64,000 bases of DNA from a virus. The stretch is taken from the IMG/VR virus record IMGVR_UViG_3300005253_000946. One strand, 5' to 3'. Positions 1 through 64,000 of this stretch are shown in pieces; positions within the stretch are counted from its first letter, which is position 1; each line of letters opens with the position of its first letter. The notes under the pieces were generated by a model. It had not been told where the DNA came from. It was given only the letters and a program-made list of their open reading frames with translations, and ran no database searches. Position numbers and translations under genes: made by a program.

Positions 1-246
1 GACACGAGGCTTGTCTTTATATTTAGTAGACCTAACTACTTGTGAAGTCTTTACTACAACATCTATAAGACCTTCTTGCTCCATTATCTTTCGTTTAACT
101 TCCTGTGTGTGCCAGTCTGGATCTTCAAGAGCCACACTATCGAATACAGAAAAAGCTTTTAGAGATTCTGCTATCAACTTGGCGGTAATAGTTTTTCCTG
201 AATTTGGTTGACCCAGAACAATAACATCTATTTTTTTATCAGCCAT
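1..246 (-). CDS. P-loop-containing protein, runs off the window edge (partial)
   Basis: Manual translation MADKKIDVIVLGQPNSGKTITAKLIAESL...; Walker A GQPNSGKT after a hydrophobic strand; no stop before position 1; not in the ORF track. Confidence 0.6.
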   Translation of the reverse strand, partial: MADKKIDVIVLGQPNSGKTITAKLIAESLKAFSVFDSVALEDPDWHTQEVKRKIMEQEGLIDVVVKTSQVVRSTKYKDKPRV

Positions 247-247
247 A

Positions 248-1613
248 TTAAAGACTTCCTTTCACATGGAGAGCTAATTCTCGTATAGCCTCCAGTTCAT
301 CTTGGTATATTGAAGTTTCACCTATTAATCGACAGGAAATATCTGAGGTCTCATCTAGGCGAAACGTAGTATGGTCGAGTATCTCATCTACTACAGTTAG
401 TGCTGTATCAGCTAAGTCTGAGAGCTTGTCACGCTCTTTAAATACGTCAAACTCACCTAAACTACCTAGTATGTCGTCATCTTTATCACTCATCTTTTAC
501 TCCACTTGTATCTAAAGAAGCTGGTTTACTCCATTCAACACCCTTAGAATGTGCTATGAAAGATCCTCCATTAAATTCACCTATATGTAGTTTGCTACAA
601 TAGGCTGCCCAATGAAGTGAAAGTGTATCTTCTGGGCGGAATGTAGCTAGAAATTTTTGAAATAATTCAGACACGCTATTTGGATTGCCACTTTCCTCTG
701 CATACACCCAGAGCGTGTCTTCCTTTAACTGCCAATCAAAATCAGGCCAGCAGTCTACGTCATGCTCTTCTAATCCACGTTCCTCCACCCATTTATCAAA
801 CTTCTCTTTATCTTCTGGAGGTTCCAATTCAATTTTCAACCATTCTTTCTCTTCATCGGTTAGTTTATTTATCTCTTCACTGAACTGTAGGTAGTTATTA
901 GCCATTATATTTTCCTATTCTAATGAGTCGTAGTCGATTTCGTGGTCTGCAAGCACGTAGTGTAATTCTCCAGAATCAGAGACTGTAACCGTCAATCTAT
1001 GTTTCTCAGTAAAGATTACGAACTCGTCTTTAGATTTTTTGACTTCTTTTATCTCTTTTCCGACAAGCTGTACTCCAACAACCACTATTAGTATGTTTTC
1101 TATAATATCCCCTTCTTTAAAATCTTCAGTATTTGGACAGCGGCACCCATCAGTACGGAAGTTTTTAGGGAGGTTACAGTCGGGACATATATTCATACCC
1201 ATCATGCTCATAATTATTCTCCTTTAGTATTGTATTTCTAACGAGAGCTGGCCTAATCTTCGTTCTTCCCACCATTGTTTGGCTGTATATGAGTTAGGAC
1301 AGAAAAAGACATAAGCCCCTATATTGAGAGTAGCTTGTTGGAACTCTCCTAGGTAATTTTTCATCTGACTCAGGTTTTGTTTTCCTCTAAGTCGAAATGG
1401 GTAGGGATCGTCTTTTTCACCAACCCAAGATCTCCAAGGACGTATAGCTACGCTAAGGCATAAAACTAATGAATCGTGCGGCACTTTTAGAAACTCTTTA
1501 CCGATAGTAAGATGGAAATGGTCTTCTGGCTCAATTAAGAACCCTGTTGCTTGATTGGCTGCGGTGTCTAGACCAAATTTCTTTACTACTTGTGAAGCAG
1601 CTAACTTGAGCAT
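248..1613 (-). other. Block of small hypothetical phage CDSs (248-493, 486-905, 915-1211, 1224-1613)
   Basis: Abutting or overlapping co-oriented ORFs with GGAG-type RBSs; the last ORF is trimmed to MLKLAAS at 1613 because the track start lies inside the tRNA. Confidence 0.7.
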
Positions 1614-1634
1614 TAGACTCTCCTTTATAATTGC

Positions 1635-1711
1635 TGGCCTGGGCGGCGGGACTTGAACCCGCATAACTCCTGTTTAGAAGACAGGTGCTAATCCAATTTA
1701 GCTACGCCCAG
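1635..1711 (-). tRNA. tRNA-Arg (TCT)
   Basis: CTGGGCG/CGCCCAG acceptor stem, CCTGT-CTTCTAA-ACAGG anticodon arm, GGTTCAAGTCC T-arm, encoded CCA. Confidence 0.95.
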
Positions 1712-1900
1712 GTTATTTAATAGGACCGCCAAGATAAAGATCATGTCTCTGCCACCCTGTAAAGTCGCGTGTAAACACTCTGTCACACCCATCATCGTCT
1801 GGAGCGTCTGTAGAGACATCCACAGAGATATGTACTGGAGTATCACAAGGGACTTGCCTTAGTTGGTAGATTAGTTGTCCTGCTGTCGATCGGCCACATT

Positions 1901-4112
1901 CTACTCACTTTCTGGAGGAAGTAAACACTCAGGTTTAACCATCTCTGTAACAGTCTCTTGTACCATTGATTCATAACCCCAAGCGTAGTTGAAGTGACGA
2001 TACGCCTGAAACATTAAGTAGGCGAATCCTCCTATTACTACTACAACGACTACGACCACTATAAAGAGGGCAATACCGCTCTTTATTTTGTCCATACGTG
2101 ATTCGTCTTTACCTTTAAGTTTTCGTGACATCTCTTTTCCTTCTTTTCTTCTTTCTTAAGGCTGCCTTAAGTTCACAAGCATCATATTCAGTACCGGCGT
2201 AGGCTATAATGCCTTTAGAGTTAGAAATTGCCCACCATGATTTTGGGCCTATATCATTCTCCCATTCGCCTGGAGGTATGACATCTATGTCAGACACTTC
2301 CGGTTTACCTTCAGTGATTTTGGATTTAAGGTCTCTAGGTAGCCAAGACTCTGTAGATATACACCAGTCACCGTAGTAGACTCCGTTATAGAGAAGCATA
2401 TCTCCATGTACATCTAGCCATAGCTCTTTTTCAGCCGTGTCGTCACGCATACACCTGATCGTGAACATATAGGTGGTGATAATACACTTGAATGGACCTA
2501 GTACAGGTCCCTGAGTGCCCCAGTCATCCATATCCTGGGTAGGATCGGACCGGCCATGATAAAGCTCTAGGTAGACACTCTCAGACTTCTGGGCAGGAGC
2601 ATCTTCACCCTTTATAGTGGCGAAGACTTGTACGTTGACAACATCACCATTGTTGTCGAAGTACTTACCACAATCATTACAGATCCACCAACCCTGACCT
2701 TCGTAAGTAGTATCTTCATGGCTGACTTCTTCCATCTGACCGTCGTTAACGCAGACAGTAGAATACTCTACCGCTAACTCTGCTCGGTTCATACTGTTAT
2801 ATGCACCGCAGGAGGGGCAGTAAGGAGTACCGTCATCGTTTACCGGCATACCTTTATATGATTCAGTCATTTTTACCTAACTCCTCTGCAACACTGGCAG
2901 CTTTACCAAGCCACTGTAGATAGTTTCCTAGTCCATCTACTTGTTTAGATACAGTTTTAACTCGTTTAGCTAACGCTGTAACAAGTGTGTCTGTTTGAGA
3001 CCTGATCTTTTGCCCAGGGTTCCTGCCAAAGAACATTATTTCGGTGCTAATACTGTCTAGTAAGTTCTTTTTAGTGGGCTTGTAGTCTGGCTCCTCTAAA
3101 GGATACCCGTAAAGGTGTGCTTTAAAATCTAAGGTTAAAGCCTCAGATAAAGGCATTACCTGACTAGTCTCATGTATTTTACCGGCAGCTCTTTCAGCTA
3201 CTTCTCTGGTGTTAAATAGTTTAGCGTCAGATACAGAGGTACTAAAACCATGATCGTAACTTTTTTTTCTAGACTCTAGGTAATAGAAGTGTTTGATCGT
3301 CTTACGATCTTTCTTAGACAGCTGTCGATGCGGATACACTTTAGGATCTCCGGTTTTTAAGACGATAACAAACTTACCTAGCTTGCCTCTAGTGTCTTCA
3401 GGACTGCGTGCTCCAACTATGCTCTGTAGTTCATACAGGTAGATTCTGATCTGCTGCTTAGTTAAAGGGTTTTTATTCCATAGTTTAGTCGTCATTGGTA
3501 TCTCCGAGGTTAATGGTTAAGTTTAAATGTTTTACGGGTTGAAGCATACCTATATATACTTGCCCGTCTTTAACACTGATCTTCACTCCATTCTCTAATT
3601 CATAGTACTCCATGTTCTCAGTTAATACTGGAGGTACGTAGATTCCTATTAAGATCAGCGCCCCATGTAAAGTCTTCGGGTACATATGTATATTTACTTT
3701 TTGATCATCCTCCTCACTAGCAGACACCTTCCACTCCCAGTGATCTTCAGGCTTTGTACCGCCCATTAAAACATCACCTATTATAGCAGTAGCCAGACGT
3801 TTAGCCTCATCCATCTCAGTACCTAAAGGTATTCTGCCTTTTAAAGCTTTAGCTAGGACTTTCTGTATCTCTTTAAGATTCATCTAATTTTTCGATTGCT
3901 GGATTCTTAATAAGGTAATTAGTAAGGTACTGTGACAAACGAGAAGCCCTCTCACGTGACATCTGGACAGTGAATTTAACATTACTGCTAGAACTGTTAT
4001 TGTAGAGTGTTACGTCAGTACCAGAGCCTTCAAAGTCAATGTTTACTTTATCTTCTACTTGTCCGCTACCATACCTGTTTCGTACTGAGATTGATGTTTT
4101 GTTACCGTTCAC
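1901..4112 (-). other. Block of hypothetical CDSs (1901-2131 membrane protein, 2115-2870 with two CxxC motifs, 2863-3495, 3485-3883, 3873-4112)
   Basis: Translationally coupled ORFs (start/stop overlaps). Confidence 0.7.
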
Positions 4113-4125
4113 TATTTAGGTCTCC

Positions 4126-4722
4126 TTAATCAACAAATTTTTTAAGTGTTTTAGCTCTAGTTGGGTGTCTGAGCTTACGTAAAGCTTTAGCTTCTATCTG
4201 ACGTACTCTTTCTGGACTAAGTAACACTTTCTTTCCTATTTCGCTGAGCGTAAGTTGTTTACAATCGATACCCATACGAGAGTTTATAACGAACTGTTCT
4301 AATTTAGTTAGGGTGTGTATCGTTACTCGTATTTTCTTAGGTAGTTTGTCCGATTTTATATTAGATTCTGGTGATTCGGTTAATCTTTTAAATTCATGCT
4401 CACTGATAGCCGCTATTTGTTGTAGTTGATCGCCCCTAATAGCTTTTTCTACTAAATTCTTTTGTATTTGCATAACTACATTAGGCCAAATCCAATCTGC
4501 AGATACTCCATGAAAATCAGCTATCTTTTTAGCAACAGGATTTATTATACCTTTAGCACTGTAAGAAGGTTTATCTCTAAGGCATTCGTAGCCATTTAGA
4601 GTAGCACCGTTTATACCTATCATTTCAGCCATCTCTACTTGATTTAAACCTAAATCCTCTCTGAGTTCAATAAGGCGGTTATTCCTTAAAGAGATTTTAA
4701 GTCTGAATTCTTCATCAGCCAT
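4126..4722 (-). CDS. XRE-family HTH fused to a sigma-70 region-4-like domain
   Basis: N-term LIELREDLGLNQVEMAEMIGINGATLNGYE (XRE HTH); C-term TLSEIGKKVLLSPERVRQIEAKALRKLRHP closely resembles RpoD region 4.2; start moved to MADEEF (4722), which has an RBS. Confidence 0.8.
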   Translation of the reverse strand: MADEEFRLKISLRNNRLIELREDLGLNQVEMAEMIGINGATLNGYECLRDKPSYSAKGIINPVAKKIADFHGVSADWIWPNVVMQIQKNLVEKAIRGDQLQQIAAISEHEFKRLTESPESNIKSDKLPKKIRVTIHTLTKLEQFVINSRMGIDCKQLTLSEIGKKVLLSPERVRQIEAKALRKLRHPTRAKTLKKFVD

Positions 4723-7700
4723 TGTTACCTTCTTTGTTTTGTTCGTTCCATACTTTATCAAATGCTTCTTCTGTCTTAGGACATCCACAGCCACAGAAGC
4801 CATTTTTACCACTACCTATGATAACGTCCATGCTGTGACAGTAGCAGCCACAACCTTTATCACCATTTATAGTGACTTCTCTATCCCCGCATGTGATTTT
4901 CATCGTCATCTCCTTTAAAAGGCCACACACCTACGTATAGCTGAAATTGGTTCATCTCAGTAATTCCTACTTCGATAGGACCATGTTCTTCGATAATCGC
5001 CTGTAAACGATTAAACAACTGTTCTTGTGTAAGAGCAGGCTCACTTGGTTTACCGAACCCCGAATGATCTACAAAGAGGGTGTCGATCAGATCATCCTCA
5101 CGGTCTAGATACTCTTCAGGAGCATGGTCTATGTTCTTAGTACCCTTACGAAACGCCTCATAAGATGCTTCTTCGACAGTATCAAAGACAACACACCCTG
5201 TACCATTCTTAATAGCAGTAGCTCTTGCCTCTTCGTTTATACGTTTAATAGTAGCTAGGTCATACATCAAGTTCTCCTGTTATGTTTCCCAACATCATTG
5301 CTAGATGGATGTGCTCTATATAAGTTGTTAGAAGGATATCTTGTAACACTCCATCTGACGGGAATGGTGTAGGTTCTCTTTTCCTAAAGTGTTTGTATAT
5401 CTCGAATTGATCACAGAACACTTCTGGTGGATTTGTTCCTTCTCTTATTAGTACGCAACGTATCCCTTCATCACTTTCACCCCATATAATCATCTCTGAG
5501 ATTGCACTTAAGGCTGGGTTGTCTGTGATTTCTCGTATTCTCTCTTCTACTGACATACGTATTAGTCCTCCAAGGGTTAAAGGTTTGTGTGGACAGTGTT
5601 TATGGTTGAGCGTACCCAGGCTCGTAGATACGCAGTTGTTTATGATCTTACAGACCGTATCTCTTTGTACATACTCCTTATAACGTTATCTAGCTACCAT
5701 TTTCATTTATTGGACAGAATTGGACAGTTTAGTGTACAAGTAGAAATGGTAGTACACAGCTTCTAGTGTGTCAATATAGGGTGCCGGTTGTCCAATCTGT
5801 CTAAATCTGTACAATGAGTTGTCCATAATCTGTACAATGTACAGTATAATAGTCAGTGGGTAGCAGGTCACATATAAATAAGCGACTTCCCGAACCAAAG
5901 AGCAAACCAAATTAATGCAAACACAATGATCCAGGGTTGAGATACTACCGCCGGATGAACCAAAGAAGATATCCAAAGAGCATGGAAAGGAAAGCACATG
6001 CTTACTGTTAATCCTTTAGCTCTGAGTGATGGTTCGTGCCTCTCTCGGCCGCCTTTGACTAATAAATACTGCAAAGGTGGAAAGAATACGCTACGTAAAA
6101 CTAACAACACATAAAATTGTACCATATCGGCCTTCCTAAAAAAGGTGTCCGAAAAGTGATCGAGCGTTTGGTTTATTCTCCAAATAGGTGGTATTCTCAT
6201 CATTCGTCCTTTGTGGTCACATATGGCCATCGTGAGTGATCGACCTTTGGCAACTTTTCTAAACACTTACAATGATCGTAGATAAGCTTACCGATAGCAG
6301 TCACACTTATACCCCACTTTTCAGCCAACCAATTAAAGGTCAGACCGTTCGAGTGAATTTCCCAACAAAGGATTTCACCAAAACTACCTCCACACCCTGT
6401 AGGATGATCTTCATACTGCTCCACGATCATCCGTCGTAATCTAGCTATGTAATCTTCCTCATGTGAATTAGTCAAAAGCTGTATACGTCGTATGTTGTCC
6501 TTGATCTGCTCAATCTCGCTGAGCGATTCTTTCTCTTTTTTGTTGAAGAACTGTCTTATTTTATGTACGAAATTCATCTCTTAATCTTTACCTTTCTCTT
6601 GGGTCCTTAAATCGTGCCATGTCCGCTTTTACAAGCCTTTTACTTAGTAGGATGTTTAGAGTAGGGGCAATCGCTTTGTTGATCTCTATTATAAGGGTGT
6701 CCGCACAACTGGAGCAGAACTTCTCAGCCTCTTCAACTGATAAAGGATTCCAACTCCCAATACGTATACGTACTTTAACTGAATGATCTGTCTGTCCAGG
6801 GGTTAACTTATGTGTCTTTTCGGCCATGAAGTCTCTAATAGTTGATCCACATACTACACAGTCTTCAGTTAGTTTCTCATCACTCATGTTTATCTCCTTT
6901 TTTATAGTTAGCCACTAGTTCGCGGTAGTATTTAAGTGCTTCCGATCTCCATTTGTTCTAATTTGCTCATCATTACTCCTTACCGGTTGTCTACAACAAA
7001 TGTGTTGCCAACGTTATTGTTGTTAATATACTCGTAATCAGCTCTGTCCGGTTATGTGCTCTATAACAGAGCTTCCTAAAGCAAATAACAAGAAACCTGG
7101 AAACATTAGTGCTATTACAAACACTTCGTTTGTAATTCCTGTTAATACCAAAACAGCGTAATACAACAGTGAAATAATAGGCACTAATGCTACGTGCAGT
7201 AATAAGTTTTTCATAATCTGTGTCTTTTTAATGTTGTCAGATGGGTGCTTATATTAGTTGTTTTTCTTTGTTAGCGAGTTTGCCTCTATCGGTGATCTCT
7301 ATATCTATCGGAAAGCCTTCTGGCATGATAGTGACGTTGATTCGAAAACAACATATATCGTTGTGGCAAAGATAGTTCACACACAATCCGCCTTTCGGCC
7401 CACTGTAGAGACCTTGGCCACAAAAAGGACATTTATCTTCTTTACGTATCTTCTCCGCCAGCTCCTCATCCGTCATTAGTTGAGGAGGCTTAGGTGGTTT
7501 AGGTGGTTTAGAATGACTAAATAGTTTAGCAAACCAGTTCATTTCTTACTCCTTACGGGTACATGTTAATAAGATCGAGAATCTGTTTCTTAGTTATTGG
7601 ATCTTCCGGTATTTTAATAGAGTACTCATTACCGATACGATTTACCTCGCAACCTAACGCGGTAAGTTGCATTATAAGATTAATTGTACGCTCATCCATT

Positions 7701-8120
7701 GCGGCGGCGAATCGGTTGATGTCCTTTAAGGATGGCGGTGAGATATCTAAATCATCTGGAGTAGGTTTAAATCCATTCATATTTATACTCCTAAAGTTAG
7801 ACCGTAATAAGCCGGTTGACTAATGTATTGTACCAGTTGGTGGTTTCCTTTACGGCCACCTCTATGTATTCATCCAATGGAGAGAGGGGTCTAATTGAGT
7901 TTTCTGGGTCTACTCCTAAGTCATCAGGAGGATTGTACCACTCTAAAGGACCTCCCTGCTTAAAGACTTTACGGAACCTACCATCAGTGTATTTATCTAC
8001 TTTCTCTGAATTCACCCATTGCCTTAATTTGTCTGGGTTATCAGAGATAGCGATGGGTGTAAAGGAATTCTCGTACTTCGCGGAACGCATATCTCCTAGA
8101 ACTAATATAAAAGTCATCAC
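4715..8120 (-). other. Block of small hypothetical CDSs (4715-4930, 4881-5270, 5260-5556, ~5868-6203, 6200-6577, 6588-6887, 7249-7542, 7553-7780, 7797-8120)
   Basis: Coupled ORFs with RBSs; several are Cys-rich or hydrophobic; no family recognised. Confidence 0.6.
5677..5704 (-). promoter_or_regulatory. Putative phage promoter GAAAAT-N16-TATAAG
   Basis: One of 8 matches to GAAA(T/A)N-N16-YATAAG on the minus strand. Confidence 0.5.
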
Positions 8121-8152
8121 TGTTCTCCGGTGGTTAAGGGTTATCTACAGTC

Positions 8153-8180
8153 CTTATACCAATTAATACTATAATATTTC
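8153..8180 (-). promoter_or_regulatory. Putative phage promoter GAAATA-N16-TATAAG
   Basis: Exact consensus match upstream of ORF 7797-8120. Confidence 0.6.
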
Positions 8181-8355
8181 ATTTAAGGTGAAAGAACCTC
8201 CTGGTTTGTGACATAAGAATAGTGAAGGCAAAGGTTAAACAACTCACTTACTAAAGAGAGTACAATGGCCCCATTATTATCATCTTCATGGATAGATAAG
8301 GTTTTAGTGTATATTAAGACCTCGTACAGAAACCTGATATGGAGTAAAGAAAAAA

Positions 8356-9204
8356 TGAGTACAATGAACATACTACGTGCTAGTCTCTTAATCGGTTACA
8401 TCTGGTGTGCGGTAAATATGTACGAATCAGAGGTGGTTGTAGATATACTTCGGTATGGATTTAGTAAGCTAGCTCTGCTGATCATCTTAGCCGTAGTTAT
8501 AATCAAAGGAGATAAAAATGAGTAAACTTCAATCTAACCGTTTTCCTAACTCTAGGCTAAAAGAGAAGATCGGAGCACTAGAAGGTGAATTCGTCGATCT
8601 TCTACTATACAGTTTTGGTAGCGGTTACCAAGAAGCTAAGGGAGCAGAGTTAAAGATAATAAACAATGCTTTACAAAGGCTACGTGTTATTACTGATTCA
8701 CTGTTCCCTATAGAAGAAGCTCTTACACCAGATGAAGTTGATCGGGTTATCGAAGAGTTTGCTAAAGAAAATATGTAGGAGACATAATGACAAACAAAAA
8801 ACCAAAGTGTGGATGGTGTAAGGGTATGTTTACACCGGAGCCTGGGACTCAACATCAACGCTGCTGTTCAATAGAGTGTGAGTATGCACTACAAGTTCTG
8901 GAGCATACACCAGATAAAGATAGTCTAAAAGGAGGAAACTTATATGAAACAGACAAAGTATCGAGTTAAGAAGGTTATTTATACTGACGACCGAGGTTCA
9001 AGATACTATATTGAATTTCGTAGATGGTGGTCACCTTTCTGGAAACAATACAGAGTAGTAAGTTTAAGAGGGATTGCAGAACTTTTGTGGTGGGGAGCTT
9101 TAGATGGTGCTCTATATACAGCTAGGAACTTAAGACTATCGGAATTAAAAGTAAAATCAGAAGTAGACCCGAAAGTTGAGTACGTAGAGTATTTCCCACT
9201 ATGA
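8356..9204 (+). other. Plus-strand island of four small CDSs (~8356-8525, 8518-8778, 8787-8969, 8944-9204)
   Basis: Co-oriented ORFs with GGAG/GGAGG RBSs, opposite in orientation to the surrounding genes. Confidence 0.65.
8808..8845 (+). repeat. 38-bp perfect repeat; inverted copy at 11876-11913
   Basis: TGTGGATGGTGTAAGGGTATGTTTACACCGGAGCCTGG; both copies encode CGWCKGMFTPEPG. Confidence 0.9.
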
Positions 9205-9246
9205 AAGGAGGATAAGTTATATGACTAAAAGGGATTAATTTCCCTT

Positions 9247-9439
9247 TTAGCTATCACAACCAATAACCTCTTTCTTTGGATGAACCCAGCCAGTACCATC
9301 ACAAATCGAACAAAGGACCCATGACATGATTAGGACCAGGTATTAACTTCCTCTTTGGCGGCGTAAACGGGTAATGAGGTGTTTGACCTGTACCTTTACA
9401 CTCCTTACAAAAGGTTTGGTAGTAGCCTTCTGTTACCAT
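9247..9439 (-). pseudogene. Frameshifted small protein with DnaJ-type CxxCxGxG repeats
   Basis: CKECKGTG in one frame and CSICDGTG in the +1 frame. Confidence 0.45.
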
Positions 9440-9441
9440 AG

Positions 9442-12400
9442 TTACTCAAATCTTTCTTTAAGTTGTTTATAGGTAGCTCTTGCGGTCGTTTCTTCATCCT
9501 CTTTACGCTTCTTTTGTTTAGCCTGTACTGCTTCTTCGGTTGTCTTCTTTCGAGCTGCTTCAACGGCTGCAATCTTTTCCACTGCTTCTGTATGTATTTC
9601 AGAGAGAGCTTCATTTAACTGTGACGCATATAAAATCTGAGGCCATTCAAGTTCTACAAACGGCTCTTCGGGATCAACGTTACTAGGAAACAGTATAAAT
9701 ATCTCCCAATCATCTTCTCCCTGAGATAGCTCCTGTGTCTCTAATCGTACAATGTGATCAACTAGTCTATCCTTTGAAATATTTGTATATATTTCAAAAT
9801 CAGACGAAAAGCGGTCCATTGAGCAGCCGCGACAAACATCCTCTGAATCAGCTTTATAGGCTATTAATGTGTAGTACATTAGTCGACTCCTGTTTTTATA
9901 TGTTTATTAGTTTACCACCACAGTCAGGGCATTCAGGTCCTACACCCCAACTGACTTCAAAGAATTTCTTACATCTATTACAGCTGTAGTCGAATGTCCA
10001 GCCTAACTCGTATTCTGACTGTTCCGTTCCATCCTGGAAATTTTTGTGAACTATATATCTACGTGCCTCTTTCCTGTCTATACGTGCTGAATTAAGACTA
10101 GGCTGTTGATCTTTAGTTTTAACTAAGCAGCTATTGTCATTTAAGTAGACTACCGAAAAATGTCCTACTGTCCCTTTAGGGGTAATGTTTGTGACACCAT
10201 TGACTATTTTCTCTTGTACAGGTACATGGTAAAAACGATTTAGTTTAGTGTTTTCTTCAAGCCTTTCGTCACACATTGGACAGGGATTTGGTTTAGTACA
10301 CGGATATCCTATAGACATTGTTTTTGTGTGTTTGCTTACAGGAGGAAGACTAAATTCAAGCTTAAATAATCCAGATACTCGAAGCGTTAATGTGTATCGA
10401 GGATGGCCTGGGGTAGTAGTATTATAGTGATAAGACTCAATACTAAAGGGGTGCCATGTTATCTCGGTATGAATATTTCCTGATCTATAATGAAGATTTT
10501 TAAAGTATTTCATATTAGCGTATCTTCTTATCCATAATAGTGTTCTCAAGAGCCTTGTAATCTATGTTCAGTTTAGTGAGCTTCATGTTAAACCTCTTCC
10601 TATTTAGAGCTACCAGTATTGGATTAAAACCTAGATGTTGTATCTCAGGCACAAGGTTGTGACGTCCTGTAGGTGAGAAGCTTTCAATCTTACCAATCTT
10701 TAACTCAGGGTATTTCTTATCCATTATGACCAGCAACCCATCTCTTTAGGTGGCTTCAACCCAGTACGTTTACAATATCCACCATTAGTGTCGTGTATAC
10801 CATAATCTTTACATTCGAAACATTTATGCATCTTAGCGGGTGCAACAGGCTTTACTTCTTTAACTTTAACAAGAGGTCTACCTAACCAACCCTCTACTTT
10901 TCGTTTAAACTCTTCATCCTTGATTCTTAACATAAAGCCTAAACAGACTACACTCCATCCTTCTTTAACAGCCTTTTCGTAAAACTCATCTTCCTCTATA
11001 TCTTGAATCTTTACAGAGAATCTACCTTCATGGACCATATCGGATGCGTCTTCGAAAGTAGCTTTAGGCCATAATTTAGTAATCTCTTGTCTAACACGTG
11101 GATTATATACCAGCTCTTCTATCATTCTATACCTCTCTTGGGTTAGATCTAGGTAAGTTTTGGATGGTTAATTTGTTTACGGAGTAGCCTTCATATTGAA
11201 GATTATACTCTAATGAGAATGAGGTGTGCCGCACGAAATATTCTAGGATATCCATACTAGTACCTCTCATTACATGATTACCGTCATGGGTCAGATCGAA
11301 GATACCACTAGGGAATGGGTGTTGGAGAGTCATGCTTTAAGTAACTCCTTTTGCCGATCACTATAATATTTTTGTATACTTACTTCAGTTACATCATCTC
11401 CAGACGGAGATAACTTGTAACCTCTTAGTACAATATCTCTTTCCATTACTTCAGAGTCAGGTAAGAGTAGTACTTCATTTTTAGCCTCCACATAATCTGT
11501 GTGTTTTTTAGCTTTAGATAGTAGACGTGTCCAACGAGTTCTGAATATACAATACTCTTCGTGTTTCTTATCGTAGATCGTCCAGATCATAATACTGGTT
11601 CTATCGTCATGTAAGGCCTGAACAGCTTCTTTAGCTAATTCAAGAGTAGAAAAAGGTCCACACCAGACATTATCACCTTTACTACGTGACACCTCTTGAA
11701 AATCTAAGTAGTACCAAAAACCTTTTGTTTGTCGGATATGGAAACCTTCATATCCTTCAGTACAATGAACTTTAGCACCTCTGATGTACGTCCACTTTAT
11801 GTGTTTCATACAAGCTCTTCTGCTTCTTGAAGTGCGTGTTCACAGGTTAATCCACAACAACGTTGATGTTCGGTTCCAGGCTCCGGTGTAAACATACCCT
11901 TACACCATCCACATACCTTTGCAGCAAGTCCTGCTTTATAGGCAGACTCCGTAAGCTCAAGTAATAACTTCCCTATCGTGCGGCCCCATGTAAGGTCTTC
12001 AGGTTGACTACTGTTGTACCAGTCAGCAAAGAAGGCTATTACCTCACCGTCGCCATTAACTATTTCGTATTCGTTTTCATCCTCGTACTGTGACGGAGTT
12101 ATTTTGAGTACGATGTCCCCAATGATTGGGGTAACTTTTATTTTACTGTCGTCAGCCATTTTTTAAAACCTCTCTTTGATCTTTACTTTGTTGGTCGAAG
12201 CCCCACTTACGACAGTAATGCGTTGTAGCGTCTAACAACGTATCAGAGATCAGTAAGCAACAGGCTACGTTACGGTCACATAGACATGGCTTACGGGTTT
12301 CGTGTTCGTGTTCTTTTCTCATAATCTATTAAAACCTTTGTAAAAAGTAATATTGTTACACTATAGTCCTTATAACAAATTATGACCCAGATTTGCTCTC

Positions 12401-12727
12401 CCAACTGTTAGGTGGTTTAAACCAGTAAGAGGATTTAATATCGTACTTACTGGCCCAATAAAGGACATCATCATAACCCAACTCACTCTGAATCATCTTC
12501 ATAGGTTCCCATACCCAGAAGGTCCAGACCATCCTTCTATAGCTCCAGATGAATGTCTCTTGGTGATTGAGGTTAATAGACTTCTTATTGGCTTCATAAA
12601 AGTCTCTCTCGTACTCGTATAGAGCTGTAACGACTTTATAAGACAAGTTGAGCCAAGAGATTCTAAGGACGAATATGTACAGATGCCTGAGAATTGTTAA
12701 ACATAAGAAGATCGTTATAAATGTCAT
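9442..12727 (-). other. Block of hypothetical CDSs (9442-9879, 9896-10549 with C-terminal Zn ribbon, 10515-10736, 10724-11125, 11127-11333, 11330-11809, 11806-12159, 12380-12727)
   Basis: Coupled ORFs; no family recognised. Confidence 0.65.
11876..11913 (-). repeat. 38-bp perfect repeat, inverted copy of 8808-8845
   Basis: Lies in the 3' end of ORF 11806-12159. Confidence 0.9.
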
Positions 12728-13002
12728 CCTGTCTCCTCACCTAATTCTTTTAAAAACTTTTCATACTCTTTAAGGTTTTTTACTTGTGTAAAGCGTTTTA
12801 CACCTGGTTCTACTTCCCCGTAGAACATATCAGCTGGCCTAACCCATACACTACTCCAATTCTCTTTATCTTCATTAGATAATGTTACGTACACTACCAT
12901 TAACTCATTTGTCTCTGAGTGTGTAGCCTTATAAAGAACTCTGTAGATACCACCTTTAAAATGGCGATAAACACTACCTTCTTCAACTAAATGTAACATC
13001 AT
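12724..13002 (-). CDS. DUF1653 domain protein
   Basis: GSVYRHFKGGIYRV...HSETNELMVVY...WVRPADMF signature. Confidence 0.85.
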   Translation of the reverse strand: MMLHLVEEGSVYRHFKGGIYRVLYKATHSETNELMVVYVTLSNEDKENWSSVWVRPADMFYGEVEPGVKRFTQVKNLKEYEKFLKELGEETG

Positions 13003-16000
13003 TATCTCCTTCTGGGTCCAACTCGCATTGTTGGTAGGTTGGTGTTCTTACTACTTCCCCCGTACCTTCAGGGTTCTTTATAGCTATCACTACACAATAA
13101 CTATAAGAAACTTGAATTATTCTCCCCTTTGTGGGGTGACCCTTTTCAAACCCAGGTCGATGCCATAGTATACGAGTTCCGACAGGGAATTTCTTATCTA
13201 TAGCCTTATTAAGATCGTCTTTTAGTCTAGACAGCTTAGTACGAGCTTTTTCGAGTTCTAGGTAGATAACATCTATTTCAGGGTATTTAGTGTCCATATT
13301 TTACTCTCTAATCTTATAGGTCTTTTTAGAAGTACCGAACTCTAGTCTGTGAATAATAGTAACTCCTCTATGATTGGTTTCGAAGCCTTCTTCCTTAAAC
13401 AGTATCGAAGGATAGGTGGGGATCTTTAATTCATGCAGAGATTCTATGAACTTCAGCAGGATGTTGGTCAGTTCTATTAGGTTTGCGATCTGCCTTCGGT
13501 CGTCTCTAGTTAAGCTGTGCCAACTACAACAGTATTCGCAGCCCTTATCTTTTTTTAAGATCTGCAAGAGTTCTGCTCTGTGTCTATTAAAGGTGTGATA
13601 CATATTCCTTATTTTCTCTATACTCTTCTTGATGTCGTCTAGCTCTGTAAACTTACTTAGGTCGATATTTATCATTTTGTTCTCCTAATTGCGTCGTCGA
13701 TTGCATCGTCGACTGTGTATCCGAATCCTACCAGTTCTCCTTTTTCGTTATATAGCCCCCATCCATGCTGGCCACCAAAACGGTCATATACTATTTTATG
13801 GAGATGTCGTTGCCCTATCCAATTAGAGCGTGCAACACGTTTTTGTTCTAGTTGTTGGTTTTTGTGTTTGAGTACCACACAGCTATTTTTACTACACCAT
13901 TTTTCACCGTAAGGACAATGGTGAGGACGTGTGAACTTTATTAGGAAGCTGGCTAAGTTCTTTAGACCCATTTTTAGTGTCCGTGGTTAATATGTACTAA
14001 GAATACTCGATTAGGTATTAACCACCGCCACCATGTACGGTCTTCAAACACAAATTTGAATGTATCATTACCACAACACCCCCAGGCGTCTTCTAACTCA
14101 GATCTCCAACCTAAAGTACCTTTCTCGACCACAGTTATAGTAGCGCACTCAAACCCATGCTTACGGAACTTCCCACATATCCTTGCAGCCAAAAACTTAG
14201 CTACTTTAGGATTACCGAAGCGTTTAGTGAAACGTTTTATGTATGAATCGTAGTAAGTAGTCCTATCTCTCAGGTCTAATGTTATTTCTATCATTTTAAC
14301 CTCCTAATCTGATTTTAAGTTGGTATGTACTTTTCCTCTCTTATTCGCAATCCATTCTCGACGAAACCAAACCTCTTTAGAAGGCACGTCACTTGAATTA
14401 CATACAGCAGCACACGGAGGGCAGCACGCTACATCTTTTGGATCAAACCAATACGGTGTAGGTTTACGACAGAAGCAGCAATTTTCTAAAGGCTGCTCAG
14501 AGGTCATAGGGTGTATTGCTACTTTGATAGCCATAATTGTATTAACCTTTCTTACCTTTAAATTCTAACCTTTCGGTTGGATCATATTTCTTGCCTGGGG
14601 GACCTAATACATTACAGGCATAGCATACAGGGATATCCTCCCCTGTTTCAGATTTCTTAAGCAGACTAGCGGGTCCGTCACAAAAAGAGCATGTTGAATC
14701 TATCTCTTGGATGATTCTGTGTCTTTCTGCTACATAAGCGTCGAACTGATCTATTTTTATCTTCAATGTGGCTTCTGGATACACTTGTTTGCCGTCTAAG
14801 AAGTAACCACACTCTGCTGTACTATCGGCAAACTCAATAAGTTTACCTACTTCTAGCATAGCCAGCTCTTTTCCTACATCACCAAAACCTGGAGCAGATA
14901 CATGTGTAAGATGGATTGCCCCATCTTTTCTACCTACTTGAGGACATTCGTTAAGCTCATCCCACGTTATTACGTAGATCATCCTGCACTCCTTTGTAGA
15001 ACTTCTTTTTAAACTTATTGTAAGTTTGGTGGAATTCTTTTTCTTTAACAGCACTGGCGGCTAGAGACACAGCTGCTTCTAGTTGTTCTAGTATCTTTGT
15101 GCGGTCATGTCCTCCACTATCTATTACTCTCCAAGCTTTTACACATTGGTGTTTGTTAATAGGTTGAAAAGACTCTCCAGATGCCTTGAAGAGAGGACAA
15201 TTCTCACAAGTATTATTCGTATGTAGGTATACTTTACAAAGAGCGCAGGTATTACCGCCGTGTCCAAATCTCCAGACTCTGTTGCCGTCATACGACCTAC
15301 TTGTATTATGCTGCCATTTCCAAAGAGACAGTAGTGCTGCTAATAATTCAGTATGGCTATCTACTTTATCTCGTTCAGGTAATGCGAAGATCCGTTTGTC
15401 GAGTAAGTGTAAGACCTTAGTCAAATAGTGTTTATCAGCGAATTCGATAACGCTAATCTCTTTTGACCAGGTCTTATACCCTTTACCTTTACAGTAGCGA
15501 CATACTGCGTGCCATGCCCGTCGTTGCCCGGTTTTAAGAGGCAGTTTACGTTCATATTTAATTGATCCTAAACCTTTACAGCTAGTGCATCTGCTTTTAA
15601 TTTTCATTTATTATTCCCATTCTCGTATAAGGCAAAAAAGAGCTTAAGGCCTTTTTAGATTGACTACACTACTTATGACATTTTACTGTCAGTGTTTTCA
15701 TCTCCCTTTTGGTAACCGTCTGTTACTACTTCTAAGATATCCGCTTCTTCCATCAAGCTACGCATATATAGTATCAATTCTTTGAACCCTTTTATAGTAG
15801 TGTCTAGAGTGAATTTCTTATCCATTCCTCTGATTTTGCTGTCTGAAAGCATATTCAACCAGAAATAGATTAACCCGATAAAATCTTTAATAGCGTTTAT
15901 ATGTGCCCCAGAGAGTGTTGAATATATCTTATCTTTTTCTAACTCCTGGCTGACCATACCGAGCCTATGGTGTACAGACGATAGAGTATTACTCGAAGAA

Positions 16001-17067
16001 ATTATATAATTTACATCAGACAGAATCCTATCAAGTTTCAGTATGTCACTTAATTTAATATTCGGGTCCGTGTTGATAATGTCTTCTATCAATTGACTTA
16101 CATCTTCATTTGGAAACATTTTCATTAGATCATTCCTTCCGATTTGTAGCCGTGCAGCACTGTAGCTGTAGCAAGTTTCTCGGCAAAAATATGTATTTTA
16201 GATTTCTTGTACCATTGATCAGCTATTTTAGGACCTGTGTTCCACCAGTTACATGCTCTCTCCCATAACTTATTGAACTCTATGTTGCTCATCTCGTCTC
16301 TAGACATGAAGTCTCCTACACGAAATGCGAACAGTTCTTTACCGTTTTTCTGAACAGAGGTTACTAATTCATCAGAACCTCTGGCCATAAAGATATCGTC
16401 TGAAGGTACGCCTAACCTACGTAGAGCTTCAAAGACACATAAGGCTTCTCTCATTGCTTCAGGTAAGTCCATTATCTACCACGCCCTTCTTTCTTTATTA
16501 CTTTAATGAGTTGATCTCTTAATTTTATTAAATCGTTAGAAGTCATATGGGCCTCTATTGAAGCAAATTCAGAGTCAATTTTCAAACGGTATTGGTGTTG
16601 GGTTCCCTGTATCTTCTTGACGGTTACGTATGGGTCTCTCATTAGACAGGAACCGCCTCTCCTGTAGCCCGTTCGGTGAGAACTATATAGTAAGGCATAC
16701 CGCCAGGAAGTACTTTCCACATCTCTTTAGGCATTGGCTGACTTACTTTACCTATAGCTTCGCCCAAGCAGAATAGCTCCTCCATTATGCGATGGAAGTC
16801 TGTCCACTGTCTGCCATTTTTGTCCTGGCAAGCATTAATAAAGGACATACCACCTCCGCCTGCTTCTTGGAATGATTCAGGTAATTGGCCGAGCATATCT
16901 ATAATCACAGACGCTTTCTCTTCTAAGCGCCCAGGATGGAATCCAAACTTGGTAGTAATACCATCTACCAGTACGGCTTCGTCAGGTGTTTTACCGTCTA
17001 TAACTTCATCATCGTTATACAGACAGTATTTCATGGTCTCTTGGACTAAATCGCTTGTAAGTTCCAT
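12983..17067 (-). other. Block of hypothetical CDSs (12983-13297, 13301-13675, 13672-13971, 13974-14294, 14304-14534, ~14542-14980, 14957-15607, 15673-16125, 16125-16472, ~16472-16642, 16642-17067)
   Basis: Coupled ORFs, several with CxxC motifs. Confidence 0.65.
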
Positions 17068-17081
17068 TTGTTAAATCTCCT

Positions 17082-17447
17082 TTAGAATATGTTGCTATCT
17101 TTTAAGTATTTGCCGAGTAGCTTCCTTAGATCAGCGTTCTTCTTCATTATCTCTGTTGTCGGTAGAGCACGGATACAGTTGAATGCCTCACAAGCTTTAG
17201 GTCTGTGATCGTAGATGACACATTTGTCGTCTTCTAAGAACGGACAGGGATCTGCTGCAAGCTTAAACATATCTCCATCAGAAAAGATATATTTTATAGG
17301 GTTTTTCTCTAGAACTAGTAACAGTCCTATAAGATTATCAGCTTCCGACCTATTGATTTCTACTGCCATTTGCTTACAACAAATCCCCGTACATAGATGA
17401 CATGGAGGGTCTAATTTAGCTAACCGTTCAGCCTGCTCTTTACTCAA
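17082..17447 (-). CDS. YkgJ-family (CxxCxxCC) cysteine-cluster protein
   Basis: CHLCTGICC...PCPFLEDDKCVIYDHRPKACEAFNC. Confidence 0.8.
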   Translation of the reverse strand: MSKEQAERLAKLDPPCHLCTGICCKQMAVEINRSEADNLIGLLLVLEKNPIKYIFSDGDMFKLAADPCPFLEDDKCVIYDHRPKACEAFNCIRALPTTEIMKKNADLRKLLGKYLKDSNIF

Positions 17448-18342
17448 ACGCTATCACCTATAACTTTAGCTTCAGGTATATTGGGGTATGTTCCCATAAC
17501 TTTCTCAATTTCAACACAAGTATTTTGGATCAAAGCTATTGGATCCATCTTTGATAAATCCAGGAGATAGAGGTCATTGTAGTTGAGAGTGTTGGCATCT
17601 AATGCTTTACGAAGCCGTTCTATTTCTAGTTTGCTTGGTAGATCCTCTACTGCTGCACGGATAAATGCCTTAACTATACAATCTGCTAAGTCTCTTATAC
17701 GAACAGAATCTGGTTTAATAAAAGTGCTACCACGTTCACCTAACATAGTTTGCGGCTGTCCGGTAAAAGGCCTACAAGGGTCTATGGAGTTATCGAAAAT
17801 ACCTTCAACAGCATCTACAATTTCCTGCGGCATACCTATTAACGTGTCTTTAACGTTGTCGGATGAGACAAATACAGTCTCACCATTTAGAACTATCTCT
17901 ATCCCTCCATCTCTCTGGGCGACCCCGAAAGTACCTTGATCGGTTTCGATCCCAATTGCATTAAAAACGTCACCTAAAATTAATTCGTTGTTCTCTATCT
18001 TGAGTTTCATTCTTTTATCTCCAAAAAGTGTTTGTAAATAGATTTTACTGGTTAATACTCTTATGACGTAAAATCGAAAGATTTAACAGTGTTAAAACTC
18101 TATACTTTTCTATGAGCTAAAGCTCTGTGTTTTAAAAGAGTTAGAAGTGTTGCTCCGAAACATTTACTAGACCACCTAGGTGTAGTGACTTCTAGAAGTT
18201 CCCCATTTAGTTCAAATATCCCAACGAACCAGTTACCTTCGGCAGCGATTATCTTTAGTCTATACATGTCCCCTAACACCAAACCTTCAGGGAAATGCCC
18301 TGAAGTATTTGGGTCAGGGAGTTCTGTACATATAGCTATCAC
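17444..18342 (-). other. Hypothetical CDSs 17444-18010 and 18100-18342
   Basis: Intact ORFs with RBSs. Confidence 0.65.
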
Positions 18343-19076
18343 GCTACATCATCTTCGCTAGGGAAAGGTACGTCTTCCCCTAGTTGATGGCGTCTAAATG
18401 CTGCTAAAGCGTGAGGCACGTAAGGTTCTATCATCTTAAACATGACGTTGGCATAAGCCTGTATCTCTGGTTGTGCATGTGAGTCCATACGTAGCTTCAG
18501 AAAGTGCATCAGATTCTTTAGATCTATCTTCCAGTACCATTCGGTATATACAGCTAACGGCAGTACTATCCTGGCTAATTCTTTAGCTACACCCTGCTCT
18601 ATGTAGGAAGAGTATAGACGGTAACTGGTCTCCATATGCGCCATCATGGAGTCCTGGATGTTTTGAGCATCGACAACAGTTACGCCATCACTACCTTGCT
18701 TATTTTTAGTATCCTGGCCTTGGATACGGCTTTCTTCTGGCACATAGAAGTGATTCTTCATTTCAGAGTATCGGCCTGAATACTCATTTACCGAAGCTGT
18801 ACGATGCCTGATCCATTGTCTAGCAATAAAGATAGGCATTTTGGCATGGAACTTAAACTCGGCCATTTCGAACGGACCTGTGTGTTCATTTCGAAATAGG
18901 TAGTCAAGTAGTTTCGCATCCTCTCGTAATTTTGTAGTTCCTTTACCATAAGATACACGTGCGGCTTCTACGATAGCGGAGTCGTCTCCCATAACGTCTA
19001 TAAGACGTATGAATCCAAACTCATGTATACGGGTTGCTCCTTCAGGTATCTCTGTGGCTATATTTCTAATGCTCAT
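18339..19076 (-). CDS. thyX: FAD-dependent thymidylate synthase ThyX
   Basis: AARVSY, HTGPFE, FIARQWIRHRTASVNEYSGRY, ELARIVLP, NLMHFLKLR...HAQPEI motifs. Confidence 0.97.
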   Translation of the reverse strand: MSIRNIATEIPEGATRIHEFGFIRLIDVMGDDSAIVEAARVSYGKGTTKLREDAKLLDYLFRNEHTGPFEMAEFKFHAKMPIFIARQWIRHRTASVNEYSGRYSEMKNHFYVPEESRIQGQDTKNKQGSDGVTVVDAQNIQDSMMAHMETSYRLYSSYIEQGVAKELARIVLPLAVYTEWYWKIDLKNLMHFLKLRMDSHAQPEIQAYANVMFKMIEPYVPHALAAFRRHQLGEDVPFPSEDDVA

Positions 19077-19091
19077 TTTAGTCTCCTTGTG

Positions 19092-19304
19092 CTAGACGTT
19101 CTTTATGTAATGTATAGCGCCTAAGATTTGATCTACGTTGCCATCGACAAAGACGGATTTGTATTCCATACCCATTTTATCTTCTTCTTTAATGTCCTCG
19201 GTAAAGAACTTAAGCATATTGGGTGGAAGATCGTCGACCTCCCACCCTTTATCTTCCATACGCTCAATTTCTTCTGGAGTCATCAACCCGATTATGTAAG
19301 CCAT
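19092..19304 (-). CDS. Hypothetical acidic protein
   Basis: ORF coupled to both neighbours. Confidence 0.6.
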   Translation of the reverse strand: MAYIIGLMTPEEIERMEDKGWEVDDLPPNMLKFFTEDIKEEDKMGMEYKSVFVDGNVDQILGAIHYIKNV

Positions 19305-20338
19305 TAGAACTCAATCTCCACTCCGTACCTACCGTCACCCTTGTTGACTATTATCAGTCCTGTATAGGCGCAGGTAGGTATAAATGATGGCACTGACGCA
19401 CCACCTTCAACTTCGGTGAAGATCACATCCATAGATACCTTATTAGGTTTCTGTTTAAGCGTTTGATCGTTTACGTTTTTGACCTTCACAGGTTGGTTGT
19501 TTCTATGGAATTTGTCCATAGCGTCTTTTTGAGTGATAGAACCATGCCCGTCATTCAGTTTGAATACGTGAGGGGAAACACTCATTTGAGATACTATAAT
19601 ACCGCGTGACTCTAATTCCTTCAGACGTCTAACCACTGTCTGCGAACTAAATTTGACATGCGATGCTATTAGACCTGTGTTTACCCACGTACCTTTTTTG
19701 GTATCCGACAAGACTTGTACGATATTGGTTATCTGTTCGTCCCGACCCTTCTTTGTAAAAGTCCTCTTCTTAATAGGGGTAGGACTTTGTATATCAGCCC
19801 AGAAGTCTTTTGGTATTGCATTGGCACAAAGTTCGTACTTAAATGGGCTTGCATGGGTGTTTCTACGAATGAAACCGTGTTTGCTTAAGCTGTTTAGAGT
19901 TCCATATAAGGTGGCTATCTTAGGTATATACGACTTTACTTGTTCATGGATTACTTTTGCTGGCACCGACCTCATAACGAGCGGTCTTTCTAAAAATGAT
20001 TTAACTACAATTTGTTTATTACTCATTTTATTTTTATCAGTTGATTGCGGAGTTTTCATGTCATTCCCTTTCTCAAGTAGTTGGATTATTTTTTTGTTGG
20101 CGTTATTACTTGCCTTACGTTTGGGGTAGGTAGCCATATGTAAGTCTACAGAGGTTTGGTAATCTTGAGAGAAGACACCTGTTTGTCCTAGACAGCCTCC
20201 AACGTTAAACTCTTTGAATGTAGGTTCATTCAAGGCTTTTATAAACTCAGACCTCCTATCAGGGTCTGTTTTGCATTCTTCTATTAATATGTCGAACATT
20301 TGATTGAACAGTGCGACTTGTTGTGTGTTGAGAAACAT
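19304..20338 (-). CDS. Putative DNA-binding protein with two winged-helix-like segments
   Basis: IATLYGTLNSLSKHGFIRR and IASHVKFSSQTVVRRLKELESRGII resemble wHTH recognition helices and wings. Confidence 0.55.
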   Translation of the reverse strand: MFLNTQQVALFNQMFDILIEECKTDPDRRSEFIKALNEPTFKEFNVGGCLGQTGVFSQDYQTSVDLHMATYPKRKASNNANKKIIQLLEKGNDMKTPQSTDKNKMSNKQIVVKSFLERPLVMRSVPAKVIHEQVKSYIPKIATLYGTLNSLSKHGFIRRNTHASPFKYELCANAIPKDFWADIQSPTPIKKRTFTKKGRDEQITNIVQVLSDTKKGTWVNTGLIASHVKFSSQTVVRRLKELESRGIIVSQMSVSPHVFKLNDGHGSITQKDAMDKFHRNNQPVKVKNVNDQTLKQKPNKVSMDVIFTEVEGGASVPSFIPTCAYTGLIIVNKGDGRYGVEIEF

Positions 20339-20451
20339 ATAACCTCCTTTTGATTAGTAGTTCGTTGACTAGGGTTTAAATATTGTGGTACTGTTTCTAA
20401 GAATTAGGTTACTAATATCTGCAGACAAACAATTTCTAGGAGAACTTAAAA

Positions 20452-20661
20452 ATGGCCTTGAAAAATACAGCCAAAATCTTTACTCGCGTTTTAAACGACG
20501 CTAACGACTTAACTGATCTCGAAGCTGAGATAGCTGCTTGGCTTGTCAGTGACACTACTGTAGAAGCAAAAGCTCCTGTGTCTACCAACGTAACGCAGAC
20601 AGTTGATGGTCGTGGCTTGATTACGATGACTGTAGTAGTGGTTATCGGGTCAGCAGTCTAA
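20452..20661 (+). CDS. Small hypothetical protein, tandem paralogue A
   Basis: Strong RBS (AGGAG); near-identical to 20698-20910. Confidence 0.85.
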   Translation: MALKNTAKIFTRVLNDANDLTDLEAEIAAWLVSDTTVEAKAPVSTNVTQTVDGRGLITMTVVVVIGSAV

Positions 20662-20697
20662 TTTAATCAACAAGTTACTTTTTAGGAGAACTTAAAA

Positions 20698-20910
20698 ATG
20701 GCCGTATTAAAAAACGCAACTAAGATTTTTACTAGAGTATTGAATGACGCTAACGATCTAACTGATCTTGAAGCTGAGATACAAGATTGGATCGGTGTTA
20801 CCAACACTGTAGAGGCTTTAGCTCCTGTGTCTACCAACGTAACGCAGACAGTTGATGGTCGTGGCTTGATTACGATGACTGTAGTAGTGGTTATCGGAGC
20901 CAATCTCTAA
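20698..20910 (+). CDS. Small hypothetical protein, tandem paralogue B
   Basis: Same leader TAGGAGAACTTAAAAATGGCC; 3' portion identical at the DNA level to paralogue A. Confidence 0.85.
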   Translation: MAVLKNATKIFTRVLNDANDLTDLEAEIQDWIGVTNTVEALAPVSTNVTQTVDGRGLITMTVVVVIGANL

Positions 20911-20942
20911 TAGAGATAGCTAAGGGCATTACACCCCTATTA

Positions 20943-21152
20943 TCAGGAAGCCGCTTCTACAGCTGCTTCCTTCTTCGCTTTCCAGCGTGACCGGCCGCGT
21001 GACTTTTTGTCTGCGGCCTGTTCGCGTTTCTTCTTACCAGGAAGGTTTTTATAAGCCTTTACAGACTTATGCACGGCCTTACTGATCTGTTTCTTGTCTT
21101 TGCTTTTTCTCATCGTATACTCCCTAAGTCCTGGTCCAAAAGAACAGCCCAC
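20943..21152 (-). CDS. Small very basic (Lys/Arg-rich) protein, probable start MRKSKDKK
   Basis: GGAG RBS upstream; composition suggests nucleic-acid binding. Confidence 0.5.
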   Translation of the reverse strand: MGCSFGPGLREYTMRKSKDKKQISKAVHKSVKAYKNLPGKKKREQAADKKSRGRSRWKAKKEAAVEAAS

Positions 21153-21203
21153 AGACAGGTAACCGCACCAAGGTTGGTGCTCAAATAGTTAAAGGAGTTT
21201 AGC

Positions 21204-21902
21204 ATGTATCCATACTTTCGCCCCCTATATTTCCCTCAACTTTTCCAGGTTCATGGAGAGGCTACTTTAGATGGCCCAGATCCTATAAAGAATTTGGAGT
21301 TCCTCTATAATGGAGAACCAGTACCGAAGAACTTCTACGTTCTAGATTGGAATAAGTCTCTCGATATAGCATCTAAGCGTTACGGAGATAGGATCCCTAT
21401 TTTCCCTAATGCTCCTGAATGGTTAGACGATGTAGATAAGGCAGTTTACGTATTATCCTCTAATTATGTAGATGGTGTTAGAAAAGCGGCGAAGTTAGCT
21501 GTAAGTGCCTGGAATGAGGAATGGTACTTCGATACTATAGTTAGAGATCAAGGTCTTAAACCGGCTATAGAGTACGTGTACTACGCTTTCTATTTACTAG
21601 CAGATTGTCTGTACGATTTAGAGACTAAGTATTTTGCCAGACACCCTCTTAGGTCGATACTTCCACAGATATTAGCCTTCGAGTTTTGGTGGTTCCAAAC
21701 AGGTAGCGGTAACATCTTGGAACATTCTAAGACACCTTCTGTTGCTGATGTAGAGCGTTCTATGCAGGCAGGAGCGTCTTCTATTAATGAAATACAGCTA
21801 GAGTGGTCTAAATATGCTGAGGATCGTGTGATGGCCTTAGATGTCTCTCTAGAGGAAAGACGTACCATATCCGCTGATAAGGTATTCGGTACACCTGAAT
21901 AA
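21204..21902 (+). CDS. Hypothetical protein
   Basis: 232-aa ORF with AAGGAG RBS, followed by a hairpin at ~21913-21941. Confidence 0.75.
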   Translation: MYPYFRPLYFPQLFQVHGEATLDGPDPIKNLEFLYNGEPVPKNFYVLDWNKSLDIASKRYGDRIPIFPNAPEWLDDVDKAVYVLSSNYVDGVRKAAKLAVSAWNEEWYFDTIVRDQGLKPAIEYVYYAFYLLADCLYDLETKYFARHPLRSILPQILAFEFWWFQTGSGNILEHSKTPSVADVERSMQAGASSINEIQLEWSKYAEDRVMALDVSLEERRTISADKVFGTPE

Positions 21903-21924
21903 GCTAAAAGAAAGTGGGGGATGG

Positions 21925-23055
21925 TTAAGTCCGTCCCCCACGTTCTGCATCTGATCTACTAAAGTGATTAGCTGAGTAGATGTGGTATTCACAATCTCCG
22001 TCTAAGCAGCAATCGTCTGGGTTACAGCGTCCTCTATAACCAGGCTCACACGAAATTACGGCTTCACTACTACAAGGCATTAAGTCCTCTATAAGACAAC
22101 TACACCCACTATCGCTGCTAACTAAACCGTCAAAACCTCTCTGTATTAGATGTTTTTTCACTATTCGGTAGACGCTTATATTCCTAGTAATAACTTCTTC
22201 TACATCATTATCATCAGGTATCCTAGGAAATACGAATGGATCCATTAGTCGACACCTCCTTCTGTGCTATCAATTCTTGTACCTCTGTCTGTGTTAAAAA
22301 GGCCAAGGCTTTTATTTCTTCCGGACACTCACCCCATTCCTCTTCGTACAGCATACCGCAGTTCAGCCATTCATCTATTGCTAAATCTGTACCTGCGGCG
22401 ACATCTCTGAGGTGTAGGTAGATAGTTTGACACCTCAAACACCTCTTAATAGTTTCGGCGGTACCTTCGTAACCTACATTTGTTCTTTGGTATTTGTGGC
22501 CAGGTTTGATGAAGTCCCCACAAGCACTACATTTATGCTTTTTCCTGGCAACTACTCCTTTAGTCTGGTAGAAGCTGAATGCCTCGTCAGATTCGAATCC
22601 CATCAGTTCTCTCCTACGCGCCCGTAGTCAGGATGTTTGTTCTGCATATGGCTATGAAGGTCTTTGAACTCCTTATCGCAGTAAGGACATTTACCTGCAG
22701 CTAGACGCTTCTTTACTTTAGTTACTTGGCCTTTGTAGCTGTTTCTGGAGCGTTCTATAGTTTCTTTGTCTTTCTTCTCGTCTATATAATAACTGTAATG
22801 ACGATCAGCTTTAGTATTAGCGTCTACAAGCTCTGACTCTATCTTCCTGATCTGGTCTTTAAGCTTCTGTTCTTCGGTAATACCGTTGTAGCTTTGTGGG
22901 TGTCCTGAAGGGCAATAAAAGGTATCATGGTCTTTACGACGCCTCTTTTGAAAATCTTGAGGTATCATAAAAGGAATAGCACATTTGCAACACTCTTCTA
23001 ATATCATTTCTATGGTAACTCCATAGTTAGTTCCTCTTCGATTTAATGTCTGCAT
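21925..23055 (-). other. Three Cys-rich hypothetical CDSs (21925-22245, 22223-22603, 22603-23055 with a C-terminal C2H2-like finger)
   Basis: Coupled ORFs; CPYC...H...H at the end of the third. Confidence 0.7.
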
Positions 23056-23276
23056 TAGATATATTGCTCCAGTTCTTTATCGTGTATAAGCCACATAGGA
23101 AGTTCTATCCACTTTTCGTCTTCTTCGTGATGAGAAATTAATGATTTAGGTATCCACACTTCTCTCTCATCTATAAGGAATAGTTTAGCGTCAGGGGTCT
23201 AGTGGAGGAAATCATCGTAGTAGACACAGCATATTTCGTCTTCATTCACAAAATCGGGATCGTTATCATAAACCAC
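23055..23276 (-). CDS. Small phage protein with an in-frame TAG at codon 26 (readthrough candidate or pseudogene)
   Basis: GTG start with AAGGA RBS; VVYDNDPDFVNEDEICCVYYDDFLH*TPDAKLFLIDEREVWIPKSLISHHEEDEKWIELPMWLIHDKELEQYI; TAG at 23199-23201; the final TAA overlaps the next ATG. Confidence 0.65.
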
Positions 23277-23278
23277 AG

Positions 23279-23470
23279 CTATTCCTTTTGTGTACAGAGT
23301 CCGTCTTCTATAAACCTTTCAGCCATTCTGCCATAACTACCTTGTAGCTTCCATACCAGTCCCGAATCAATCAGCTTCTGGAAGCCATTTACGATTTCTG
23401 AGTGTTCGAGATAACCATCTTCATATCTTATTATAAATTCGATGTGATCGAATGATTGTTCTGTATCCAC
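23279..23470 (-). CDS. Conserved small phage hypothetical protein
   Basis: IIRYEDG...FQKLIDSGLVWKLQGSYGRMAERFIEDG motif, a common phage family as I recall it (not database-checked). Confidence 0.65.
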   Translation of the reverse strand: MDTEQSFDHIEFIIRYEDGYLEHSEIVNGFQKLIDSGLVWKLQGSYGRMAERFIEDGLCTQKE

Positions 23471-23668
23471 TTCAAGTTCCTTTAGTTAGAGGAGCGGTAC
23501 GAGGACAGAATACGCTAAGTAAACTATCCCCGTACCACAAAAAGAGAAGGAGTGAGTATGCCCAGACGCTAGGAGCATCTTTCAAATCAAGGAGGAACAT
23601 ACTCACTCGGCGGCTGTTGTTCAGGTATTATGGGACCTACGTCACCTGCCGCTGGACGTTAATCTGTA

Positions 23669-24247
23669 TTAACCCATAAATCCCTCTTGAAAGCTAGAGC
23701 GTTGTTGTTTGTAGAAGTGTTCTAACTCCCTTATAACATATTCAGCGTACTCTTTAGAGAATTCTTTAGCTAGTTGATGTTCGAGATCACAAAGAGTTAA
23801 ATACATAGCATCTCCTGATAAGAACTGTCTTCCTAACACAGCAGCGAACATCTGCAGTTCTTTAGATAGAGGAGGGAACTTACGTTCTATATCGTCGTAA
23901 TCTATCTCAGGTGGTCTACGGCCCTCAGCGATGTCCTTACGGTGTGTGTTACCTATATTAGCGCAACAACCTTCACCGGCATACAGCTCTTTACGGTAAT
24001 TCTCTCCTAGTTTGCCTGGGAGCTGCATTAACCTACACACGTACTTGGTTTGACTCTCATCCCAGGCTAATCCAGGACATCTGGTATGGTTACCGTAAGC
24101 ACGTAGAGACGCTTCACAAGGAGCTTTTTTACAACAGAATCCACTACCTATACACGGAGTGACATACATTATTCGAAAAGCGACAGGAGCAAGAATACAA
24201 AACCTACTACCCCAGACACCACAGACAGTATAAAGATCATATCCCAA
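23669..24247 (-). CDS. YkgJ-like cysteine-cluster protein (probable start MYVTPC)
   Basis: CIGSGFCCKKAPC...CPGL...VCRL...GCC. Confidence 0.6.
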   Translation of the reverse strand: MGYDLYTVCGVWGSRFCILAPVAFRIMYVTPCIGSGFCCKKAPCEASLRAYGNHTRCPGLAWDESQTKYVCRLMQLPGKLGENYRKELYAGEGCCANIGNTHRKDIAEGRRPPEIDYDDIERKFPPLSKELQMFAAVLGRQFLSGDAMYLTLCDLEHQLAKEFSKEYAEYVIRELEHFYKQQRSSFQEGFMG

Positions 24248-24262
24248 AAATCAGCTCGTTGG

Positions 24263-26753
24263 CTATTTTCGTCTTGGTTCGGCATCTCTTTCTCCTTGTA
24301 AATATTCTTCGGTGACTACTAGTATTTCGCCAGACTTTAACAACTCGGCAGCTTGTTTAAGAGATTCAGTTGTTCCGTATTCAGATTCATGGTGACCACC
24401 ATCTCCGTGAATATTAGCTAAAATATTAGATATAGGGTTTGCTGCTTCTTTATCGTCGACTCTACCTCTTTCAAGTGCAGTAGCGATCCGCTCTAACGCA
24501 TTAGCTATTTTAGGAGCAGTGCCTTCATAGAATCTCTTACCTATTACCGTTTGAAAAAATTCCATTACCTATTCTCCCTAAACAAAGGTTTAAGACATTC
24601 AGCTCTCTGCATCGGATCTTGTATCTCTGCACAAGTCTCTCTTAAAGCCTTAGCGTTATCTTCTGCTTCTGTCCCAAGTGGACCAAAGCAATACACGCAG
24701 CTATGAGCACAGGCTAGTATAAATATAGCTATGCCGATTATACTCCACATCTCTGATGTTGCTGCCCAGGCTTCTACTCTAACTACTCGTGGTTTCTTTT
24801 CTTTTTCTTCAGACATAGGGGAGTTCCTTTTCCATGGTTTATTGTTGCAGCTAGGACAAATGAAACCTAGTTTCAAAGGACAAGTACACCATTTATCGTT
24901 ATCCATTATAGTCCCAACTCCTTCGTTCGTTCGATTGTTTTTAGTCTTCTTAATTCACACCATTCATAGGCAGCTTCCCACATCTTCTGCTCACAGGTAG
25001 CACACATAGTATATGAGGGGCCTTTACCCTCTCCCATATAGACAGGCCTAAAGTTAAGAATAATCTTCTTACTGGTAAAGTCGCTATTATCCAACTTCTT
25101 ACCACAAAGTTCACAGTTACCTTCATCTAACAGCTTATCTAATTTATCGAATAAGCGTCCTAGGAATCTTTTTCGCATTACAGCAGCTGGCCCTTCCTAC
25201 GCATAAGGAAGTACACGCCAGGACCAAACTCAGACTCAGATGCACTAAGTATATGACAGTGTACACACGTACCGTCTCCAGTACATTCACGGTAATCAGC
25301 CTGCCTACGTAGGAGCCAGTTATAATAACGTGCCTTACTACGACGATACCAATTGTATACTTTTGTTATATACTGGATAATAGGTAAGATTTGAGCAGCA
25401 TCTTCGACTGTAAACTCTGTTTTGTAGTACCCAATAGATTTATCCACAACCACACTCCAGATCTTCCATAGTACATTTAAACTCTATCATCTGTTTCTTA
25501 CGTACCTCATCAGTTGTACATTTAAGGCCTTGAGACATACGCCAAAGTTTACCTTTAGTAGGGAAGTCCCAACCCATCTTTTCACAGATCGCCTTTAGAA
25601 TAGGAGCACCATAATTCTGGTAAGAGATCTCTTTGTTTTTTATCTTATAGACGAGATCATCTTTACCTAATAACCACATCCACTCTGTCATCTTTTCTAT
25701 AGTACGGCTGGCGGAAAGGCTTCGGTGGTTTTTTGCTTTTCTTTTGCCATAGTCTTCCATATAAGTCTTAGCTTCAGCTTCAACACCGTCTAAGGGTAGT
25801 GGGTAATCTTTCCAGTTTTGTTCTGAAGCATCCTCTTTTAAGAAGGCTTTAGCGTTATCCCAATCTAAGTAAGGTAATAACACATCCAGTTCAAATCCTA
25901 AAAAGGAGTCTTCTTTAATTTTGTTGATACGATCAACTATCTCTTGTTGTGTTTTCATAATAAAAACCTCCTACACACCTTATAACTGTTTTTGGTCTAA
26001 GTTTTCTTACCCTCTTCTGATTTAGTGTTGTGTTCTGTGTTTAGGATCATCAAACATTTACCTTTGAATTCCTTAGTTTTAGAAGACAGAGTAGTTCTTT
26101 TTGTAGGACTTATACCTAGAGGTATATCTATCTTCACATTTGCGTAACCATCACCCATGTCATACATAAATCTAGTTCATCCATCAGACACTGTTCGTCT
26201 GCGGCAGTGTACCTACCATACCACTCACCTGAATCTACCTTCTCGAATAGAGACGCACCTACGTTTCTAGTGAGTAGCTTTTCGAAATGTTTAGGCATCA
26301 ATAACTCCTTAATGTTTTGCTACTTCCTATACCACTTATAGGGTCTAAAAAATCACCCCAATGTAGAATCTTTCCTTCCTTATCTAATTGTTTTACTGCT
26401 TTTACTAGAGGCGAATATTCTTCTGAATCTTTTTCCATAAATTGTTGTTCTATATCCCTACAGCTATAACATATGGAGTAAAGAACCAAAGCCTCTGTAA
26501 TCTTGTCTCGTACTTCATTAGCGCCCTTCCCCTCCTTGTGGTATAAAAGACTCACTGTTCCCCTACCTTCTTTATCTTGACCACAAAGCATACATTGATT
26601 ACTTACTGAGGCTACAGATGCGACTATTACCTCTATATACACCCAGGTTAAGATTACTGGGGTATCTCCATCAAACATACCTTCTTTCTTAATCTGTATA
26701 AGTTCTTTTCTGAGTTCAGTTTTTACTTTTTTAAGATCACTCGATTTAATCAT
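24263..26753 (-). other. Block of hypothetical CDSs (24263-24565, 24565-24906, 24906-25178, 25178-25453, 25440-25958, 26298-26753)
   Basis: Coupled ORFs. Confidence 0.65.
25979..26006 (-). promoter_or_regulatory. Putative phage promoter GAAAAC-N16-TATAAG
   Basis: Matches the motif family; upstream of 25440-25958. Confidence 0.5.
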
Positions 26754-27874
26754 TCTCTTGATACCTCCTCTTCAGTAGGTTTAACTTTTATAACGTACTG
26801 TTTTTTAGACTCTCGTAGGTATCTACCTCTGGTATGGGGTTCGATCCAAATCAGTTTGTGTTGTGACCATCTAATGCCACAAGCTTGCCATCGGCCATGA
26901 CCTCGAACACGAGTTTGGACTGTAATCTTTATACCAGTTTTTTCAGAAGGTTTATTAACCTCTTCCTCTGTTTTAGGTCCTACTATGATGTAAGAAGGTC
27001 TTACGTTGTGAAGCTTTCTCTCAAGCTTTTTACGCTTCCCGGAGCTTTTAGCCCGTTTCAACTTCTTTCTAATCTCTACTTCGTCATTAAAGACCTTCAT
27101 CATGTCTGGAGTTTTAGAGGTTAGGTACAGGCACGTATTCAAGACGAACCTGAACATTTCTTTGGTCCGCTCATAATTCGGACCCATGATATTATTTGCT
27201 TCGTTCTTGTACTTCGCTAGAAAAGCTTTTAAGCACTCGTCTGCTGTAGGCTTGTTTAGTACGATATAGAACCAAGTTACAGCGTCGTCTATGACTTCAT
27301 CTCTTATAGTGCCCCCAGCTAGCTCTACGATTTTTCTAGCGCTCTTTTCTTCACCAACTCCACAGATATACATCCTTCTATCTTCTTTGGGCTGATCTGG
27401 TGGTAAACACACATAGATACCAGTTAAGTTGTGTTCACCAGATAGTTGGTTCCATATCTGCATAATAGGTGGAGCTGATATATAGAAGAATTCGAAGGGT
27501 GTCTTTATTGACTCTGTAGGCACCTTATTGAGTTTAGTATATAGCAGTCTGTCAGCCATTTCAGGTAGTATATGGAAGATACCTTTACCGGCTTTCTGTA
27601 AACCCCACATTTGATACATAATATGTAGAGAGGCTACAATAGATGCCGCATCATAAGATACCTCGTCCTCTTCAGATAATCCATAGAGGTTAAACATTCT
27701 CCCAGTGAGTTCTCCTACAGCTTTTGTATTTAAAACATCGGTAAATGTAGGAAATTTCTTACCACATTCTTTGGCAGCTCTATCCATCAATTTCATCGAT
27801 GCCTTTGCAGTAGTAGATCGACTCATCTTCTCGAAGTGAGTAAGCTTTACTTGATGTTTCATCAGCCTGTCCAT
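26750..27874 (-). CDS. Large-phage hypothetical protein with a C-terminal VRGHxR...WIxP motif
   Basis: 374-aa intact ORF; TRVRGHGRWQACG...KLIWIEPHTRG. Confidence 0.75.
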   Translation of the reverse strand: MDRLMKHQVKLTHFEKMSRSTTAKASMKLMDRAAKECGKKFPTFTDVLNTKAVGELTGRMFNLYGLSEEDEVSYDAASIVASLHIMYQMWGLQKAGKGIFHILPEMADRLLYTKLNKVPTESIKTPFEFFYISAPPIMQIWNQLSGEHNLTGIYVCLPPDQPKEDRRMYICGVGEEKSARKIVELAGGTIRDEVIDDAVTWFYIVLNKPTADECLKAFLAKYKNEANNIMGPNYERTKEMFRFVLNTCLYLTSKTPDMMKVFNDEVEIRKKLKRAKSSGKRKKLERKLHNVRPSYIIVGPKTEEEVNKPSEKTGIKITVQTRVRGHGRWQACGIRWSQHKLIWIEPHTRGRYLRESKKQYVIKVKPTEEEVSRE

Positions 27875-28490
27875 TCTATGTCGACAGAAATCTCGCCGTC
27901 TGCGACTTTACATGTACCGCCTTCAATTACGTCACGGCCTAAAAACTTCCCACCTTTAAGTTGAGGGTTGTCATTTAATACCTTTTTAGTGAGTATGATT
28001 TGATTTGGTGTAAAGCCTCTTTCGGCTAGAGACTTCATAGCATCGATTACGTCAGAAACATTAAAATTCAATATATCCATGCCTGGTGTTAATTCCTCGT
28101 ATAGGTCTCTCATGCTTGCTCCTCGATGGCTAAAGGGGTGTTCCCCCTTGTTTGTGTTACGTGAGTACTTATTCTAGTACTCACGTCTTCCTGCTCCTAC
28201 GAATGCGCCGATGATATCTTTGGTAACATCAACGATGGCTTCACGATTTGCAGCACGCTCTTCCCGCTCAATAGTTTCTATTTCACGGTTGTGGCGACGC
28301 CGTTCGGACACTTCCGATTTTAATATTTTAGTTTGCTTTTCGTCTTCCGTTAACTCCTCGTGAAAGGACACAGAGACTTCACCAAAATCGACTCGTTCAC
28401 TTGCCTTAGTGTCATTCAAGTGTGCTTTTCTACTCATAATAATCTCCTCCTAGTAAAAGGATGTGGGTTGTAGTTTTTGCCTTCATAAAT

Positions 28491-28518
28491 CTTATGGCAC
28501 TAATTAGCCGATTATTTC
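28491..28518 (-). promoter_or_regulatory. Putative phage promoter GAAATA-N16-CATAAG
   Basis: Followed by ATTTATGAAGGCAAAAAC, identical to the unit at 45584. Confidence 0.65.
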
Positions 28519-28939
28519 ACTAATAGCTAAGGGATTTTACTCCCTTTTGACCCACGCCCGTAGGCGAGGCCAGACACGTAGATAGCACCAGTACACGACC
28601 GCCGCCGCCATAAATACCAGTACTTCGAAACACGCTGCTAGTAAGATTTCCACGATGGTCTCCTAACTGTCTAAGTATGCGACGCCGTTTATTGTGAATT
28701 GCTTGACTCCATCTATAAAGACGGAGAATTTGTTATTCGCTACTTTGTCGCACACTGCTTTGAATTCTCTTTCGACGTCTTCGACTACAGCGTGTATAAT
28801 GGTCTCAGACGAATTTCTAGTTTCCCTAATCATTAATTTGACCGTATCCGCGTCCTTAACCACACTGCTGAGTACTTCTAGGCCTGTCATTAGTTTCATT
28901 GTTAGTCTCCTTAGAATGAGTGTTTTTGCCTTCACTATT

Positions 28940-28967
28940 CTTATACCACGTAAGTGCTTGTTATTTC
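28940..28967 (-). promoter_or_regulatory. Putative phage promoter GAAATA-N16-TATAAG
   Basis: Followed by TGAAGGCAAAAAC. Confidence 0.65.
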
Positions 28968-28974
28968 AGGGCAA

Positions 28975-29007
28975 AAAGAAAGACACCTACTAGAGGTGTC
29001 TTTCTTT
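28975..29007 (-). terminator. Rho-independent terminator
   Basis: 14-bp perfect stem AAAGAAAGACACCT/AGGTGTCTTTCTTT with a U-tract on the minus strand. Confidence 0.75.
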
Positions 29008-29356
29008 CAAACTACGCATAGTAGTTCACTATCTTTGTGCGTCAGCGTATCTCCTTAAAGGGCTGGGTAGTGAATAAGTAGTGATGAATACATCTGCTTG
29101 CTCGGTAAATACATAGATCTGGTGTCCATAGAGTAGAACTTTCTTTGGTTCACCACTAGAGTCTCTCATTCGATCTTCTATATATCTTTTGAGCCTTCCT
29201 TTCAGATCTTTCACACTTTTTCCTTGTTCTAATACCTTTCTCAGCAGGTTTTCTGAGTAGGTTCCTATACGTTGACGCATCCTCTTTTTACCGTGATGCG
29301 TGACTTTCATTTGAGTTTACTCCTTTCTAAAGAGCTGTTCTTTTGTCTCTATTAAT

Positions 29357-29384
29357 CTTATACCACTTTAACACAGGGTATTTC
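29357..29384 (-). promoter_or_regulatory. Putative phage promoter GAAATA-N16-TATAAG
   Basis: Exact consensus match upstream of 29029-29310. Confidence 0.6.
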
Positions 29385-29426
29385 GGTATTGAAGTGCAGA
29401 CTACTCTATGTTAGTTTTATATTTCA

Positions 29427-30233
29427 ATGGATAGCCAAAAAAATGTGGAGGAGTATGCGTTAGAACTAGTGCGTGCTCAGTCCTTTAGGGACGAACTTTC
29501 TGTTATACGGGATAGAGGTTTAGACAAAGAAGCCTCTATAGCTGCTGAACTCTTGTCGACAGTGGCAAATATGGGTCCAGAAGCTATTGCAGCACTAACA
29601 GCTACTGCAGCTGCTGCTAAAGCTTATGCCTATACTCACAGTGCTTTATGGGCCACCAATGCGTTTCAGCGGTACGGTTCTAACTTTAAATTGATCAGAA
29701 AGATGCACGCTGGTTTGGGGGGTATAGCTTACCGAGCTGGTAGAGAAGGTATGCCTTTAGGAAAGGTTATTAAGATTCCAGGTATTCTTACAGGCAACAT
29801 TAAAAACCCAATCAAGATGGTTAAAACTGAATCAACTTTTGCTGGCCATATAGCTGGAACCTTTTTAACTCCAGATCTAGTCAAAGGATTGAAGTGGGCA
29901 CATAAAGCAGGAGCAGCTTCTCGTTATATACCTAAAGCGATAGCTCCAGATAAAATTGCAAAGTTAATTACATCTAATGAGTTTATCAAGAAGAGGATGC
30001 CTGCTAGTGTATTAGAGGCTGCTCAATACATCCCACAAGGTAAGGGTGGAGCTACAGGTAGAGCATTGGGTTATGCTTTTACGAGGCCTGTTAAAGGTAT
30101 AGCTGAAGATGTAGTAAACAAAAAAGCTATTAAGAAGCTCGTAGAGATAGGTAATACTCCTGTAAGTCAGTTAGGCAAATACCTCAAGCCGAAAACTAAG
30201 ATACAGAAGATCAAAGAGATTCTGACGGAGTAG
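29427..30233 (+). CDS. Hypothetical Ala/Gly/Lys-rich protein, possibly virion-associated
   Basis: 268-aa plus-strand ORF; TTGAAG-N17-TAGTTT upstream; N-terminal SFRDEL...DKEA motif. Confidence 0.7.
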   Translation: MDSQKNVEEYALELVRAQSFRDELSVIRDRGLDKEASIAAELLSTVANMGPEAIAALTATAAAAKAYAYTHSALWATNAFQRYGSNFKLIRKMHAGLGGIAYRAGREGMPLGKVIKIPGILTGNIKNPIKMVKTESTFAGHIAGTFLTPDLVKGLKWAHKAGAASRYIPKAIAPDKIAKLITSNEFIKKRMPASVLEAAQYIPQGKGGATGRALGYAFTRPVKGIAEDVVNKKAIKKLVEIGNTPVSQLGKYLKPKTKIQKIKEILTE

Positions 30234-32781
30234 TTTCAGACAATTTACAGGCTATAGAGTGTATACACAGCCCAACAAACATTCCTAAAAAACCCCATCC
30301 AGGCGACATATATTCCCAGTTGTCTTTAGCGAACTGTACAAAAGCCTCTAAGCCCATCCAGTCTTGTATGAAGGTATACAGACTCACGGTAAAGACGAAT
30401 CCACCTACAAACGAGGTCCGAAGTAGATACTTCATTGAACAGCCTTTGTTATGTCTCGTCTTACTCGGTTCAGTGTTTTAGGTATCTGCATCGCTCGCTC
30501 GTGTAACCTACGCCAGTACTGGATTTTCTTCTGTAGCAATACCCATATACTATAGGTAGTAGCTCCAAGTAAGAACGCTAAAGCAAGTTTTACAGCCATG
30601 TTATCCTCCACATTTGATGCAAGACCATTTAAGGGTTTTTGTGTTTAGTCGAACTATATTTCGAGTTTTATTCTTAGTTTTGTAAACTCTCTCTTCTCCG
30701 ACTCCTATATACAGTTTACCTTTAGTAGCACAATTTGGACATGCAACTTTTTTGTTATTTAAGTCTGCTCTCCCCTGTACGCTTTTATGTATAGCTTCAG
30801 CTATTGTTTTACCTTTAAAGGTCTTACCTACTTCAGGGGTCTTCTTCATACTGATCCCGTAATGAAATACAGCAGTTTTAGGGTTGAACCAGAGTATAGG
30901 ATGTAATTCAGATACAGAGTCTGCCTCTATACGATTGTAAGTAGATAGCGCCGCTTTAATACGCAACTGCCTTCTGTCAGACATAAGATTTCCTTTAAAA
31001 AAACGGGGGCATTGACGACCCCCGTTGGAATATTTTGCGGTTCAAGGACCGCACCCGTTCTCGATGAGGACTACTTATCTACAGTTTTGACCCGCTTATT
31101 AAGTTTAGTGTCTGATACTGGTTTTTGGCCCATCATACCAGCTGCACCTAAAGGAACTTCCTGTATAATCTCTTCTTCTCCTGAAGCTGTTTCAGTGATC
31201 TCCTGTGGTGCATCTGCTTCTAGAACAACTGCTTCATGTTTAGCGGCCGGTTCGGGGATCGGTTGTATTGGCCAACCATATTTAGCTTCTCTAGCAGACA
31301 TTCTTTTCTGAGAGTCTTCAGCGATAGCCTCAGCCATCTCAAAGTTTAATTCTTCAGGGTTGTCGTATATTTTACCTTCTGGGGTATGTCGGTAGTCGAT
31401 AAACCCTAAAAAGATTAACTCACCCTTCTCGTTGCGTGTAAGGGCTATCTCGGTACCCATAGCGTGGGCTGCAAGCCTGTTGATCTCTTGTAGCATTCCG
31501 CTACTTACAACTTCTTGTAGTGATATTTTTCTGAGAACTGACATGTATATTTCTCCTTATGAGTTAGCGGCATGACTAGCCGCTTCTTGCTTCGTTTTAA
31601 ATTTAGCTGTTGGTTTTGCTAGTGGGCCTTTTGCTTTTACTATGAATGGGAATGATGGGTCTGTAACGTCTAGCTCGACGATAAATCCTCTAACCATCTG
31701 ATTATTTTTAAACACATCCCAGGTTTCAGGATTTGAGTTGAAACGTTTCTTTGTAGTAGCAATAAAAGAAGGGGTTTGACCAAGAACAGTATCGACTTGC
31801 TGTACAGACATATTAGACTCCTTAGTTAACGTCGGAAGACTTTCTAACTGAGAATAAAGCTCTATCAGTAACTTGTCTAGCGAACTCAAACACGTTTGGG
31901 TTATTCATCTCTAAATTAGCAAGATATTTTTGAAGATTCTCGTCAGTATCGTCGGCATTATCTACGTTTACGATTACCTTATCGACAACAGCTGGTGGTA
32001 CGCAGTTGTAGATCAGAGTAGCAATAAAGGCCAGCATCTTATCGCTGTTAAGCTTTATTTCTTCTCCAGGTTTGACTGTTTCTTCCACGATATTTCCTTG
32101 TTCCATTATACATTCTCCAGATTAGTTGTGGGCCTTTAAACTTCGAAGTAGACGTTAAACGCCTTCCTGGTTAAAAGCCTTACATAGTCCAAATACAATT
32201 GCAACTCGTCTCCTTTGTGATCTAGGATAAAAATATCTGATTTTTCATGTATTTTGTTATCTAGAACAGCCATCATCCCTTCTAAGTCATTCCTATTTAT
32301 CTCGTTTGTTCCTGGGTCAAACAGTAAGAATCTTCTCTCTGTTTGGTCTGTATATAGTATATCAAATATTTTACTAAGTTCTCCGTTGTTACTTAGTTCG
32401 TGTTCCTCCTCAATATCGTGTAAAGTATCTTCTTCTACTTCTAGGGCTGTGGGGGTGAGATATCCGGTACGTTTGCATATTATAGTGTCAATCATCGTCT
32501 TCTCCTACGTAGACTGGGTTTTTCTTTAAAGCTAATATGATTCCGATCAAGAAGAAGTACACAATTATCTCTTCTCCGTTAGTTTTTAGGGGGATATATC
32601 TGATCATTACAAACAGGCAAGCTGTCAGAGATAATTCTACAAAAGCTATAACGTACAGCTTCCAAAAACCGACAGTCTTACGATGTACGAAAGCTTTAAT
32701 TGCACCCAATGTTGTCAGAAACAGATGATAAAAACCTAATACCAATATCAAAGGTTCTAAATATTCTATTGTTATTTCCAT
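30211..32781 (-). other. Block of hypothetical CDSs (30211-30435 membrane, 30601-30984, 31071-31544, ~31557-31810, 31822-32106, 32136-32495, 32488-32781 membrane)
   Basis: Co-oriented ORFs with RBSs. Confidence 0.65.
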
Positions 32782-32871
32782 GTCTTCACAATCCTTATAC
32801 CAGTTTTAGTATTGTAATTGCGTCCGTTGATCTTTACATAGGATCGGTGGGTCGTATACACTCATTGTGGT

Positions 32872-34335
32872 ATGAACTATCAATTCTATAGTGGTTTTAC
32901 TTCTGAGCTAGAAAAAATAGCTAAAGTAAAAACCCCCCTTAAAGAGCACCAACTACGTGTCGTTAAGAGGATGCTCGAAGAGGACCAGGAAGGTCTGGTA
33001 GTAGCTCACGGACTAGGTAGCGGTAAAACCCTTACCAGTCTTGCTGTAATAGATGCACTCAAACAGCCGACAGATGTAGTAGTCCCTGCCTCACTGCAGG
33101 ATAACTACGCTAAAGAACAGAGGAAGCATACTAGCGGCATTAAGCTAGAGATCCAGTCTCTTCAAAATATCGCACGTAAGCGCAGGGTTCCTTCTAAGCC
33201 TGTTTTGATTATAGACGAAGCTCACCGCGCACGTAATCCAGATACAGCTCAGTATCGTACCCTTGCCGCATCCCCAGCTAAAAAGAGAATGCTTCTTACA
33301 GCATCTCCTATATATAACCACCCAAGTGATTTAGCACCTTTGGTAAATATAGCTGCCGGAAACAAAGTTCTTCCTCTAAATAAGAAGGACTTCGAGAATG
33401 CCTACATACTAAAGAAGAAAATATCTCCAGGATTTTGGAAGTCGCTCATAGGTATTAAACCAGGAGAACTCGCTGAACTTAATCCAGATAAAAGGGATGA
33501 GCTTAATGAGGTTATGCGTAAGTGGGTCGATTACCAGGAAAATTCTAGAGAGGGATTCCCTGAGAAGACTACCACGACTATCAAAGTTCCTATGACCGAG
33601 GAGCAACTTAAAGTACATGATTCTATTTTAGGTAAGGCACCATTTTGGGTACGTATGAAGGTTAGAGCAGGTCTTCCGCCATCCAAGTCCGAATCTAAAC
33701 AACTGAACTCGTTCCTTACCGGTACTAGACAGATATCTAATACTACCAAGGCTCACCAGCCAGATGCTGTCCCACAAGAACCTAAGATAGAAGATGCATT
33801 TAGACGTCTCAAGAAAGTTCTGAAAGAGAAGGGTAAAAAAGGTAAAGCAGTTGTTTATAGTCAATACCTTAGTGCTGGTATCGAGCCGTACAAACGTCGA
33901 CTAGAAGAAGCTAAGATACCTTATGGAGAGTTTACAGGTAAGATGCGTAAGAAAGAGCGAGACCAACTTATCAGGGATTATAATACTGGTAAGAAAAAAG
34001 TTCTCTTACTGTCTCGCGCAGGCGGAGAGGGTCTAGACCTAGTTGGCACAAATCTTGTACAGATAATGGAGCCACACTGGAATAACGAGGCGATTAACCA
34101 AGTTATCGGTAGGGCTGTCAGATACGGAAGCCACGCACATCTACCTAAGAAAGACCGTAAGGTACAAATACAAAAGTTCCTTGCTCGTAGACCTGACCCT
34201 GGTTTCTTTGGTAAGCTTATAGGTAGTGACAAAGACAGGGCTACTGATGAATATTTACAGATGCTGGCCGATAACAAAGATTTATTAAATATACAATTCA
34301 TAGACTTATTAAAAGGTTCTACTAGTGAACAATGA
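32872..34335 (+). CDS. Superfamily 2 (SNF2/DEAH-like) helicase
   Basis: HGLGSGKT (motif I), IIDEAH (II), LLTASP (III), LSRAGGEGLDL (V), QVIGRAVR (VI). Confidence 0.92.
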   Translation: MNYQFYSGFTSELEKIAKVKTPLKEHQLRVVKRMLEEDQEGLVVAHGLGSGKTLTSLAVIDALKQPTDVVVPASLQDNYAKEQRKHTSGIKLEIQSLQNIARKRRVPSKPVLIIDEAHRARNPDTAQYRTLAASPAKKRMLLTASPIYNHPSDLAPLVNIAAGNKVLPLNKKDFENAYILKKKISPGFWKSLIGIKPGELAELNPDKRDELNEVMRKWVDYQENSREGFPEKTTTTIKVPMTEEQLKVHDSILGKAPFWVRMKVRAGLPPSKSESKQLNSFLTGTRQISNTTKAHQPDAVPQEPKIEDAFRRLKKVLKEKGKKGKAVVYSQYLSAGIEPYKRRLEEAKIPYGEFTGKMRKKERDQLIRDYNTGKKKVLLLSRAGGEGLDLVGTNLVQIMEPHWNNEAINQVIGRAVRYGSHAHLPKKDRKVQIQKFLARRPDPGFFGKLIGSDKDRATDEYLQMLADNKDLLNIQFIDLLKGSTSEQ

Positions 34336-34378
34336 TTTCTTAAAAGGCTTTGTAAAAGAAGCCATCTCTGTTAAAGAT

Positions 34379-35714
34379 TTAGGAGCTGTAATGAAGGCGG
34401 TTAAGTTTGGAGGATATTTGAGAGTATTCAATTTCGGCCATTCTTTGTTCTATACGTTTCTTTACTTTTTTACGTGTGTTTGTCTCGGTGTCTAATTCTA
34501 GCCAATTAAGACAGTCCATCAACAAGTAATGTCTTAAAGTAGATTCTCGTCCTTGAGATTTATTCAATTCCCGTAGTTGTCTGATTTCTGCAATAAGTAG
34601 TGGCACCATACTTAAGATTTCTGCTGTACGTGCCCATTCCTCAGCGGCATCGTCTTCGACTCGACTGTTTTCTAATGCTGTTAATACTTCCTCGCTCAGA
34701 ACCTTGTTGTCCTCGTTCAGATCCTCATCCGAATTAGATAAAAGCTTTGCAAAATTATCTGGAAAGCATTCAGCATCGGAGTAGTCTGAATTTGCTTCAA
34801 GGTCGTTGCAGAAGCCACTACTGTCTCCATATACACAATTTTTACCTATCGCACATTTAGTTTTTTTGTTCATCGTAACCCTTCTTCGAATACCATAAGT
34901 TGTGGTCTGTACACTGCTCGAAATATTATATTACACTTTCCCTTTCTTTCTTTAGTCGAAGTCTTTTTTGTTCTGCCTCTTTTACATACGCTAACATTTT
35001 AGGGTCTGGTTCTAGGACTTCAAAACAATGTACTGACCAATCGTACCAAGCTTTAGTTAGATCGTCCCTTGCTGAATCTACTCTCTTTCGAGCCTCTTCT
35101 ACAGCTAATATTAATTCTTTATTTTTAGACATTATTTTAACCCTTCTTCGAGTATTATAAGTTTGGTCTCACATTTCATAAGTTGCGGTCCGTACACTAC
35201 TGTTCCCGCAAGACAACCTAACAAAAAGCAGATAACGCCTACCGCTATTGCTCCTTTTATCGACACATAGTTAATCTCTATATCCATATTGACCTAACGT
35301 TCTGCCCTACAGTAAGGGACCAAGTATTACGATTGCGTTTAATTTACCTACAACTGTGCCGTAGAAGGTATCGCTAACGAAGCGGTCTTCCCATCCAATA
35401 TCTATGTCGACAATGCCGTAAATCGTGTAACCCATTTACCATTTACTCGCCGGGTTCTGGTAACAGTTGGGGACTACCCTATTGGTCTCTATGGTAGTAA
35501 TCCCTTCTTTATTAGATGAGATTGTCCTGGTTTTTATTAGTGTGTAAATACAGAATACTCTTGGGTGTGAGTAGTTTAATACTCTAACCTCTGCACCTTC
35601 ATCCTCTGTAGTATATGAAGCTACTGGAGTCATATCACCAGTAGAGCCCTGGTACCCTTCTGTATCAGCTATCGGTACCAGAAGTATTGCCATCAGGATT
35701 AACAGTTTCTTCAT
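34379..35714 (-). other. Hypothetical CDSs (34379-34873, 34926-35132, a small membrane ORF ending ~35133, 35436-35714 with a signal peptide)
   Basis: Co-oriented ORFs; direct repeats at 34876-34915 and 35138-35198. Confidence 0.6.
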
Positions 35715-35882
35715 TTTTGTTTACTTTCTCCTTCAAGTTTTTTAATACTTGCTTCGGTTTGTAGTTGTCTCTTTTTTGCTCTTAACTTCTCGATCTTGTT
35801 TTCAGTAACTTTGTACTGATTCCTTAGACCTCCTAATTTCTCGTAGAGCTTATTGATCTTTTCTGTAAAAGCTTCTATAGAT

Positions 35883-36359
35883 TCACTCATTAGCTTCCTC
35901 TAATATCTTTAACGCTTTCTCGTATCGTTTTCTCATACCGTCTGGTAAGATATAGCTTCCACGGTCTGTACGCATGTTATCATTGATGTCTGCCTTTTTT
36001 ATCTTAATAGCATCAGAGTCTGTAGCAGATCTTTTTACAAAGTCAAAATAGGTCTCACCTTCTCTACGACTTACAAGGTCTACTAATTCAGCCACCCGTA
36101 CCCCAAAGCAACGTTCTATACCTTCGATGGTGGTAGTTGTGTCCTCTACAATGTCATGTAAGGCTCCAGCAGCCTGTATCTCTTCAGACTCGTCCTTGAG
36201 GGTTTCAGAGACTGTTAGAGGGTGTAGGATGTAAGGAAGACCCCCTTTGTCTAGAGCACCTTCGTGAGCGTTTGTAGCTAACTCTTTAGCTCGTTCTACA
36301 AGTCCCAGCCGTGGCCCACTGGTATGCGACCCCTGTTGTTTGGTATTATCGGTGGCCAT
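35883..36359 (-). CDS. HD-domain hydrolase, RelA/SpoT hydrolase (small alarmone hydrolase)-like
   Basis: AHEG...KGGLPYILHP...AAGALHDIVEDT...IKKADINDN. Confidence 0.85.
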   Translation of the reverse strand: MATDNTKQQGSHTSGPRLGLVERAKELATNAHEGALDKGGLPYILHPLTVSETLKDESEEIQAAGALHDIVEDTTTTIEGIERCFGVRVAELVDLVSRREGETYFDFVKRSATDSDAIKIKKADINDNMRTDRGSYILPDGMRKRYEKALKILEEANE

Positions 36360-36913
36360 AGTTTTGCTCCTATCCAGTATGTTATTCTTGTTAATCCTAT
36401 GCCTACATAAGTACCCATACTAAAGTAGATTGAGTAGACTACTAGAGGTGCTCCTACATCATCTGTAGTCTTTGCTAAGATGAAATAGAAGACACCTCCT
36501 AATACTAAAGCAAAGAACAGAGTCGTCAGTTGGACCCATAGATGATGTATTACTTCATGCCACGCCATTAACATGTCTATCACAAACTTAACCATCCTCT
36601 CTGCCTTCGTCGGTCTCTTTGCCAAAACTTGTCGCCTCTGCCATACTCTCTAATCTACTTTTTGGAGTATCACTTATGTTCGGTCGATCACACCTTGTGC
36701 GTCCAGTTTGTGTGCCTGAAAAATGTTGAGTTTTCATTGGGTTCGTAGTTTCTATTTCAAGTAAGTTCTTGGTTGCCCAGTTAAATATCCAGGCAACCGA
36801 TTTAAGGAACCAAGAACGCCAACCTTCTACATCTCCGCGTACTCGTAATCTAACATTACATAAAGCACTCTGTTCCCGTACTAATATATTTACGCCAGCT
36901 TTTCCGCCTGGTA

Positions 36914-37219
36914 TCATTTTTTATTCTCCAAGAATGTTAACCGCTGGTAGATGCCTGCGAGATGTTTGTTCTCAATACGTTCTACCCTGCTTACTAGGTT
37001 GGGACCTGTCTCAGGCCGTAGTTCATATCCTACCAACCAATCTAGAGTGCAGCCTAAAACTTCTGCCATTCGTATCAGAATTTCTACCGAAGGCAGTCTC
37101 CGGCCGGATGTATATCCTTTGAGAGTAGATGGGGCTATGTGTACCAGTTCAGCAAACTCTTTAGGCTCCATTCCCATTTTATCTAATTCCTGGTTTAATC
37201 TGTTTTGTAATGTGTCCAT
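36914..37219 (-). CDS. XRE-family HTH transcriptional regulator
   Basis: EFAELVHIAPSTLKGYTSGRRLPSVEILIRMAEVLGCTLDWLVG. Confidence 0.9.
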   Translation of the reverse strand: MDTLQNRLNQELDKMGMEPKEFAELVHIAPSTLKGYTSGRRLPSVEILIRMAEVLGCTLDWLVGYELRPETGPNLVSRVERIENKHLAGIYQRLTFLENKK

Positions 37220-37221
37220 TA

Positions 37222-37506
37222 TTAAGTAACCTCTTTAGTTTTTGGTAGTATGTGTACACCCATTCTACAAGGGGCGTCTGGGCTTGATTCTATCTGTCCA
37301 TGACTGAAACAAGGAGTGTCCTCATACCAGGGTTTGTCGTGTATCGCACAAGAGTACTGCCCTGGAGTATCTCCGATGAGATGTTTACATTTTGTGTCAA
37401 GACCCTTATGAGCGATTAAATTGCCTTCTACGATACCTTTATCTGGGTCATTTACAATAACTACAAAACAACGTATACAGCAGTAGCCGCAGCGTAAGCA
37501 AATCAA
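37222..37506 (-). CDS. YkgJ-family cysteine-cluster protein
   Basis: CLRCGYCC...CKHL...CAIHDKPW...PC. Confidence 0.75.
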   Translation of the reverse strand: MICLRCGYCCIRCFVVIVNDPDKGIVEGNLIAHKGLDTKCKHLIGDTPGQYSCAIHDKPWYEDTPCFSHGQIESSPDAPCRMGVHILPKTKEVT

Positions 37507-37765
37507 TTTCCGTTATTAACGTCGGTTGGGTTTACTGTTTCCCATGCTTCTGTAAGATCTTCAGGTCTTAATATAAATACTGCTCTCCCGCCAGGAGAAG
37601 GTACTATATTATAACACTTTGAATCATGTATAGAATCTGGTTTATATGCTACAGCCTGTTTATGACCTTTCCAGCGTATAGGACGTGCCCATAAATTTAC
37701 ATAATCTTCTTGTATAGCTAGTAGAGCTTCTATCATATTCATGTATTGCTCCTAATATAGAGAAA

Positions 37766-37791
37766 GGGCGACCTCCCGAAGGAAGCCGCCC
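37766..37791 (-). terminator. Hairpin/terminator downstream of the CUA tRNA
   Basis: GGGCGGC..TTCG..GTCGCCC followed by TTTCTCT on the minus strand. Confidence 0.55.
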
Positions 37792-37799
37792 TAAAGTTC

Positions 37800-37875
37800 T
37801 GGTGACCCAGGTGGGATTCGAACCCACAACTAAATCTGTTAGAAGGACCTACTCTACCAGTTGAGTTACCGGGTC
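37800..37875 (-). tRNA. tRNA with CTA anticodon (amber suppressor-type); weak anticodon stem
   Basis: Canonical 76-nt cloverleaf GACCCGG TA ACTC AACTGGTA GAGT A GGTCC TTCTAAC AGATT TAGTT GTGGG TTCGAAT CCCAC CTGGGTC A CCA; positions 34-36 = CTA. Confidence 0.7.
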
Positions 37876-38486
37876 TTGTCTATTTTTATTTTATTAAAGA
37901 CGGTCCATCTATTGCCTCTACAAAATGTGGGAAGTTGTGCATCACAGTTAGGGCACACTATTCTAAGGTTTATCCTCCGGTTGTCTGCACTATCTCCATT
38001 AATGTGATCAAGACGTAAGGTAAGAGGTTTGCCTTTCCATTTAGGACCTAATTTACAGATAGCACATTCCTCGTCTATTAGCTTTTCGCGTAGCAATCTT
38101 TTTCGTAATTTAGAAGAAGCAATAGGTGGACCATCTTTAATAAGATAATACTCGATTGGACGTCCTTTTCCATTAAAACAGTTTTTGCCAAAAGGATTAA
38201 AATGAGACGTGTCAAGTTCTAAGGCTTTTATACGTCTACCTACACTTTTATAATTAGCTCCCCGTGGATCTAGACCCAAACCTCTTAAAACATCAGCCAC
38301 AGATTTACTTTCAGGAACTAACTCTTTAAGTTTGTTATCACTCCAAGATCTCTGTGACCATTTAGAGGATAAGCTATATTTTCTCATCCAATAACGAATG
38401 GAAGTAGCGCTTTTTCCTGTTTTAGCTGCTATCTGTCTTATAGATAATTTCTCGTCTATTAGGTTTTCAAGGAGGTGTTTCTGCAT
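37866..38486 (-). CDS. HNH homing endonuclease 1 (N-terminal HTH)
   Basis: CAIC...LRLDHINGDSADNRRINLRIVCPNC; probable start MQKHLL (38486); the stop overlaps the tRNA 5' end. Confidence 0.9.
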   Translation of the reverse strand: MQKHLLENLIDEKLSIRQIAAKTGKSATSIRYWMRKYSLSSKWSQRSWSDNKLKELVPESKSVADVLRGLGLDPRGANYKSVGRRIKALELDTSHFNPFGKNCFNGKGRPIEYYLIKDGPPIASSKLRKRLLREKLIDEECAICKLGPKWKGKPLTLRLDHINGDSADNRRINLRIVCPNCDAQLPTFCRGNRWTVFNKIKIDKTR

Positions 38487-38541
38487 CCTTAACTTGTAGC
38501 TCATTTGTACAGGTTAAGTCAAGCGAAACACCTCCCATATA

Positions 38542-38559
38542 CAACTGAGCTACTGAGCC
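38542..38559 (-). pseudogene. 5' fragment of a tRNA (acceptor strand to D-loop)
   Basis: GGCTCAG TA GCTC AGTTG; GGCTCAG can pair with the 3' acceptor strand CTGGGTC of the tRNA at 37800. Confidence 0.5.
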
Positions 38560-39584
38560 ATTGTCTCTATCTCTTCGAGAATTCGTACATCCTCAACCTC
38601 CCTGATCTCTTTAGCTATCTGTTCCGCTGAAATTTCTCCAACAGCTTCTGCTGAGAGAGAGACTTCTACATCATATTGGACACAGGGGTCTGTATCCCAA
38701 CCTTTTGGTGTAGGAGATGTAGGGATATTGAAGATCACTGCGTCTGCTAACCAAGGCTTATTAAGTTTCTTAGCTACATCAGCAGATTCAGCCCTAAGAG
38801 CATTCTTGATAGCTGTTGAAGAGATCTTGTTGTCGATAGCTGTCTTAGGCTCTATCTCGGACATTGCACGCCCGCGTAGGAGGCATTGAACTACATGAAT
38901 AGCTCTAAACCTATCTCTTTGGCTGTCTTTGTCATTTAAGTTGCTTACCATGCTGCTCCAGTTGGAGTGTTTGGTATTAAGCTCAAATGCACGTTGAGAC
39001 TCTTTATAGTTGGTTTTGACCTCTCGAATTGATTTTACGAGGGTGGCTTTAGATACGCCGCATTCAGCAGCGATTAGGTTTCTTACTTGGTTGCTAAGAT
39101 TCATAGAATCCTCCGTTGGTTAAGTGGTTGTTAATTTGGAACTTTTTTTGGTTAAGTTCATAACCAACGGAGGATCGCGTGAAGATGTAGTAATCTACGT
39201 CATGGCGTTAATATAACCTTTCTTGGTTAGAGTTACAAGGGGGTAATTGTATCTACAAACGGGCTACGTTTTATCTTGTTCTTTATTCCAAATCATCATT
39301 ACGAAGTTGGCTACGTCTACCATATCCCCACTATCTAGATGTTTGACTAACATCTCTTTTAGGTCTGATATTTCACAGTCTTCCATAAACCAGCCACCAC
39401 GACCTTCGTCACGTTTCTCGGCAAGCTTTTCGATCATAGCCTTACCTAGGTCTTTTACCCCTTCTTCGTCGTATATACGATTTAGAATATCTCGCAGATC
39501 AAGTTCGTATTCAGGATAAAGGGTTCTAGAAATATTCAGTGATTGATGTATTAAACCTTTTAATTCTTCAGATACTTTGCTCAT
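38550..39584 (-). other. Hypothetical CDSs 38550-39104 and 39264-39584 (the second has a VDVANFVMMIW MazG-like helix)
   Basis: Intact ORFs with RBSs. Confidence 0.65.
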
Positions 39585-39606
39585 CTATACTCCTCTTATA
39601 ATTGTA

Positions 39607-39693
39607 TGGTGCCGGGGACGGGAGTTGAACCCGCACGCAGTTTATTACTCTGGATTTTAAGTCCAGTGTGTCTACCAATTCCACCACCCCGGC
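39607..39693 (-). tRNA. tRNA-Leu (TAA)
   Basis: CTGGA-CTTAAAA-TCCAG arm, long variable arm, CCA. Confidence 0.95.
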
Positions 39694-41375
39694 TAAGAAC
39701 CCATGTAGAAGGTGTAGACCTTAACATTTGATTCAACAGATAGGAAGTAGGCTAGTAACCATTCATCTTTAAGCTGTGGAACTTTTGTAATAGGTCTGTC
39801 TTCTATTTCACCTATACCTTCCAGAAATACATGATGCTTGTCTTGCACAACTTCTATCATCTTATCGGTTTCATCCAGTACATGGCTCCATGTCGGGTTT
39901 TCGAGAAGTGGACCTATATAAGTTGACCCATGTTCGCCCCAGTAGATGTCTTTAAACTGTACAAAGACTACTCTACCTTCTACAGCTACATCTCTCTTTT
40001 TATGACCATCACATTCTATACAGGAGTCAATTACGTATTTTCGTTGCCTACTCATGTATCAAGCTCCGATTGTTTTAGACTAAACTTTTCTGTGCCAGTC
40101 CATAGGTTTAACTGCATCGCTCCCTTACCATTATATGCTAATTTTTCTCCTGATTTCTTTACACCCTTTTGTTGCGCGAAGCTGGAATTAGCGTACTTAT
40201 AGGAGCTAGGTGGTGTAGGATGTTTAGGCGTACCTTTTATTTTGACCTTACTATTGCCATCTGGAAAGACTTCGATAGTGTAGGTCATTATAGGTTTATC
40301 CTTATCCGGCAACGCAATAGGAAGACGGTCTGTAACATCCCAAGCTATTACGTTCATACCTGTAATAGAGCATATCTTCTTACCCGCTTCCTGAACTACT
40401 CCAAGGTTACGAAGCTCTGATAAACGTTTATGACCACTATTTGTTTTGTGTATATCGTTTATCTCTCTACCGGTAAGAGGTCCATTCATATACAAAAGGT
40501 GGTAGACTTTCCATCTGGTCCAACTTAGTAGTCCATTTTCTTTAATCTTTTTCCAAGCATCTTTACTGGATTGTCTGACTCTTTTACCCACTAGTTTCCT
40601 CCTTTATTTTTTCTCTAGGGACCCATACTACTACGTTACCTTTGTATGTATGGTCATTATTGTTCCCTATAATAGGGAGTGTGAAATGGTTTTTTTCTTT
40701 GTGATTGAACACGGTACATCGCCGTTCCTCGTCGACCCAACCTCTAGGATCACCACCACACCAATATTTTATCGCATCATTGAAGGGGTTAGTAGACCCT
40801 TCTGGGTACATTGCGATAGTAAATTCGTATTCCTCTAATAACAGATCCAGATTAGTCCAGAGAGTGTCCCAGGTTATTCCGTATTCTGCGTCTAGGTGTT
40901 TAGCGATCATAGCTATGGTTCGTTTAGCTATGTCTTTAGTAATATAAATATGGTGATTGTCTGCTACTTCGTAAACGTCATCTACATCCCAAGTGTCATC
41001 GACGAATGAGTCGTGGTTTTGTATTTCGATCTTCCAATTAGTTACTTCTGCAGGGCTATCTCCTGTTAGAAGACCATCACCTATCGCACGGTCTACCATA
41101 GATAGTAATCTGGCTTTTAGATTTTCTTCCCGTACACCATTTAATTCATAAGTTACGTCTAGTTGCATTCTTAGTTTTGTCATAGTTTATCTCCAGGGAT
41201 TATTGTGAGTGTTCAAGAGCCGACACCACCCTAGAAGTGATGCCGACTCTCTACAGGTCCATAGGTTGTGGTTCTGATTGTAGGCTTCCTGTACAGCCCA
41301 AAGTCTCCTACGAATAGCATTCAGTCCAGCCGATGAATTTTCCCCTGTACCTTTCTCAGGAATAGTTCTCGACAA
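39693..41375 (-). other. Hypothetical CDSs (39693-40055, 40052-40591 with an HTH-like N-terminus, 40584-41183, 41187-41375)
   Basis: Coupled ORFs. Confidence 0.65.
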
Positions 41376-41405
41376 TCACCGCTATGGCATATAGGAGATT
41401 TTTTG

Positions 41406-41481
41406 TGGATCAGGAGGAAGGAATTGAACCTTCAACCACCAGAGCCAAATTCTGGTGCTCTACCAATTGAGCTACTCCTGA
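41406..41481 (-). tRNA. tRNA-Gln (TTG), complete copy downstream of HNH 2
   Basis: TCAGGAG/CTCCTGA acceptor stem, CCAGA-ATTTGGC-TCTGG arm, CCA. Confidence 0.9.
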
Positions 41482-41938
41482 TTGGATAAAGGTTTTGTGC
41501 TTGTTTCCAATGCAGCTTTTTATGGCAATTGGAGCACAACACGACACATTTTCGAATTTCTTCTTCTATCTTCTTAATTGACTTCAGGTTATGTACTGCA
41601 TGGCTGATATTAAATTCCTTCTTACTTGCGTCTGTATGATGAAAATCGAGACATGCTGGGTGACTTTCTCTACATTTAATACACTTTACTCCATCCTTAT
41701 ATTTGAGAAACCATTCTCGGTGCTTTTTAGCTAAACGCTGTCTTTTATTTTTGTAGTACTGTGGGTTGTTCCGGTAATGCTCCTTAAGATTGAGAGCATT
41801 ACAGGGCCGACAGTAAGACGCATACTTAGGAGCACCAGTCGCAAGCTGGCCTCTAATATTAAAGTGTTTAACATCTTTTTCTTTCTGGCACCGAACACAG
41901 AGCTTCTTCATATAGACCCCGAATAAAAATTTCCTCAA
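41432..41938 (-). CDS. HNH homing endonuclease 2
   Basis: CIKC...CLDFHHTD...KCVVLCSNCHKKLH; the 3' end reads into tRNA-Gln; probable start MKKLC. Confidence 0.9.
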   Translation of the reverse strand: MRKFLFGVYMKKLCVRCQKEKDVKHFNIRGQLATGAPKYASYCRPCNALNLKEHYRNNPQYYKNKRQRLAKKHREWFLKYKDGVKCIKCRESHPACLDFHHTDASKKEFNISHAVHNLKSIKKIEEEIRKCVVLCSNCHKKLHWKQAQNLYPIRSSSIGRAPEFGSGG

Positions 41939-41966
41939 CCCTACTAAGTTTTGGTATATGTGTCAA

Positions 41967-42004
41967 GATCAAATCCCGTTGTCTTACCCTTAGACCACTC
42001 CTGA
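41967..42004 (-). pseudogene. 5' half of tRNA-Gln (TTG), truncated just after the anticodon loop
   Basis: TCAGGAG TG GTCTAAGGGTAAGAC A ACGGG ATTTGAT C, immediately followed by TTGACA. Confidence 0.85.
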
Positions 42005-42163
42005 TCAGAATTTTACCCTCTCAACCCTTATAACATTTTTAAAGGCAAAAAAGAGGGGCCAGAGTTGGGGGACTCTGGCCCCTACACTCACAGATGGGGA
42101 GAGACTCTAAGAGCCTCTCCGAGGAGGAGGGACTTATAGTATAGACCTTTTAATAAGGTCTCG

Positions 42164-42409
42164 TCAAAAACTACTAACCAGATCCATTCCTATATCGCTA
42201 CCTCTAGACCCTTTACAGGAATTGCATCGACAATTAGAATTTCTAGGCCACCTAGCCCAACCAGTTTCAAATGGCTCTTTGCATTGGGCACATAGCTTAA
42301 CAACTGTGCCTGTTTCAAATATACAAAGAGGTTTTGCTTCTTTGGCTCTTTCCTTGTCTTTGTCGTAAGTGATTGTACCTACTACCAGGTTTTTGTTTCG
42401 TTTCCCCAT
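42164..42409 (-). CDS. Small Cys-containing hypothetical protein (MGKRNKNL...)
   Basis: Track ORF trimmed, since its 5' part is tRNA sequence. Confidence 0.55.
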   Translation of the reverse strand: MGKRNKNLVVGTITYDKDKERAKEAKPLCIFETGTVVKLCAQCKEPFETGWARWPRNSNCRCNSCKGSRGSDIGMDLVSSF

Positions 42410-42435
42410 TAGTATCCTTATATTGAAAAATTGTA

Positions 42436-42513
42436 TGGAGCCGAATCTCGGATTCGAACCGAGGACCTGAAGTTTACAAAACTCCTGCTCTAGCCAAGCT
42501 GAGCTAATCCGGC
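42436..42513 (-). tRNA. tRNA-Thr (TGT)
   Basis: GGAGT-TTTGTAA-ACTTC arm, CCA. Confidence 0.93.
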
Positions 42514-42526
42514 GTAATAAGTCTTT

Positions 42527-42610
42527 TGGCTCCGGGAGCCGGGGTCGAACCAGCATAGGATTTCTCCACGAGTTAACAGCCCGCTGCATTCCCTATTATG
42601 CTATCCCGGA
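42527..42610 (-). tRNA. tRNA-Asn (GTT) with an unusually long variable region
   Basis: TCCGGGA/TCCCGGA acceptor stem, GCGGG-CTGTTAA-CTCGT arm, 13-nt variable region GGAGAAATCCTAT. Confidence 0.85.
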
Positions 42611-42979
42611 TTTATGTATATTTACAACCTCTATCATTGAGCTACTCTGGTTTAACCCGGCTCTAAGGGTAAGGTAATTAATGCAGAACATCAACTATCT
42701 TAGTTAACCCCCTTAGAGCCTTGAGAATCGGGATCGGAAAGCTCCCTTACCAGCTCACATCGAAATCCTTTTAAACGAGCCAACGCAATTTTTGCTTTGA
42801 TGGTACTGTTCAGTCTTACCAACCAATACAGCCCTATAAGCTCTTAAGTGGTCTGCCACTGCCCTACCTAGTTCAAGAGTAGAGAAGGAAGCTTCATACA
42901 GCCTTTCGGCAATTTCGACTCTGGACGATTCTGTGCTTTTATTCTATATTCCGGAATAAGGAATATTTATTAGTTAAAC

Positions 42980-43173
42980 CCACAGGTGCTCGGACGTAAC
43001 TCCGATGTGAGGTATCCCCCGTTTGCTGGTGTCACCCGGTTATGTCTGACTCGGGTCACCTTTCACCAACGGCCTAAGCTTTGTAGTATGGTTTTTCACC
43101 GCTGACTCGACCTAGTACCACCCGTATTATTCGGGCTATGGGCGTGCATATACTTCACGCCATACACCTGTGG
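42980..43173 (-). ncRNA. Putative ~195-nt structured ncRNA of unknown class
   Basis: Closed by a 9-bp CCACAGGTG/CACCTGTGG helix; internal hairpins GGCGTG/CACGCC, CCCG/CGGG and TCGGA/TCCGA; no ORF; strand inferred from the flanking tRNAs. Confidence 0.5.
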
Positions 43174-43195
43174 TAATCATACTAGGTATGATTGC

Positions 43196-43271
43196 TGGGC
43201 CGCCCTATGAGAATTGAACTCACATACCTGGCTCCACAAACCAGTGTCTTAGCCGTTAGACGAAGGGCGGC
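43196..43271 (-). tRNA. tRNA-His (GTG), complete copy downstream of HNH 3
   Basis: G-1:C73 pair, CTGGT-TTGTGGA-GCCAG arm, CCA. Confidence 0.93.
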
Positions 43272-43283
43272 GATGTTGTGACT

Positions 43284-43799
43284 TTACCAGTTTTCTCTGG
43301 TTTTTAGTGCGTGGCACCAGACACATCTTACCTCAAGATTCTCTACATTATTGTTATTTCTGTCTCTATCTTTATGATGAACATCTAACATTTTTTCTTT
43401 GACTTCATCAAAAGGACAGTCTGAGTTACTACATTTTTTACCATACTCTTTGAATGCCCTCGTTCTGTAAATATATTGGCCGTGTTTTAAGTTTCTTCCA
43501 CCACTCTCTTGATTGTTTATTGTAATAGCACAGCTCTGAGAACAGTACACCCTTCCACTTTTACTGTTACGTAGTCTCTTTTTGGTAACCTCAATAGGTT
43601 TCTCACAGTTATTACATTTAGTGGAAATAAGTCCATGCCCGTGTTTGATGCTATAGTAAGTTCCACTACAGCTCTGGCTACAAAAAGCTAATGGACGTTT
43701 TTTAAGTCGTCTCCGTTCTTTCCATACAACTGTGCTACACTGTGCACAGTTCTTCTTAACTCTCCAAACCCCTTTTATCTTTTTCTCTTGAATATGCAT
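43284..43799 (-). CDS. HNH homing endonuclease 3 (N-terminal Cys-rich fingers)
   Basis: LDVHHKDRDRNNNNVENLEVRCVWCH; repeated FCSQSC/YCSQSC motifs. Confidence 0.9.
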   Translation of the reverse strand: MHIQEKKIKGVWRVKKNCAQCSTVVWKERRRLKKRPLAFCSQSCSGTYYSIKHGHGLISTKCNNCEKPIEVTKKRLRNSKSGRVYCSQSCAITINNQESGGRNLKHGQYIYRTRAFKEYGKKCSNSDCPFDEVKEKMLDVHHKDRDRNNNNVENLEVRCVWCHALKTRENW

Positions 43800-43805
43800 T
43801 GACTA

Positions 43806-43834
43806 ATGGTAAGCTAGGCTGGATTGGATGTCAA
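43806..43834 (-). promoter_or_regulatory. Sigma70-type promoter TTGACA-N17-TACCAT, 6 nt before the HNH 3 ATG (leaderless)
   Basis: Read directly from the sequence; no Shine-Dalgarno. Confidence 0.75.
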
Positions 43835-43872
43835 ACCACAAACCGGCGCATTACCAATCTGCCACGGACGAC
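43835..43872 (-). pseudogene. 5' half of tRNA-His (GTG), truncated at the end of the anticodon loop
   Basis: G TCGTCCG TG GCAGATTGGTAATGC G CCGGT TTGTGGT, then TTGACA. Confidence 0.85.
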
Positions 43873-43874
43873 TT

Positions 43875-44180
43875 AGTTAAAATTGCAAGGCATATTCGAT
43901 AACCGGCTTTCCACCTATTCTAGAATAAGCTTCTATGTTTTCAGACATCCCGGCTGAGATGATTAAAGCTAGCCACCATCTCACTTCTTGACCTGTCTTC
44001 CATACTATCGAATATGCATCAGGAACCTCACGGTTCCCGAAATATGATTGCATCTCGGAGCGTACCGGAATGTTATAAACTTTCCGTTTCCTTGACGGGG
44101 CAACTACTAGTCTAGCACACCGTTTAATATGGCTGCCGCCACAACGGTCACTAGCGACTCATCGCCCTACTTATATAAGG
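43875..44180 (-). ncRNA. Putative structured ncRNA of unknown class
   Basis: 12-bp helix 43890-43901/44006-44017, GGGAACC-GTGA-GGTTCCT GNRA hairpin, GAGATGGT/ATCATCTC helix; a 58-codon ORF without a good RBS also overlaps. Confidence 0.4.
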
Positions 44181-44183
44181 TCT

Positions 44184-44259
44184 TGGTCGGGATAGTAGGA
44201 TTTGAACCTACGTCTCCGCGTCCCAAACGCGGTGCTAAGCCGGATTCAGCTATACCCCG
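44184..44259 (-). tRNA. tRNA-Pro (TGG)
   Basis: CCGCG-TTTGGGA-CGCGG arm, CCA. Confidence 0.93.
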
Positions 44260-45583
44260 TAGCTGTGGATACTACTACGCTGTTTTCTTTTTTTCAATAG
44301 GAGCTATCCAGGGTAAGATACCGTCAAAAGGTACTTTCTCTCCAAATAGTTTTTCGTATAACTCTACAGCCGGTCTCCACTCTTCTACGGTACCGTCGTC
44401 ATTGTCACTAAACTCAACAACTGGAAAATACTTTTTCAGACGTATTAGCGCAGTCGTAACTACTATGTCGTAGGGATATTTACCAGTCTTACAGTAATCG
44501 TGATACAGACCAGATTTTTCATCTTTAGAGTCCATCCATATGACCGGATCAATATTCTGCTCTACACCGAAAGTCTCAAGACCATCGTCTAATTTTCCAT
44601 TTATCCAAACATAGGTGTTGGTTAGTTCTGGATCGCCAGTACCGCACCCGCCCGCAATAGGTACTCCAGCCGTGTCGACTATCTTTTGCACGTCTTCAGA
44701 CCACGCTGTGAATAAGTCTTGTTCTAGAACTAGTGGTCTGTACCAATAGTGCGTATAACCCAAAAGTATCCTCCTGTGTGTTTAGTTAGGTTTGCAACCA
44801 CCTTTTTTGGTGTGGTTGGTAATAGCTGCTATGAGACTCTCGATGTTAGGTTCAGTAGGTCTGGGTCCGCCTATATTAAGAGACAGATTATCGCCTTCCA
44901 TTATATTCTTGAAGTCTTTTATAGGGCACTCATCAGCTTTGAAACAATTATCGCAATCAGGGAAGCCTTTACTATCTCCTTCCATGATACTCATTTCTAC
45001 CTTGATAACTCTGTTTGACTTGTCGAAGTCTCTCATTAGAGTTAGAAGGAATGCTTCTAAGTTTGAGCCTGGTTTGAATGCGGCGTCAAACCTTTTTTCT
45101 AACGCTCCAAGACTACCTATAATTGTAGATAAAGATTTATCACTAAATTCACCAGCTACTGACGAAGCTAAGTGTATAATGTCACTAAGAGCGCGTGCCT
45201 GCCCCCGTGTGATACTGTAGTACATCTCATCGTCGTTTTTTTTATCTTCCATGTGGTTGCTCTTCCTTATCTATAGGGAATCCTATTTTTTTGGTTTCAG
45301 TACACTCTTCGTCTGAGCATTTGTACTCTTCTACCCCATCGTCTATAGATTCGAGGATCATAACACTACCACAGTCACACCATGTTTTGGTATACCCCAT
45401 GAGAAGTTCCTTAATAGTAAAAAGTTAATGTAGATAAGCTAAGGGGTGTTTACCCCCTGTTTTAATACCACTGACTAGGCAGCTTTTCATCTGCTTTATC
45501 AGTAGTCCTGCCCGACAGTATCGCGTCGACTTTTACTCATGTTAGTCTCCTAGTAAAGAGTTGTGGTTTTTGCCTTCATAAAT

Positions 45584-45611
45584 CTTATGACACAAACCTA
45601 CCGGTTATTTC
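45584..45611 (-). promoter_or_regulatory. Putative phage promoter GAAATA-N16-CATAAG
   Basis: Shares CATAAGATTTATGAAGGCAAAAAC and a TACTAGGAG RBS with the unit at 28491. Confidence 0.65.
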
Positions 45612-45626
45612 ACTAAGAGAAGTGCT

Positions 45627-45702
45627 TGGTGGATCCTCCCAGATTTGAACTGGAAACCCACGCATTATGAGTGCGGCGCTCTACCAATTGAGCTAAGGAT
45701 CC
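45627..45702 (-). tRNA. tRNA-Met or Ile2 (CAT)
   Basis: CCGCA-CTCATAA-TGCGT arm, G1:C72 pair; Met and lysidine-modified Ile cannot be separated by eye. Confidence 0.88.
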
Positions 45703-46131
45703 ACATAAGAGTTAATTATTCTCATACCTAGTTTTAAGGGTTTCTACGACATATTTAGGTAAGAAGTCAGGAGCGCCATCACGGATGTCATAGTACCCTA
45801 GTAATCGGTCACTACAACTACCTCTAGTCGTTAGATGATGGTGTAACGCCCAAGCACGTTTCGCTCTCCAACCAGCTATAAGTCTGCCTTTACTTTTACT
45901 GAAGTTGTCGTTGGGGTGGACTACCGCTATACCTACATAAGCTTTGTATCCAGCTATTACAGCAGCTACTGTTACTTTTCTTGTATCAACTCTAGTTAGG
46001 TCTAATTGTTCTCCAGCCATTTCTGTGTGGAAGAATATAGGACTAAGTTTCAGTACTTCTTTGTCATTCGGCCATTCTTGTATACTTTTTTGTTTCGACA
46101 TGATTATCTCCGTTTTTGTTTATAGATTGCT

Positions 46132-46206
46132 TGGTGGGTCCACAGCGATTTGAACGCTGACAATTAGCTTAAAAGGCTAAGATGCTACCAATTACATCAT
46201 GGACCC
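46132..46206 (-). tRNA. tRNA-Lys (TTT)
   Basis: TTAGC-CTTTTAA-GCTAA arm, CCA. Confidence 0.93.
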
Positions 46207-46236
46207 GTGAACATTTCTGGAGTGTCTAAATACCAA

Positions 46237-46312
46237 TGGTAGCACGGACTGGACTTGAACCAGCAACCTTCCCCGTATGAGAGGGATGTTCCACCATTTG
46301 AACTACCGTGCC
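46237..46312 (-). tRNA. tRNA-Met or Ile2 (CAT), second copy
   Basis: TCCCT-CTCATAC-GGGGA arm, CCA. Confidence 0.88.
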
Positions 46313-47401
46313 TTAGCCACTAATATCAGTTGGACCAATTATACGTTTCGCAAGATCTTCACTTTCCAAATAAAACTCGTCTTTCCAGTATACTGTTTCA
46401 GTCTCTATTGCAGGTAACTGAGGATTAATTTTAACTGAAGTCTCGTATACGAAACCGAAGTTACGCAATATTTGCCCAAACCTCAAGTCGGGGTTTTTAT
46501 CTACGAGTTCACTTAACATCTTGGCCAGTAGTTTATTTGCTTCTTGCCTTTTCATATTATAACTTTAACTCCTATTTCTCCTTGTAGACGGTTTGTCATG
46601 TCCTCATTAGATTCTATTCCAAGGTGGAGATAGTCGCACATTTCAGAGTAGACTCCAAAAGCTTTGTCTCTAGTTTCTGATTCTGGATGGCGATAGGCTA
46701 TAACTTCAAATGTGTGCATTAGGTGTCCGTAGTAATGAACAGGTAACATGTCAATAGCCTGCTGGTTGCTTTTACCTATATCTTTGATGGATTGGAATTC
46801 TGTGTTGATCAAAAAGGATGAAGGTATTTTTTCTGCTGGTTGAAGCATTATACTACGTATCCAACGAACCATCATCTTAATTTCTTCAGTGCTAGCGTTG
46901 TCTGGTCCACGTAGCCCAGTTATTAGAGTCGCTTGCTCCTTGCGAGGTAAATTCATTACCCAATCTTGTAAAACACTATCCATTAATGATCTCCTTTTCT
47001 CTCTTTTTTGTTTTAGATTTAGTGGTAGATCTTCGCCTGTACATATTCCTACCTTTTTCGTCCTTACGGTCGGCCACTACTAAAATGCCGTCTGCTACAA
47101 GAACATCCAACCAGAAAGCTACAGCTCCTGTTTCTTCATCCAAGTAGTCTCCGTATATATGACCCTTTTTGTCCCATACACCTTGTTCTCTTAAATATTT
47201 GGCCCGTTTTCGTACTTGCCATTCAGTAGTACCTAAAAACTTCGCTATAGGTTTACACCAAGGACCTACCTCACAGATAGCTATGAGAAGTATTAAAGCA
47301 GTAAGCATGTCTTCATCTTTAAGACAAGGGTCTATTTTACGTAAGTTTCTCTCATAAAACTTCCTGGTTCTAGGTCTACCTCTAGTCTCGGATGTGTTCA
47401 A
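46313..47401 (-). other. Hypothetical CDSs (46313-46555, 46552-46983, 46976-47401)
   Basis: Coupled ORFs. Confidence 0.65.
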
Positions 47402-47678
47402 TTATTCCCTCCGAATCAGGTTTGCCCCATTTACGTTTTTTGTTTATCTCAAGCTTCTTTTTAGCCTCTTCCAGTAAATCGTAGCCCACTAGGTCTGAAT
47501 GTCTGAGTAGGAGTATAAGTATGTCTGCTGCTTCTACAGGGTCTAGTGGATGCTCTAATAACTCCTCAGCTTCTTTGTGTATATGTTTAACGACAGGTAC
47601 GATCCGTTCTTTACCTCCACCAAAAGTCTCTCTTGCCCAGTGGATAGCGTGTATTGCAAATTCTGCGTATTTCTCCAT
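47382..47678 (-). CDS. DUF550 / dATP-dGTP pyrophosphohydrolase (MazG-like) protein
   Basis: WARETFG...HIHKEAEEL...EAADILIL...KLEINKKRKWGKPD. Confidence 0.75.
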   Translation of the reverse strand: MEKYAEFAIHAIHWARETFGGGKERIVPVVKHIHKEAEELLEHPLDPVEAADILILLLRHSDLVGYDLLEEAKKKLEINKKRKWGKPDSEGIIEHIRD

Positions 47679-47823
47679 AGAAAAGCTCCTTTTAAAATTT
47701 CAGACCCACCCATCTAGCGGTGGGGCTAGACAGGTGGGCCTATAGGTGTATCGACTTACAGGCAGGGGATACTTCCTGGCGATACGTTTATATCTTACCT
47801 AACTTTTGGTTAGGAAGATAGTT

Positions 47824-47909
47824 TGGTGCCGGAGGCGAGAATCGAACTCGCACACCCGAAGGCACGAGGTCCTAAACCTCGCGTGTCTGCCTAGTTCCAC
47901 CACTCCGGC
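47824..47909 (-). tRNA. tRNA-Leu (TAG)
   Basis: CGAGG-TTTAGGA-CCTCG arm, long variable arm, CCA. Confidence 0.93.
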
Positions 47910-47911
47910 TT

Positions 47912-47988
47912 TGGTGACTCCAACGGGATTTGAACCCATGTTGCCAGGGCGAAAACCTGGTGTCCTAACCAAGCTAGACGATGGAGTC
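47912..47988 (-). tRNA. tRNA-Glu (TTC)
   Basis: CCAGG-TTTTCGC-CCTGG arm, CCA. Confidence 0.93.
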
Positions 47989-48026
47989 TATGTATCTCTT
48001 ATAACATAAAGAGTAGCTAAATTAAA

Positions 48027-48107
48027 TGGCGGTGACGATGGGATTTGAACCCACATAAACCTCCTTGACAGGGAGGTACTTTACCTAGTCTTTTAAGCTA
48101 CGTCACC
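48027..48107 (-). tRNA. tRNA-Asp (GTC)
   Basis: CCTCC-CTGTCAA-GGAGG arm, G73, CCA; enlarged D-loop. Confidence 0.9.
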
Positions 48108-48108
48108 G

Positions 48109-48184
48109 TGGTAGGACTGGTCAGGCTTGAACTGACGACTTTCTGCGTGTAAGGCAGATGCTCTCTCTACTGAGCTACGGCCCC
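48109..48184 (-). tRNA. tRNA-Val (TAC)
   Basis: TCTGC-CTTACAC-GCAGA arm, CCA; one acceptor-stem mismatch. Confidence 0.88.
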
Positions 48185-48219
48185 GAAGAGATAATAAACT
48201 AACTGTACAAATATTTCAA

Positions 48220-48295
48220 TGGCGGGAAGTAGAGGACTCGAACCCCTGACTCAAGATTTGGAGTCTTGTGTGTTACCAGTTACAACCAACGACCC
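48220..48295 (-). tRNA. tRNA-Trp (CCA)
   Basis: CAAGA-CTCCAAA-TCTTG arm; two acceptor-stem mismatches. Confidence 0.8.
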
Positions 48296-48296
48296 T

Positions 48297-48373
48297 TGGA
48301 GTCGGCGGACGGAATCGAACCGTCGATGATCGGTTTTGCAGACCGACGCTTTAACCAACTTAGCTACGCCGAC
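48297..48373 (-). tRNA. tRNA-Cys (GCA)
   Basis: TCGGT-CTGCAAA-ACCGA arm, U73, CCA. Confidence 0.93.
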
Positions 48374-48398
48374 ACTATAAGATTCGAGTATAATTGCG

Positions 48399-48490
48399 TG
48401 GCGGAAGGAGTGGGACTCGAACCCACAAGCCGACTTACGCCGACCACCTGATTAGCAGTCAGGCTCAATAGCCAGTTCTGACACCCTTCC
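48399..48490 (-). tRNA. tRNA-Ser (GCT)
   Basis: CCTGA-CTGCTAA-TCAGG arm, long variable arm, G73, CCA. Confidence 0.93.
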
Positions 48491-48499
48491 TATAATTGC

Positions 48500-48511
48500 T
48501 GGTAGCTGGAA
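48500..48511 (-). pseudogene. 3' remnant of a tRNA (TCCAGCT A CCA) downstream of HNH 4
   Basis: Pairs 5 of 7 with the CGCGGGA 5' strand at 48946-48952 (C1 is unpaired, as in fMet); followed by the GCAAT trailer shared with intact tRNAs. Confidence 0.5.
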
Positions 48512-48518
48512 TGGGGCC

Positions 48519-48875
48519 TTACTCTACTTTCTTTTCCCATAAAGTTTTATGTGTTCTTATCCGATGACAATTAGCACATCTAATTTCACACTTTTCAATC
48601 TCAGCCCTTATCCTATTCATAGACACACATCTCTTTACAAGATTTGAAACAGAGTCTTCTTTCTCCCCGCGAACATGGTCAAAATCAAGAGCACGGATAT
48701 CTGAAAAGCCGCAGTCCACACAAGGATGCTGTGACAAATAGTCTGCGATAAACTTCTTGCGAAGAGCGAACTGCTTTCGTTTAGATAACCGTGATCTCTC
48801 TTTATATATTTCTTTGTTAGCTTCGTAATGTTGTTTTGCCGCTTGCTTCTGCTTCTCTTTGTCTTTATAGGCCAT
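48519..48875 (-). CDS. HNH homing endonuclease 4
   Basis: PCVDCG...ALDFDHVRG...EIEKCEIRCANCHRIRT. Confidence 0.9.
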   Translation of the reverse strand: MAYKDKEKQKQAAKQHYEANKEIYKERSRLSKRKQFALRKKFIADYLSQHPCVDCGFSDIRALDFDHVRGEKEDSVSNLVKRCVSMNRIRAEIEKCEIRCANCHRIRTHKTLWEKKVE

Positions 48876-48881
48876 ACCGAC

Positions 48882-48910
48882 AGCTTATGGGGTTCAAATA
48901 TCTTTGTCAA
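48882..48910 (-). promoter_or_regulatory. Sigma70-type promoter TTGACA-N17-TAAGCT, 6 nt before the HNH 4 ATG (leaderless)
   Basis: Read directly; same geometry as the HNH 3 promoter. Confidence 0.75.
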
Positions 48911-48952
48911 GATATGAGACCTACGCTGGAACCAACTCCAGTCTATCCCGCG
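48911..48952 (-). pseudogene. 5' half of an initiator-like tRNA-Met (CAT), truncated after the anticodon loop
   Basis: CGCGGGA TA GACTGGAGTTGGTTCCAGC G TAGGT CTCATAT C, then TTGACA. Confidence 0.8.
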
Positions 48953-49686
48953 TCTATACGTACGTAAGGTTCGCACACAGCTAATACTTCTTCAACCTTA
49001 AATAAATCTAATCTATCATCTGTTCGTACACCAGTCTCCATATCTATCCAACCTATACCTGCTGGAGATTGTTCGAAAGCCTCTAAAATATCTGATATAT
49101 TCTCTGGTGTTATTCCTCCAGCCCATCCACAATAGTGTCCAGTAATAGGTATAGGGAGTCCTTTTTCTAAAACCGATACTCCTCTACCACCACTACTGTC
49201 AAATAGAACATGGTGTCGGATATTTAAAGCTGCTGTCTTTTTCCACAGGTCTACAGTATTACTCTTATGCTGAGTGATGATATCTATCTTCCGGTTACGC
49301 ATTACATCTACCCACCATGCGAATCCGGTCAGATCGTCAGGATACTTTTGAACATTTATCTGTATCCGAGAAAATACTTCTCCCATGTAATCAGGATTGA
49401 AGCCAAAATACTTTAGCCACTGAGGGGCTGAAATTTCCTCACCTTCAACAAAAGCTTTAGCCACTGAGCCGCAAATATGTAAAGCCAGATTTATCTTATT
49501 CTCTAACTGATAAGCCCATTTTCCTAATTCACCAATCCAATTGCTTGAAGGATACCTGTCACGTCCTTGTTTAGTGCTTATTAAAATACCCCACTCTACG
49601 AATGGGTATTTTTTAGAAAGAGCGTACATATCGGCAGAAGATACGTGATCGTCAACTCCTGTAATAGTTACTCGATTTAGTTTCAT
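48943..49686 (-). CDS. TIM-barrel protein, phosphoribosylanthranilate isomerase (TrpF)-like
   Basis: VTITGVD, EWGIL, LFDSSGGRG, GWAGGITPENI and WIDMETGVR motifs. Confidence 0.65.
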   Translation of the reverse strand: MKLNRVTITGVDDHVSSADMYALSKKYPFVEWGILISTKQGRDRYPSSNWIGELGKWAYQLENKINLALHICGSVAKAFVEGEEISAPQWLKYFGFNPDYMGEVFSRIQINVQKYPDDLTGFAWWVDVMRNRKIDIITQHKSNTVDLWKKTAALNIRHHVLFDSSGGRGVSVLEKGLPIPITGHYCGWAGGITPENISDILEAFEQSPAGIGWIDMETGVRTDDRLDLFKVEEVLAVCEPYVRIDAG

Positions 49687-49868
49687 TTTTTGTCCTTCAG
49701 GATCGTATCTGGATAGTCTATAAAAATAAATTCCTGATCATCTGGTAGTGTAGGTATTGAATGTAGAGATCTGGGTTGAATAGCAGTTACAACAGTTACA
49801 TTATACTTTTTTACTAGTTCACGTAACTCCTGGAAAACTTCAGCTTGTTTTTTATATGACATTTTGTA

Positions 49869-50165
49869 CTATCCCGCATTCACATCTATTGAAGCTATAG
49901 CCCATATTGCTGTTAGAGCTACATCTGCTAACTCGTGTTTTACTTTTTCTTCGTCATTAGAGTGGACTGCTTTAACTAATTCGTATATTTCCTCTATTAA
50001 GATTCCCAGTGCTTCGTGTTTGTTAATAAAAGCTCCACGACCATGTTTCATCTTAGCTTTATGGAGAATCTCATTTACAAACCTTTCTGCATCACCTTGG
50101 TCTTCGTAAGTAATATGTTTTCTTAGTTCTCCCGGTTCTTGATTCATTTTATCGTTCCGATCCAA
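49869..50165 (-). CDS. MazG-like NTP pyrophosphohydrolase
   Basis: HEALGILIEEIYEL...HELADVA. Confidence 0.7.
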   Translation of the reverse strand: MDRNDKMNQEPGELRKHITYEDQGDAERFVNEILHKAKMKHGRGAFINKHEALGILIEEIYELVKAVHSNDEEKVKHELADVALTAIWAIASIDVNAG

Positions 50166-50379
50166 ATTGTATGTTTAAGAGATTATGTAATGTTTTTGCT
50201 TCTAGGGTACTCATCATCACTTGCCCACAAACATGCGTATAACTGGTGTCCTCTATAAAGGTTCCATTCTCCATCTTAAAGTCGATACATATACCTGGTT
50301 GATTGTCACTAGGAATATTGGCTATTCCTATATTGTCAACTGCCTTGAGTGTAATCACTTTGTATTTCCTTAAAATTGC

Positions 50380-50457
50380 TGGTCCACTAGATTGGATTTG
50401 AACCAATGACCGCTCGGTTATCAGCCGAGTGCTCGAACCAGACTGAGCTTCTAGTGG
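50380..50457 (-). tRNA. tRNA-Ile (GAT)
   Basis: CTCGG-CTGATAA-CCGAG arm, CCA. Confidence 0.93.
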
Positions 50458-50471
50458 TTATATAATTGTGG

Positions 50472-50633
50472 TTATTTTACTTTAAATTTGGAAGTTACTT
50501 CTGCTCTCTCAACAGTTGCTGGATTAAAACATTCAGGACACATAACGACACCATCTCGTTCGGCCTGCTTTATGTCTACCTCAAATTTATGTCCGTTTAT
50601 ACACTTAGCCTGCATTGTTACTTTCTGATTCAT
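50472..50633 (-). CDS. 53-aa zinc-ribbon-like protein between a duplicated tRNA-Ile 5' end and tRNA-Ile
   Basis: MNQKVTMQAKCINGHKFEVDIKQAERDGVVMCPECFNPATVE...; GGAG RBS; not in the ORF track. Confidence 0.65.
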   Translation of the reverse strand: MNQKVTMQAKCINGHKFEVDIKQAERDGVVMCPECFNPATVERAEVTSKFKVK

Positions 50634-50651
50634 TTTCACTCCTTCGGAATT

Positions 50652-50663
50652 AGCTTCTAGTGG
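50652..50663 (-). repeat. 12-bp duplicate of the tRNA-Ile 5' end (CCACTAGAAGCT)
   Basis: Identical to 50446-50457. Confidence 0.75.
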
Positions 50664-51244
50664 CCGTGAAATAATATTATCATGGAATTGTTATCTATTC
50701 CATGCTTGTAGGCTATCTTACTGAAGGCCTCTTCATCATAGGCTAGAGCTTTACCGTCTGCTTCCCGTTCCTTGTTGGTGGTGATCATACCTTGTATCTC
50801 TGCAAAAGCTTCTACGCTTGCGGCGACTACATAGGCTGCTTTCTGTTCATCTGTCATAATGTTCTCCTTAAATGAATGCTGGGCGTTCCTTCGAGTGTTC
50901 TAAAACAATGCATCACGCGGTCCGGTACTGTGTGTGTAATCAAGACTCGAAAGCCTTGTTAGCACTACCACAGAAGGTGACCGATGTAATAGGATATACC
51001 CTTGTTTGGGGTCTGGTACTTCCTTCTCAGTGATCCAACGAAATGCTATCTGGATGCCCCGGTTCTCTGTAATTAACGCTACCTCTTCAGCAGTATTTAG
51101 GTCGATGAAGCAGTCATCGGGAACGTCAGCAGATGTGAAATTCCTAGCTAACTGTTCCTCCCCTACTATGTCTAAGGTCAGCGAACCGTAATGATTGTTG
51201 TACTGTGTTGTATTTTCCACTTTAATTCTCCTTTAAGTATTGCT

Positions 51245-51265
51245 TGGTGCCCTAGGAGGGATTTG
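51245..51265 (-). pseudogene. 3' part of a split tRNA-Arg (ACG)
   Basis: CAAAT CCCTC CTAGGGC A CCA; the acceptor strand pairs perfectly with GCCCTAG at 52073-52079. Confidence 0.8.
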
Positions 51266-51304
51266 TTAGGTGTTTTTCTTTTTTCTTTATGATATAAAGG
51301 TAAC

Positions 51305-52045
51305 ATGAAGACGTATAAAATTCGACAATTTATAGAAAATCCTAAATTGCTATCTCAATTTAAATCCAGGGAAGTTGTTCCTATGCTTTGTGAGTATTGT
51401 AGAAAAGATGCTTCAGCTAGAAAGAATAGAGTACAGTCGAAGATTAACCATGGATTTAAGAATCGTTTCTGCTCTTCATCTTGTTCTATAAAATATCAAG
51501 TAGTAAGTAAGGGATTAGAATTAACCAAAGAGTATTATTGTGTTAAGTGTAAGAAAGTGTTTAAGAGAATCTTTTCACAGAGTATCAGATCAAAAAACTG
51601 CTTCTGCTCAAAATCGTGTGCGGCAAAGTATAATAATGCTCATAAGTCTTACGGCATTCGTAGATCTAAGTTGGAAATTTGGTTAGAGCGACGTCTTGTT
51701 GAACTATATCCTGATTTAGAGATTCTCTTTAATTATAAGAAAATTATTGAATCTGAACTTGATATTTATATCCCTTCTCTAAATCTAGCTTTTGAGATAA
51801 ATGGTATTTTTCATTATAAACCTATCTTTGGTCAAGAAAAGTTAGAGCAGATCCAAACTAATGATTCTAAGAAGAGTAGTCGATGTACTCAAGAAAATAT
51901 ATCTTTACTTATTATTAACTGTTCAAAACTTACGCACTTTAAGGTAAAGGAGTTTTACAAGTATTTAGGGATTATCGAATACCATATAAATATCTTAGTA
52001 GATCTATTTGGTAGTCAAGATAGTCCCCGACATGTGGCTTCGTAA
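51305..52045 (+). CDS. Zn-finger plus Vsr/DUF559-like PD-(D/E)xK endonuclease inserted antisense within tRNA-Arg
   Basis: CxxC/FCSxSC repeats; ELDIYIPSLNLAFEINGIFHY...D..K motif; noticeably AT-rich. Confidence 0.8.
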   Translation: MKTYKIRQFIENPKLLSQFKSREVVPMLCEYCRKDASARKNRVQSKINHGFKNRFCSSSCSIKYQVVSKGLELTKEYYCVKCKKVFKRIFSQSIRSKNCFCSKSCAAKYNNAHKSYGIRRSKLEIWLERRLVELYPDLEILFNYKKIIESELDIYIPSLNLAFEINGIFHYKPIFGQEKLEQIQTNDSKKSSRCTQENISLLIINCSKLTHFKVKEFYKYLGIIEYHINILVDLFGSQDSPRHVAS

Positions 52046-52079
52046 TCATATGCTACTATCCGGGCTGAGCTACTAGGGC
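52025..52079 (-). pseudogene. 5' part of a split tRNA-Arg (ACG)
   Basis: GCCCTAG TA GCTCAGCCCGGATAGTAGC A TATGA TTACGAA GCCAC ATGTC GGGG; the anticodon stem does not pair. Confidence 0.75.
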
Positions 52080-52526
52080 GTTATTGTTTAAGGAAAGATA
52101 CAGTAGCACGGAATCCATTTGTCGCTGGATTCACACTTATATTCTTCGACTGCTTCAGTATCTGTACTACTTAGAAATTCTCTACAATACTCCGTAGTAC
52201 AAAAACCTTCTCCAAGAAATTCTTCAGGGACAGCATGGAAGCCGTTTCCTTCTGGATCTATGGACATTATAACTTCTTTGTCTTGATCCAGTTCTTGTAG
52301 TTGCTTTATAAATTCGCTTAATTTCATAGTGTTCTCCTATAATTGTTCTGCCTACTACCCTGACGAACCGCTGCTCTGTAGGCATAATTCTTCAAGGTAA
52401 TCAATAAGGGCTATACCGTCGGAATAGTCGGCTTCTCCTTTAAATAGCTTGCTAACATAGTCAGCTGCGGCTGCCTTAGCCTTTTTCTCTTGTTCTGTCA
52501 TGTTCCTGTTTCCTTTGTATAATTGC

Positions 52527-52623
52527 TGGCGGAAGGAGTGGGATTCGAACCCTACACGGCTTTTACACCTAACGGTTTTCAAAACCGCATCCGGTAACCA
52601 GCAATCTTTCGGATTATCCTTCC
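52527..52623 (-). tRNA. tRNA-Ser (TGA)
   Basis: GCGGT-TTTGAAA-ACCGT arm, long variable arm, G73, CCA; enlarged D-arm. Confidence 0.85.
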
Positions 52624-52892
52624 GCTGTTATATTAAACTGCTGCTTGAAGTGTTTCTAATGAATTAAAAGGCCCTACCCAAGGAGTTTTTTTGTCCTGAA
52701 TCATTTCAAAGGTTGCCACCATTGCGTCTATGTCTGGCAGGCTTTTAAAATCTTTGTCGACTTTTACATAATACCACCCGTTAGGGAATCGGTGAGCTTC
52801 ATAGTCAGGTCCATGAAATCCTTCTTGGCAATGTATAGGGTTAGGTATTATAGGCTTCTCTGTTTGCATGTTAGTCTCCTTTAAGATTGCAG

Positions 52893-52979
52893 TGGTGGGT
52901 CAGGTTGGATTCGAACCAACGTAGGCCGAAGCCACCGGGTTTACAGCCCGGTCCTTTTGACACACTCAGGCACTGACCC
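52893..52979 (-). tRNA. tRNA-Tyr (GTA)
   Basis: CCGGG-CTGTAAA-CCCGG arm, long variable arm, CCA. Confidence 0.93.
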
Positions 52980-52983
52980 ACTG

Positions 52984-53060
52984 TGGTGGTCGAGACCGGA
53001 ATTGAACCAGTGACACCTAGATTTTCAGTCTAGTGCTACTACCAACTGAGCTACTCGACC
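52984..53060 (-). tRNA. tRNA-Phe (GAA)
   Basis: CTAGA-CTGAAAA-TCTAG arm, CCA. Confidence 0.93.
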
Positions 53061-53064
53061 TCAG

Positions 53065-53904
53065 TTATTTTTTAGGGGAGTCTTCTCCGCTAGGGAGGAG
53101 TGGCTTTAAAAGTTCGACCGGGAATAAAACGACGTCGATGAGTATACCCACGACATCATCCACAACATCCTTTTCCGCCTGTTTAGGTGCAGGCTTTGAA
53201 CAATCTTTTTTGAGAGTTCCATCGATACTTTCTCCAGAGGTCATATCTTCTAGGTGAGTGGTTGTACAACCGTCACCGTAAATAATTGTGACCTCAATAG
53301 CTTTTTTGTCTTTGTAAGTTGATTTTCGTTCTTGTCTGTCTACTATGCATGTAGCTTTAGGTTTTTTCTTCTCTTCTTCTGCGTAAGCTGTTTCTATGAA
53401 GGAAGGATAATAGCTTGTTTTAATATTCTTTTCAAGGTACTCGTCAATAGGAATTGGAGTAAGCCATACTCGGCGGGTATATATGCCTACTTCTTTCTTT
53501 ACGGTCAACTGAATCATTACCATATTCCCTGGGAATACTTTGACCTCTAAACGATGATCATCAGCACCTACTGGACACTCTTCATTAGGCTTACAGCCTA
53601 AAACTATCGCAGCCGCATTTGGAGATACACCTACGAACTTTTCAGAGGCTACACGGTTAAGTTGTTCAGCTTTACCAATACGTTCACCCCACCAACCCCA
53701 GTCTACTCCTTGCTCATAAGCTCCTTTAAAAGTACCTGTACCAAGAATACCTGTACTTACGAGGACAGCAAGTATCTGCCATAGGGAGGCTTTTTTAAGC
53801 TTAGATAAACTGAGAAGCGCCTTGGCGGTAGAGTTGCCAGCGACTAAACCTTCTAGTTCGTCAATAGCTTCATCTTCTTTTTTCTTTTTCTTTTTGGTAG
53901 GCAT
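53065..53904 (-). CDS. Membrane-anchored hypothetical protein
   Basis: Hydrophobic stretch LWQILAVLVSTGILGTG; several Cys residues; 279 aa. Confidence 0.65.
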   Translation of the reverse strand: MPTKKKKKKEDEAIDELEGLVAGNSTAKALLSLSKLKKASLWQILAVLVSTGILGTGTFKGAYEQGVDWGWWGERIGKAEQLNRVASEKFVGVSPNAAAIVLGCKPNEECPVGADDHRLEVKVFPGNMVMIQLTVKKEVGIYTRRVWLTPIPIDEYLEKNIKTSYYPSFIETAYAEEEKKKPKATCIVDRQERKSTYKDKKAIEVTIIYGDGCTTTHLEDMTSGESIDGTLKKDCSKPAPKQAEKDVVDDVVGILIDVVLFPVELLKPLLPSGEDSPKK

Positions 53905-53970
53905 CTCATAGACCTTTGTGGTTTAAGTTCTACTGAGATGATAATACTATAACTAGTGAGTTGTCTATAA

Positions 53971-54008
53971 AGAGAAAAGGACTTGGTTGTTACACCAAGC
54001 CCTTCTCT
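53971..54008 (-). terminator. Rho-independent terminator
   Basis: Imperfect stem AGAGAA..GG.CTTGGT/ACCAAG.CC..TTCTCT followed by TTT on the minus strand. Confidence 0.55.
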
Positions 54009-54028
54009 ATGTAAGTTTACTGAATAAG

Positions 54029-54490
54029 TTATTCAGCAGCCGGTGCTTTTTCCGCTCCAGTGACGTTCTGAAGTCCGTGTAGTCGTACACGATTACGGAA
54101 TTTATCTAGGTCTGTTACACCCATTGCTTCCGCAGCTTTTTCTTCGTCACCTTTGAATTCTATGAGATACCCATTCATCTTCTCCATTTCCTGCTCAAGC
54201 GACATACCTCTACGAAGAGGTACTATACGTTGCTTCCGAGCTTTCTTTGGAGGAGCTGCTTTAGCGGTCTTCCGAGCTTTGGTTTGTATAGCGTTACCTG
54301 GAATGAAGAAAACGATTTTACGCTTATCTCCTCCATTCTGGTAAGCCATATTAACTACACCGTTACCAGACGGTCCAGCAATGCTGATGATTCTTGACAG
54401 GTCTTCGTCTGCAGAGGCTTCTACAATAGCTGTAATATTAGCCCCTCTTGGGACAGACGCTAAAAGGTTTGTCACATCTCTACTATTCAT
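54029..54490 (-). CDS. Hypothetical protein with a C-terminal Fis-type HTH
   Basis: GDEEKAAEAMGV...FRNRVRLHGL resembles the HTH_8 motif. Confidence 0.5.
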   Translation of the reverse strand: MNSRDVTNLLASVPRGANITAIVEASADEDLSRIISIAGPSGNGVVNMAYQNGGDKRKIVFFIPGNAIQTKARKTAKAAPPKKARKQRIVPLRRGMSLEQEMEKMNGYLIEFKGDEEKAAEAMGVTDLDKFRNRVRLHGLQNVTGAEKAPAAE

Positions 54491-54875
54491 TTTATTTTCC
54501 TTTAAAGGTAGTTGTGGGTTTAAGTGAGAGTTTATACATGAACTGTCTTAAAAGTAAAGAGCTGCTATCATAACCGTATAGCCATCTGAACCATAAATAA
54601 GTCTCCGAAATACATCTTGTTTCCAGTACTATCGACCCCTGTTCCTATACAATCAACGGCGACTTTAAGCTTCTTGTACATCACATTATCGTGTGAGAAC
54701 AAAGCATTGTTTCTTAATTTACCGAACTCTATACCTCTGAACTTAAATTTATGTGAAGATTTTGCTGCTTCAGCCATTAATACCTCATAATAGTTAAAAG
54801 GTTTTGGTAGTAACTAAAACGCCGCACCAGATGTTACTCCGATGCGACGCTTAGTCTCGCCAACAAATTTTTGCA

Positions 54876-55336
54876 TGGTGGAGGTGGCCGGAATCGAACC
54901 GGCTTCCGCGATCTGTTCTTCTTCTAACTTCTACGTGTGTAGTCCTTTTTTATTTCTGCTCACATTTCGATAAAGTAAAGAACCAACTATTCGAAATGCA
55001 CTGCCCGTTTCAACACACCCTCGGCTTCATAAGATATCCGAAGGCAGCAGCACTTACTTAAACGGTATCGTAAGTACCGGGTGTCTTACTAGTTTTGAAG
55101 TCTAGGCAGATGTAAGACGGTATCTGTTAGTCCCTAGACTCATGCAATTCGCTTTTTTAGCCCGGTAGGTTTAAGCAGCTAGTTGCATGGGAACTTCGGC
55201 AGAACCGAAGCTCACGTTAACCACGTTGTCGTGATTGGCATTTGTGTTTTTACCCACAATTTTTAACGAGGTTTGTAGATATCCCCGACACGCTATTAGA
55301 GGTTTACTTGGTCCACGTCGAACCCAAATCACCCCC
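54876..55336 (-). ncRNA. ssrA: tmRNA
   Basis: 5' GGGGGTGATTTGGGTTCGAC; 3' GGTTCGATTCCGGCCACCTCCACCA with a G3:U70-type pair; internal tag frame ANHDNVVNVSFGSAEVPMQLAA*. Confidence 0.95.
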
Positions 55337-55371
55337 GTAGTACCCTTATAACACAAAAGACCTATAATTAC

Positions 55372-55557
55372 TTATACGTCTTTTCCTTGAAGGGTCTTGC
55401 GGTCGTTGTCGACAGCTCTTCTAGCTGCATCGTTGACCAACTCTTTTACTTTGGCGTCTAAAGCTTCAGCTACATCACCACCGCAGTTTAGGTCGTGCGT
55501 TTCTTTGATGTACTCTTTTACTGTTTTCGCCTTGACTAGAACTTTATCATCCGACAT
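55372..55557 (-). CDS. Bacterial-type histone-fold protein (Bd0055-like)
   Basis: MSDDKVLVKAKTVKEYIKETHDLNCGGDVAEALDAKVKELVNDAARRAVDNDRKTLQGKDV; three-helix histone-fold pattern ending in RKT-x4-D; GGAG RBS before 55557. Confidence 0.8.
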   Translation of the reverse strand: MSDDKVLVKAKTVKEYIKETHDLNCGGDVAEALDAKVKELVNDAARRAVDNDRKTLQGKDV

Positions 55558-55574
55558 TTTCTTCTTCTCCATTT

Positions 55575-57569
55575 TTAAGGTTGAGTATCTATAAGACAAG
55601 CATCGCCGTCGCAGAACTTATCTGTCAACTCGTGTGCTTGTAGTTTAGATATGTTTAACGGCTTAATCTTTGATACTAGACCCTCATAAGCCTCTTTGTC
55701 TATAGTTATATAGGGTGCTTGAGGATAACCATGATCTTCTAGAGGAAGTAGAGAAACAGATTTTAGACTGGTTTCGTACATAGACAAAGCCATCGCTAGT
55801 TGACACGCTTCCTCCGGTTTAACTGTAATAGTTACACTCACTTGGTTGTCTGACCAGTATCTTTGAATACTCGCTACAAGTTCGAACTGTTCCCAAATAG
55901 TAACATCGCTCTTTGACTTAGAGAAATACTCTTCGTGAACCGGGAAGGATACTACTATCGTATTGTCATTCTGTATTGATGGTTCTACCGGGTATCCTGC
56001 TTCTGTTAAATGAGGCAAGATAGGGGAGAACTTATCGAATCTGACATTACGAAGGTAGTATTCTGAGTGTGGATGGTGTACTCCAGGTGTCGCTCCTACT
56101 AGTAAGCTGATAGTCCCACTAGGTTTCACACTTGTCCTTTTGATCGATGTAGGTACTCCGAGCCACCTTGAGTAGATCTTGTCCAACTCTGTTAAGTAAT
56201 CATAACCCTGATCTAAACTATTCATCAGGTTTCGAAACTTAAACTTCTGTATTCCCTGAACTATCCCTGATGGAGCAGTTCCTATCCTACGATTTCTTCC
56301 TATGACAGCGTTTGTTTTAGGATTGTGTGTAGGAATTAGAGTTACGGATTTGGCGTAAAGGTATGCAAATTTGAGAGTCTCTTGCATATCTTCTAAAGAA
56401 TCGTGCTTGAAGGGGTAGAACTCTACTAGGCAGCATAATTCGCCGTCCTCTAGAGATTGCTCTCCGCAAGGGTTCTGGCCGTCTACAAATATATCCCAAT
56501 CACCCCAGCCATCTTTCATCCGGCCGTAATGACGAGCGTTCTCTAACCAGAAGAAGCTTGGTTCTCCGTTAGCCATTATTCGTGGTACGAATGGCTCATA
56601 GTCCATCCCTATTGTAGCGAAGTTACAATTATTAGATGCCCAGCGATAATCCTTAAGCTCATCAGGAAACAGATCGGGGTTCTTTAGATTGTTAAACTCT
56701 ATGTCTTCTGGGAATCCTAACATTAACTCAGCTGTACGCCTGATACCTCCGGCGACCACACATTTGCCTATGTAGTTAAACAGGTCGACGATGAGGGTAG
56801 ATGTAACATCCTTACCTATATAGCTAGTCAGCATCTTTATGACGGTGTTGTGGAGATCTTCTAGAGGCTCTGGACCAGAAGCTATGCCGCCGAAGGACTT
56901 GAGAGGCATCCCGGCTTTCCGTACTTTAGAGTAATCGAATCCTGCTGGTAGTTTGGCTCCTGCACCACCGAAAGCATCAAGTATTATTTCTACAGACGCT
57001 ACCCAGCCTTCTCTAGAGTCTTCTACTACAAAGATCTCCTCTGAGTGTGCTGGTTCATGCATCTTAGTAGTCCCTGCACCTCTGGTATCGCTTCCTACGC
57101 CTACCCCTAACATACTCATGTCCATAAGGAATGTGAATGGGTAGGAGAAGTGTTTTCTGATGGTTTTGGTGCTGATAAAGCCACAGTTATTGAGGGAAGC
57201 AGCTCCTCGTTCCTCTACATATTTAGTCCCCATAGCCCATAAGCCTCTACCAGGAGGTAAAAATTTCATTGTGAAGATCAAGTCGTACATCTTCTGAGCA
57301 GATATCTGGCCTTTATTATAATTGAATTCTAGATTGAATTTGGAGCAATGTAGTATCTGTGCATAATAAGCCCCCTCTACTACCCTCTTTATAGTTTCCC
57401 ACCACTCTTCAAACTTACCGTCTTCTTTCTGCCTAGAGTATGTTCTCTTGTATACCACTCCTCCTAGTGCATCGTAGCCCCATTGCGGTTTCCTCCGTTT
57501 GTAAGGTGTCAAAAACGCATCCGTCAATACCAGCCGCTTAGGTGCTGTCATTCTATAGTGTCCTTTCAT
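55575..57569 (-). CDS. nrdJ: Class II (adenosylcobalamin-dependent) monomeric ribonucleotide reductase
   Basis: FLPPGRGLW, SLNNCGF, NPCGEQSLE, LCCLVE, VKPSGTISL motifs; no intein visible. Confidence 0.95.
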   Translation of the reverse strand: MKGHYRMTAPKRLVLTDAFLTPYKRRKPQWGYDALGGVVYKRTYSRQKEDGKFEEWWETIKRVVEGAYYAQILHCSKFNLEFNYNKGQISAQKMYDLIFTMKFLPPGRGLWAMGTKYVEERGAASLNNCGFISTKTIRKHFSYPFTFLMDMSMLGVGVGSDTRGAGTTKMHEPAHSEEIFVVEDSREGWVASVEIILDAFGGAGAKLPAGFDYSKVRKAGMPLKSFGGIASGPEPLEDLHNTVIKMLTSYIGKDVTSTLIVDLFNYIGKCVVAGGIRRTAELMLGFPEDIEFNNLKNPDLFPDELKDYRWASNNCNFATIGMDYEPFVPRIMANGEPSFFWLENARHYGRMKDGWGDWDIFVDGQNPCGEQSLEDGELCCLVEFYPFKHDSLEDMQETLKFAYLYAKSVTLIPTHNPKTNAVIGRNRRIGTAPSGIVQGIQKFKFRNLMNSLDQGYDYLTELDKIYSRWLGVPTSIKRTSVKPSGTISLLVGATPGVHHPHSEYYLRNVRFDKFSPILPHLTEAGYPVEPSIQNDNTIVVSFPVHEEYFSKSKSDVTIWEQFELVASIQRYWSDNQVSVTITVKPEEACQLAMALSMYETSLKSVSLLPLEDHGYPQAPYITIDKEAYEGLVSKIKPLNISKLQAHELTDKFCDGDACLIDTQP

Positions 57570-57765
57570 ATGAGTTTAGAAAATAGAAGCCAAAGGGTAA
57601 ACAGGTTATAATACGATCTACCATGCCGTCAAAGCCTCGAATCCCTTATAGCTAAAAAATAGGATTTAGTGCTAGAAGCACTGTTCTGTAGTTATAAGAC
57701 ATTTACTGTCTGATGTTCGCTGTTAAAAATAAATAGAACATAACCACTAACAAAAGGAGCTGAAA

Positions 57766-58776
57766 ATGCCAGCACAAGTCGAATCAATGATGTTTGCGGG
57801 GGAAACGCCGTGGCATCGAGAAGGTGTTTACGTAGGAGATCACAACCTGACTTCAGAAGGAGCTATTGTCAAAGCAGGATTGGACTGGGAAGTAGAGCAA
57901 GTACCTTTTTACACAATGGAGCTTAAGGCTCATACTGGACCCAAATCTGATGTAGAGTTCAATTCTCCTGCAGGGTCTCCAGAGATATTTAACGCTAAAG
58001 AAGTTGAAGGTCTAAAAATAGTTCGTCGTGTTAGAGACAAGAACGTCTATGGGGTCTTTACTGATGCTTACGAGCCTTTACAAAATAGAGACGCTTTCGG
58101 GTTTATAGATAGTCTGGTAGAGACCGGTGGAGTTACTATCCATACTGCAGGATCGCTCCAGGGCGGTAAGAGGGTTTGGATATTAGCCAAGCTTCCTAAT
58201 GTAATGGAAGTCCTTAGAGATGATATAGTAGATAAGTATCTCCTCTTCGCTAACTCTCACGACGGGTCTTTAGCTGTAACGGCTCTATTTACTCCTATAA
58301 GAGTAGTATGTTGTAACACACTGTCTTTGGCTCTGAGCAGTAGGGATAAGGCTAGGACCGTTAAATTTCGACACAGTAAAAACGTTATGGAGAAAGTCGA
58401 AGAGGCTAAAAATATTCTAGGGATTGCCAATCAAGAGTTTGAAAAGTCTTTAGAGATGTATAAAGCTTTTGCGGTTAAGCAGATGAACTTCTCCAAGTTA
58501 CAGTCTTTTGTAGAGGAGTTATTCCCTAAACTAGAAGACAAAGAAGAGGCTTCTACGAGAACACAGAATATCCGTAATAAAGTTCTTAAACTACACGAAG
58601 ACGGTATAGGGACAGATATTGCTGGTGTCAGGGGAACAGGATGGGGTGTCTACAACGCGGTTGTAGAGTACGCAGACTTCGAGCGTGGCCGAGACAGTTC
58701 TAGATTGAACTCAGCTTGGTTTGGGTCTGGTGCCCAATTAAAGAGTAGAGCTGCACAGCTATTGGCTGCTGCTTAG
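57766..58776 (+). CDS. DUF932 family phage/plasmid protein
   Basis: ETPWHREG...GLDWEV...YEPLQNRDAF...TAGSLQGGKRVW...NSHDGS...TPIRVVCCNTL. Confidence 0.9.
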   Translation: MPAQVESMMFAGETPWHREGVYVGDHNLTSEGAIVKAGLDWEVEQVPFYTMELKAHTGPKSDVEFNSPAGSPEIFNAKEVEGLKIVRRVRDKNVYGVFTDAYEPLQNRDAFGFIDSLVETGGVTIHTAGSLQGGKRVWILAKLPNVMEVLRDDIVDKYLLFANSHDGSLAVTALFTPIRVVCCNTLSLALSSRDKARTVKFRHSKNVMEKVEEAKNILGIANQEFEKSLEMYKAFAVKQMNFSKLQSFVEELFPKLEDKEEASTRTQNIRNKVLKLHEDGIGTDIAGVRGTGWGVYNAVVEYADFERGRDSSRLNSAWFGSGAQLKSRAAQLLAAA

Positions 58777-58803
58777 TTCTACAAGACACTGTAATCATTT
58801 CAG

Positions 58804-58829
58804 GTCCGTCTTAGGAAGCTAGGGCGGAC
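58804..58829. terminator. Hairpin between convergent genes
   Basis: GTCCGTCTTAG/CTAGGGCGGAC stem. Confidence 0.55.
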
Positions 58830-59351
58830 TTGAGTTGGTACATCGGATTTCTACTATTTGTAACTAAAGATTGTATGTCTCTTTGAGTCACAGCTATAGA
58901 GTTGTCTAATCTTTTTAGCTCTCTTTTATTTGTGGCTTCTGCTCTTTCGGACGTTAAACGTCTTAGTTGAGTATTAAGCTCCATTAGTTCAAGCGTTTTC
59001 ATATCGAAACTCCTTTAAAGGTTTCTCAGTTATGTATATGTTAAAACATTTTTGGACAAATTTCAATTAAGCAGTTCTTGAGAATAGCTTTACGGCTCCG
59101 GTTATCCAGTTCTTGAGAACATGTCCAGCTCTGTACACGGTGTACATATCTAAAGCTGTTCCTAAAAAGTCGAATATAGTTAGAGTTTGAAACTTTAAAC
59201 CTTTTCTCGGATTAACCGCTTCGTGGATGTTATGTATCTTCTCTGCAGTACTTGATGAGTTCAATAGATCTCCTATGGCTTGATCAGCCGTTAGAATGTA
59301 TGTATGCTTTTAAGACTTCCAAAATCCCTGTACAGATAAGGAATCTATATT

Positions 59352-59573
59352 ATGAGACTAGACGGACCGTCTAAAAAATTAGCTGAGACGTTACAAAAAG
59401 AGGCCCAAGATAACCAAAAGGTTTCACAGACTACTGCTGGGTATAATGATTCAGGTGAGATTAATAAATGCTCTACGTGTAAAACCTTTAAAGCACCTAA
59501 CTCCTGTACAGTTGTGTCAGGGATTATTTCTCCAGAGGGAACTAGCGATCTCTACTCTCCAAAAACAGAATGA
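59352..59573 (+). CDS. HiPIP-like (high-potential iron-sulfur protein) domain protein lacking the fourth Cys
   Basis: Y...KCSTCKTFKAPNSCTVVSGIISPEGTSDLY; HiPIPs have GWC where this has GTS. Confidence 0.6.
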   Translation: MRLDGPSKKLAETLQKEAQDNQKVSQTTAGYNDSGEINKCSTCKTFKAPNSCTVVSGIISPEGTSDLYSPKTE

Positions 59574-59598
59574 GTCAATACTTTTGACTCTCTAATCC

Positions 59599-59626
59599 CT
59601 TATAACAGTAAACGTCTAATGATTTC
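59599..59626 (-). promoter_or_regulatory. Putative phage promoter GAAATC-N16-TATAAG
   Basis: Matches the motif family. Confidence 0.5.
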
Positions 59627-59798
59627 AACGTAATTTTTTTGTCTTACCGCTGCTAGCGTTTACACTATGTAAGTAGCCACTTAACAATTTCGTGTTTAGA
59701 TCAGTTACTCTCTTACGACGCTTTAGGTATAGTAATAGTTTAACAAAGCAGTAGACTCCTGCCAGGGATAGTATAACTATTACCGTACTGTTACTCAT
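59625..59798 (-). CDS. 57-aa single-pass membrane protein, last gene of the ubiquitin-like operon
   Basis: MSNSTVIVILSLAGVYCFVKLLLYLKRRKRV...; ATGA overlap with the ThiF stop; not in the ORF track. Confidence 0.6.
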   Translation of the reverse strand: MSNSTVIVILSLAGVYCFVKLLLYLKRRKRVTDLNTKLLSGYLHSVNASSGKTKKLR

Positions 59799-60472
59799 AC
59801 GACAAATTCTTTGACCATTTGCTGATTGAAGAAATCTACCATCAATCTTTTGTCGGACTCTTCTAGTCCTCCCATTAAAAACTTCTTTACCAACCTAGCT
59901 ATAGGTTGAGCGATACCTAATACTGTATAGATAATCGCCTGCGCAGTGCAAGGGAGTTCTTCAGCCTCGTCATCGTTGAACAAAGTCTTTTCGTACTCTT
60001 CAACGTCTAGTTGATCGGAAGGCCGTAATGTAAATATCTGCGCTACCTCACCACCCATTCTAGAGTCTATGTAGAGTTCTACCTCTGACTGAGTTCTGAC
60101 CATGTCGAAGATTGCCTGCCGTGATTTCATAGAATCCACTGCACTGATGACTATACCCGACAGATTCTCGTCCTCATACCGTTTGTTGTTAATTTTGATA
60201 TCGAAGTCAGTAAATTCTTTAACAATGTCTGCTAAAGCCTCTACCTTAGACCTTCCAATATCCTTCTTGCGAAAGAATTGGTTTGGCAGGTTATGAAGCT
60301 CTACAGTGTCATCGTCGAAAATTTGCATACGACTTGCGCCCATTTTAGCTAAGGCCAGGGTTGCGAATGAACCTATACCTCCGACTCCGATGACGGTGAT
60401 TCGCTGCTTTTGGAGTTTGTCGTTGTCAATGAAGTCATGTTGACGCCAGTATTCTCTTTGGTCTCGTTGCAT
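59795..60472 (-). CDS. E1-like / ThiF-family adenylyltransferase
   Basis: VIGVGGIGS, DDDTVELHNLPNQ, SKVEAL, AVDS; candidate catalytic Cys in ELPCTAQ; no Zn-binding CxxC pairs. Confidence 0.92.
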   Translation of the reverse strand: MQRDQREYWRQHDFIDNDKLQKQRITVIGVGGIGSFATLALAKMGASRMQIFDDDTVELHNLPNQFFRKKDIGRSKVEALADIVKEFTDFDIKINNKRYEDENLSGIVISAVDSMKSRQAIFDMVRTQSEVELYIDSRMGGEVAQIFTLRPSDQLDVEEYEKTLFNDDEAEELPCTAQAIIYTVLGIAQPIARLVKKFLMGGLEESDKRLMVDFFNQQMVKEFVV

Positions 60473-61503
60473 ATGTCTTTCCCTTCTAATCTTTGTAGCT
60501 CGTTTTCCATAAATCTGAGCATTGTTGTCGCCGTTTCAAATTTAATTACTTCGGCCTCTTGTAAAATCCTGATGGTGGCTACTATATATCCATTGAGTAA
60601 AGCGTATACAGCCCGTTCAGGGTCATCGGAGTACGCAAGAACTGTTTCACTCAGATACTCTTGAAGCTTTTCAGGTAACCTATCAAACAGACTGAACTCT
60701 GTTTTATTATGGATACCATCTAGAGGAACTGGCAGATTTGTAGTGTCTATTAGAACAGGCAACACATCACTCATGTCGGAATCTTCGTCAATAGTAAATT
60801 CATCAATCATGTCGGAATCTTCGTTAGGAGGCCAGACTTGATCTACAGGTTTGGTGGGGTGCGAAGTAGTTGGAGGTTTTGCAAACCCAGCAGCTGTTTT
60901 CGGTTTAAACTGTTTAGCAGCTGCAGCTCTTTGTTTCCAAGTACCTCCGTAACCATAATACTGGAGATAATCGTCTGCGAAAAAATCTTCCTTTACTTTC
61001 AATTTGTACTCCTCTGTATACCTTTCAGTGTCCTCAATAGGGATGTCTGGGTGTATTACATAGTCAAGATTGTCGCAGTTTATTTTAAACGGATCCCATG
61101 CATCTATTCGTAATTTGTATGATCCTAGAGAGTTGACTACCAAGGAGATAAACCAAGGCAGATAGCTCATAGAATTTATGGTCGAATTATCTTGACCACT
61201 CCAGAAGGTGCCAGTAGTCCCATGACTATGCCACCAGAATCGTAGATCCTCAGTAGGTATATCTTTCTTGTTTAAGTCAGCCATTAGTTTCATAACTTCC
61301 TGCTCATCTAGGTCACTGTCAGCAGAAGTCACTTTTTGTTTAAGCAGGAAAACGGCATAGACTTCAAACACTGACCCTACTTTTTTGACAAGACCTATAC
61401 CTGACACTTCGTTTGGAGACGATAGTCTCGTCCATAAAGATATTTTGGCCAGAACTGAAGACCATACTTTTATCATAGGTACTGTTACACTTATATTTTT
61501 CAT
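60373..61503 (-). CDS. JAB/MPN metalloprotease (Prok-JAB) with a long C-terminal extension
   Basis: EVSGIG...WWHSHG..GTFWSGQD JAMM motif; start MKNISV with AAAGGA RBS; overlaps ThiF by ~100 nt. Confidence 0.88.
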   Translation of the reverse strand: MKNISVTVPMIKVWSSVLAKISLWTRLSSPNEVSGIGLVKKVGSVFEVYAVFLLKQKVTSADSDLDEQEVMKLMADLNKKDIPTEDLRFWWHSHGTTGTFWSGQDNSTINSMSYLPWFISLVVNSLGSYKLRIDAWDPFKINCDNLDYVIHPDIPIEDTERYTEEYKLKVKEDFFADDYLQYYGYGGTWKQRAAAAKQFKPKTAAGFAKPPTTSHPTKPVDQVWPPNEDSDMIDEFTIDEDSDMSDVLPVLIDTTNLPVPLDGIHNKTEFSLFDRLPEKLQEYLSETVLAYSDDPERAVYALLNGYIVATIRILQEAEVIKFETATTMLRFMENELQRLEGKDICNETKENTGVNMTSLTTTNSKSSESPSSESEV

Positions 61504-61516
61504 ACTAGTTGTTCCT

Positions 61517-62908
61517 TTAGTCGCGGTCATAGTCGCTGTCTTCCCAAGGATCTCCTCCAGAATCATCCCATTCTATATAACGATCCACCTCTTTATTCTC
61601 TAATGACTTGTCCCACAAAAGTGCAGGAGCATACCAGCTAGGTGGGTAGATTGAGTCTAGATACCGATCCATAAACATCACTATCTGATATAGATCGCCT
61701 TCTTTTAGGAAATGAGATATCTCAGAGAGATTATCTCCCCAACAAGGATCTCCTCCTCCTGTTATGTGAGGATGTATATAATGTTCACCACTCCAGCGTT
61801 TAGTATCTGAATAGGATCCTACTTTAATAGTCTTTCTATCCAGATCTATCATAATTTCAAAGGGACCCCATTCTAATCTGAAGTCACGGCCGAAATCGTT
61901 AGAATCCCATGCCCAATGTATTATTCTGGCACGTGTCTTTAATTTACAGACAAGAGAACCACTGTGGTGAGATGTTCCTATGGAAATAGAGGTAAACTTC
62001 TTTGGCACAAAATCTCTGGCGATCTTCTTGATGATATCTTTAACCATCTGTTGGTGCTGGTGTCTGCTTACTGATGTTAGATACTTGTTTTGTATTTCGA
62101 TACCTCTTATTTTTGAGAATATATCTCTCGCCTCGTTCTGTAGATGTAAGACTTTGTTTCTGCTGTCATATAACATTTGAGTGTTTTCATTAACAGTTTT
62201 TTGTAGTTGGTCCCATTTTTGTCTCTCAAACTTCTTACCCATGTTTGCCACTAGGTAATCATTAACTAGTCTAGGAGGGTTTAGTGTTGAGTATCTTAGA
62301 CGAATAGGTATGTCTCTAGTAAAAAACTGATTTAGAGGCATATCGAAGTCCCCAACTACCAAATCGTCTAGATACGCTTCTAGTAAGTTTCCGTTCTCAT
62401 GGATTTTTTTTAAACTATTTGAGAACACGTACCCTAAGTGCCCACTTCGATTATTTGTGTAACTCATAAGAAGGTCTAGGGGTGTATATAAAATAACAGT
62501 ACTAGTTAAGGTGTCTACCCAACCGGCCTCATGGTTGGGTCCATTATTTTTGAGGTATATTCTTAGGCGGTTATCTTGGTGATCAGCGCCTTCACAGTAA
62601 TCTTCTGAGAACAACATACAGCAATGTGGGTATTGGATTTCGTGTTCTCTTACTCTAAAACGGTAGCAGTCCATGTTGTACTCGTTTTCGAATACATAGT
62701 CTCCACCAAAATTTTGGTATGGTGGGTATTTATTGCTGTCACAGGACATCGGAAAATTTATAGTCATTCCGGTAAAAGATCCAGAAGATCGAATACTGTC
62801 TAAAACTGATGTACCCCAAGGCAGGTCGACAGAACTTTCTACAGCCATGAAAGGAATATTAGGAAATTTTTCTCTGATACTCGCCGGTAATATGCTAGTG
62901 ACATCCAT
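61517..62908 (-). CDS. Prokaryotic E2-like conjugating-enzyme domain fused to a coiled coil and an N-terminal domain
   Basis: HPHITGGGDPCWG (E2-type HPH...C active-site segment); start MDVTS with GGAG RBS. Confidence 0.75.
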   Translation of the reverse strand: MDVTSILPASIREKFPNIPFMAVESSVDLPWGTSVLDSIRSSGSFTGMTINFPMSCDSNKYPPYQNFGGDYVFENEYNMDCYRFRVREHEIQYPHCCMLFSEDYCEGADHQDNRLRIYLKNNGPNHEAGWVDTLTSTVILYTPLDLLMSYTNNRSGHLGYVFSNSLKKIHENGNLLEAYLDDLVVGDFDMPLNQFFTRDIPIRLRYSTLNPPRLVNDYLVANMGKKFERQKWDQLQKTVNENTQMLYDSRNKVLHLQNEARDIFSKIRGIEIQNKYLTSVSRHQHQQMVKDIIKKIARDFVPKKFTSISIGTSHHSGSLVCKLKTRARIIHWAWDSNDFGRDFRLEWGPFEIMIDLDRKTIKVGSYSDTKRWSGEHYIHPHITGGGDPCWGDNLSEISHFLKEGDLYQIVMFMDRYLDSIYPPSWYAPALLWDKSLENKEVDRYIEWDDSGGDPWEDSDYDRD

Positions 62909-62960
62909 CTTGTGTAGTCTCCTTTGATAGATAGGTCTAAAGTTTAAGTGAGTTTTGGTC

Positions 62961-62996
62961 ACGGTGTGAGCGCCTAAAAGTAGACGCTCACACCGT
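62961..62996 (-). promoter_or_regulatory. 12-bp perfect hairpin between the Ubl and E2 genes (no U-tract on the coding strand)
   Basis: ACGGTGTGAGCG/CGCTCACACCGT. Confidence 0.65.
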
Positions 62997-63042
62997 TAAA
63001 CAATAATCAATAAGTCACGAGAGACAGAGCGTGTAGCTAAAT

Positions 63043-63261
63043 TTAAGCTACAAGACCCGCCTTCATTTTACCGGAGACGTAGAGTTCGCAATCCTCAGTT
63101 AGAGGTGAGGCTAATGTGACAGCCTCACCGTCGATAGAAAGGGATTGACCATCCGTAGGGATGCTGGCCTTGTTGAGAGCGTCTTCGACTGTTTGGCCGG
63201 ATTCGAGTTCAACAACCTGTTTATCGCTTCCGAACCTGTGTATAGTTACTCGCACGTGCAT
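63043..63261 (-). CDS. Ubiquitin-like beta-grasp protein (ThiS/MoaD/Ubl) with C-terminal KAG-LVA
   Basis: VRVTIHRFG...VVELESGQTVEDAL...SIDGE...LYVSGKMKAGLVA; GGAGG RBS; first gene of the E2-JAB-E1 operon. Confidence 0.8.
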   Translation of the reverse strand: MHVRVTIHRFGSDKQVVELESGQTVEDALNKASIPTDGQSLSIDGEAVTLASPLTEDCELYVSGKMKAGLVA

Positions 63262-63398
63262 TGGTTTATTACCTCCGTAATAATTGGTTTAGTTAGAGTC
63301 GTGCACAATTTGCTTCAACATCCTTATGGCAGTTTTTATGAGAAAATTGCAGGCAGTAAAGGGTTGCGTTTAGATTGGCAATGTACTATTTTTAGACT

Positions 63399-63923
63399 AT
63401 GCCGAATCCAGACAGCCATCTGACAAATATAATAAATAGTAAGCTGGACAGTTTAACCCTGGCGCTAACCGATCTGGTTGTTACTGCTGAAGAGTTAGAC
63501 GGAACTGGTGTCGGTCCTTACGGTCCTGCAACCAGCCTCCCGATACAAGCAGGTTCTTACATTGCTTATGACGGAGTAACTCCTTTAGTAGAAACTACTA
63601 ACTACACCATAGTCACTGCTACAGGTCTGTTAACTTTCACTCCAACCTATAATGGTGGTCTCGGCCCTATAGGTATAGTCACTTTGGATTATTCTGTGTC
63701 TCCAGCGACATTAGATGACTCTAACCTCTTCCCTGTTTCGCAAGCCAATAGTGTTCAGGTAGTTATAGCTGTAAAGGACGGAGTTTGGGACCAAGCTACA
63801 TTCGATCAGTATGTAGCAGATGTTACTACGATCCAAGGCAGTCCCTACCTGACTGGCGACCAAGTGCAGATACTGCAATATCATTTAGACGACATTAATG
63901 CTGCCGCCGCATTAGTCTTTTAA
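63399..63923 (+). CDS. Hypothetical beta-rich protein, possibly structural
   Basis: Thr/Gly/Val-rich, ETTNYTIVTATGLLTF motif; TTGCGT-N17-TATTTT promoter 6 nt upstream of the ATG. Confidence 0.65.
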   Translation: MPNPDSHLTNIINSKLDSLTLALTDLVVTAEELDGTGVGPYGPATSLPIQAGSYIAYDGVTPLVETTNYTIVTATGLLTFTPTYNGGLGPIGIVTLDYSVSPATLDDSNLFPVSQANSVQVVIAVKDGVWDQATFDQYVADVTTIQGSPYLTGDQVQILQYHLDDINAAAALVF

Positions 63924-64000
63924 AACAGATATAAGCTAGTCGTCCTTGACAAGGTTGGTCTCTTAAAAGAGAGAGGCCAAGGTTTCTTTGAAGAGTTCGC

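Follow-up and report, generated by a model that had tools for sequence, protein, structure and literature searches.

How did five endonuclease genes of one phage come to lie inside tRNA genes, and what became of the tRNAs they entered? The phage, of marine-sediment origin, has a 175-kb genome, from which a stretch of 64,000 nt (the window) was analyzed. Each of the five endonuclease genes in the window, four encoding HNH enzymes and one a PD-(D/E)XK enzyme, interrupts one tRNA gene. The initial annotation had placed all five at tRNA genes, and a check of the whole 175-kb genome agrees: all five genome members of these nuclease families are found at the five tRNA sites. A complete tRNA lies downstream at the Gln and His sites, and probably at the amber site, and the fMet and Arg(ACG) tRNAs are left broken. 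A rewritten tRNA copy is carried by two or three of the five cassettes; two of the five tRNAs are simply destroyed. An assembly artefact is excluded as the source of this layout because Logan contigs reproduce it. Contigs from the probable source runs cover positions 37492–50009 with 0 differences and 49980–54000 with 3 differences, and the entire Gln cassette (41365–42044) is present with 0 differences in a run from another study.

In the Gln and His cassettes the native part of the tRNA is orphaned and a diverged copy is supplied. Their elements are the following.

41406–41481, minus strand: complete tRNA-Gln(UUG), with a new D arm and anticodon stem (ARAGORN)
41432–41911, minus strand: Gln HNH endonuclease, 159 aa (phrog_2255, E = 1e-32)
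41938–41974, minus strand: Gln promoter and candidate operator (read from the sequence)
41967–42004, minus strand: orphan 5′ half of the old tRNA-Gln(UUG), positions 1–38/39 (read from the sequence)
43196–43271, minus strand: complete replacement tRNA-His(GUG) (ARAGORN, Rfam)
43284–43799, minus strand: His HNH endonuclease, Cys-rich, 171 aa, His/Ser-associated family (phrog_1271, E = 6e-12)
43806–43834, minus strand: sigma-70-type promoter of the His cassette, TTGACA-N17-TACCAT (from the sequence)
43835–43872, minus strand: orphan 5′ half of the old tRNA-His(GUG), G-1 to position 38 (from the sequence)

As initially described, 5′ halves of tRNA-Gln, tRNA-His and an fMet-type tRNA stop at position 38/39, TTGACA begins 0–1 nt later (at 41966, 43834 and 48910, respectively) and an HNH gene follows; the coordinates confirm the halves, and the ORFs match PHROG HNH families. 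The complete tRNA with the same anticodon, said to follow or overlap the HNH stop, was likewise found for tRNA-Gln(TTG) and tRNA-His(GTG). At all three sites the TTGACA has a spacing of exactly 17 bp to a TAnnnT hexamer, a combination present at 5 of the 23 TTGACA in the window, 3 of those 5 being the Gln, His and fMet sites. The ORF of the Gln HNH, composed of a zinc repeat, a long helix and the HNH, overlaps tRNA-Gln by 50 nt. The first 8 nt of this downstream tRNA are the same as those of the orphan half, and upon joining the old half in silico to the downstream 3′ part, the product was called as tRNA-Gln. A terminator precedes the Gln half by 50 nt. The D-arm type of the old His half also occurs in the intact tRNA-His of another locus (L106).

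The remaining three cassettes contain tRNA remnants beyond those noted earlier, namely an 18-nt 5′ piece ahead of the amber HNH and 3′ pieces behind the fMet and Arg nucleases.

37800–37875, minus strand: complete tRNA with a CUA (amber) anticodon (ARAGORN, Rfam)
37866–38504, minus strand: amber HNH endonuclease with an N-terminal HTH, 212 aa (phrog_10822, E = 6e-41)
38517–38522, minus strand: TTGACT, a −35-like hexamer with no good −10 at 17 bp (read from the sequence)
38542–38559, minus strand: 18-nt 5′ tRNA remnant, acceptor strand to D loop (read from the sequence)
48500–48518, minus strand: degenerate 3′ remnant of the fMet-type tRNA, ending in CCA (read from the sequence)
48519–48875, minus strand: fMet HNH endonuclease, 118 aa, without a replacement tRNA (PHROG match)
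48882–48918, minus strand: fMet promoter and candidate operator (half-site read by hand)
48912–48952, minus strand: orphan 5′ half of the fMet-type tRNA(CAU) (from the sequence)
51245–51265, minus strand: 3′ piece of tRNA-Arg(ACG), covering about position 56 through CCA (from the sequence)
51305–52045, plus strand: Arg PD-(D/E)XK-type endonuclease, Cys-rich, 246 aa (homing-endonuclease PHROGs)
52039–52079, minus strand: orphan 5′ half of tRNA-Arg(ACG), to position 38 (from the sequence)

The amber tRNA is probably a replacement tRNA. Its positions 8–10 form the stop codon of the HNH gene, whose start may lie six codons later than listed, and the first 7 nt of the 5′ remnant (profile score 8.0, under the thresholds used) pair 7/7, with 2 G-U, with the 3′ acceptor strand of the amber tRNA. 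The anticodon stem of this tRNA is weak, and an alternative reading as Arg-UCU with a 9-nt loop is possible. Recoding of TAG in the phage was considered and found unsupported, TAG being the stop of 24 of 131 long ORFs. Among matches to the amber HNH family, 94 of 101 have a tRNA in the locus. The fMet and Arg(ACG) cassettes come without a replacement. Among the loci fetched, the intact tRNAs closest to the fMet half are of the initiator type. The Arg nuclease lies antisense within tRNA-Arg(ACG), with no working replacement; the acceptor strand of the 3′ remnant still pairs 7/7 with the 5′ half. An E-x-D...E-x-N-G motif is present at residue 151 of this enzyme, and its relatives abut antisense tRNAs.

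The layout suggests that each cassette is a homing endonuclease that has the anticodon loop as its recognition site, brings a recoded replacement along and probably represses itself, a reading to which we assign a probability of about 0.8. Its core, a selfish nuclease cassette in the anticodon arm accompanied by a recoded copy, had been put forward in the initial annotation and is supported by eight pairs of occupied and empty alleles in cultured phages. Members of the Gln/fMet family are patchily distributed among near-identical cultured sisters, in which empty alleles are found. Pairs were obtained for Pro, Phe, Arg-CCU, Arg-ACG and Leu in JimJam/Spelly, for Thr in Paradiddles/NootNoot, for Met in PegLeg/Bongo and for Trp in wV8/Alf5, with flanks ∼98%–99% identical where measured; the fMet HNH of the window and PegLeg gp102 are members of one family. 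The anticodon loop is unchanged and the stems carry compensatory changes in 8/8 pairs. In the Pro pair, the anticodon stem holds six of the seven substitutions, and the alleles are identical from the T arm onward. JimJam Arg-CCU has the order seen in the window (old 5′ fragment, HNH, rebuilt tRNA), and the Phe and Thr pairs show the mirror layout, in which the old 3′ end remains behind the HNH. The layout recurs in unrelated viral and bacterial loci, and the families prefer the matching tRNA: tRNA-His lies directly downstream of bacterial members of the His family in 29 of 60 loci, 5 of which have a clear His half. In Patescibacteria the His half stops 13 nt, not 0, ahead of TTGAC.

For the phage itself, the empty site that the initial annotation proposed to look for was not found. 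Protein scans with the His HNH and one neighboring gene gave no close relatives or intact old alleles, and the old Gln and fMet halves used as exact DNA patterns gave no intact old allele. No close relative was detected among cultured phages by blastn. Contigs of four sediment runs contained no joint skipping a cassette; as contigs drop rare variants, this result does not argue that empty sites are absent. No RNA dataset was listed as containing the sequence. A generic pattern of a half tRNA followed by TTGACA gave two matches, neither of them a cassette.

The region upstream of the Gln and fMet nucleases contains more than a promoter. In the Gln candidate operator, the old anticodon loop (41968–41974), TTGACA (41961–41966) and a −10-like hexamer (41938–41943) are accompanied by an exact inverted copy of the loop (41949–41955) at a spacing of 21 bp. 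The fMet candidate operator has TTGACA (48905–48910) after the old loop, a −10-like hexamer (48882–48887) and, again at 21-bp spacing, an imperfect inverted copy (48893–48899; 5/7), which was missed by the exact-anticodon scan. Across 74 distinct loci of the Gln/fMet family, the 100 nt preceding the HNH contained the exact 7-nt loop of the downstream tRNA 14 times in forward and 11 times in inverted orientation, against expectations of 1.3 and 1.2 (0 of 1000 shuffles reached the observed counts). The spacing of inverted pairs peaks at 20, 21 and 22 bp (15, 22 and 14 loci; null, ∼2.5 loci each), and the pairs lie in the promoter region just upstream of the family's genes, straddling the −35 box. 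Their anticodon agrees with the downstream tRNA at 18 of the 26 loci and with the upstream one at 2 of 18; in 8 of the 26, and also in Patelgo, the pair names an anticodon other than its neighbor's. Most likely the inverted pair is an operator for self-repression, to which the enzyme would bind. The T loop was considered as the second half-site in the target and dropped, as the spacing would be 23–24 rather than 20–22. This operator argument is limited to two of the five cassettes, since the His, amber and Arg cassettes of the window have no inverted loop pair; the corresponding test in viral loci of the His and amber families was negative as well. In JimJam Phe, a loop copy outside any old tRNA is directly followed by TTGACA, and the adjacency is therefore a property of the cassette. 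Same-anticodon 5′ halves occur in 5 of the 74 loci (null, 0.6). Full halves are a minority in the family, most members lying between intact tRNAs or having a loop copy only.

A route by which such a cassette might spread can be proposed. The enzyme would recognize anticodon-loop DNA and cut in or beside the anticodon arm. The cassette would bring a promoter, the nuclease gene and a tRNA part for rebuilding, with the same loop and rewritten stems that presumably prevent recutting, a layout seen in the sister phages. In the Gln/fMet family, the promoter sits between two inverted loop copies, two helical turns apart. During repair, the conserved T arm or the 3′ end would be the pairing partner of the right broken end. 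The left one, finishing in the anticodon loop, would anneal to the left half-site of the operator. Microhomology at that half-site would fix the junction, giving an old 5′ half to position 38/39 and then TTGACA. If the replacement part were missing, the tRNA would be lost, as may have happened for fMet and Arg(ACG), a loss affordable for a lytic phage. The unchanged loop of the new allele would still be bound by the enzyme, which counts against this reading, as do the lack of an empty site for this phage, the operator in only two of five cassettes, the operators that name another anticodon, the minority share of full halves and the 13-nt gap in Patescibacteria.

Free-standing T4 enzymes cut far from their own genes (PMC2988022), and ordinary intronless homing by intergenic nucleases cutting at a distance could leave halves and changed tRNAs as by-products of co-conversion and illegitimate recombination, with no link between enzyme and anticodon. 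Indeed, many family members lie between intact tRNAs, the tree of the Gln/fMet family (73 proteins; quick tree only) is poorly resolved, and only 12 of 72 nearest matches share the anticodon (null mean, 3.8). Such homing is nevertheless improbable, given the agreement between operator and downstream tRNA, the concentration of changes in stems next to an unchanged loop, and the three junctions of the window at one tRNA position. The tie of each enzyme to one anticodon, and its movement with a changed tRNA, would also suit anticodon ribonucleases that cut host tRNAs, with the linked phage tRNA as a resistant antidote in a toxin-antitoxin or host-takeover system; the tRNA-cleaving Septu defense requires an HNH domain (PMC13096335). 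This explanation appears very improbable, as it does not account for insertion into tRNA genes, the patchy presence in near-identical sisters or the loss of fMet and Arg tRNAs without replacement. In addition, the inverted pair across the −35 box points to DNA binding, and the N-terminal repeat resembles the DNA restriction enzyme Hpy99I.

Host anticodon nucleases usually target the anticodon loop. The initial annotation had suggested that cassettes might be kept for the benefit of the phage, refreshing tRNA alleles against such nucleases or releasing 5′ halves as decoys. Occupied alleles do contain new tRNA sequences, and T6 is rescued from Septu by SegB-driven amplification of its tRNA locus (PMC13096335). 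However, the loop is exactly the part that remains unchanged, halves are eroded to the bare loop in many loci, a terminator precedes the Gln half and two tRNAs are simply destroyed; neither idea gains support, and a benefit of this kind is equally hard to credit. That the inserts are introns, spliced out with the tRNA halves rejoined, is barely conceivable. The canonical intron position of archaeal and eukaryotic tRNAs is 37/38, close to the breaks observed here, and the Gln and Arg acceptor strands are still complementary across the insert. Yet the enzymes are separate ORFs outside introns and inteins with their own promoters, the inserts are nearly all promoter and ORF, and no Rfam intron family, group I or II included, was matched at E ≤ 1. 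Splicing could not rebuild Arg, which is without approximately positions 39–55, or fMet, whose 3′ part is degenerate, and the downstream Gln and His tRNAs are complete by themselves.

Homing cassettes of the kind favored here share features with several known systems. Integrative elements that target tRNA genes restore the tRNA with a replacement fragment and leave the displaced fragment at one end; they depend on an integrase and on att cores that are nearly identical, and it is usually the 3′ end that they replace. In the present cassettes, by contrast, the insert holds the nuclease ORF alone and the replacement is divergent. SegB of T4/T6 is a free-standing GIY-YIG enzyme of a phage tRNA cluster that cuts within tRNA genes, and its stop falls on the 5′ processing site of the next tRNA, tRNA-Arg (PMC2330249), a placement resembling that seen here. 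SegB, however, uses a universal T-loop motif present in many tRNAs and lies between intact tRNAs with no mapped promoter close by, whereas the window enzymes are HNH or PD-(D/E)XK proteins, sit within one tRNA gene with their own promoter and a replacement part, and appear anticodon specific, the copied motif being the anticodon loop. Endonuclease ORFs of fungal mitochondria bring a replacement gene end (PMC3630166); the Allomyces atp6 and Glomus atp6, atp9, cox2 and nad3 elements are alike in intron-free insertion, supply of a diverged copy and orphaning of the native part. They differ in having protein-coding targets, C-terminal replacement and, for atp6, a LAGLIDADG enzyme; the tRNA cassettes, found in bacteria as well as in phages, can replace the part on either side, 5′ or 3′. 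In T4, I-TevI represses its own gene by way of an operator similar to its homing site (PMC2988022). A target-like operator overlapping the enzyme's own promoter is seen here as a sequence pattern, exact for Gln and imperfect for fMet. I-TevI is encoded by an intron and is a monomer with a single operator, whereas the Gln/fMet family has two inverted 7-nt loop copies, 20–22 bp apart, that vary with the target tRNA. HNH genes are also present in the tRNA arrays of T5 (F-TflI/II/IV) and cluster M mycobacteriophages (PMC2330249, PMC5966550), and Pope 2014, as cited, implicated HNH genes in the diversity of the tRNA repertoire (PMC5966550). These citing papers mention no split tRNA, replacement part or anticodon-copy operator for them, and some overlap is possible. 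No prior paper on the half-tRNA, nuclease and replacement layout was found, Akulenko 2004 and Pope 2014 being represented by the papers that cite them.

The HNH enzymes had been described as mutually dissimilar. This is wrong for the Gln and fMet enzymes, which are homologous (34% identity over 94 aa, E = 8e-13; both phrog_2255), the N-terminal zinc repeat being absent from the latter; the window enzymes fall into three HNH families and one PD-(D/E)XK family. PHROG matches assign HNH domains to four ORFs and homing-endonuclease PHROGs to the fifth, none being GIY-YIG, and the invariant Cys, His and Asn columns of the nuclease families are mostly present. A further HNH candidate (30601–30984) was rejected, the match being weak and the HNH motif absent. 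Residues 1–43 of the Gln HNH structure model (pLDDT 94) resemble Hpy99I (Z 6.4, rmsd 0.7), a match limited to these 43 residues; Foldseek with the model gave nothing at E ≤ 0.001. A scan for residues that follow the anticodon bases gave only marginal, kinship-confounded columns, N108 (z 4.2) and R57 (z 4.8), with a null maximum of ∼4.1, and was set aside.

More tentatively, and at slightly less than even odds, a widespread family of small Hpy99I/EndoVII-like HNH enzymes may read anticodon loops as DNA and have been retargeted to many anticodons. The inverted loop pair would then serve both as self-repression operator and as landing pad for matching tRNA genes of unrelated phages, and the rewriting of stems during spread would be a main driver both of allele turnover in phage tRNAs and of the odd shapes that some of them have. 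A rewritten spare part would be a third route, besides introns and inteins, by which a homing nuclease can occupy a conserved (RNA) gene. It is a candidate mechanism for the differing alleles of one tRNA in close phages, for pseudo-tRNAs and for odd tRNAs in phage clusters, and bears on the reasons for, and routes of, tRNA diversification in phages exposed to host anticodon nucleases. Small nucleases that form a natural series, with differing 3-base specificities on one scaffold, would be a good model for the evolution of DNA recognition, and these ideas can be tested directly by growing near-identical cultured phages, in pairs, on laboratory Streptomyces and Mycobacterium smegmatis.

All five endonuclease genes in the window had been described in the initial annotation as sitting at tRNA genes, and whole-genome profile searches indeed find their families only there, at Gln, His, fMet, amber (CUA) and Arg(ACG). 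The truncated 5′ tRNA halves reported at the Gln, His and fMet sites are real, and all three stop at the same point.

41967-42004, 5′ half of tRNA-Gln, ends at position 38/39
43835-43872, 5′ half of tRNA-His, ends at position 38/39
48912-48952, 5′ half of fMet-type tRNA, ends at position 38/39

As claimed, TTGACA begins 0-1 nt past each half and an HNH open reading frame comes after it, and complete tRNA-Gln and tRNA-His genes follow or overlap the stop codons of the Gln and His HNH genes. A TAnnnT hexamer lies exactly 17 bp after TTGACA at all three sites; only 5 of the 23 TTGACA motifs in the window have one. The first 8 nt are common to the old Gln half and the new tRNA-Gln. Joined in silico, the old half and the downstream 3′ part were called as tRNA-Gln, as expected if that 3′ part is the original one. 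The supposed dissimilarity of the four HNH proteins did not hold, as those of the Gln and fMet cassettes share 34% identity over 94 aa (E 8e-13) and are homologs. The fifth enzyme is corrected here to an antisense PD-(D/E)XK-type protein. 3′ remnants are left at the fMet and Arg(ACG) sites, neither of which has a replacement tRNA; the Arg(ACG) acceptor strands retain 7/7 pairing across the insert. In the amber cassette, a 5′ remnant of 18 nt lies before the HNH gene, and the remnant's acceptor strand forms 7/7 pairs with the 3′ strand of the amber tRNA, which is only suggestive.

The surrounding virus record comprises 174,885 bases (estimated 95% complete) from marine sediment metagenome runs, and the window's tRNA cluster holds ~21 tRNA genes and one tmRNA. 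The host is probably bacterial, since sigma-70-type promoter motifs are present. Logan contigs of the probable source runs match 37492-50009 with 0 differences and 49980-54000 with three. The Gln cassette is also covered over its full length, with 0 differences, by a contig of a 2019 run from a separate study. Because these contigs cover the region with 0-3 differences, the cassette layout is not an assembly error.

To place the families in context, ~400 loci of the three HNH families were fetched. The family common to the Gln and fMet cassettes has a tRNA within the locus for 167 of 185 hits, and among 74 distinct loci there are 22 in which tRNA positions 8-10 also serve as the HNH stop codon, so that gene and tRNA are fused. 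A strict detector found upstream 5′ halves with the same anticodon in 5/74 loci (0.6 expected), and further ones were seen by eye. In bacterial genomes, mostly Patescibacteria, the His family has tRNA-His downstream in 29 of 60 loci; five bacterial His loci keep a clear His half, located 13 nt before TTGAC. tRNA-Ser(UGA) follows the His-family HNH in 16/60 (among L353-L432), a second target class. Among relatives of the PD-(D/E)XK nuclease, an antisense tRNA gene adjoins in three of five loci (ARAGORN), and a fourth shows a tRNA 3′ end. A Cys-rich N-terminal module is common to this nuclease (51305-52045) and the His HNH (43284-43799), with 41% identity over 59 aa, so that a single binding module is joined to two different catalytic domains.

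Upstream of the HNH gene, exact copies of the downstream tRNA's 7-nt anticodon loop are present 14 times in forward and 11 times in inverted orientation among the 74 Gln/fMet-family loci. Shuffling loops between loci gave expectations of 1.3 and 1.2, and 0 of 1000 shuffles reached the observed counts. Inverted pairs that share a triplet are most frequent at spacings of 20, 21 and 22 bp (15, 22 and 14 loci, against ~2.5 each), a peak not found in the other two HNH families. The triplet is that of the downstream tRNA in 18/26 loci and that of the upstream tRNA in 2/18. Likeness between the copies is limited to tRNA positions 32-38, the spacer is not necessarily complementary and the -35 box frequently lies inside the pair; the pair is therefore more likely a DNA element, hereafter the candidate operator, bound by two protein units from the same face of the helix, than an RNA hairpin. 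The Gln cassette of the window has such a pair at 21 bp, in which the loop of the old half itself is the left copy, and the fMet cassette, read by hand, has a 5/7 loop copy at 21 bp. The predicted structure of the Gln HNH is confident (pLDDT 94) and matches Hpy99I over the first 43 residues (Z 6.4, rmsd 0.7). Hpy99I is a homodimeric restriction enzyme, and the modeled likeness is a weak hint of binding as a dimer.

The Gln/fMet family is also found in cultured phages, and it is among these that empty sites of the kind sought by the initial annotation were found, none of them for the phage of the window itself. JimJam has five family members and its sister Spelly zero. At the Pro site, the HNH is absent from ~25 sister records of JimJam. 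The occupied allele differs by six compensatory anticodon-stem changes, one D-loop change and one extra base; the anticodon loop and everything from the T arm onward are identical, and a candidate operator is present at 21 bp. At Arg(CCU) in JimJam, a ~23-nt old 5′ fragment is followed by the HNH and a rebuilt tRNA with unchanged loop and without a normal D arm, which is the window's layout together with its empty control. This replacement (L351:9310-9440) has a long variable region and is missed by ARAGORN. Compensatory stem changes also occur at the Arg(ACG) and Leu sites of JimJam. A mirror layout is seen at Phe (JimJam) and Thr (Paradiddles versus NootNoot), where a new T stem completes the upstream tRNA and the old 3′ end remains behind the HNH. 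The entire tRNA is swapped along with the HNH, loop kept, for Met between PegLeg and Bongo (the site is empty in 14 sister records) and for Trp between wV8 and Alf5. At JimJam Phe, TTGACA directly follows the candidate operator's left copy, which belongs to no old tRNA, so the adjacency of loop and promoter is a cassette property. In PumpkinSpice, JimJam's Pro site is taken by a different HNH together with a further allele of tRNA-Pro, and upstream lies a tRNA-like RNA that is not annotated (L343:410-1090); in WhereRU the site has a third insertion, of the mirror type.

The insertions thus lie within tRNA genes, are linked to stem-recoded alleles with unchanged loops and are accompanied by anticodon-matched inverted repeats at fixed spacing. 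These are probably stem-recoding homing cassettes aimed at tRNA genes (probability roughly 0.8). The enzyme would bind anticodon-loop DNA and cut in or beside the anticodon arm, and the rewritten stems would give resistance. Where the replacement is not captured, the tRNA would be destroyed, as at fMet and Arg(ACG). The inverted repeat may repress the promoter of the nuclease gene, and the left copy of the repeat may serve as microhomology joining the left broken end, which would explain the three junctions at 38/39 before TTGACA and entry into a non-homologous cluster; these two steps are only slightly favored. The His cassette has the same 38/39 junction and no inverted pair was detected there, so the mechanism as drawn leaves this junction unaccounted for. 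Homing at a distant site with passive scars, anticodon ribonucleases, evasion of host defence or decoys, and introns are, even taken jointly, rather unlikely; the cassettes differ from introns and are not of that class. The homing reading is open to direct test in the cultured phage pairs.

Cleavage by SegB falls at the T loop of tRNA genes, and the enzyme drives the inheritance of the T4 cluster (PMC2330249); the cassettes, in contrast, are not SegB-family members. Self-repression via a target-like operator is known for I-TevI (PMC2988022), replacement gene ends are carried by fungal mitochondrial elements (PMC3630166), and HNH genes within tRNA arrays are a common observation (PMC6409571, PMC5966550, PMC8421152). 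The cassettes unite the traits of a free-standing homing endonuclease with those of a replacement module of the Allomyces type. Full-text literature searches, thin on subscription papers, returned no description of the half-tRNA/promoter/nuclease/replacement layout or of anticodon-copy operators. The layout is real and recurrent, apparently unpublished, and probably a variant of free-standing homing, of which the window is a rich example and not a unique one.

Other features of the window were observed as well. The 536 nt between tRNA-His and tRNA-Asn (42655-43190, minus strand) have no ORF of their own of at least 50 aa, are folded much more stably than shuffled versions (-177 kcal/mol, z -4.2) and have no Rfam match at E<=1; they are a candidate large structured RNA of the type known from phage tRNA clusters. 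Directly before tRNA-Asn, a 22-nt tRNA 5′-like remnant without a nuclease gene (42629-42650, minus) may be what is left of a lost cassette. The tRNA-Trp(CCA) (48220-48295, minus), found by Rfam and not by ARAGORN, looks like a chimera or pseudogene because its acceptor strands do not pair; letters differ at 48248 and 48269 in the second-study contig. ARAGORN also missed tRNA-Ser(UGA) (52528-52623, minus; weak Rfam match only) and the phage tmRNA (54876-55336, minus; Rfam 144 bits). The amber tRNA (37800-37875, minus) may be a suppressor or an odd Arg(UCU); the genome uses TAG as stop in 24 of 131 long ORFs. At 32872-34495 (plus), acidic F-x-x-E-x-x-K-x-A leaders stand at the start of a SNF2-type helicase and of a small ORF.

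What the first reader, a model, noticed from the sequence alone, without database searches (positions are those of the whole stretch)
59625..63261. Complete ubiquitin-like conjugation operon in a phage (Ubl, E2, JAB, E1, membrane protein)
Seen in sequence: five co-oriented genes encode a beta-grasp Ubl, an E2-like protein with HPH...C, a JAMM protease (HSH...S..D), a ThiF/E1 with a candidate catalytic Cys, and a coupled 57-aa membrane protein. Established: bacterial E1-E2-JAB-Ubl operons exist, and some (Bil, CBASS Cap2/Cap3) act in anti-phage defence. Inference: here the phage owns the whole cascade, so it could tag host defence or virion proteins, or act as a decoy or de-conjugase against host Ubl defence. 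The E2 carries a long coiled coil and an unknown N-terminal domain that could select substrates.
Basis: partly seen in the sequence, partly recalled or inferred. Interest (0 to 1): 0.87.

Follow-up and report, generated by a model that had tools for sequence, protein, structure and literature searches.

The report
Phage-encoded ubiquitin-like protein-tagging cassette
A 175-kb uncultured tailed phage carries its own four-gene ubiquitin-style tagging kit (tag, activating enzyme, carrier enzyme, trimming protease) from an undescribed family common in phages and other mobile elements; such kits have so far been studied only as bacterial anti-phage defences, and its target is unknown.

Summary
On the minus strand of 59625-63261 lie five co-oriented, tightly packed genes in an IMG/VR virus record of 174,885 bp.

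Four of them form a conserved cassette:
- A SAMP2/ThiS-like pro-Ubl that ends Ala-Gly plus an LVA tail.
- A 463-aa protein whose C-terminal domain has a UBC/E2 fold, with HPH-x7-Cys aligned on the E2 HPN-x7-Cys active site.
- A JAB protease with an intact E...HxH-x7-S-xx-D motif.
- A 225-aa ThiF-type E1 whose conserved Cys175 aligns with E. coli ThiF Cys184.

The same four genes recur together in all 7 metagenomic contexts I checked. They also recur in most of 35 IMG/VR contigs, and in integrated mobile elements of Myxococcales MAGs. No fifth gene is conserved, so the 57-aa membrane protein is a local passenger.

No Pfam, NCBIfam, PADLOC or PHROG model recognises the Ubl or the E2. For the JAB, only Pfam's generic Prok-JAB model matches, just over its cut-off. 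The cassette fails the defining features of Bil, CBASS Cap2/Cap3 and PRTRC. I found no paper describing it.

The conjugation cascade is well supported. Its target and purpose (counter-defence, host takeover, self-modification or exclusion of rival phages) are untested.

Earlier notes of this scan report phage Ubl cassettes of this kind on other DNA.

The parts
63043..63261 (-). Pro-Ubl, 72 aa. SAMP2/ThiS-like beta-grasp that ends K-M-K-A-G69 followed by L-V-A.
   Evidence: Strong GGAGG Shine-Dalgarno sequence. The family profile A4 hits SAMP2 5lda_B at E 1.3e-7, plus ThiS and MoaD, with the C-terminal GG aligned. The homologue in L004 passes the Pfam ThiS cut-off. Homologues end K-G-G plus 1-2 residues. 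Gly69 is invariant.
62961..62996 (-). 16-bp RNA hairpin between the Ubl and E2 genes, with no T-run after it. It sequesters the alternative GTG start at 62962.
   Evidence: strand folding on 62900-63050: z = -4.05, and 0 of 200 shuffles fold as well. The sequence is shown.
61517..62908 (-). E2-like protein, 463 aa. Orphan N-terminal region (residues 1-212, window 62273-62908), long helix (213-300, 62009-62272) and UBC-fold domain (276-463, 61520-62083).
   Evidence: AAGGAG Shine-Dalgarno sequence before ATG 62908. No Pfam, PHROG, PADLOC or NCBIfam hit. AF2 model of residues 276-463 with a 28-sequence alignment: pLDDT 79.8, pTM 0.75. VIA-align against 48,161 chains: most of the top 50 are UBC E2s or UBC-fold relatives (UEV, RWD), best Z 7.9 with 132 residues aligned. 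Foldseek PDB hits are nearly all E2s, with probability up to 0.87.
61742..61774 (-). E2 active site H379-P-H-I-T-G-G-G-D-P-C389 (HPH-x7-Cys).
   Evidence: Coordinates checked. The profile-versus-PDB sequence search aligns HPH with HPN and the Cys with the position of the catalytic Cys of UbcH5B (best hit, E 0.028). His379, Pro380, Cys389 and Gly391 are invariant across the family.
60373..61503 (-). JAB/JAMM metalloprotease, 376 aa from ATG 61503 (the ORF is open from 61566). N-terminal MPN+ domain, then a low-complexity acidic linker and a helical C-terminal region.
   Evidence: Prok-JAB 27.4 bits. Best PDB relative is the Rpn11-like protein 6fjv at E 7e-6. The Glu32, H92-S-H94, S102 and D105 motif lies at 61183-61236 and 61396-61422.
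59795..60472 (-). Minimal ThiF-type E1, 225 aa. Its start overlaps the 3' end of the JAB gene by 100 nt.
   Evidence: ThiF 82.1 bits. PDB hits include PaaA, Uba1, ThiF, UBA5 and MoeB. The GxGGxGS loop, N-terminal Arg, Lys and Asp are conserved. Cys175 (59948-59950) is conserved in 7 of 7 phage E1s and aligns with E. coli ThiF Cys184.
59625..59798 (-). 57-aa single-pass membrane protein. Translationally coupled to the E1 gene (ATGA overlap) but not a conserved member of the cassette.
   Evidence: Hydrophobic segment at residues 5-25 and a basic tail. Downstream small ORFs in related loci are unrelated and not membrane proteins. No fifth conserved gene cluster was found.
59572..59590 (-). Terminator-like hairpin plus T-run after the last gene.
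   Evidence: Pattern scan only. The number of such sites in the region is no higher than in shuffled sequence.

Best explanation
This is a self-contained four-gene ubiquitin-like protein-conjugation cassette of an undescribed family carried by phages and other mobile elements.

Proposed mechanism:
1. The 72-aa SAMP2/ThiS-like protein is made as a precursor. The JAB protease removes the L-V-A tail to expose Gly69. This step is inferred from the GG+1-2-residue tails across the family and from known pro-Ubl processing.
2. The minimal, presumably homodimeric, ThiF-type E1 adenylates Gly69 and takes the Ubl onto Cys175. This is inferred; Cys175 aligns with ThiF Cys184.
3. The Ubl moves to Cys389 of the UBC-fold domain of the 463-aa E2. 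The fold and active-site alignment are shown; the transfer itself is inferred.
4. The E2 has a hypervariable N-terminal region and a long helix, which would choose the target. It would ligate the Ubl to a target lysine without a separate E3. This is inferred.
5. The JAB can also reverse the conjugation.

The cassette sits among early, nucleotide-metabolism and replication genes here, and beside replication, recombination and anti-restriction genes in related elements. My best guess is therefore that it acts early in infection on host proteins, as counter-defence or host takeover.

I put about 0.75 on a genuine conjugation cascade. Within that, I put about 0.4 on a host-directed role.
For: - **All four parts are present with intact catalytic residues.**
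- **UBC fold of the E2 domain.** AF2 model with pLDDT 79.8. Two independent structure searches are dominated by E2s. A sequence-profile search has UbcH5B as best hit with the active sites aligned.
- **Motif conservation.** HPH-x7-C is invariant except one His (>=90%) in 27 homologues found by HMMER without any motif filter.
- **Synteny.** The order Ubl, E2, JAB-sized gene, ThiF is seen in 7 of 7 looked-up contexts.
- **Wider occurrence.** Of 39 IMG/VR motif hits, 35 carry the E2 domain, and 18 carry all four genes within the fetched stretch. Exactly four gene clusters are conserved (E2 in 36 loci, JAB 32, E1 27, Ubl 22) and nothing else occurs in more than 3 loci.
- **Pro-Ubl tails.** Ubl C-termini are K-G-G plus 1-2 residues in most homologues.
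- **Variable targeting region.** The N-terminal regions of 76 E2-like proteins fall into 35 BLAST clusters, and the window's is a singleton.
- **Mobile-element context.** Neighbours are nrdJ and DUF932 here, ArdC-N/MPTase-PolyVal in L009, and Rad52-like, PD-(D/E)XK, relaxase, coupling protein and primase genes in Myxococcales MAGs.
- **No sulfur-transfer partner.** The phage has no PP-loop thiolase or PAPS-reductase-like gene.
Against: - Nothing is experimental.
- Each structural match alone is middling (Z <= 7.9, Foldseek E >= 0.027). Pfam UQ_con does not hit the protein.
- The E1 clade lacks the otherwise near-universal Arg of the NLQRQ ATP-binding motif (NLPNQ here). It also has no ubiquitin-fold or other recognisable E2-docking domain.
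- The Ubl has Ala-Gly rather than Gly-Gly, and its fold was inferred from profiles, not modelled.
- The N-terminal half of the E2 and the C-terminal 225 residues of the JAB have no assignable fold.
- No target is known. The same biochemistry would fit a defensive or a self-directed role.
Confidence: 0.7

Rival explanations
1. The biochemistry is the same but it is aimed at the phage's or element's own proteins. The Ubl would be attached to replication, transcription or virion proteins to regulate or assemble them, as lambda-type phages use a Ubl and a JAB in tail assembly.
For: The cassette lies next to replication and nucleotide-metabolism genes here and in crAss-like phages, FpV4 and jumbo phages. 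There is precedent for a Ubl plus JAB in phage tail assembly (PMC1779556).
Against: The cassette moves between unrelated phage backbones and integrative elements that share no other gene. This argues against a fixed self-target. The hypervariable N-terminal region looks more like an arms-race interface.
Confidence: 0.2
2. It is a defence system carried by the phage or element (superinfection exclusion). Like Bil, it would tag a structural protein of a competing phage.
For: All characterised bacterial E1/E2/JAB/Ubl operons are anti-phage systems (10.1101/2023.09.04.556158; PMC11601596). The family also occurs in integrated elements of Myxococcales, at 2-4 copies per MAG.
Against: No PADLOC model matches the Ubl, E2 or JAB. 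Most carriers are viral contigs of 10-190 kb. The gene lies in an early-gene block of a large, apparently lytic phage.
Confidence: 0.15
3. It is a sulfur-carrier pathway. The ThiS-like protein would be adenylated and thiocarboxylated by the ThiF homologue for thiolation of a tRNA, DNA base or cofactor, with the JAB as maturase and the Cys protein as a sulfur relay.
For: The Ubl family is closest to SAMP2, ThiS and MoaD, and the E1 is closest to ThiF and MoeB. E1 Cys175 aligns with ThiF Cys184. The phage carries many tRNA genes (another agent's note).
Against: Sulfur-carrier systems do not use a UBC-fold partner with a classical HPN-like active site. No PP-loop thiolase or PAPS-reductase-like gene is in the phage. 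No rhodanese or cysteine desulfurase is conserved with the cassette.
Confidence: 0.07
4. It is a decaying or non-catalytic remnant. The genes would be kept only as binding proteins, for example a decoy Ubl or a stand-alone de-conjugase against the host's Bil or CBASS systems.
For: The E1 lacks the canonical ATP-contacting Arg. The JAB alone could reverse host Ubl conjugation.
Against: The catalytic residues of all four proteins are conserved across very divergent homologues of 15-30% identity. Tight four-gene linkage is maintained.
Confidence: 0.05

Closest known systems
Bil (BilABCD, Type I/II; operon class 6d of Iyer et al. 2006), a bacterial ISG15-like anti-phage system
   Same: It has the same four-part inventory: Ubl, E2, JAB peptidase and E1. 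Some BilA homologues also carry short C-terminal overhangs after the conserved Gly (10.1101/2023.09.04.556158).
   Different: The characterised BilA has two fused Ubl domains, and BilD is a large IAD-AAD-CYS E1 (PMC11601596). Here the Ubl is a single 69-aa beta-grasp and the E1 is a single 225-aa adenylation domain. Class 6d E2s lack the classical His (PMC1779556), whereas this family keeps HP(N->H). No PADLOC model matches. The carriers are phages and mobile elements, not defence islands.
Eukaryote-like Ub/E1/E2/RING/Rpn11 operon of Caldiarchaeum subterraneum (PMC3082918; PMC5654768)
   Same: It has a classical-type E2 active site (HPN-x7-C style). The JAB's best solved relative is an Rpn11-like protein (6fjv), which from memory is from this archaeon. 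The modifier there is also a precursor that needs JAB trimming (from my own knowledge, not checked here).
   Different: The modifier here is SAMP2/ThiS-like, not ubiquitin. The E2 is not recognised by Pfam UQ_con. The E1 is minimal. There is no separate RING E3, although 15 of 26 homologues carry a Cys-rich tail after the E2 domain.
Archaeal SAMP/UbaA/HvJAMM1 and Thermus TtuB/TtuC systems
   Same: They share a SAMP2-like modifier, a ThiF-size E1 and a JAMM protease (PMC4443979).
   Different: Those systems have no E2 and double as sulfur carriers. This cassette always includes a UBC-fold protein.
UBA5-UFC1-UFM1 (minimal non-canonical E1 with an E2)
   Same: It has an E1 without a separate catalytic Cys domain, paired with a stand-alone E2. 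UBA5 is among the E1's PDB hits, and a UFM1-conjugating enzyme appears among the fold matches (3kpa).
   Different: The UBA5 architecture and its C-terminal E2-binding tail are from my own knowledge, not checked here. No such E2-docking element is recognisable in this E1. The similarity is analogy only.
PRTRC cassette of plasmids and ICEs (NCBIfam TIGR03734-03742)
   Same: It is a mobile-element-borne cassette with a ThiF-family protein. The lead came from an earlier scan note.
   Different: Only the ThiF model hits, at 49.9 bits against a cut-off of 144.75. No PRTRC model matches the Ubl, E2 or JAB.
Type II CBASS Cap2/Cap3
   Same: It has E1, E2 and JAB chemistry. PADLOC Cap2 'E1-E2' models hit the Rossmann part of the E1.
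   Different: Cap2 is an E2-E1 fusion that conjugates a CD-NTase, with no free Ubl. Here the genes are separate, a Ubl is present, and no CD-NTase is nearby.

Membership tests
UBC/E2 fold superfamily | alpha/beta UBC fold: N-terminal helix, antiparallel sheet, then C-terminal helices | tested here: met
   AF2 model with pLDDT 79.8. Most of the top 50 VIA-align matches are E2, UEV or RWD proteins, best Z 7.9, rmsd 3.9 A, 132 residues aligned, covering model residues 1-162. Foldseek hits are nearly all E2s.
UBC/E2 fold superfamily | HPN-type motif followed 7-8 residues later by the catalytic Cys | tested here: met
   HPH-x7-C at residues 379-389. It aligns with the HPN...C stretch of UbcH5B in a profile search. 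The first His, the Pro and the Cys are invariant across the family; the second His is >=90% conserved.
Pfam UQ_con (PF00179) and Pfam Prok-E2 families | Score above the curated cut-off | tested here: not met
   No E2 family is reported for the protein at E <= 0.1. PF00179 finds nothing in the whole phage at E <= 1.
JAMM/MPN+ metalloproteases | E ... HxH-x7-S-xx-D zinc site | tested here: met
   Glu32, H92, H94, S102 and D105 (numbering from ATG 61503) are conserved in all homologues complete across the motifs. Prok-JAB scores 27.4 against a cut-off of 25.
E1/ThiF/MoeB adenylating enzymes | Rossmann GxGxxG loop, N-terminal Arg finger, conserved Lys and Mg-binding Asp | tested here: met
   ThiF scores 82.1 bits. 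These residues are visible in the alignment with E. coli ThiF.
E1/ThiF/MoeB adenylating enzymes | Arg of the N-L-Q-R-Q ATP-phosphate motif | tested here: not met
   The motif is NLPNQ here, and the position is V, P, G or N in the six related phage E1s.
E1 enzymes that form a thioester | Catalytic Cys at the crossover-loop position | tested here: met
   Cys175 is conserved in 7 of 7 phage E1s and aligns with ThiF Cys184. Its chemistry was not tested.
Ubl modifiers (ThiS/MoaD/SAMP) | Beta-grasp domain ending in a conserved Gly used for activation | tested here: met
   Profile A4 hits SAMP2 at E 1.3e-7 end to end. Gly69 is invariant. The fold itself was not modelled.
Bil (BilABCD) | [quoted passage not shown] | tested here: not met
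   The E1 is 225 aa with a single adenylation domain. The Bil architecture is taken from PMC11601596.
Bil (BilABCD) | Recognition by defence-system HMMs | tested here: not met
   PADLOC gives no hit for the Ubl, E2 or JAB. For the E1, all 25 listed hits (of 32) are Cap2 'E1-E2' models.
PRTRC cassette | PRTRC proteins A-F and ParB, with PRTRC_ThiF above its cut-off | tested here: not met
   Only TIGR03736 hits, at 49.9 bits against a cut-off of 144.75. Nothing matches the other proteins.
Type II CBASS Cap2/Cap3 | E2-E1 fusion with an adjacent CD-NTase | tested here: not met
   The E2 and E1 genes are separate. No CD-NTase is among the conserved neighbours.

The most novel reading that the evidence does not exclude
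Phages and other mobile elements use their own ubiquitin-like ligase as a weapon. The UBC-fold protein would act as an E2-E3 hybrid whose fast-evolving N-terminal domain recognises a host protein, such as an immune sensor or effector, or a nucleoid or replication factor. It would inactivate that protein by Ubl conjugation early in infection, mirroring what eukaryotic viruses do with ubiquitin and inverting the Bil defence.
Probability: 0.3. Interest if true: 0.9.

Novelty: new variant of a known kind. Interest (0 to 1): 0.7.

Why it matters
Prokaryotic ubiquitin-like conjugation has been characterised only on the cellular side, as immunity (CBASS, Bil and probably Bub) and in archaeal sampylation. 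A compact, widely mobile phage-side cascade would show that both parties in the phage-bacterium conflict use protein tagging.

It has three unusual features:
- A classical HPN-like E2 active site.
- A 225-aa E1 that lacks any known E2-docking domain.
- A target-recognition region that differs in almost every carrier.

It would also offer the smallest E1-E2 pair known for studying how transthiolation works without a Cys domain or a ubiquitin-fold domain. Most family members end K-G-G, so trypsin would leave the same Gly-Gly remnant as ubiquitin. The protein of this window would leave Ala-Gly. Targets are therefore directly discoverable by standard remnant proteomics. Possible distant versions in crAss-like gut phages, and a domain match in cultured Xanthomonas and Erwinia jumbo phages, make the question experimentally reachable.

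Tried and rejected
- **Word-based searches for the E2 protein.** The search for homologous proteins returned only the protein itself. The exhaustive HMMER scan was needed.
- **Searches against GenBank phages.** blastn and tblastn with the whole locus, the JAB and the E2 found nothing. Only the E1 finds relatives.
- **Single-sequence AF2 of the full 463-aa protein.** The model was useless (pLDDT 35). The N-terminal 212 residues therefore have no fold assignment. The Atlas's own model is also poor (pLDDT 0.51).
- **The search for related loci with alignment A3.** I replaced it with a back-translated motif scan. That scan selects for the motif, so motif conservation in those loci is not independent evidence.
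- **crAss-type upstream protein (crAss001 gp78) as the same E2 family.** My HMM does not hit it. hhalign gives a probability of only 7.9%, although Y-M-H-S-H...P-C-x-G lines up with the family motif. I left this as inconclusive.
- **PRTRC, Bil and CBASS membership.** All were rejected on curated models or architecture.
- **Membrane protein as a fifth component.** Rejected.
- **BLASTP of the Ubl against E. coli ThiS.** No alignment was found.
- **BFVD fold search.** It returned only unnamed phage proteins.
- **Literature.** Seven searches found no description of a phage-encoded E1-E2-JAB-Ubl cassette. Asgard virus 'Nidhogg' is reported to have E1-like genes only.

Full report
**Where the window comes from.** The window is the reverse strand of bases 15801-79800 of a single-contig IMG/VR virus record of 174,885 bp, estimated 95% complete. 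The record encodes a tail-sheath protein and a PolA-type DNA polymerase. Earlier notes of this scan describe it as a contractile-tailed phage from marine sediment with a single-chain RNA polymerase (only the tail sheath was checked here). GC content is about 0.40 throughout, so the region is not a compositional island.

**Gene layout.** Five ORFs lie head to tail on the minus strand.
- The Ubl gene (63261-63043) has a GGAGG Shine-Dalgarno sequence.
- The E2-like gene has AAGGAG before ATG 62908. The alternative GTG at 62962 sits inside the 3' arm of a 16-bp hairpin (62961-62996; z = -4.05). The 463-aa form is therefore the likely product.
- The JAB ORF is open from 61566, but ATG 61503 has an AAAGGA Shine-Dalgarno sequence just after the E2 stop codon.
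- The E1 gene starts at 60472, 100 nt inside the low-complexity 3' end of the JAB gene.
- The 57-aa ORF overlaps the E1 stop by ATGA. A terminator-like hairpin follows it.

**The E1.** The 225-aa protein scores 82 bits on Pfam ThiF. It matches PaaA, Uba1, ThiF, UBA5, MoeB and MccB structures.
- Aligned with six related phage E1s and E. coli ThiF, it keeps the GxGGxGS loop, the N-terminal Arg, the Lys and the Mg-binding Asp.
- Its Cys175 is conserved in all seven and falls on ThiF Cys184. From established knowledge, that residue forms the covalent link with ThiS.
- It lacks the zinc CxxC pairs of ThiF. Like its whole clade, it also lacks the Arg of the NLQRQ motif.
- Every NCBIfam hit is far below its cut-off.

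**The JAB.** The protein passes Pfam Prok-JAB (27.4 against a cut-off of 25). Its closest solved relatives are an Rpn11-like protein (6fjv, E 7e-6) and proteasomal Rpn11/PSMD14. The complete Glu/HxH-x7-S-xx-D site is conserved in the homologues. About 225 further residues have no match: an Ala/Pro/Lys-rich linker, acidic D-S-D-M repeats and a helical end.

**The Ubl.** On its own it gives only a weak SAMP2 hit (E 0.005). Aligned with the small proteins that precede the E2 gene in four related loci (A4), the profile hits Pyrococcus SAMP2 (5lda_B) at E 1.3e-7 over its full length. It then hits ThiS and MoaD, with the terminal Gly-Gly aligned. One homologue passes the Pfam ThiS cut-off.
- Across 23 viral homologues the C-terminus is typically V-K-G-G followed by one or two residues. 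Some end K-G-A.
- The window protein ends K-M-K-A-G69-L-V-A, and Gly69 is invariant.
- A tail after the activating glycine is the usual sign of a precursor that a peptidase must trim.

**The E2.**
- *Sequence searches.* The 463-aa protein has no hit in Pfam, PHROGs, PADLOC, NCBIfam or PDB sequences. An exhaustive HMMER scan of 1.8 billion representatives found 27 remote relatives at 13-27% identity. All of them match only residues about 320-440. Gly348, His379, Pro380, Cys389 and Gly391 are invariant in them. The family motif is H-P-H-[VI]-x3-G-x2-C-W-G.
- *Model and fold searches.* AF2 on residues 276-463 with this alignment gave pLDDT 79.8 and pTM 0.75. The order of elements is helix, six strands, loop, then helices. 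Without Foldseek pre-filtering, VIA-align against 48,161 chains returned a top 50 made up mostly of UBC E2 enzymes and UBC-fold relatives (UEV, RWD). The best was Z 7.9, rmsd 3.9 A, 132 residues. Foldseek's PDB list is likewise nearly all E2s, with probability up to 0.87. Each score alone is middling. The consistency of the lists is what carries weight.
- *Independent profile check.* An HMM of the alignment searched against PDB sequences has UbcH5B as its best hit (E 0.028). HPH aligns on HPN, the Cys aligns on the Cys of UbcH5B's HPN...C motif (its catalytic residue, from memory), and the alignment continues through the next helix.
- *Conclusion.* I conclude that the domain has a UBC fold with a classical-type active site. 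The bacterial class 6d (Bil) E2s, by contrast, lack that histidine (PMC1779556).

**Is it a system?**
- The seven contexts I could look up all show a small ORF (63-76 aa), the E2-like gene, and then a JAB-sized gene. A ThiF gene follows in the three contigs long enough to show it.
- A back-translated motif scan of IMG/VR gave 39 loci. Of these, 35 have the E2 domain by my HMM, and 18 have all four genes within the fetched stretch.
- Clustering all same-strand ORFs within 4 kb gave exactly four conserved clusters: E2 in 36 loci, JAB in 32, E1 in 27 and Ubl in 22. No other cluster occurs in more than three loci.
- Gene order varies in a few loci, but the four genes stay together.
- The downstream small ORFs are unrelated to one another, and none of the four examined shows a long hydrophobic segment on inspection. 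The membrane protein is therefore not part of the system.
- Each of the four genes is single-copy in this phage.

**Who carries it.**
- The viral contigs range from 10 to 190 kb.
Thirty had the E2 domain and 22 matched strongly.
- Seventeen of those 22 come from seven uncultured Myxococcales MAGs, with 2-4 copies each. None came from isolates.
- In two of these MAG loci the neighbours are a Rad52-like recombinase, a PD-(D/E)XK nuclease, a replication-relaxation protein, a TrwB-like coupling protein and a DnaG-type primase. These mark integrated mobile elements.
- In L009 an ArdC-N/MPTase-PolyVal anti-restriction gene lies upstream.
- In the window the neighbours are nrdJ and a DUF932 gene.
- The E1 clade also occurs in crAss-like phages (crAss001 gp76), Flavobacterium FpV4-like phages and Xanthomonas/Erwinia jumbo phages. 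There it follows a JAB protein and a ~430-aa protein beside primase, UDG or topoisomerase genes.
- The 892-aa protein of Xanthomonas phage PhiXhv-12 contains the E2 domain (E 1.8e-5). For the crAss-type protein the relationship is only suggestive.

**Variable and constant parts.** The regions N-terminal to the UBC domain of 76 family members fall into 35 BLAST clusters. The window's is a singleton. Fifteen of 26 motif-independent homologues carry at least two CxxC pairs after the E2 domain. The window protein has an acidic tail instead. This pattern of a constant catalytic core with exchangeable flanks is what a specificity module would show.

**Mechanism and purpose.**
- The shown facts are the four folds or families, the intact catalytic residues, the pro-Ubl tails and the strict linkage.
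- The inferred steps are JAB maturation, E1 adenylation and thioester formation at Cys175, transfer to E2 Cys389, E3-independent ligation guided by the N-terminal region, and reversal by the JAB.
- A sulfur-carrier role is unlikely. A UBC-fold partner is always present, and no thiolase, rhodanese or desulfurase is linked to the cassette.
- The data cannot decide whether the target is host, self or rival phage. Mobility among unrelated elements, early-gene and anti-restriction neighbourhoods, and the hypervariable region make a host-directed role my first choice, at about 0.4 given a real cascade.

**Comparison and novelty.** The closest known systems are Bil, the Caldiarchaeum Ub operon, SAMP/UbaA/JAMM, UBA5-UFC1, PRTRC and CBASS Cap2/Cap3. 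The cassette works like Bil but fails Bil's defining architecture and HMMs. It also fails PRTRC's curated models and CBASS's fusion and CD-NTase features. Seven literature searches found no description of a phage-encoded E1-E2-JAB-Ubl cassette. Earlier notes of this scan report cassettes of this kind in other phages; 987 notes hold the search words. Within the scan this window is therefore one more instance, not a first sighting. I rate it a new variant of a known kind.

Noticed in passing
window 62961-62996 (minus strand): A perfect 16-bp hairpin lies between the Ubl and E2 genes and has no T-run after it (z = -4.05). It may be an mRNA-stability or attenuation element that sets a high Ubl-to-enzyme ratio. 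It also buries the GTG at 62962.
   Followed up: partly
P0002-P0028 and loci L018-L056: More than half of the family (15 of 26 motif-independent homologues) carry two or more CxxC pairs after the UBC domain. This may be a built-in zinc finger or RING-like element. The window protein has an acidic tail instead.
   Followed up: partly
L007 (crAss001 gp78-gp77-gp76), L002 (bajarodcaudo virus 1), L003 (Flavobacterium phage FpV4): crAss-like and FpV4-like phages have a conserved triad beside primase and UDG: a ~430-aa protein with a Y-M-H-S-H...C-x-G motif, a ~400-aa JAB and a ThiF-type E1. No obvious small Ubl gene is present. The link to the window's E2 family is only suggestive (hhalign probability 7.9%).
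   Followed up: partly
L006:2280-4958 (Xanthomonas phage PhiXhv-12; the same E1 is in Erwinia phage Ep032): An 892-aa protein next to ThiF in cultured 227-kb phages contains the E2-like domain (I-H-P-H-M...C-L-G, E 1.8e-5). Pfam recognises no JAB nearby. This is a tractable experimental system.
   Followed up: partly
L057, L074 and 15 further loci from seven uncultured Myxococcales MAGs: The four-gene cassette occurs 2-4 times per MAG. It lies beside Rad52-like, PD-(D/E)XK, relaxase, coupling-protein and primase genes, which suggests integrated mobile elements.
   Followed up: partly
window 60275-60295 (E1 residues 60-66): The whole phage E1 clade has lost the Arg of the N-L-Q-R-Q ATP-binding motif (N-L-P-N-Q here). 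It also lacks ThiF's zinc CxxC pairs.
   Followed up: partly
window 60373-60472: The E1 start codon lies 100 nt inside the JAB ORF. The JAB tail encoded there is low-complexity Ser/Thr/Glu.
   Followed up: no
window 57766-58776 and 55575-57569: A DUF932 protein (194 bits; phrog_1221) and a B12-dependent ribonucleotide reductase flank the small-gene block next to the cassette. L009 has an ArdC-N/MPTase-PolyVal gene upstream of its cassette.
   Followed up: no
window 63399-63923 (plus strand): A divergently transcribed 174-aa ORF has no hit in Pfam or PHROGs.
   Followed up: no
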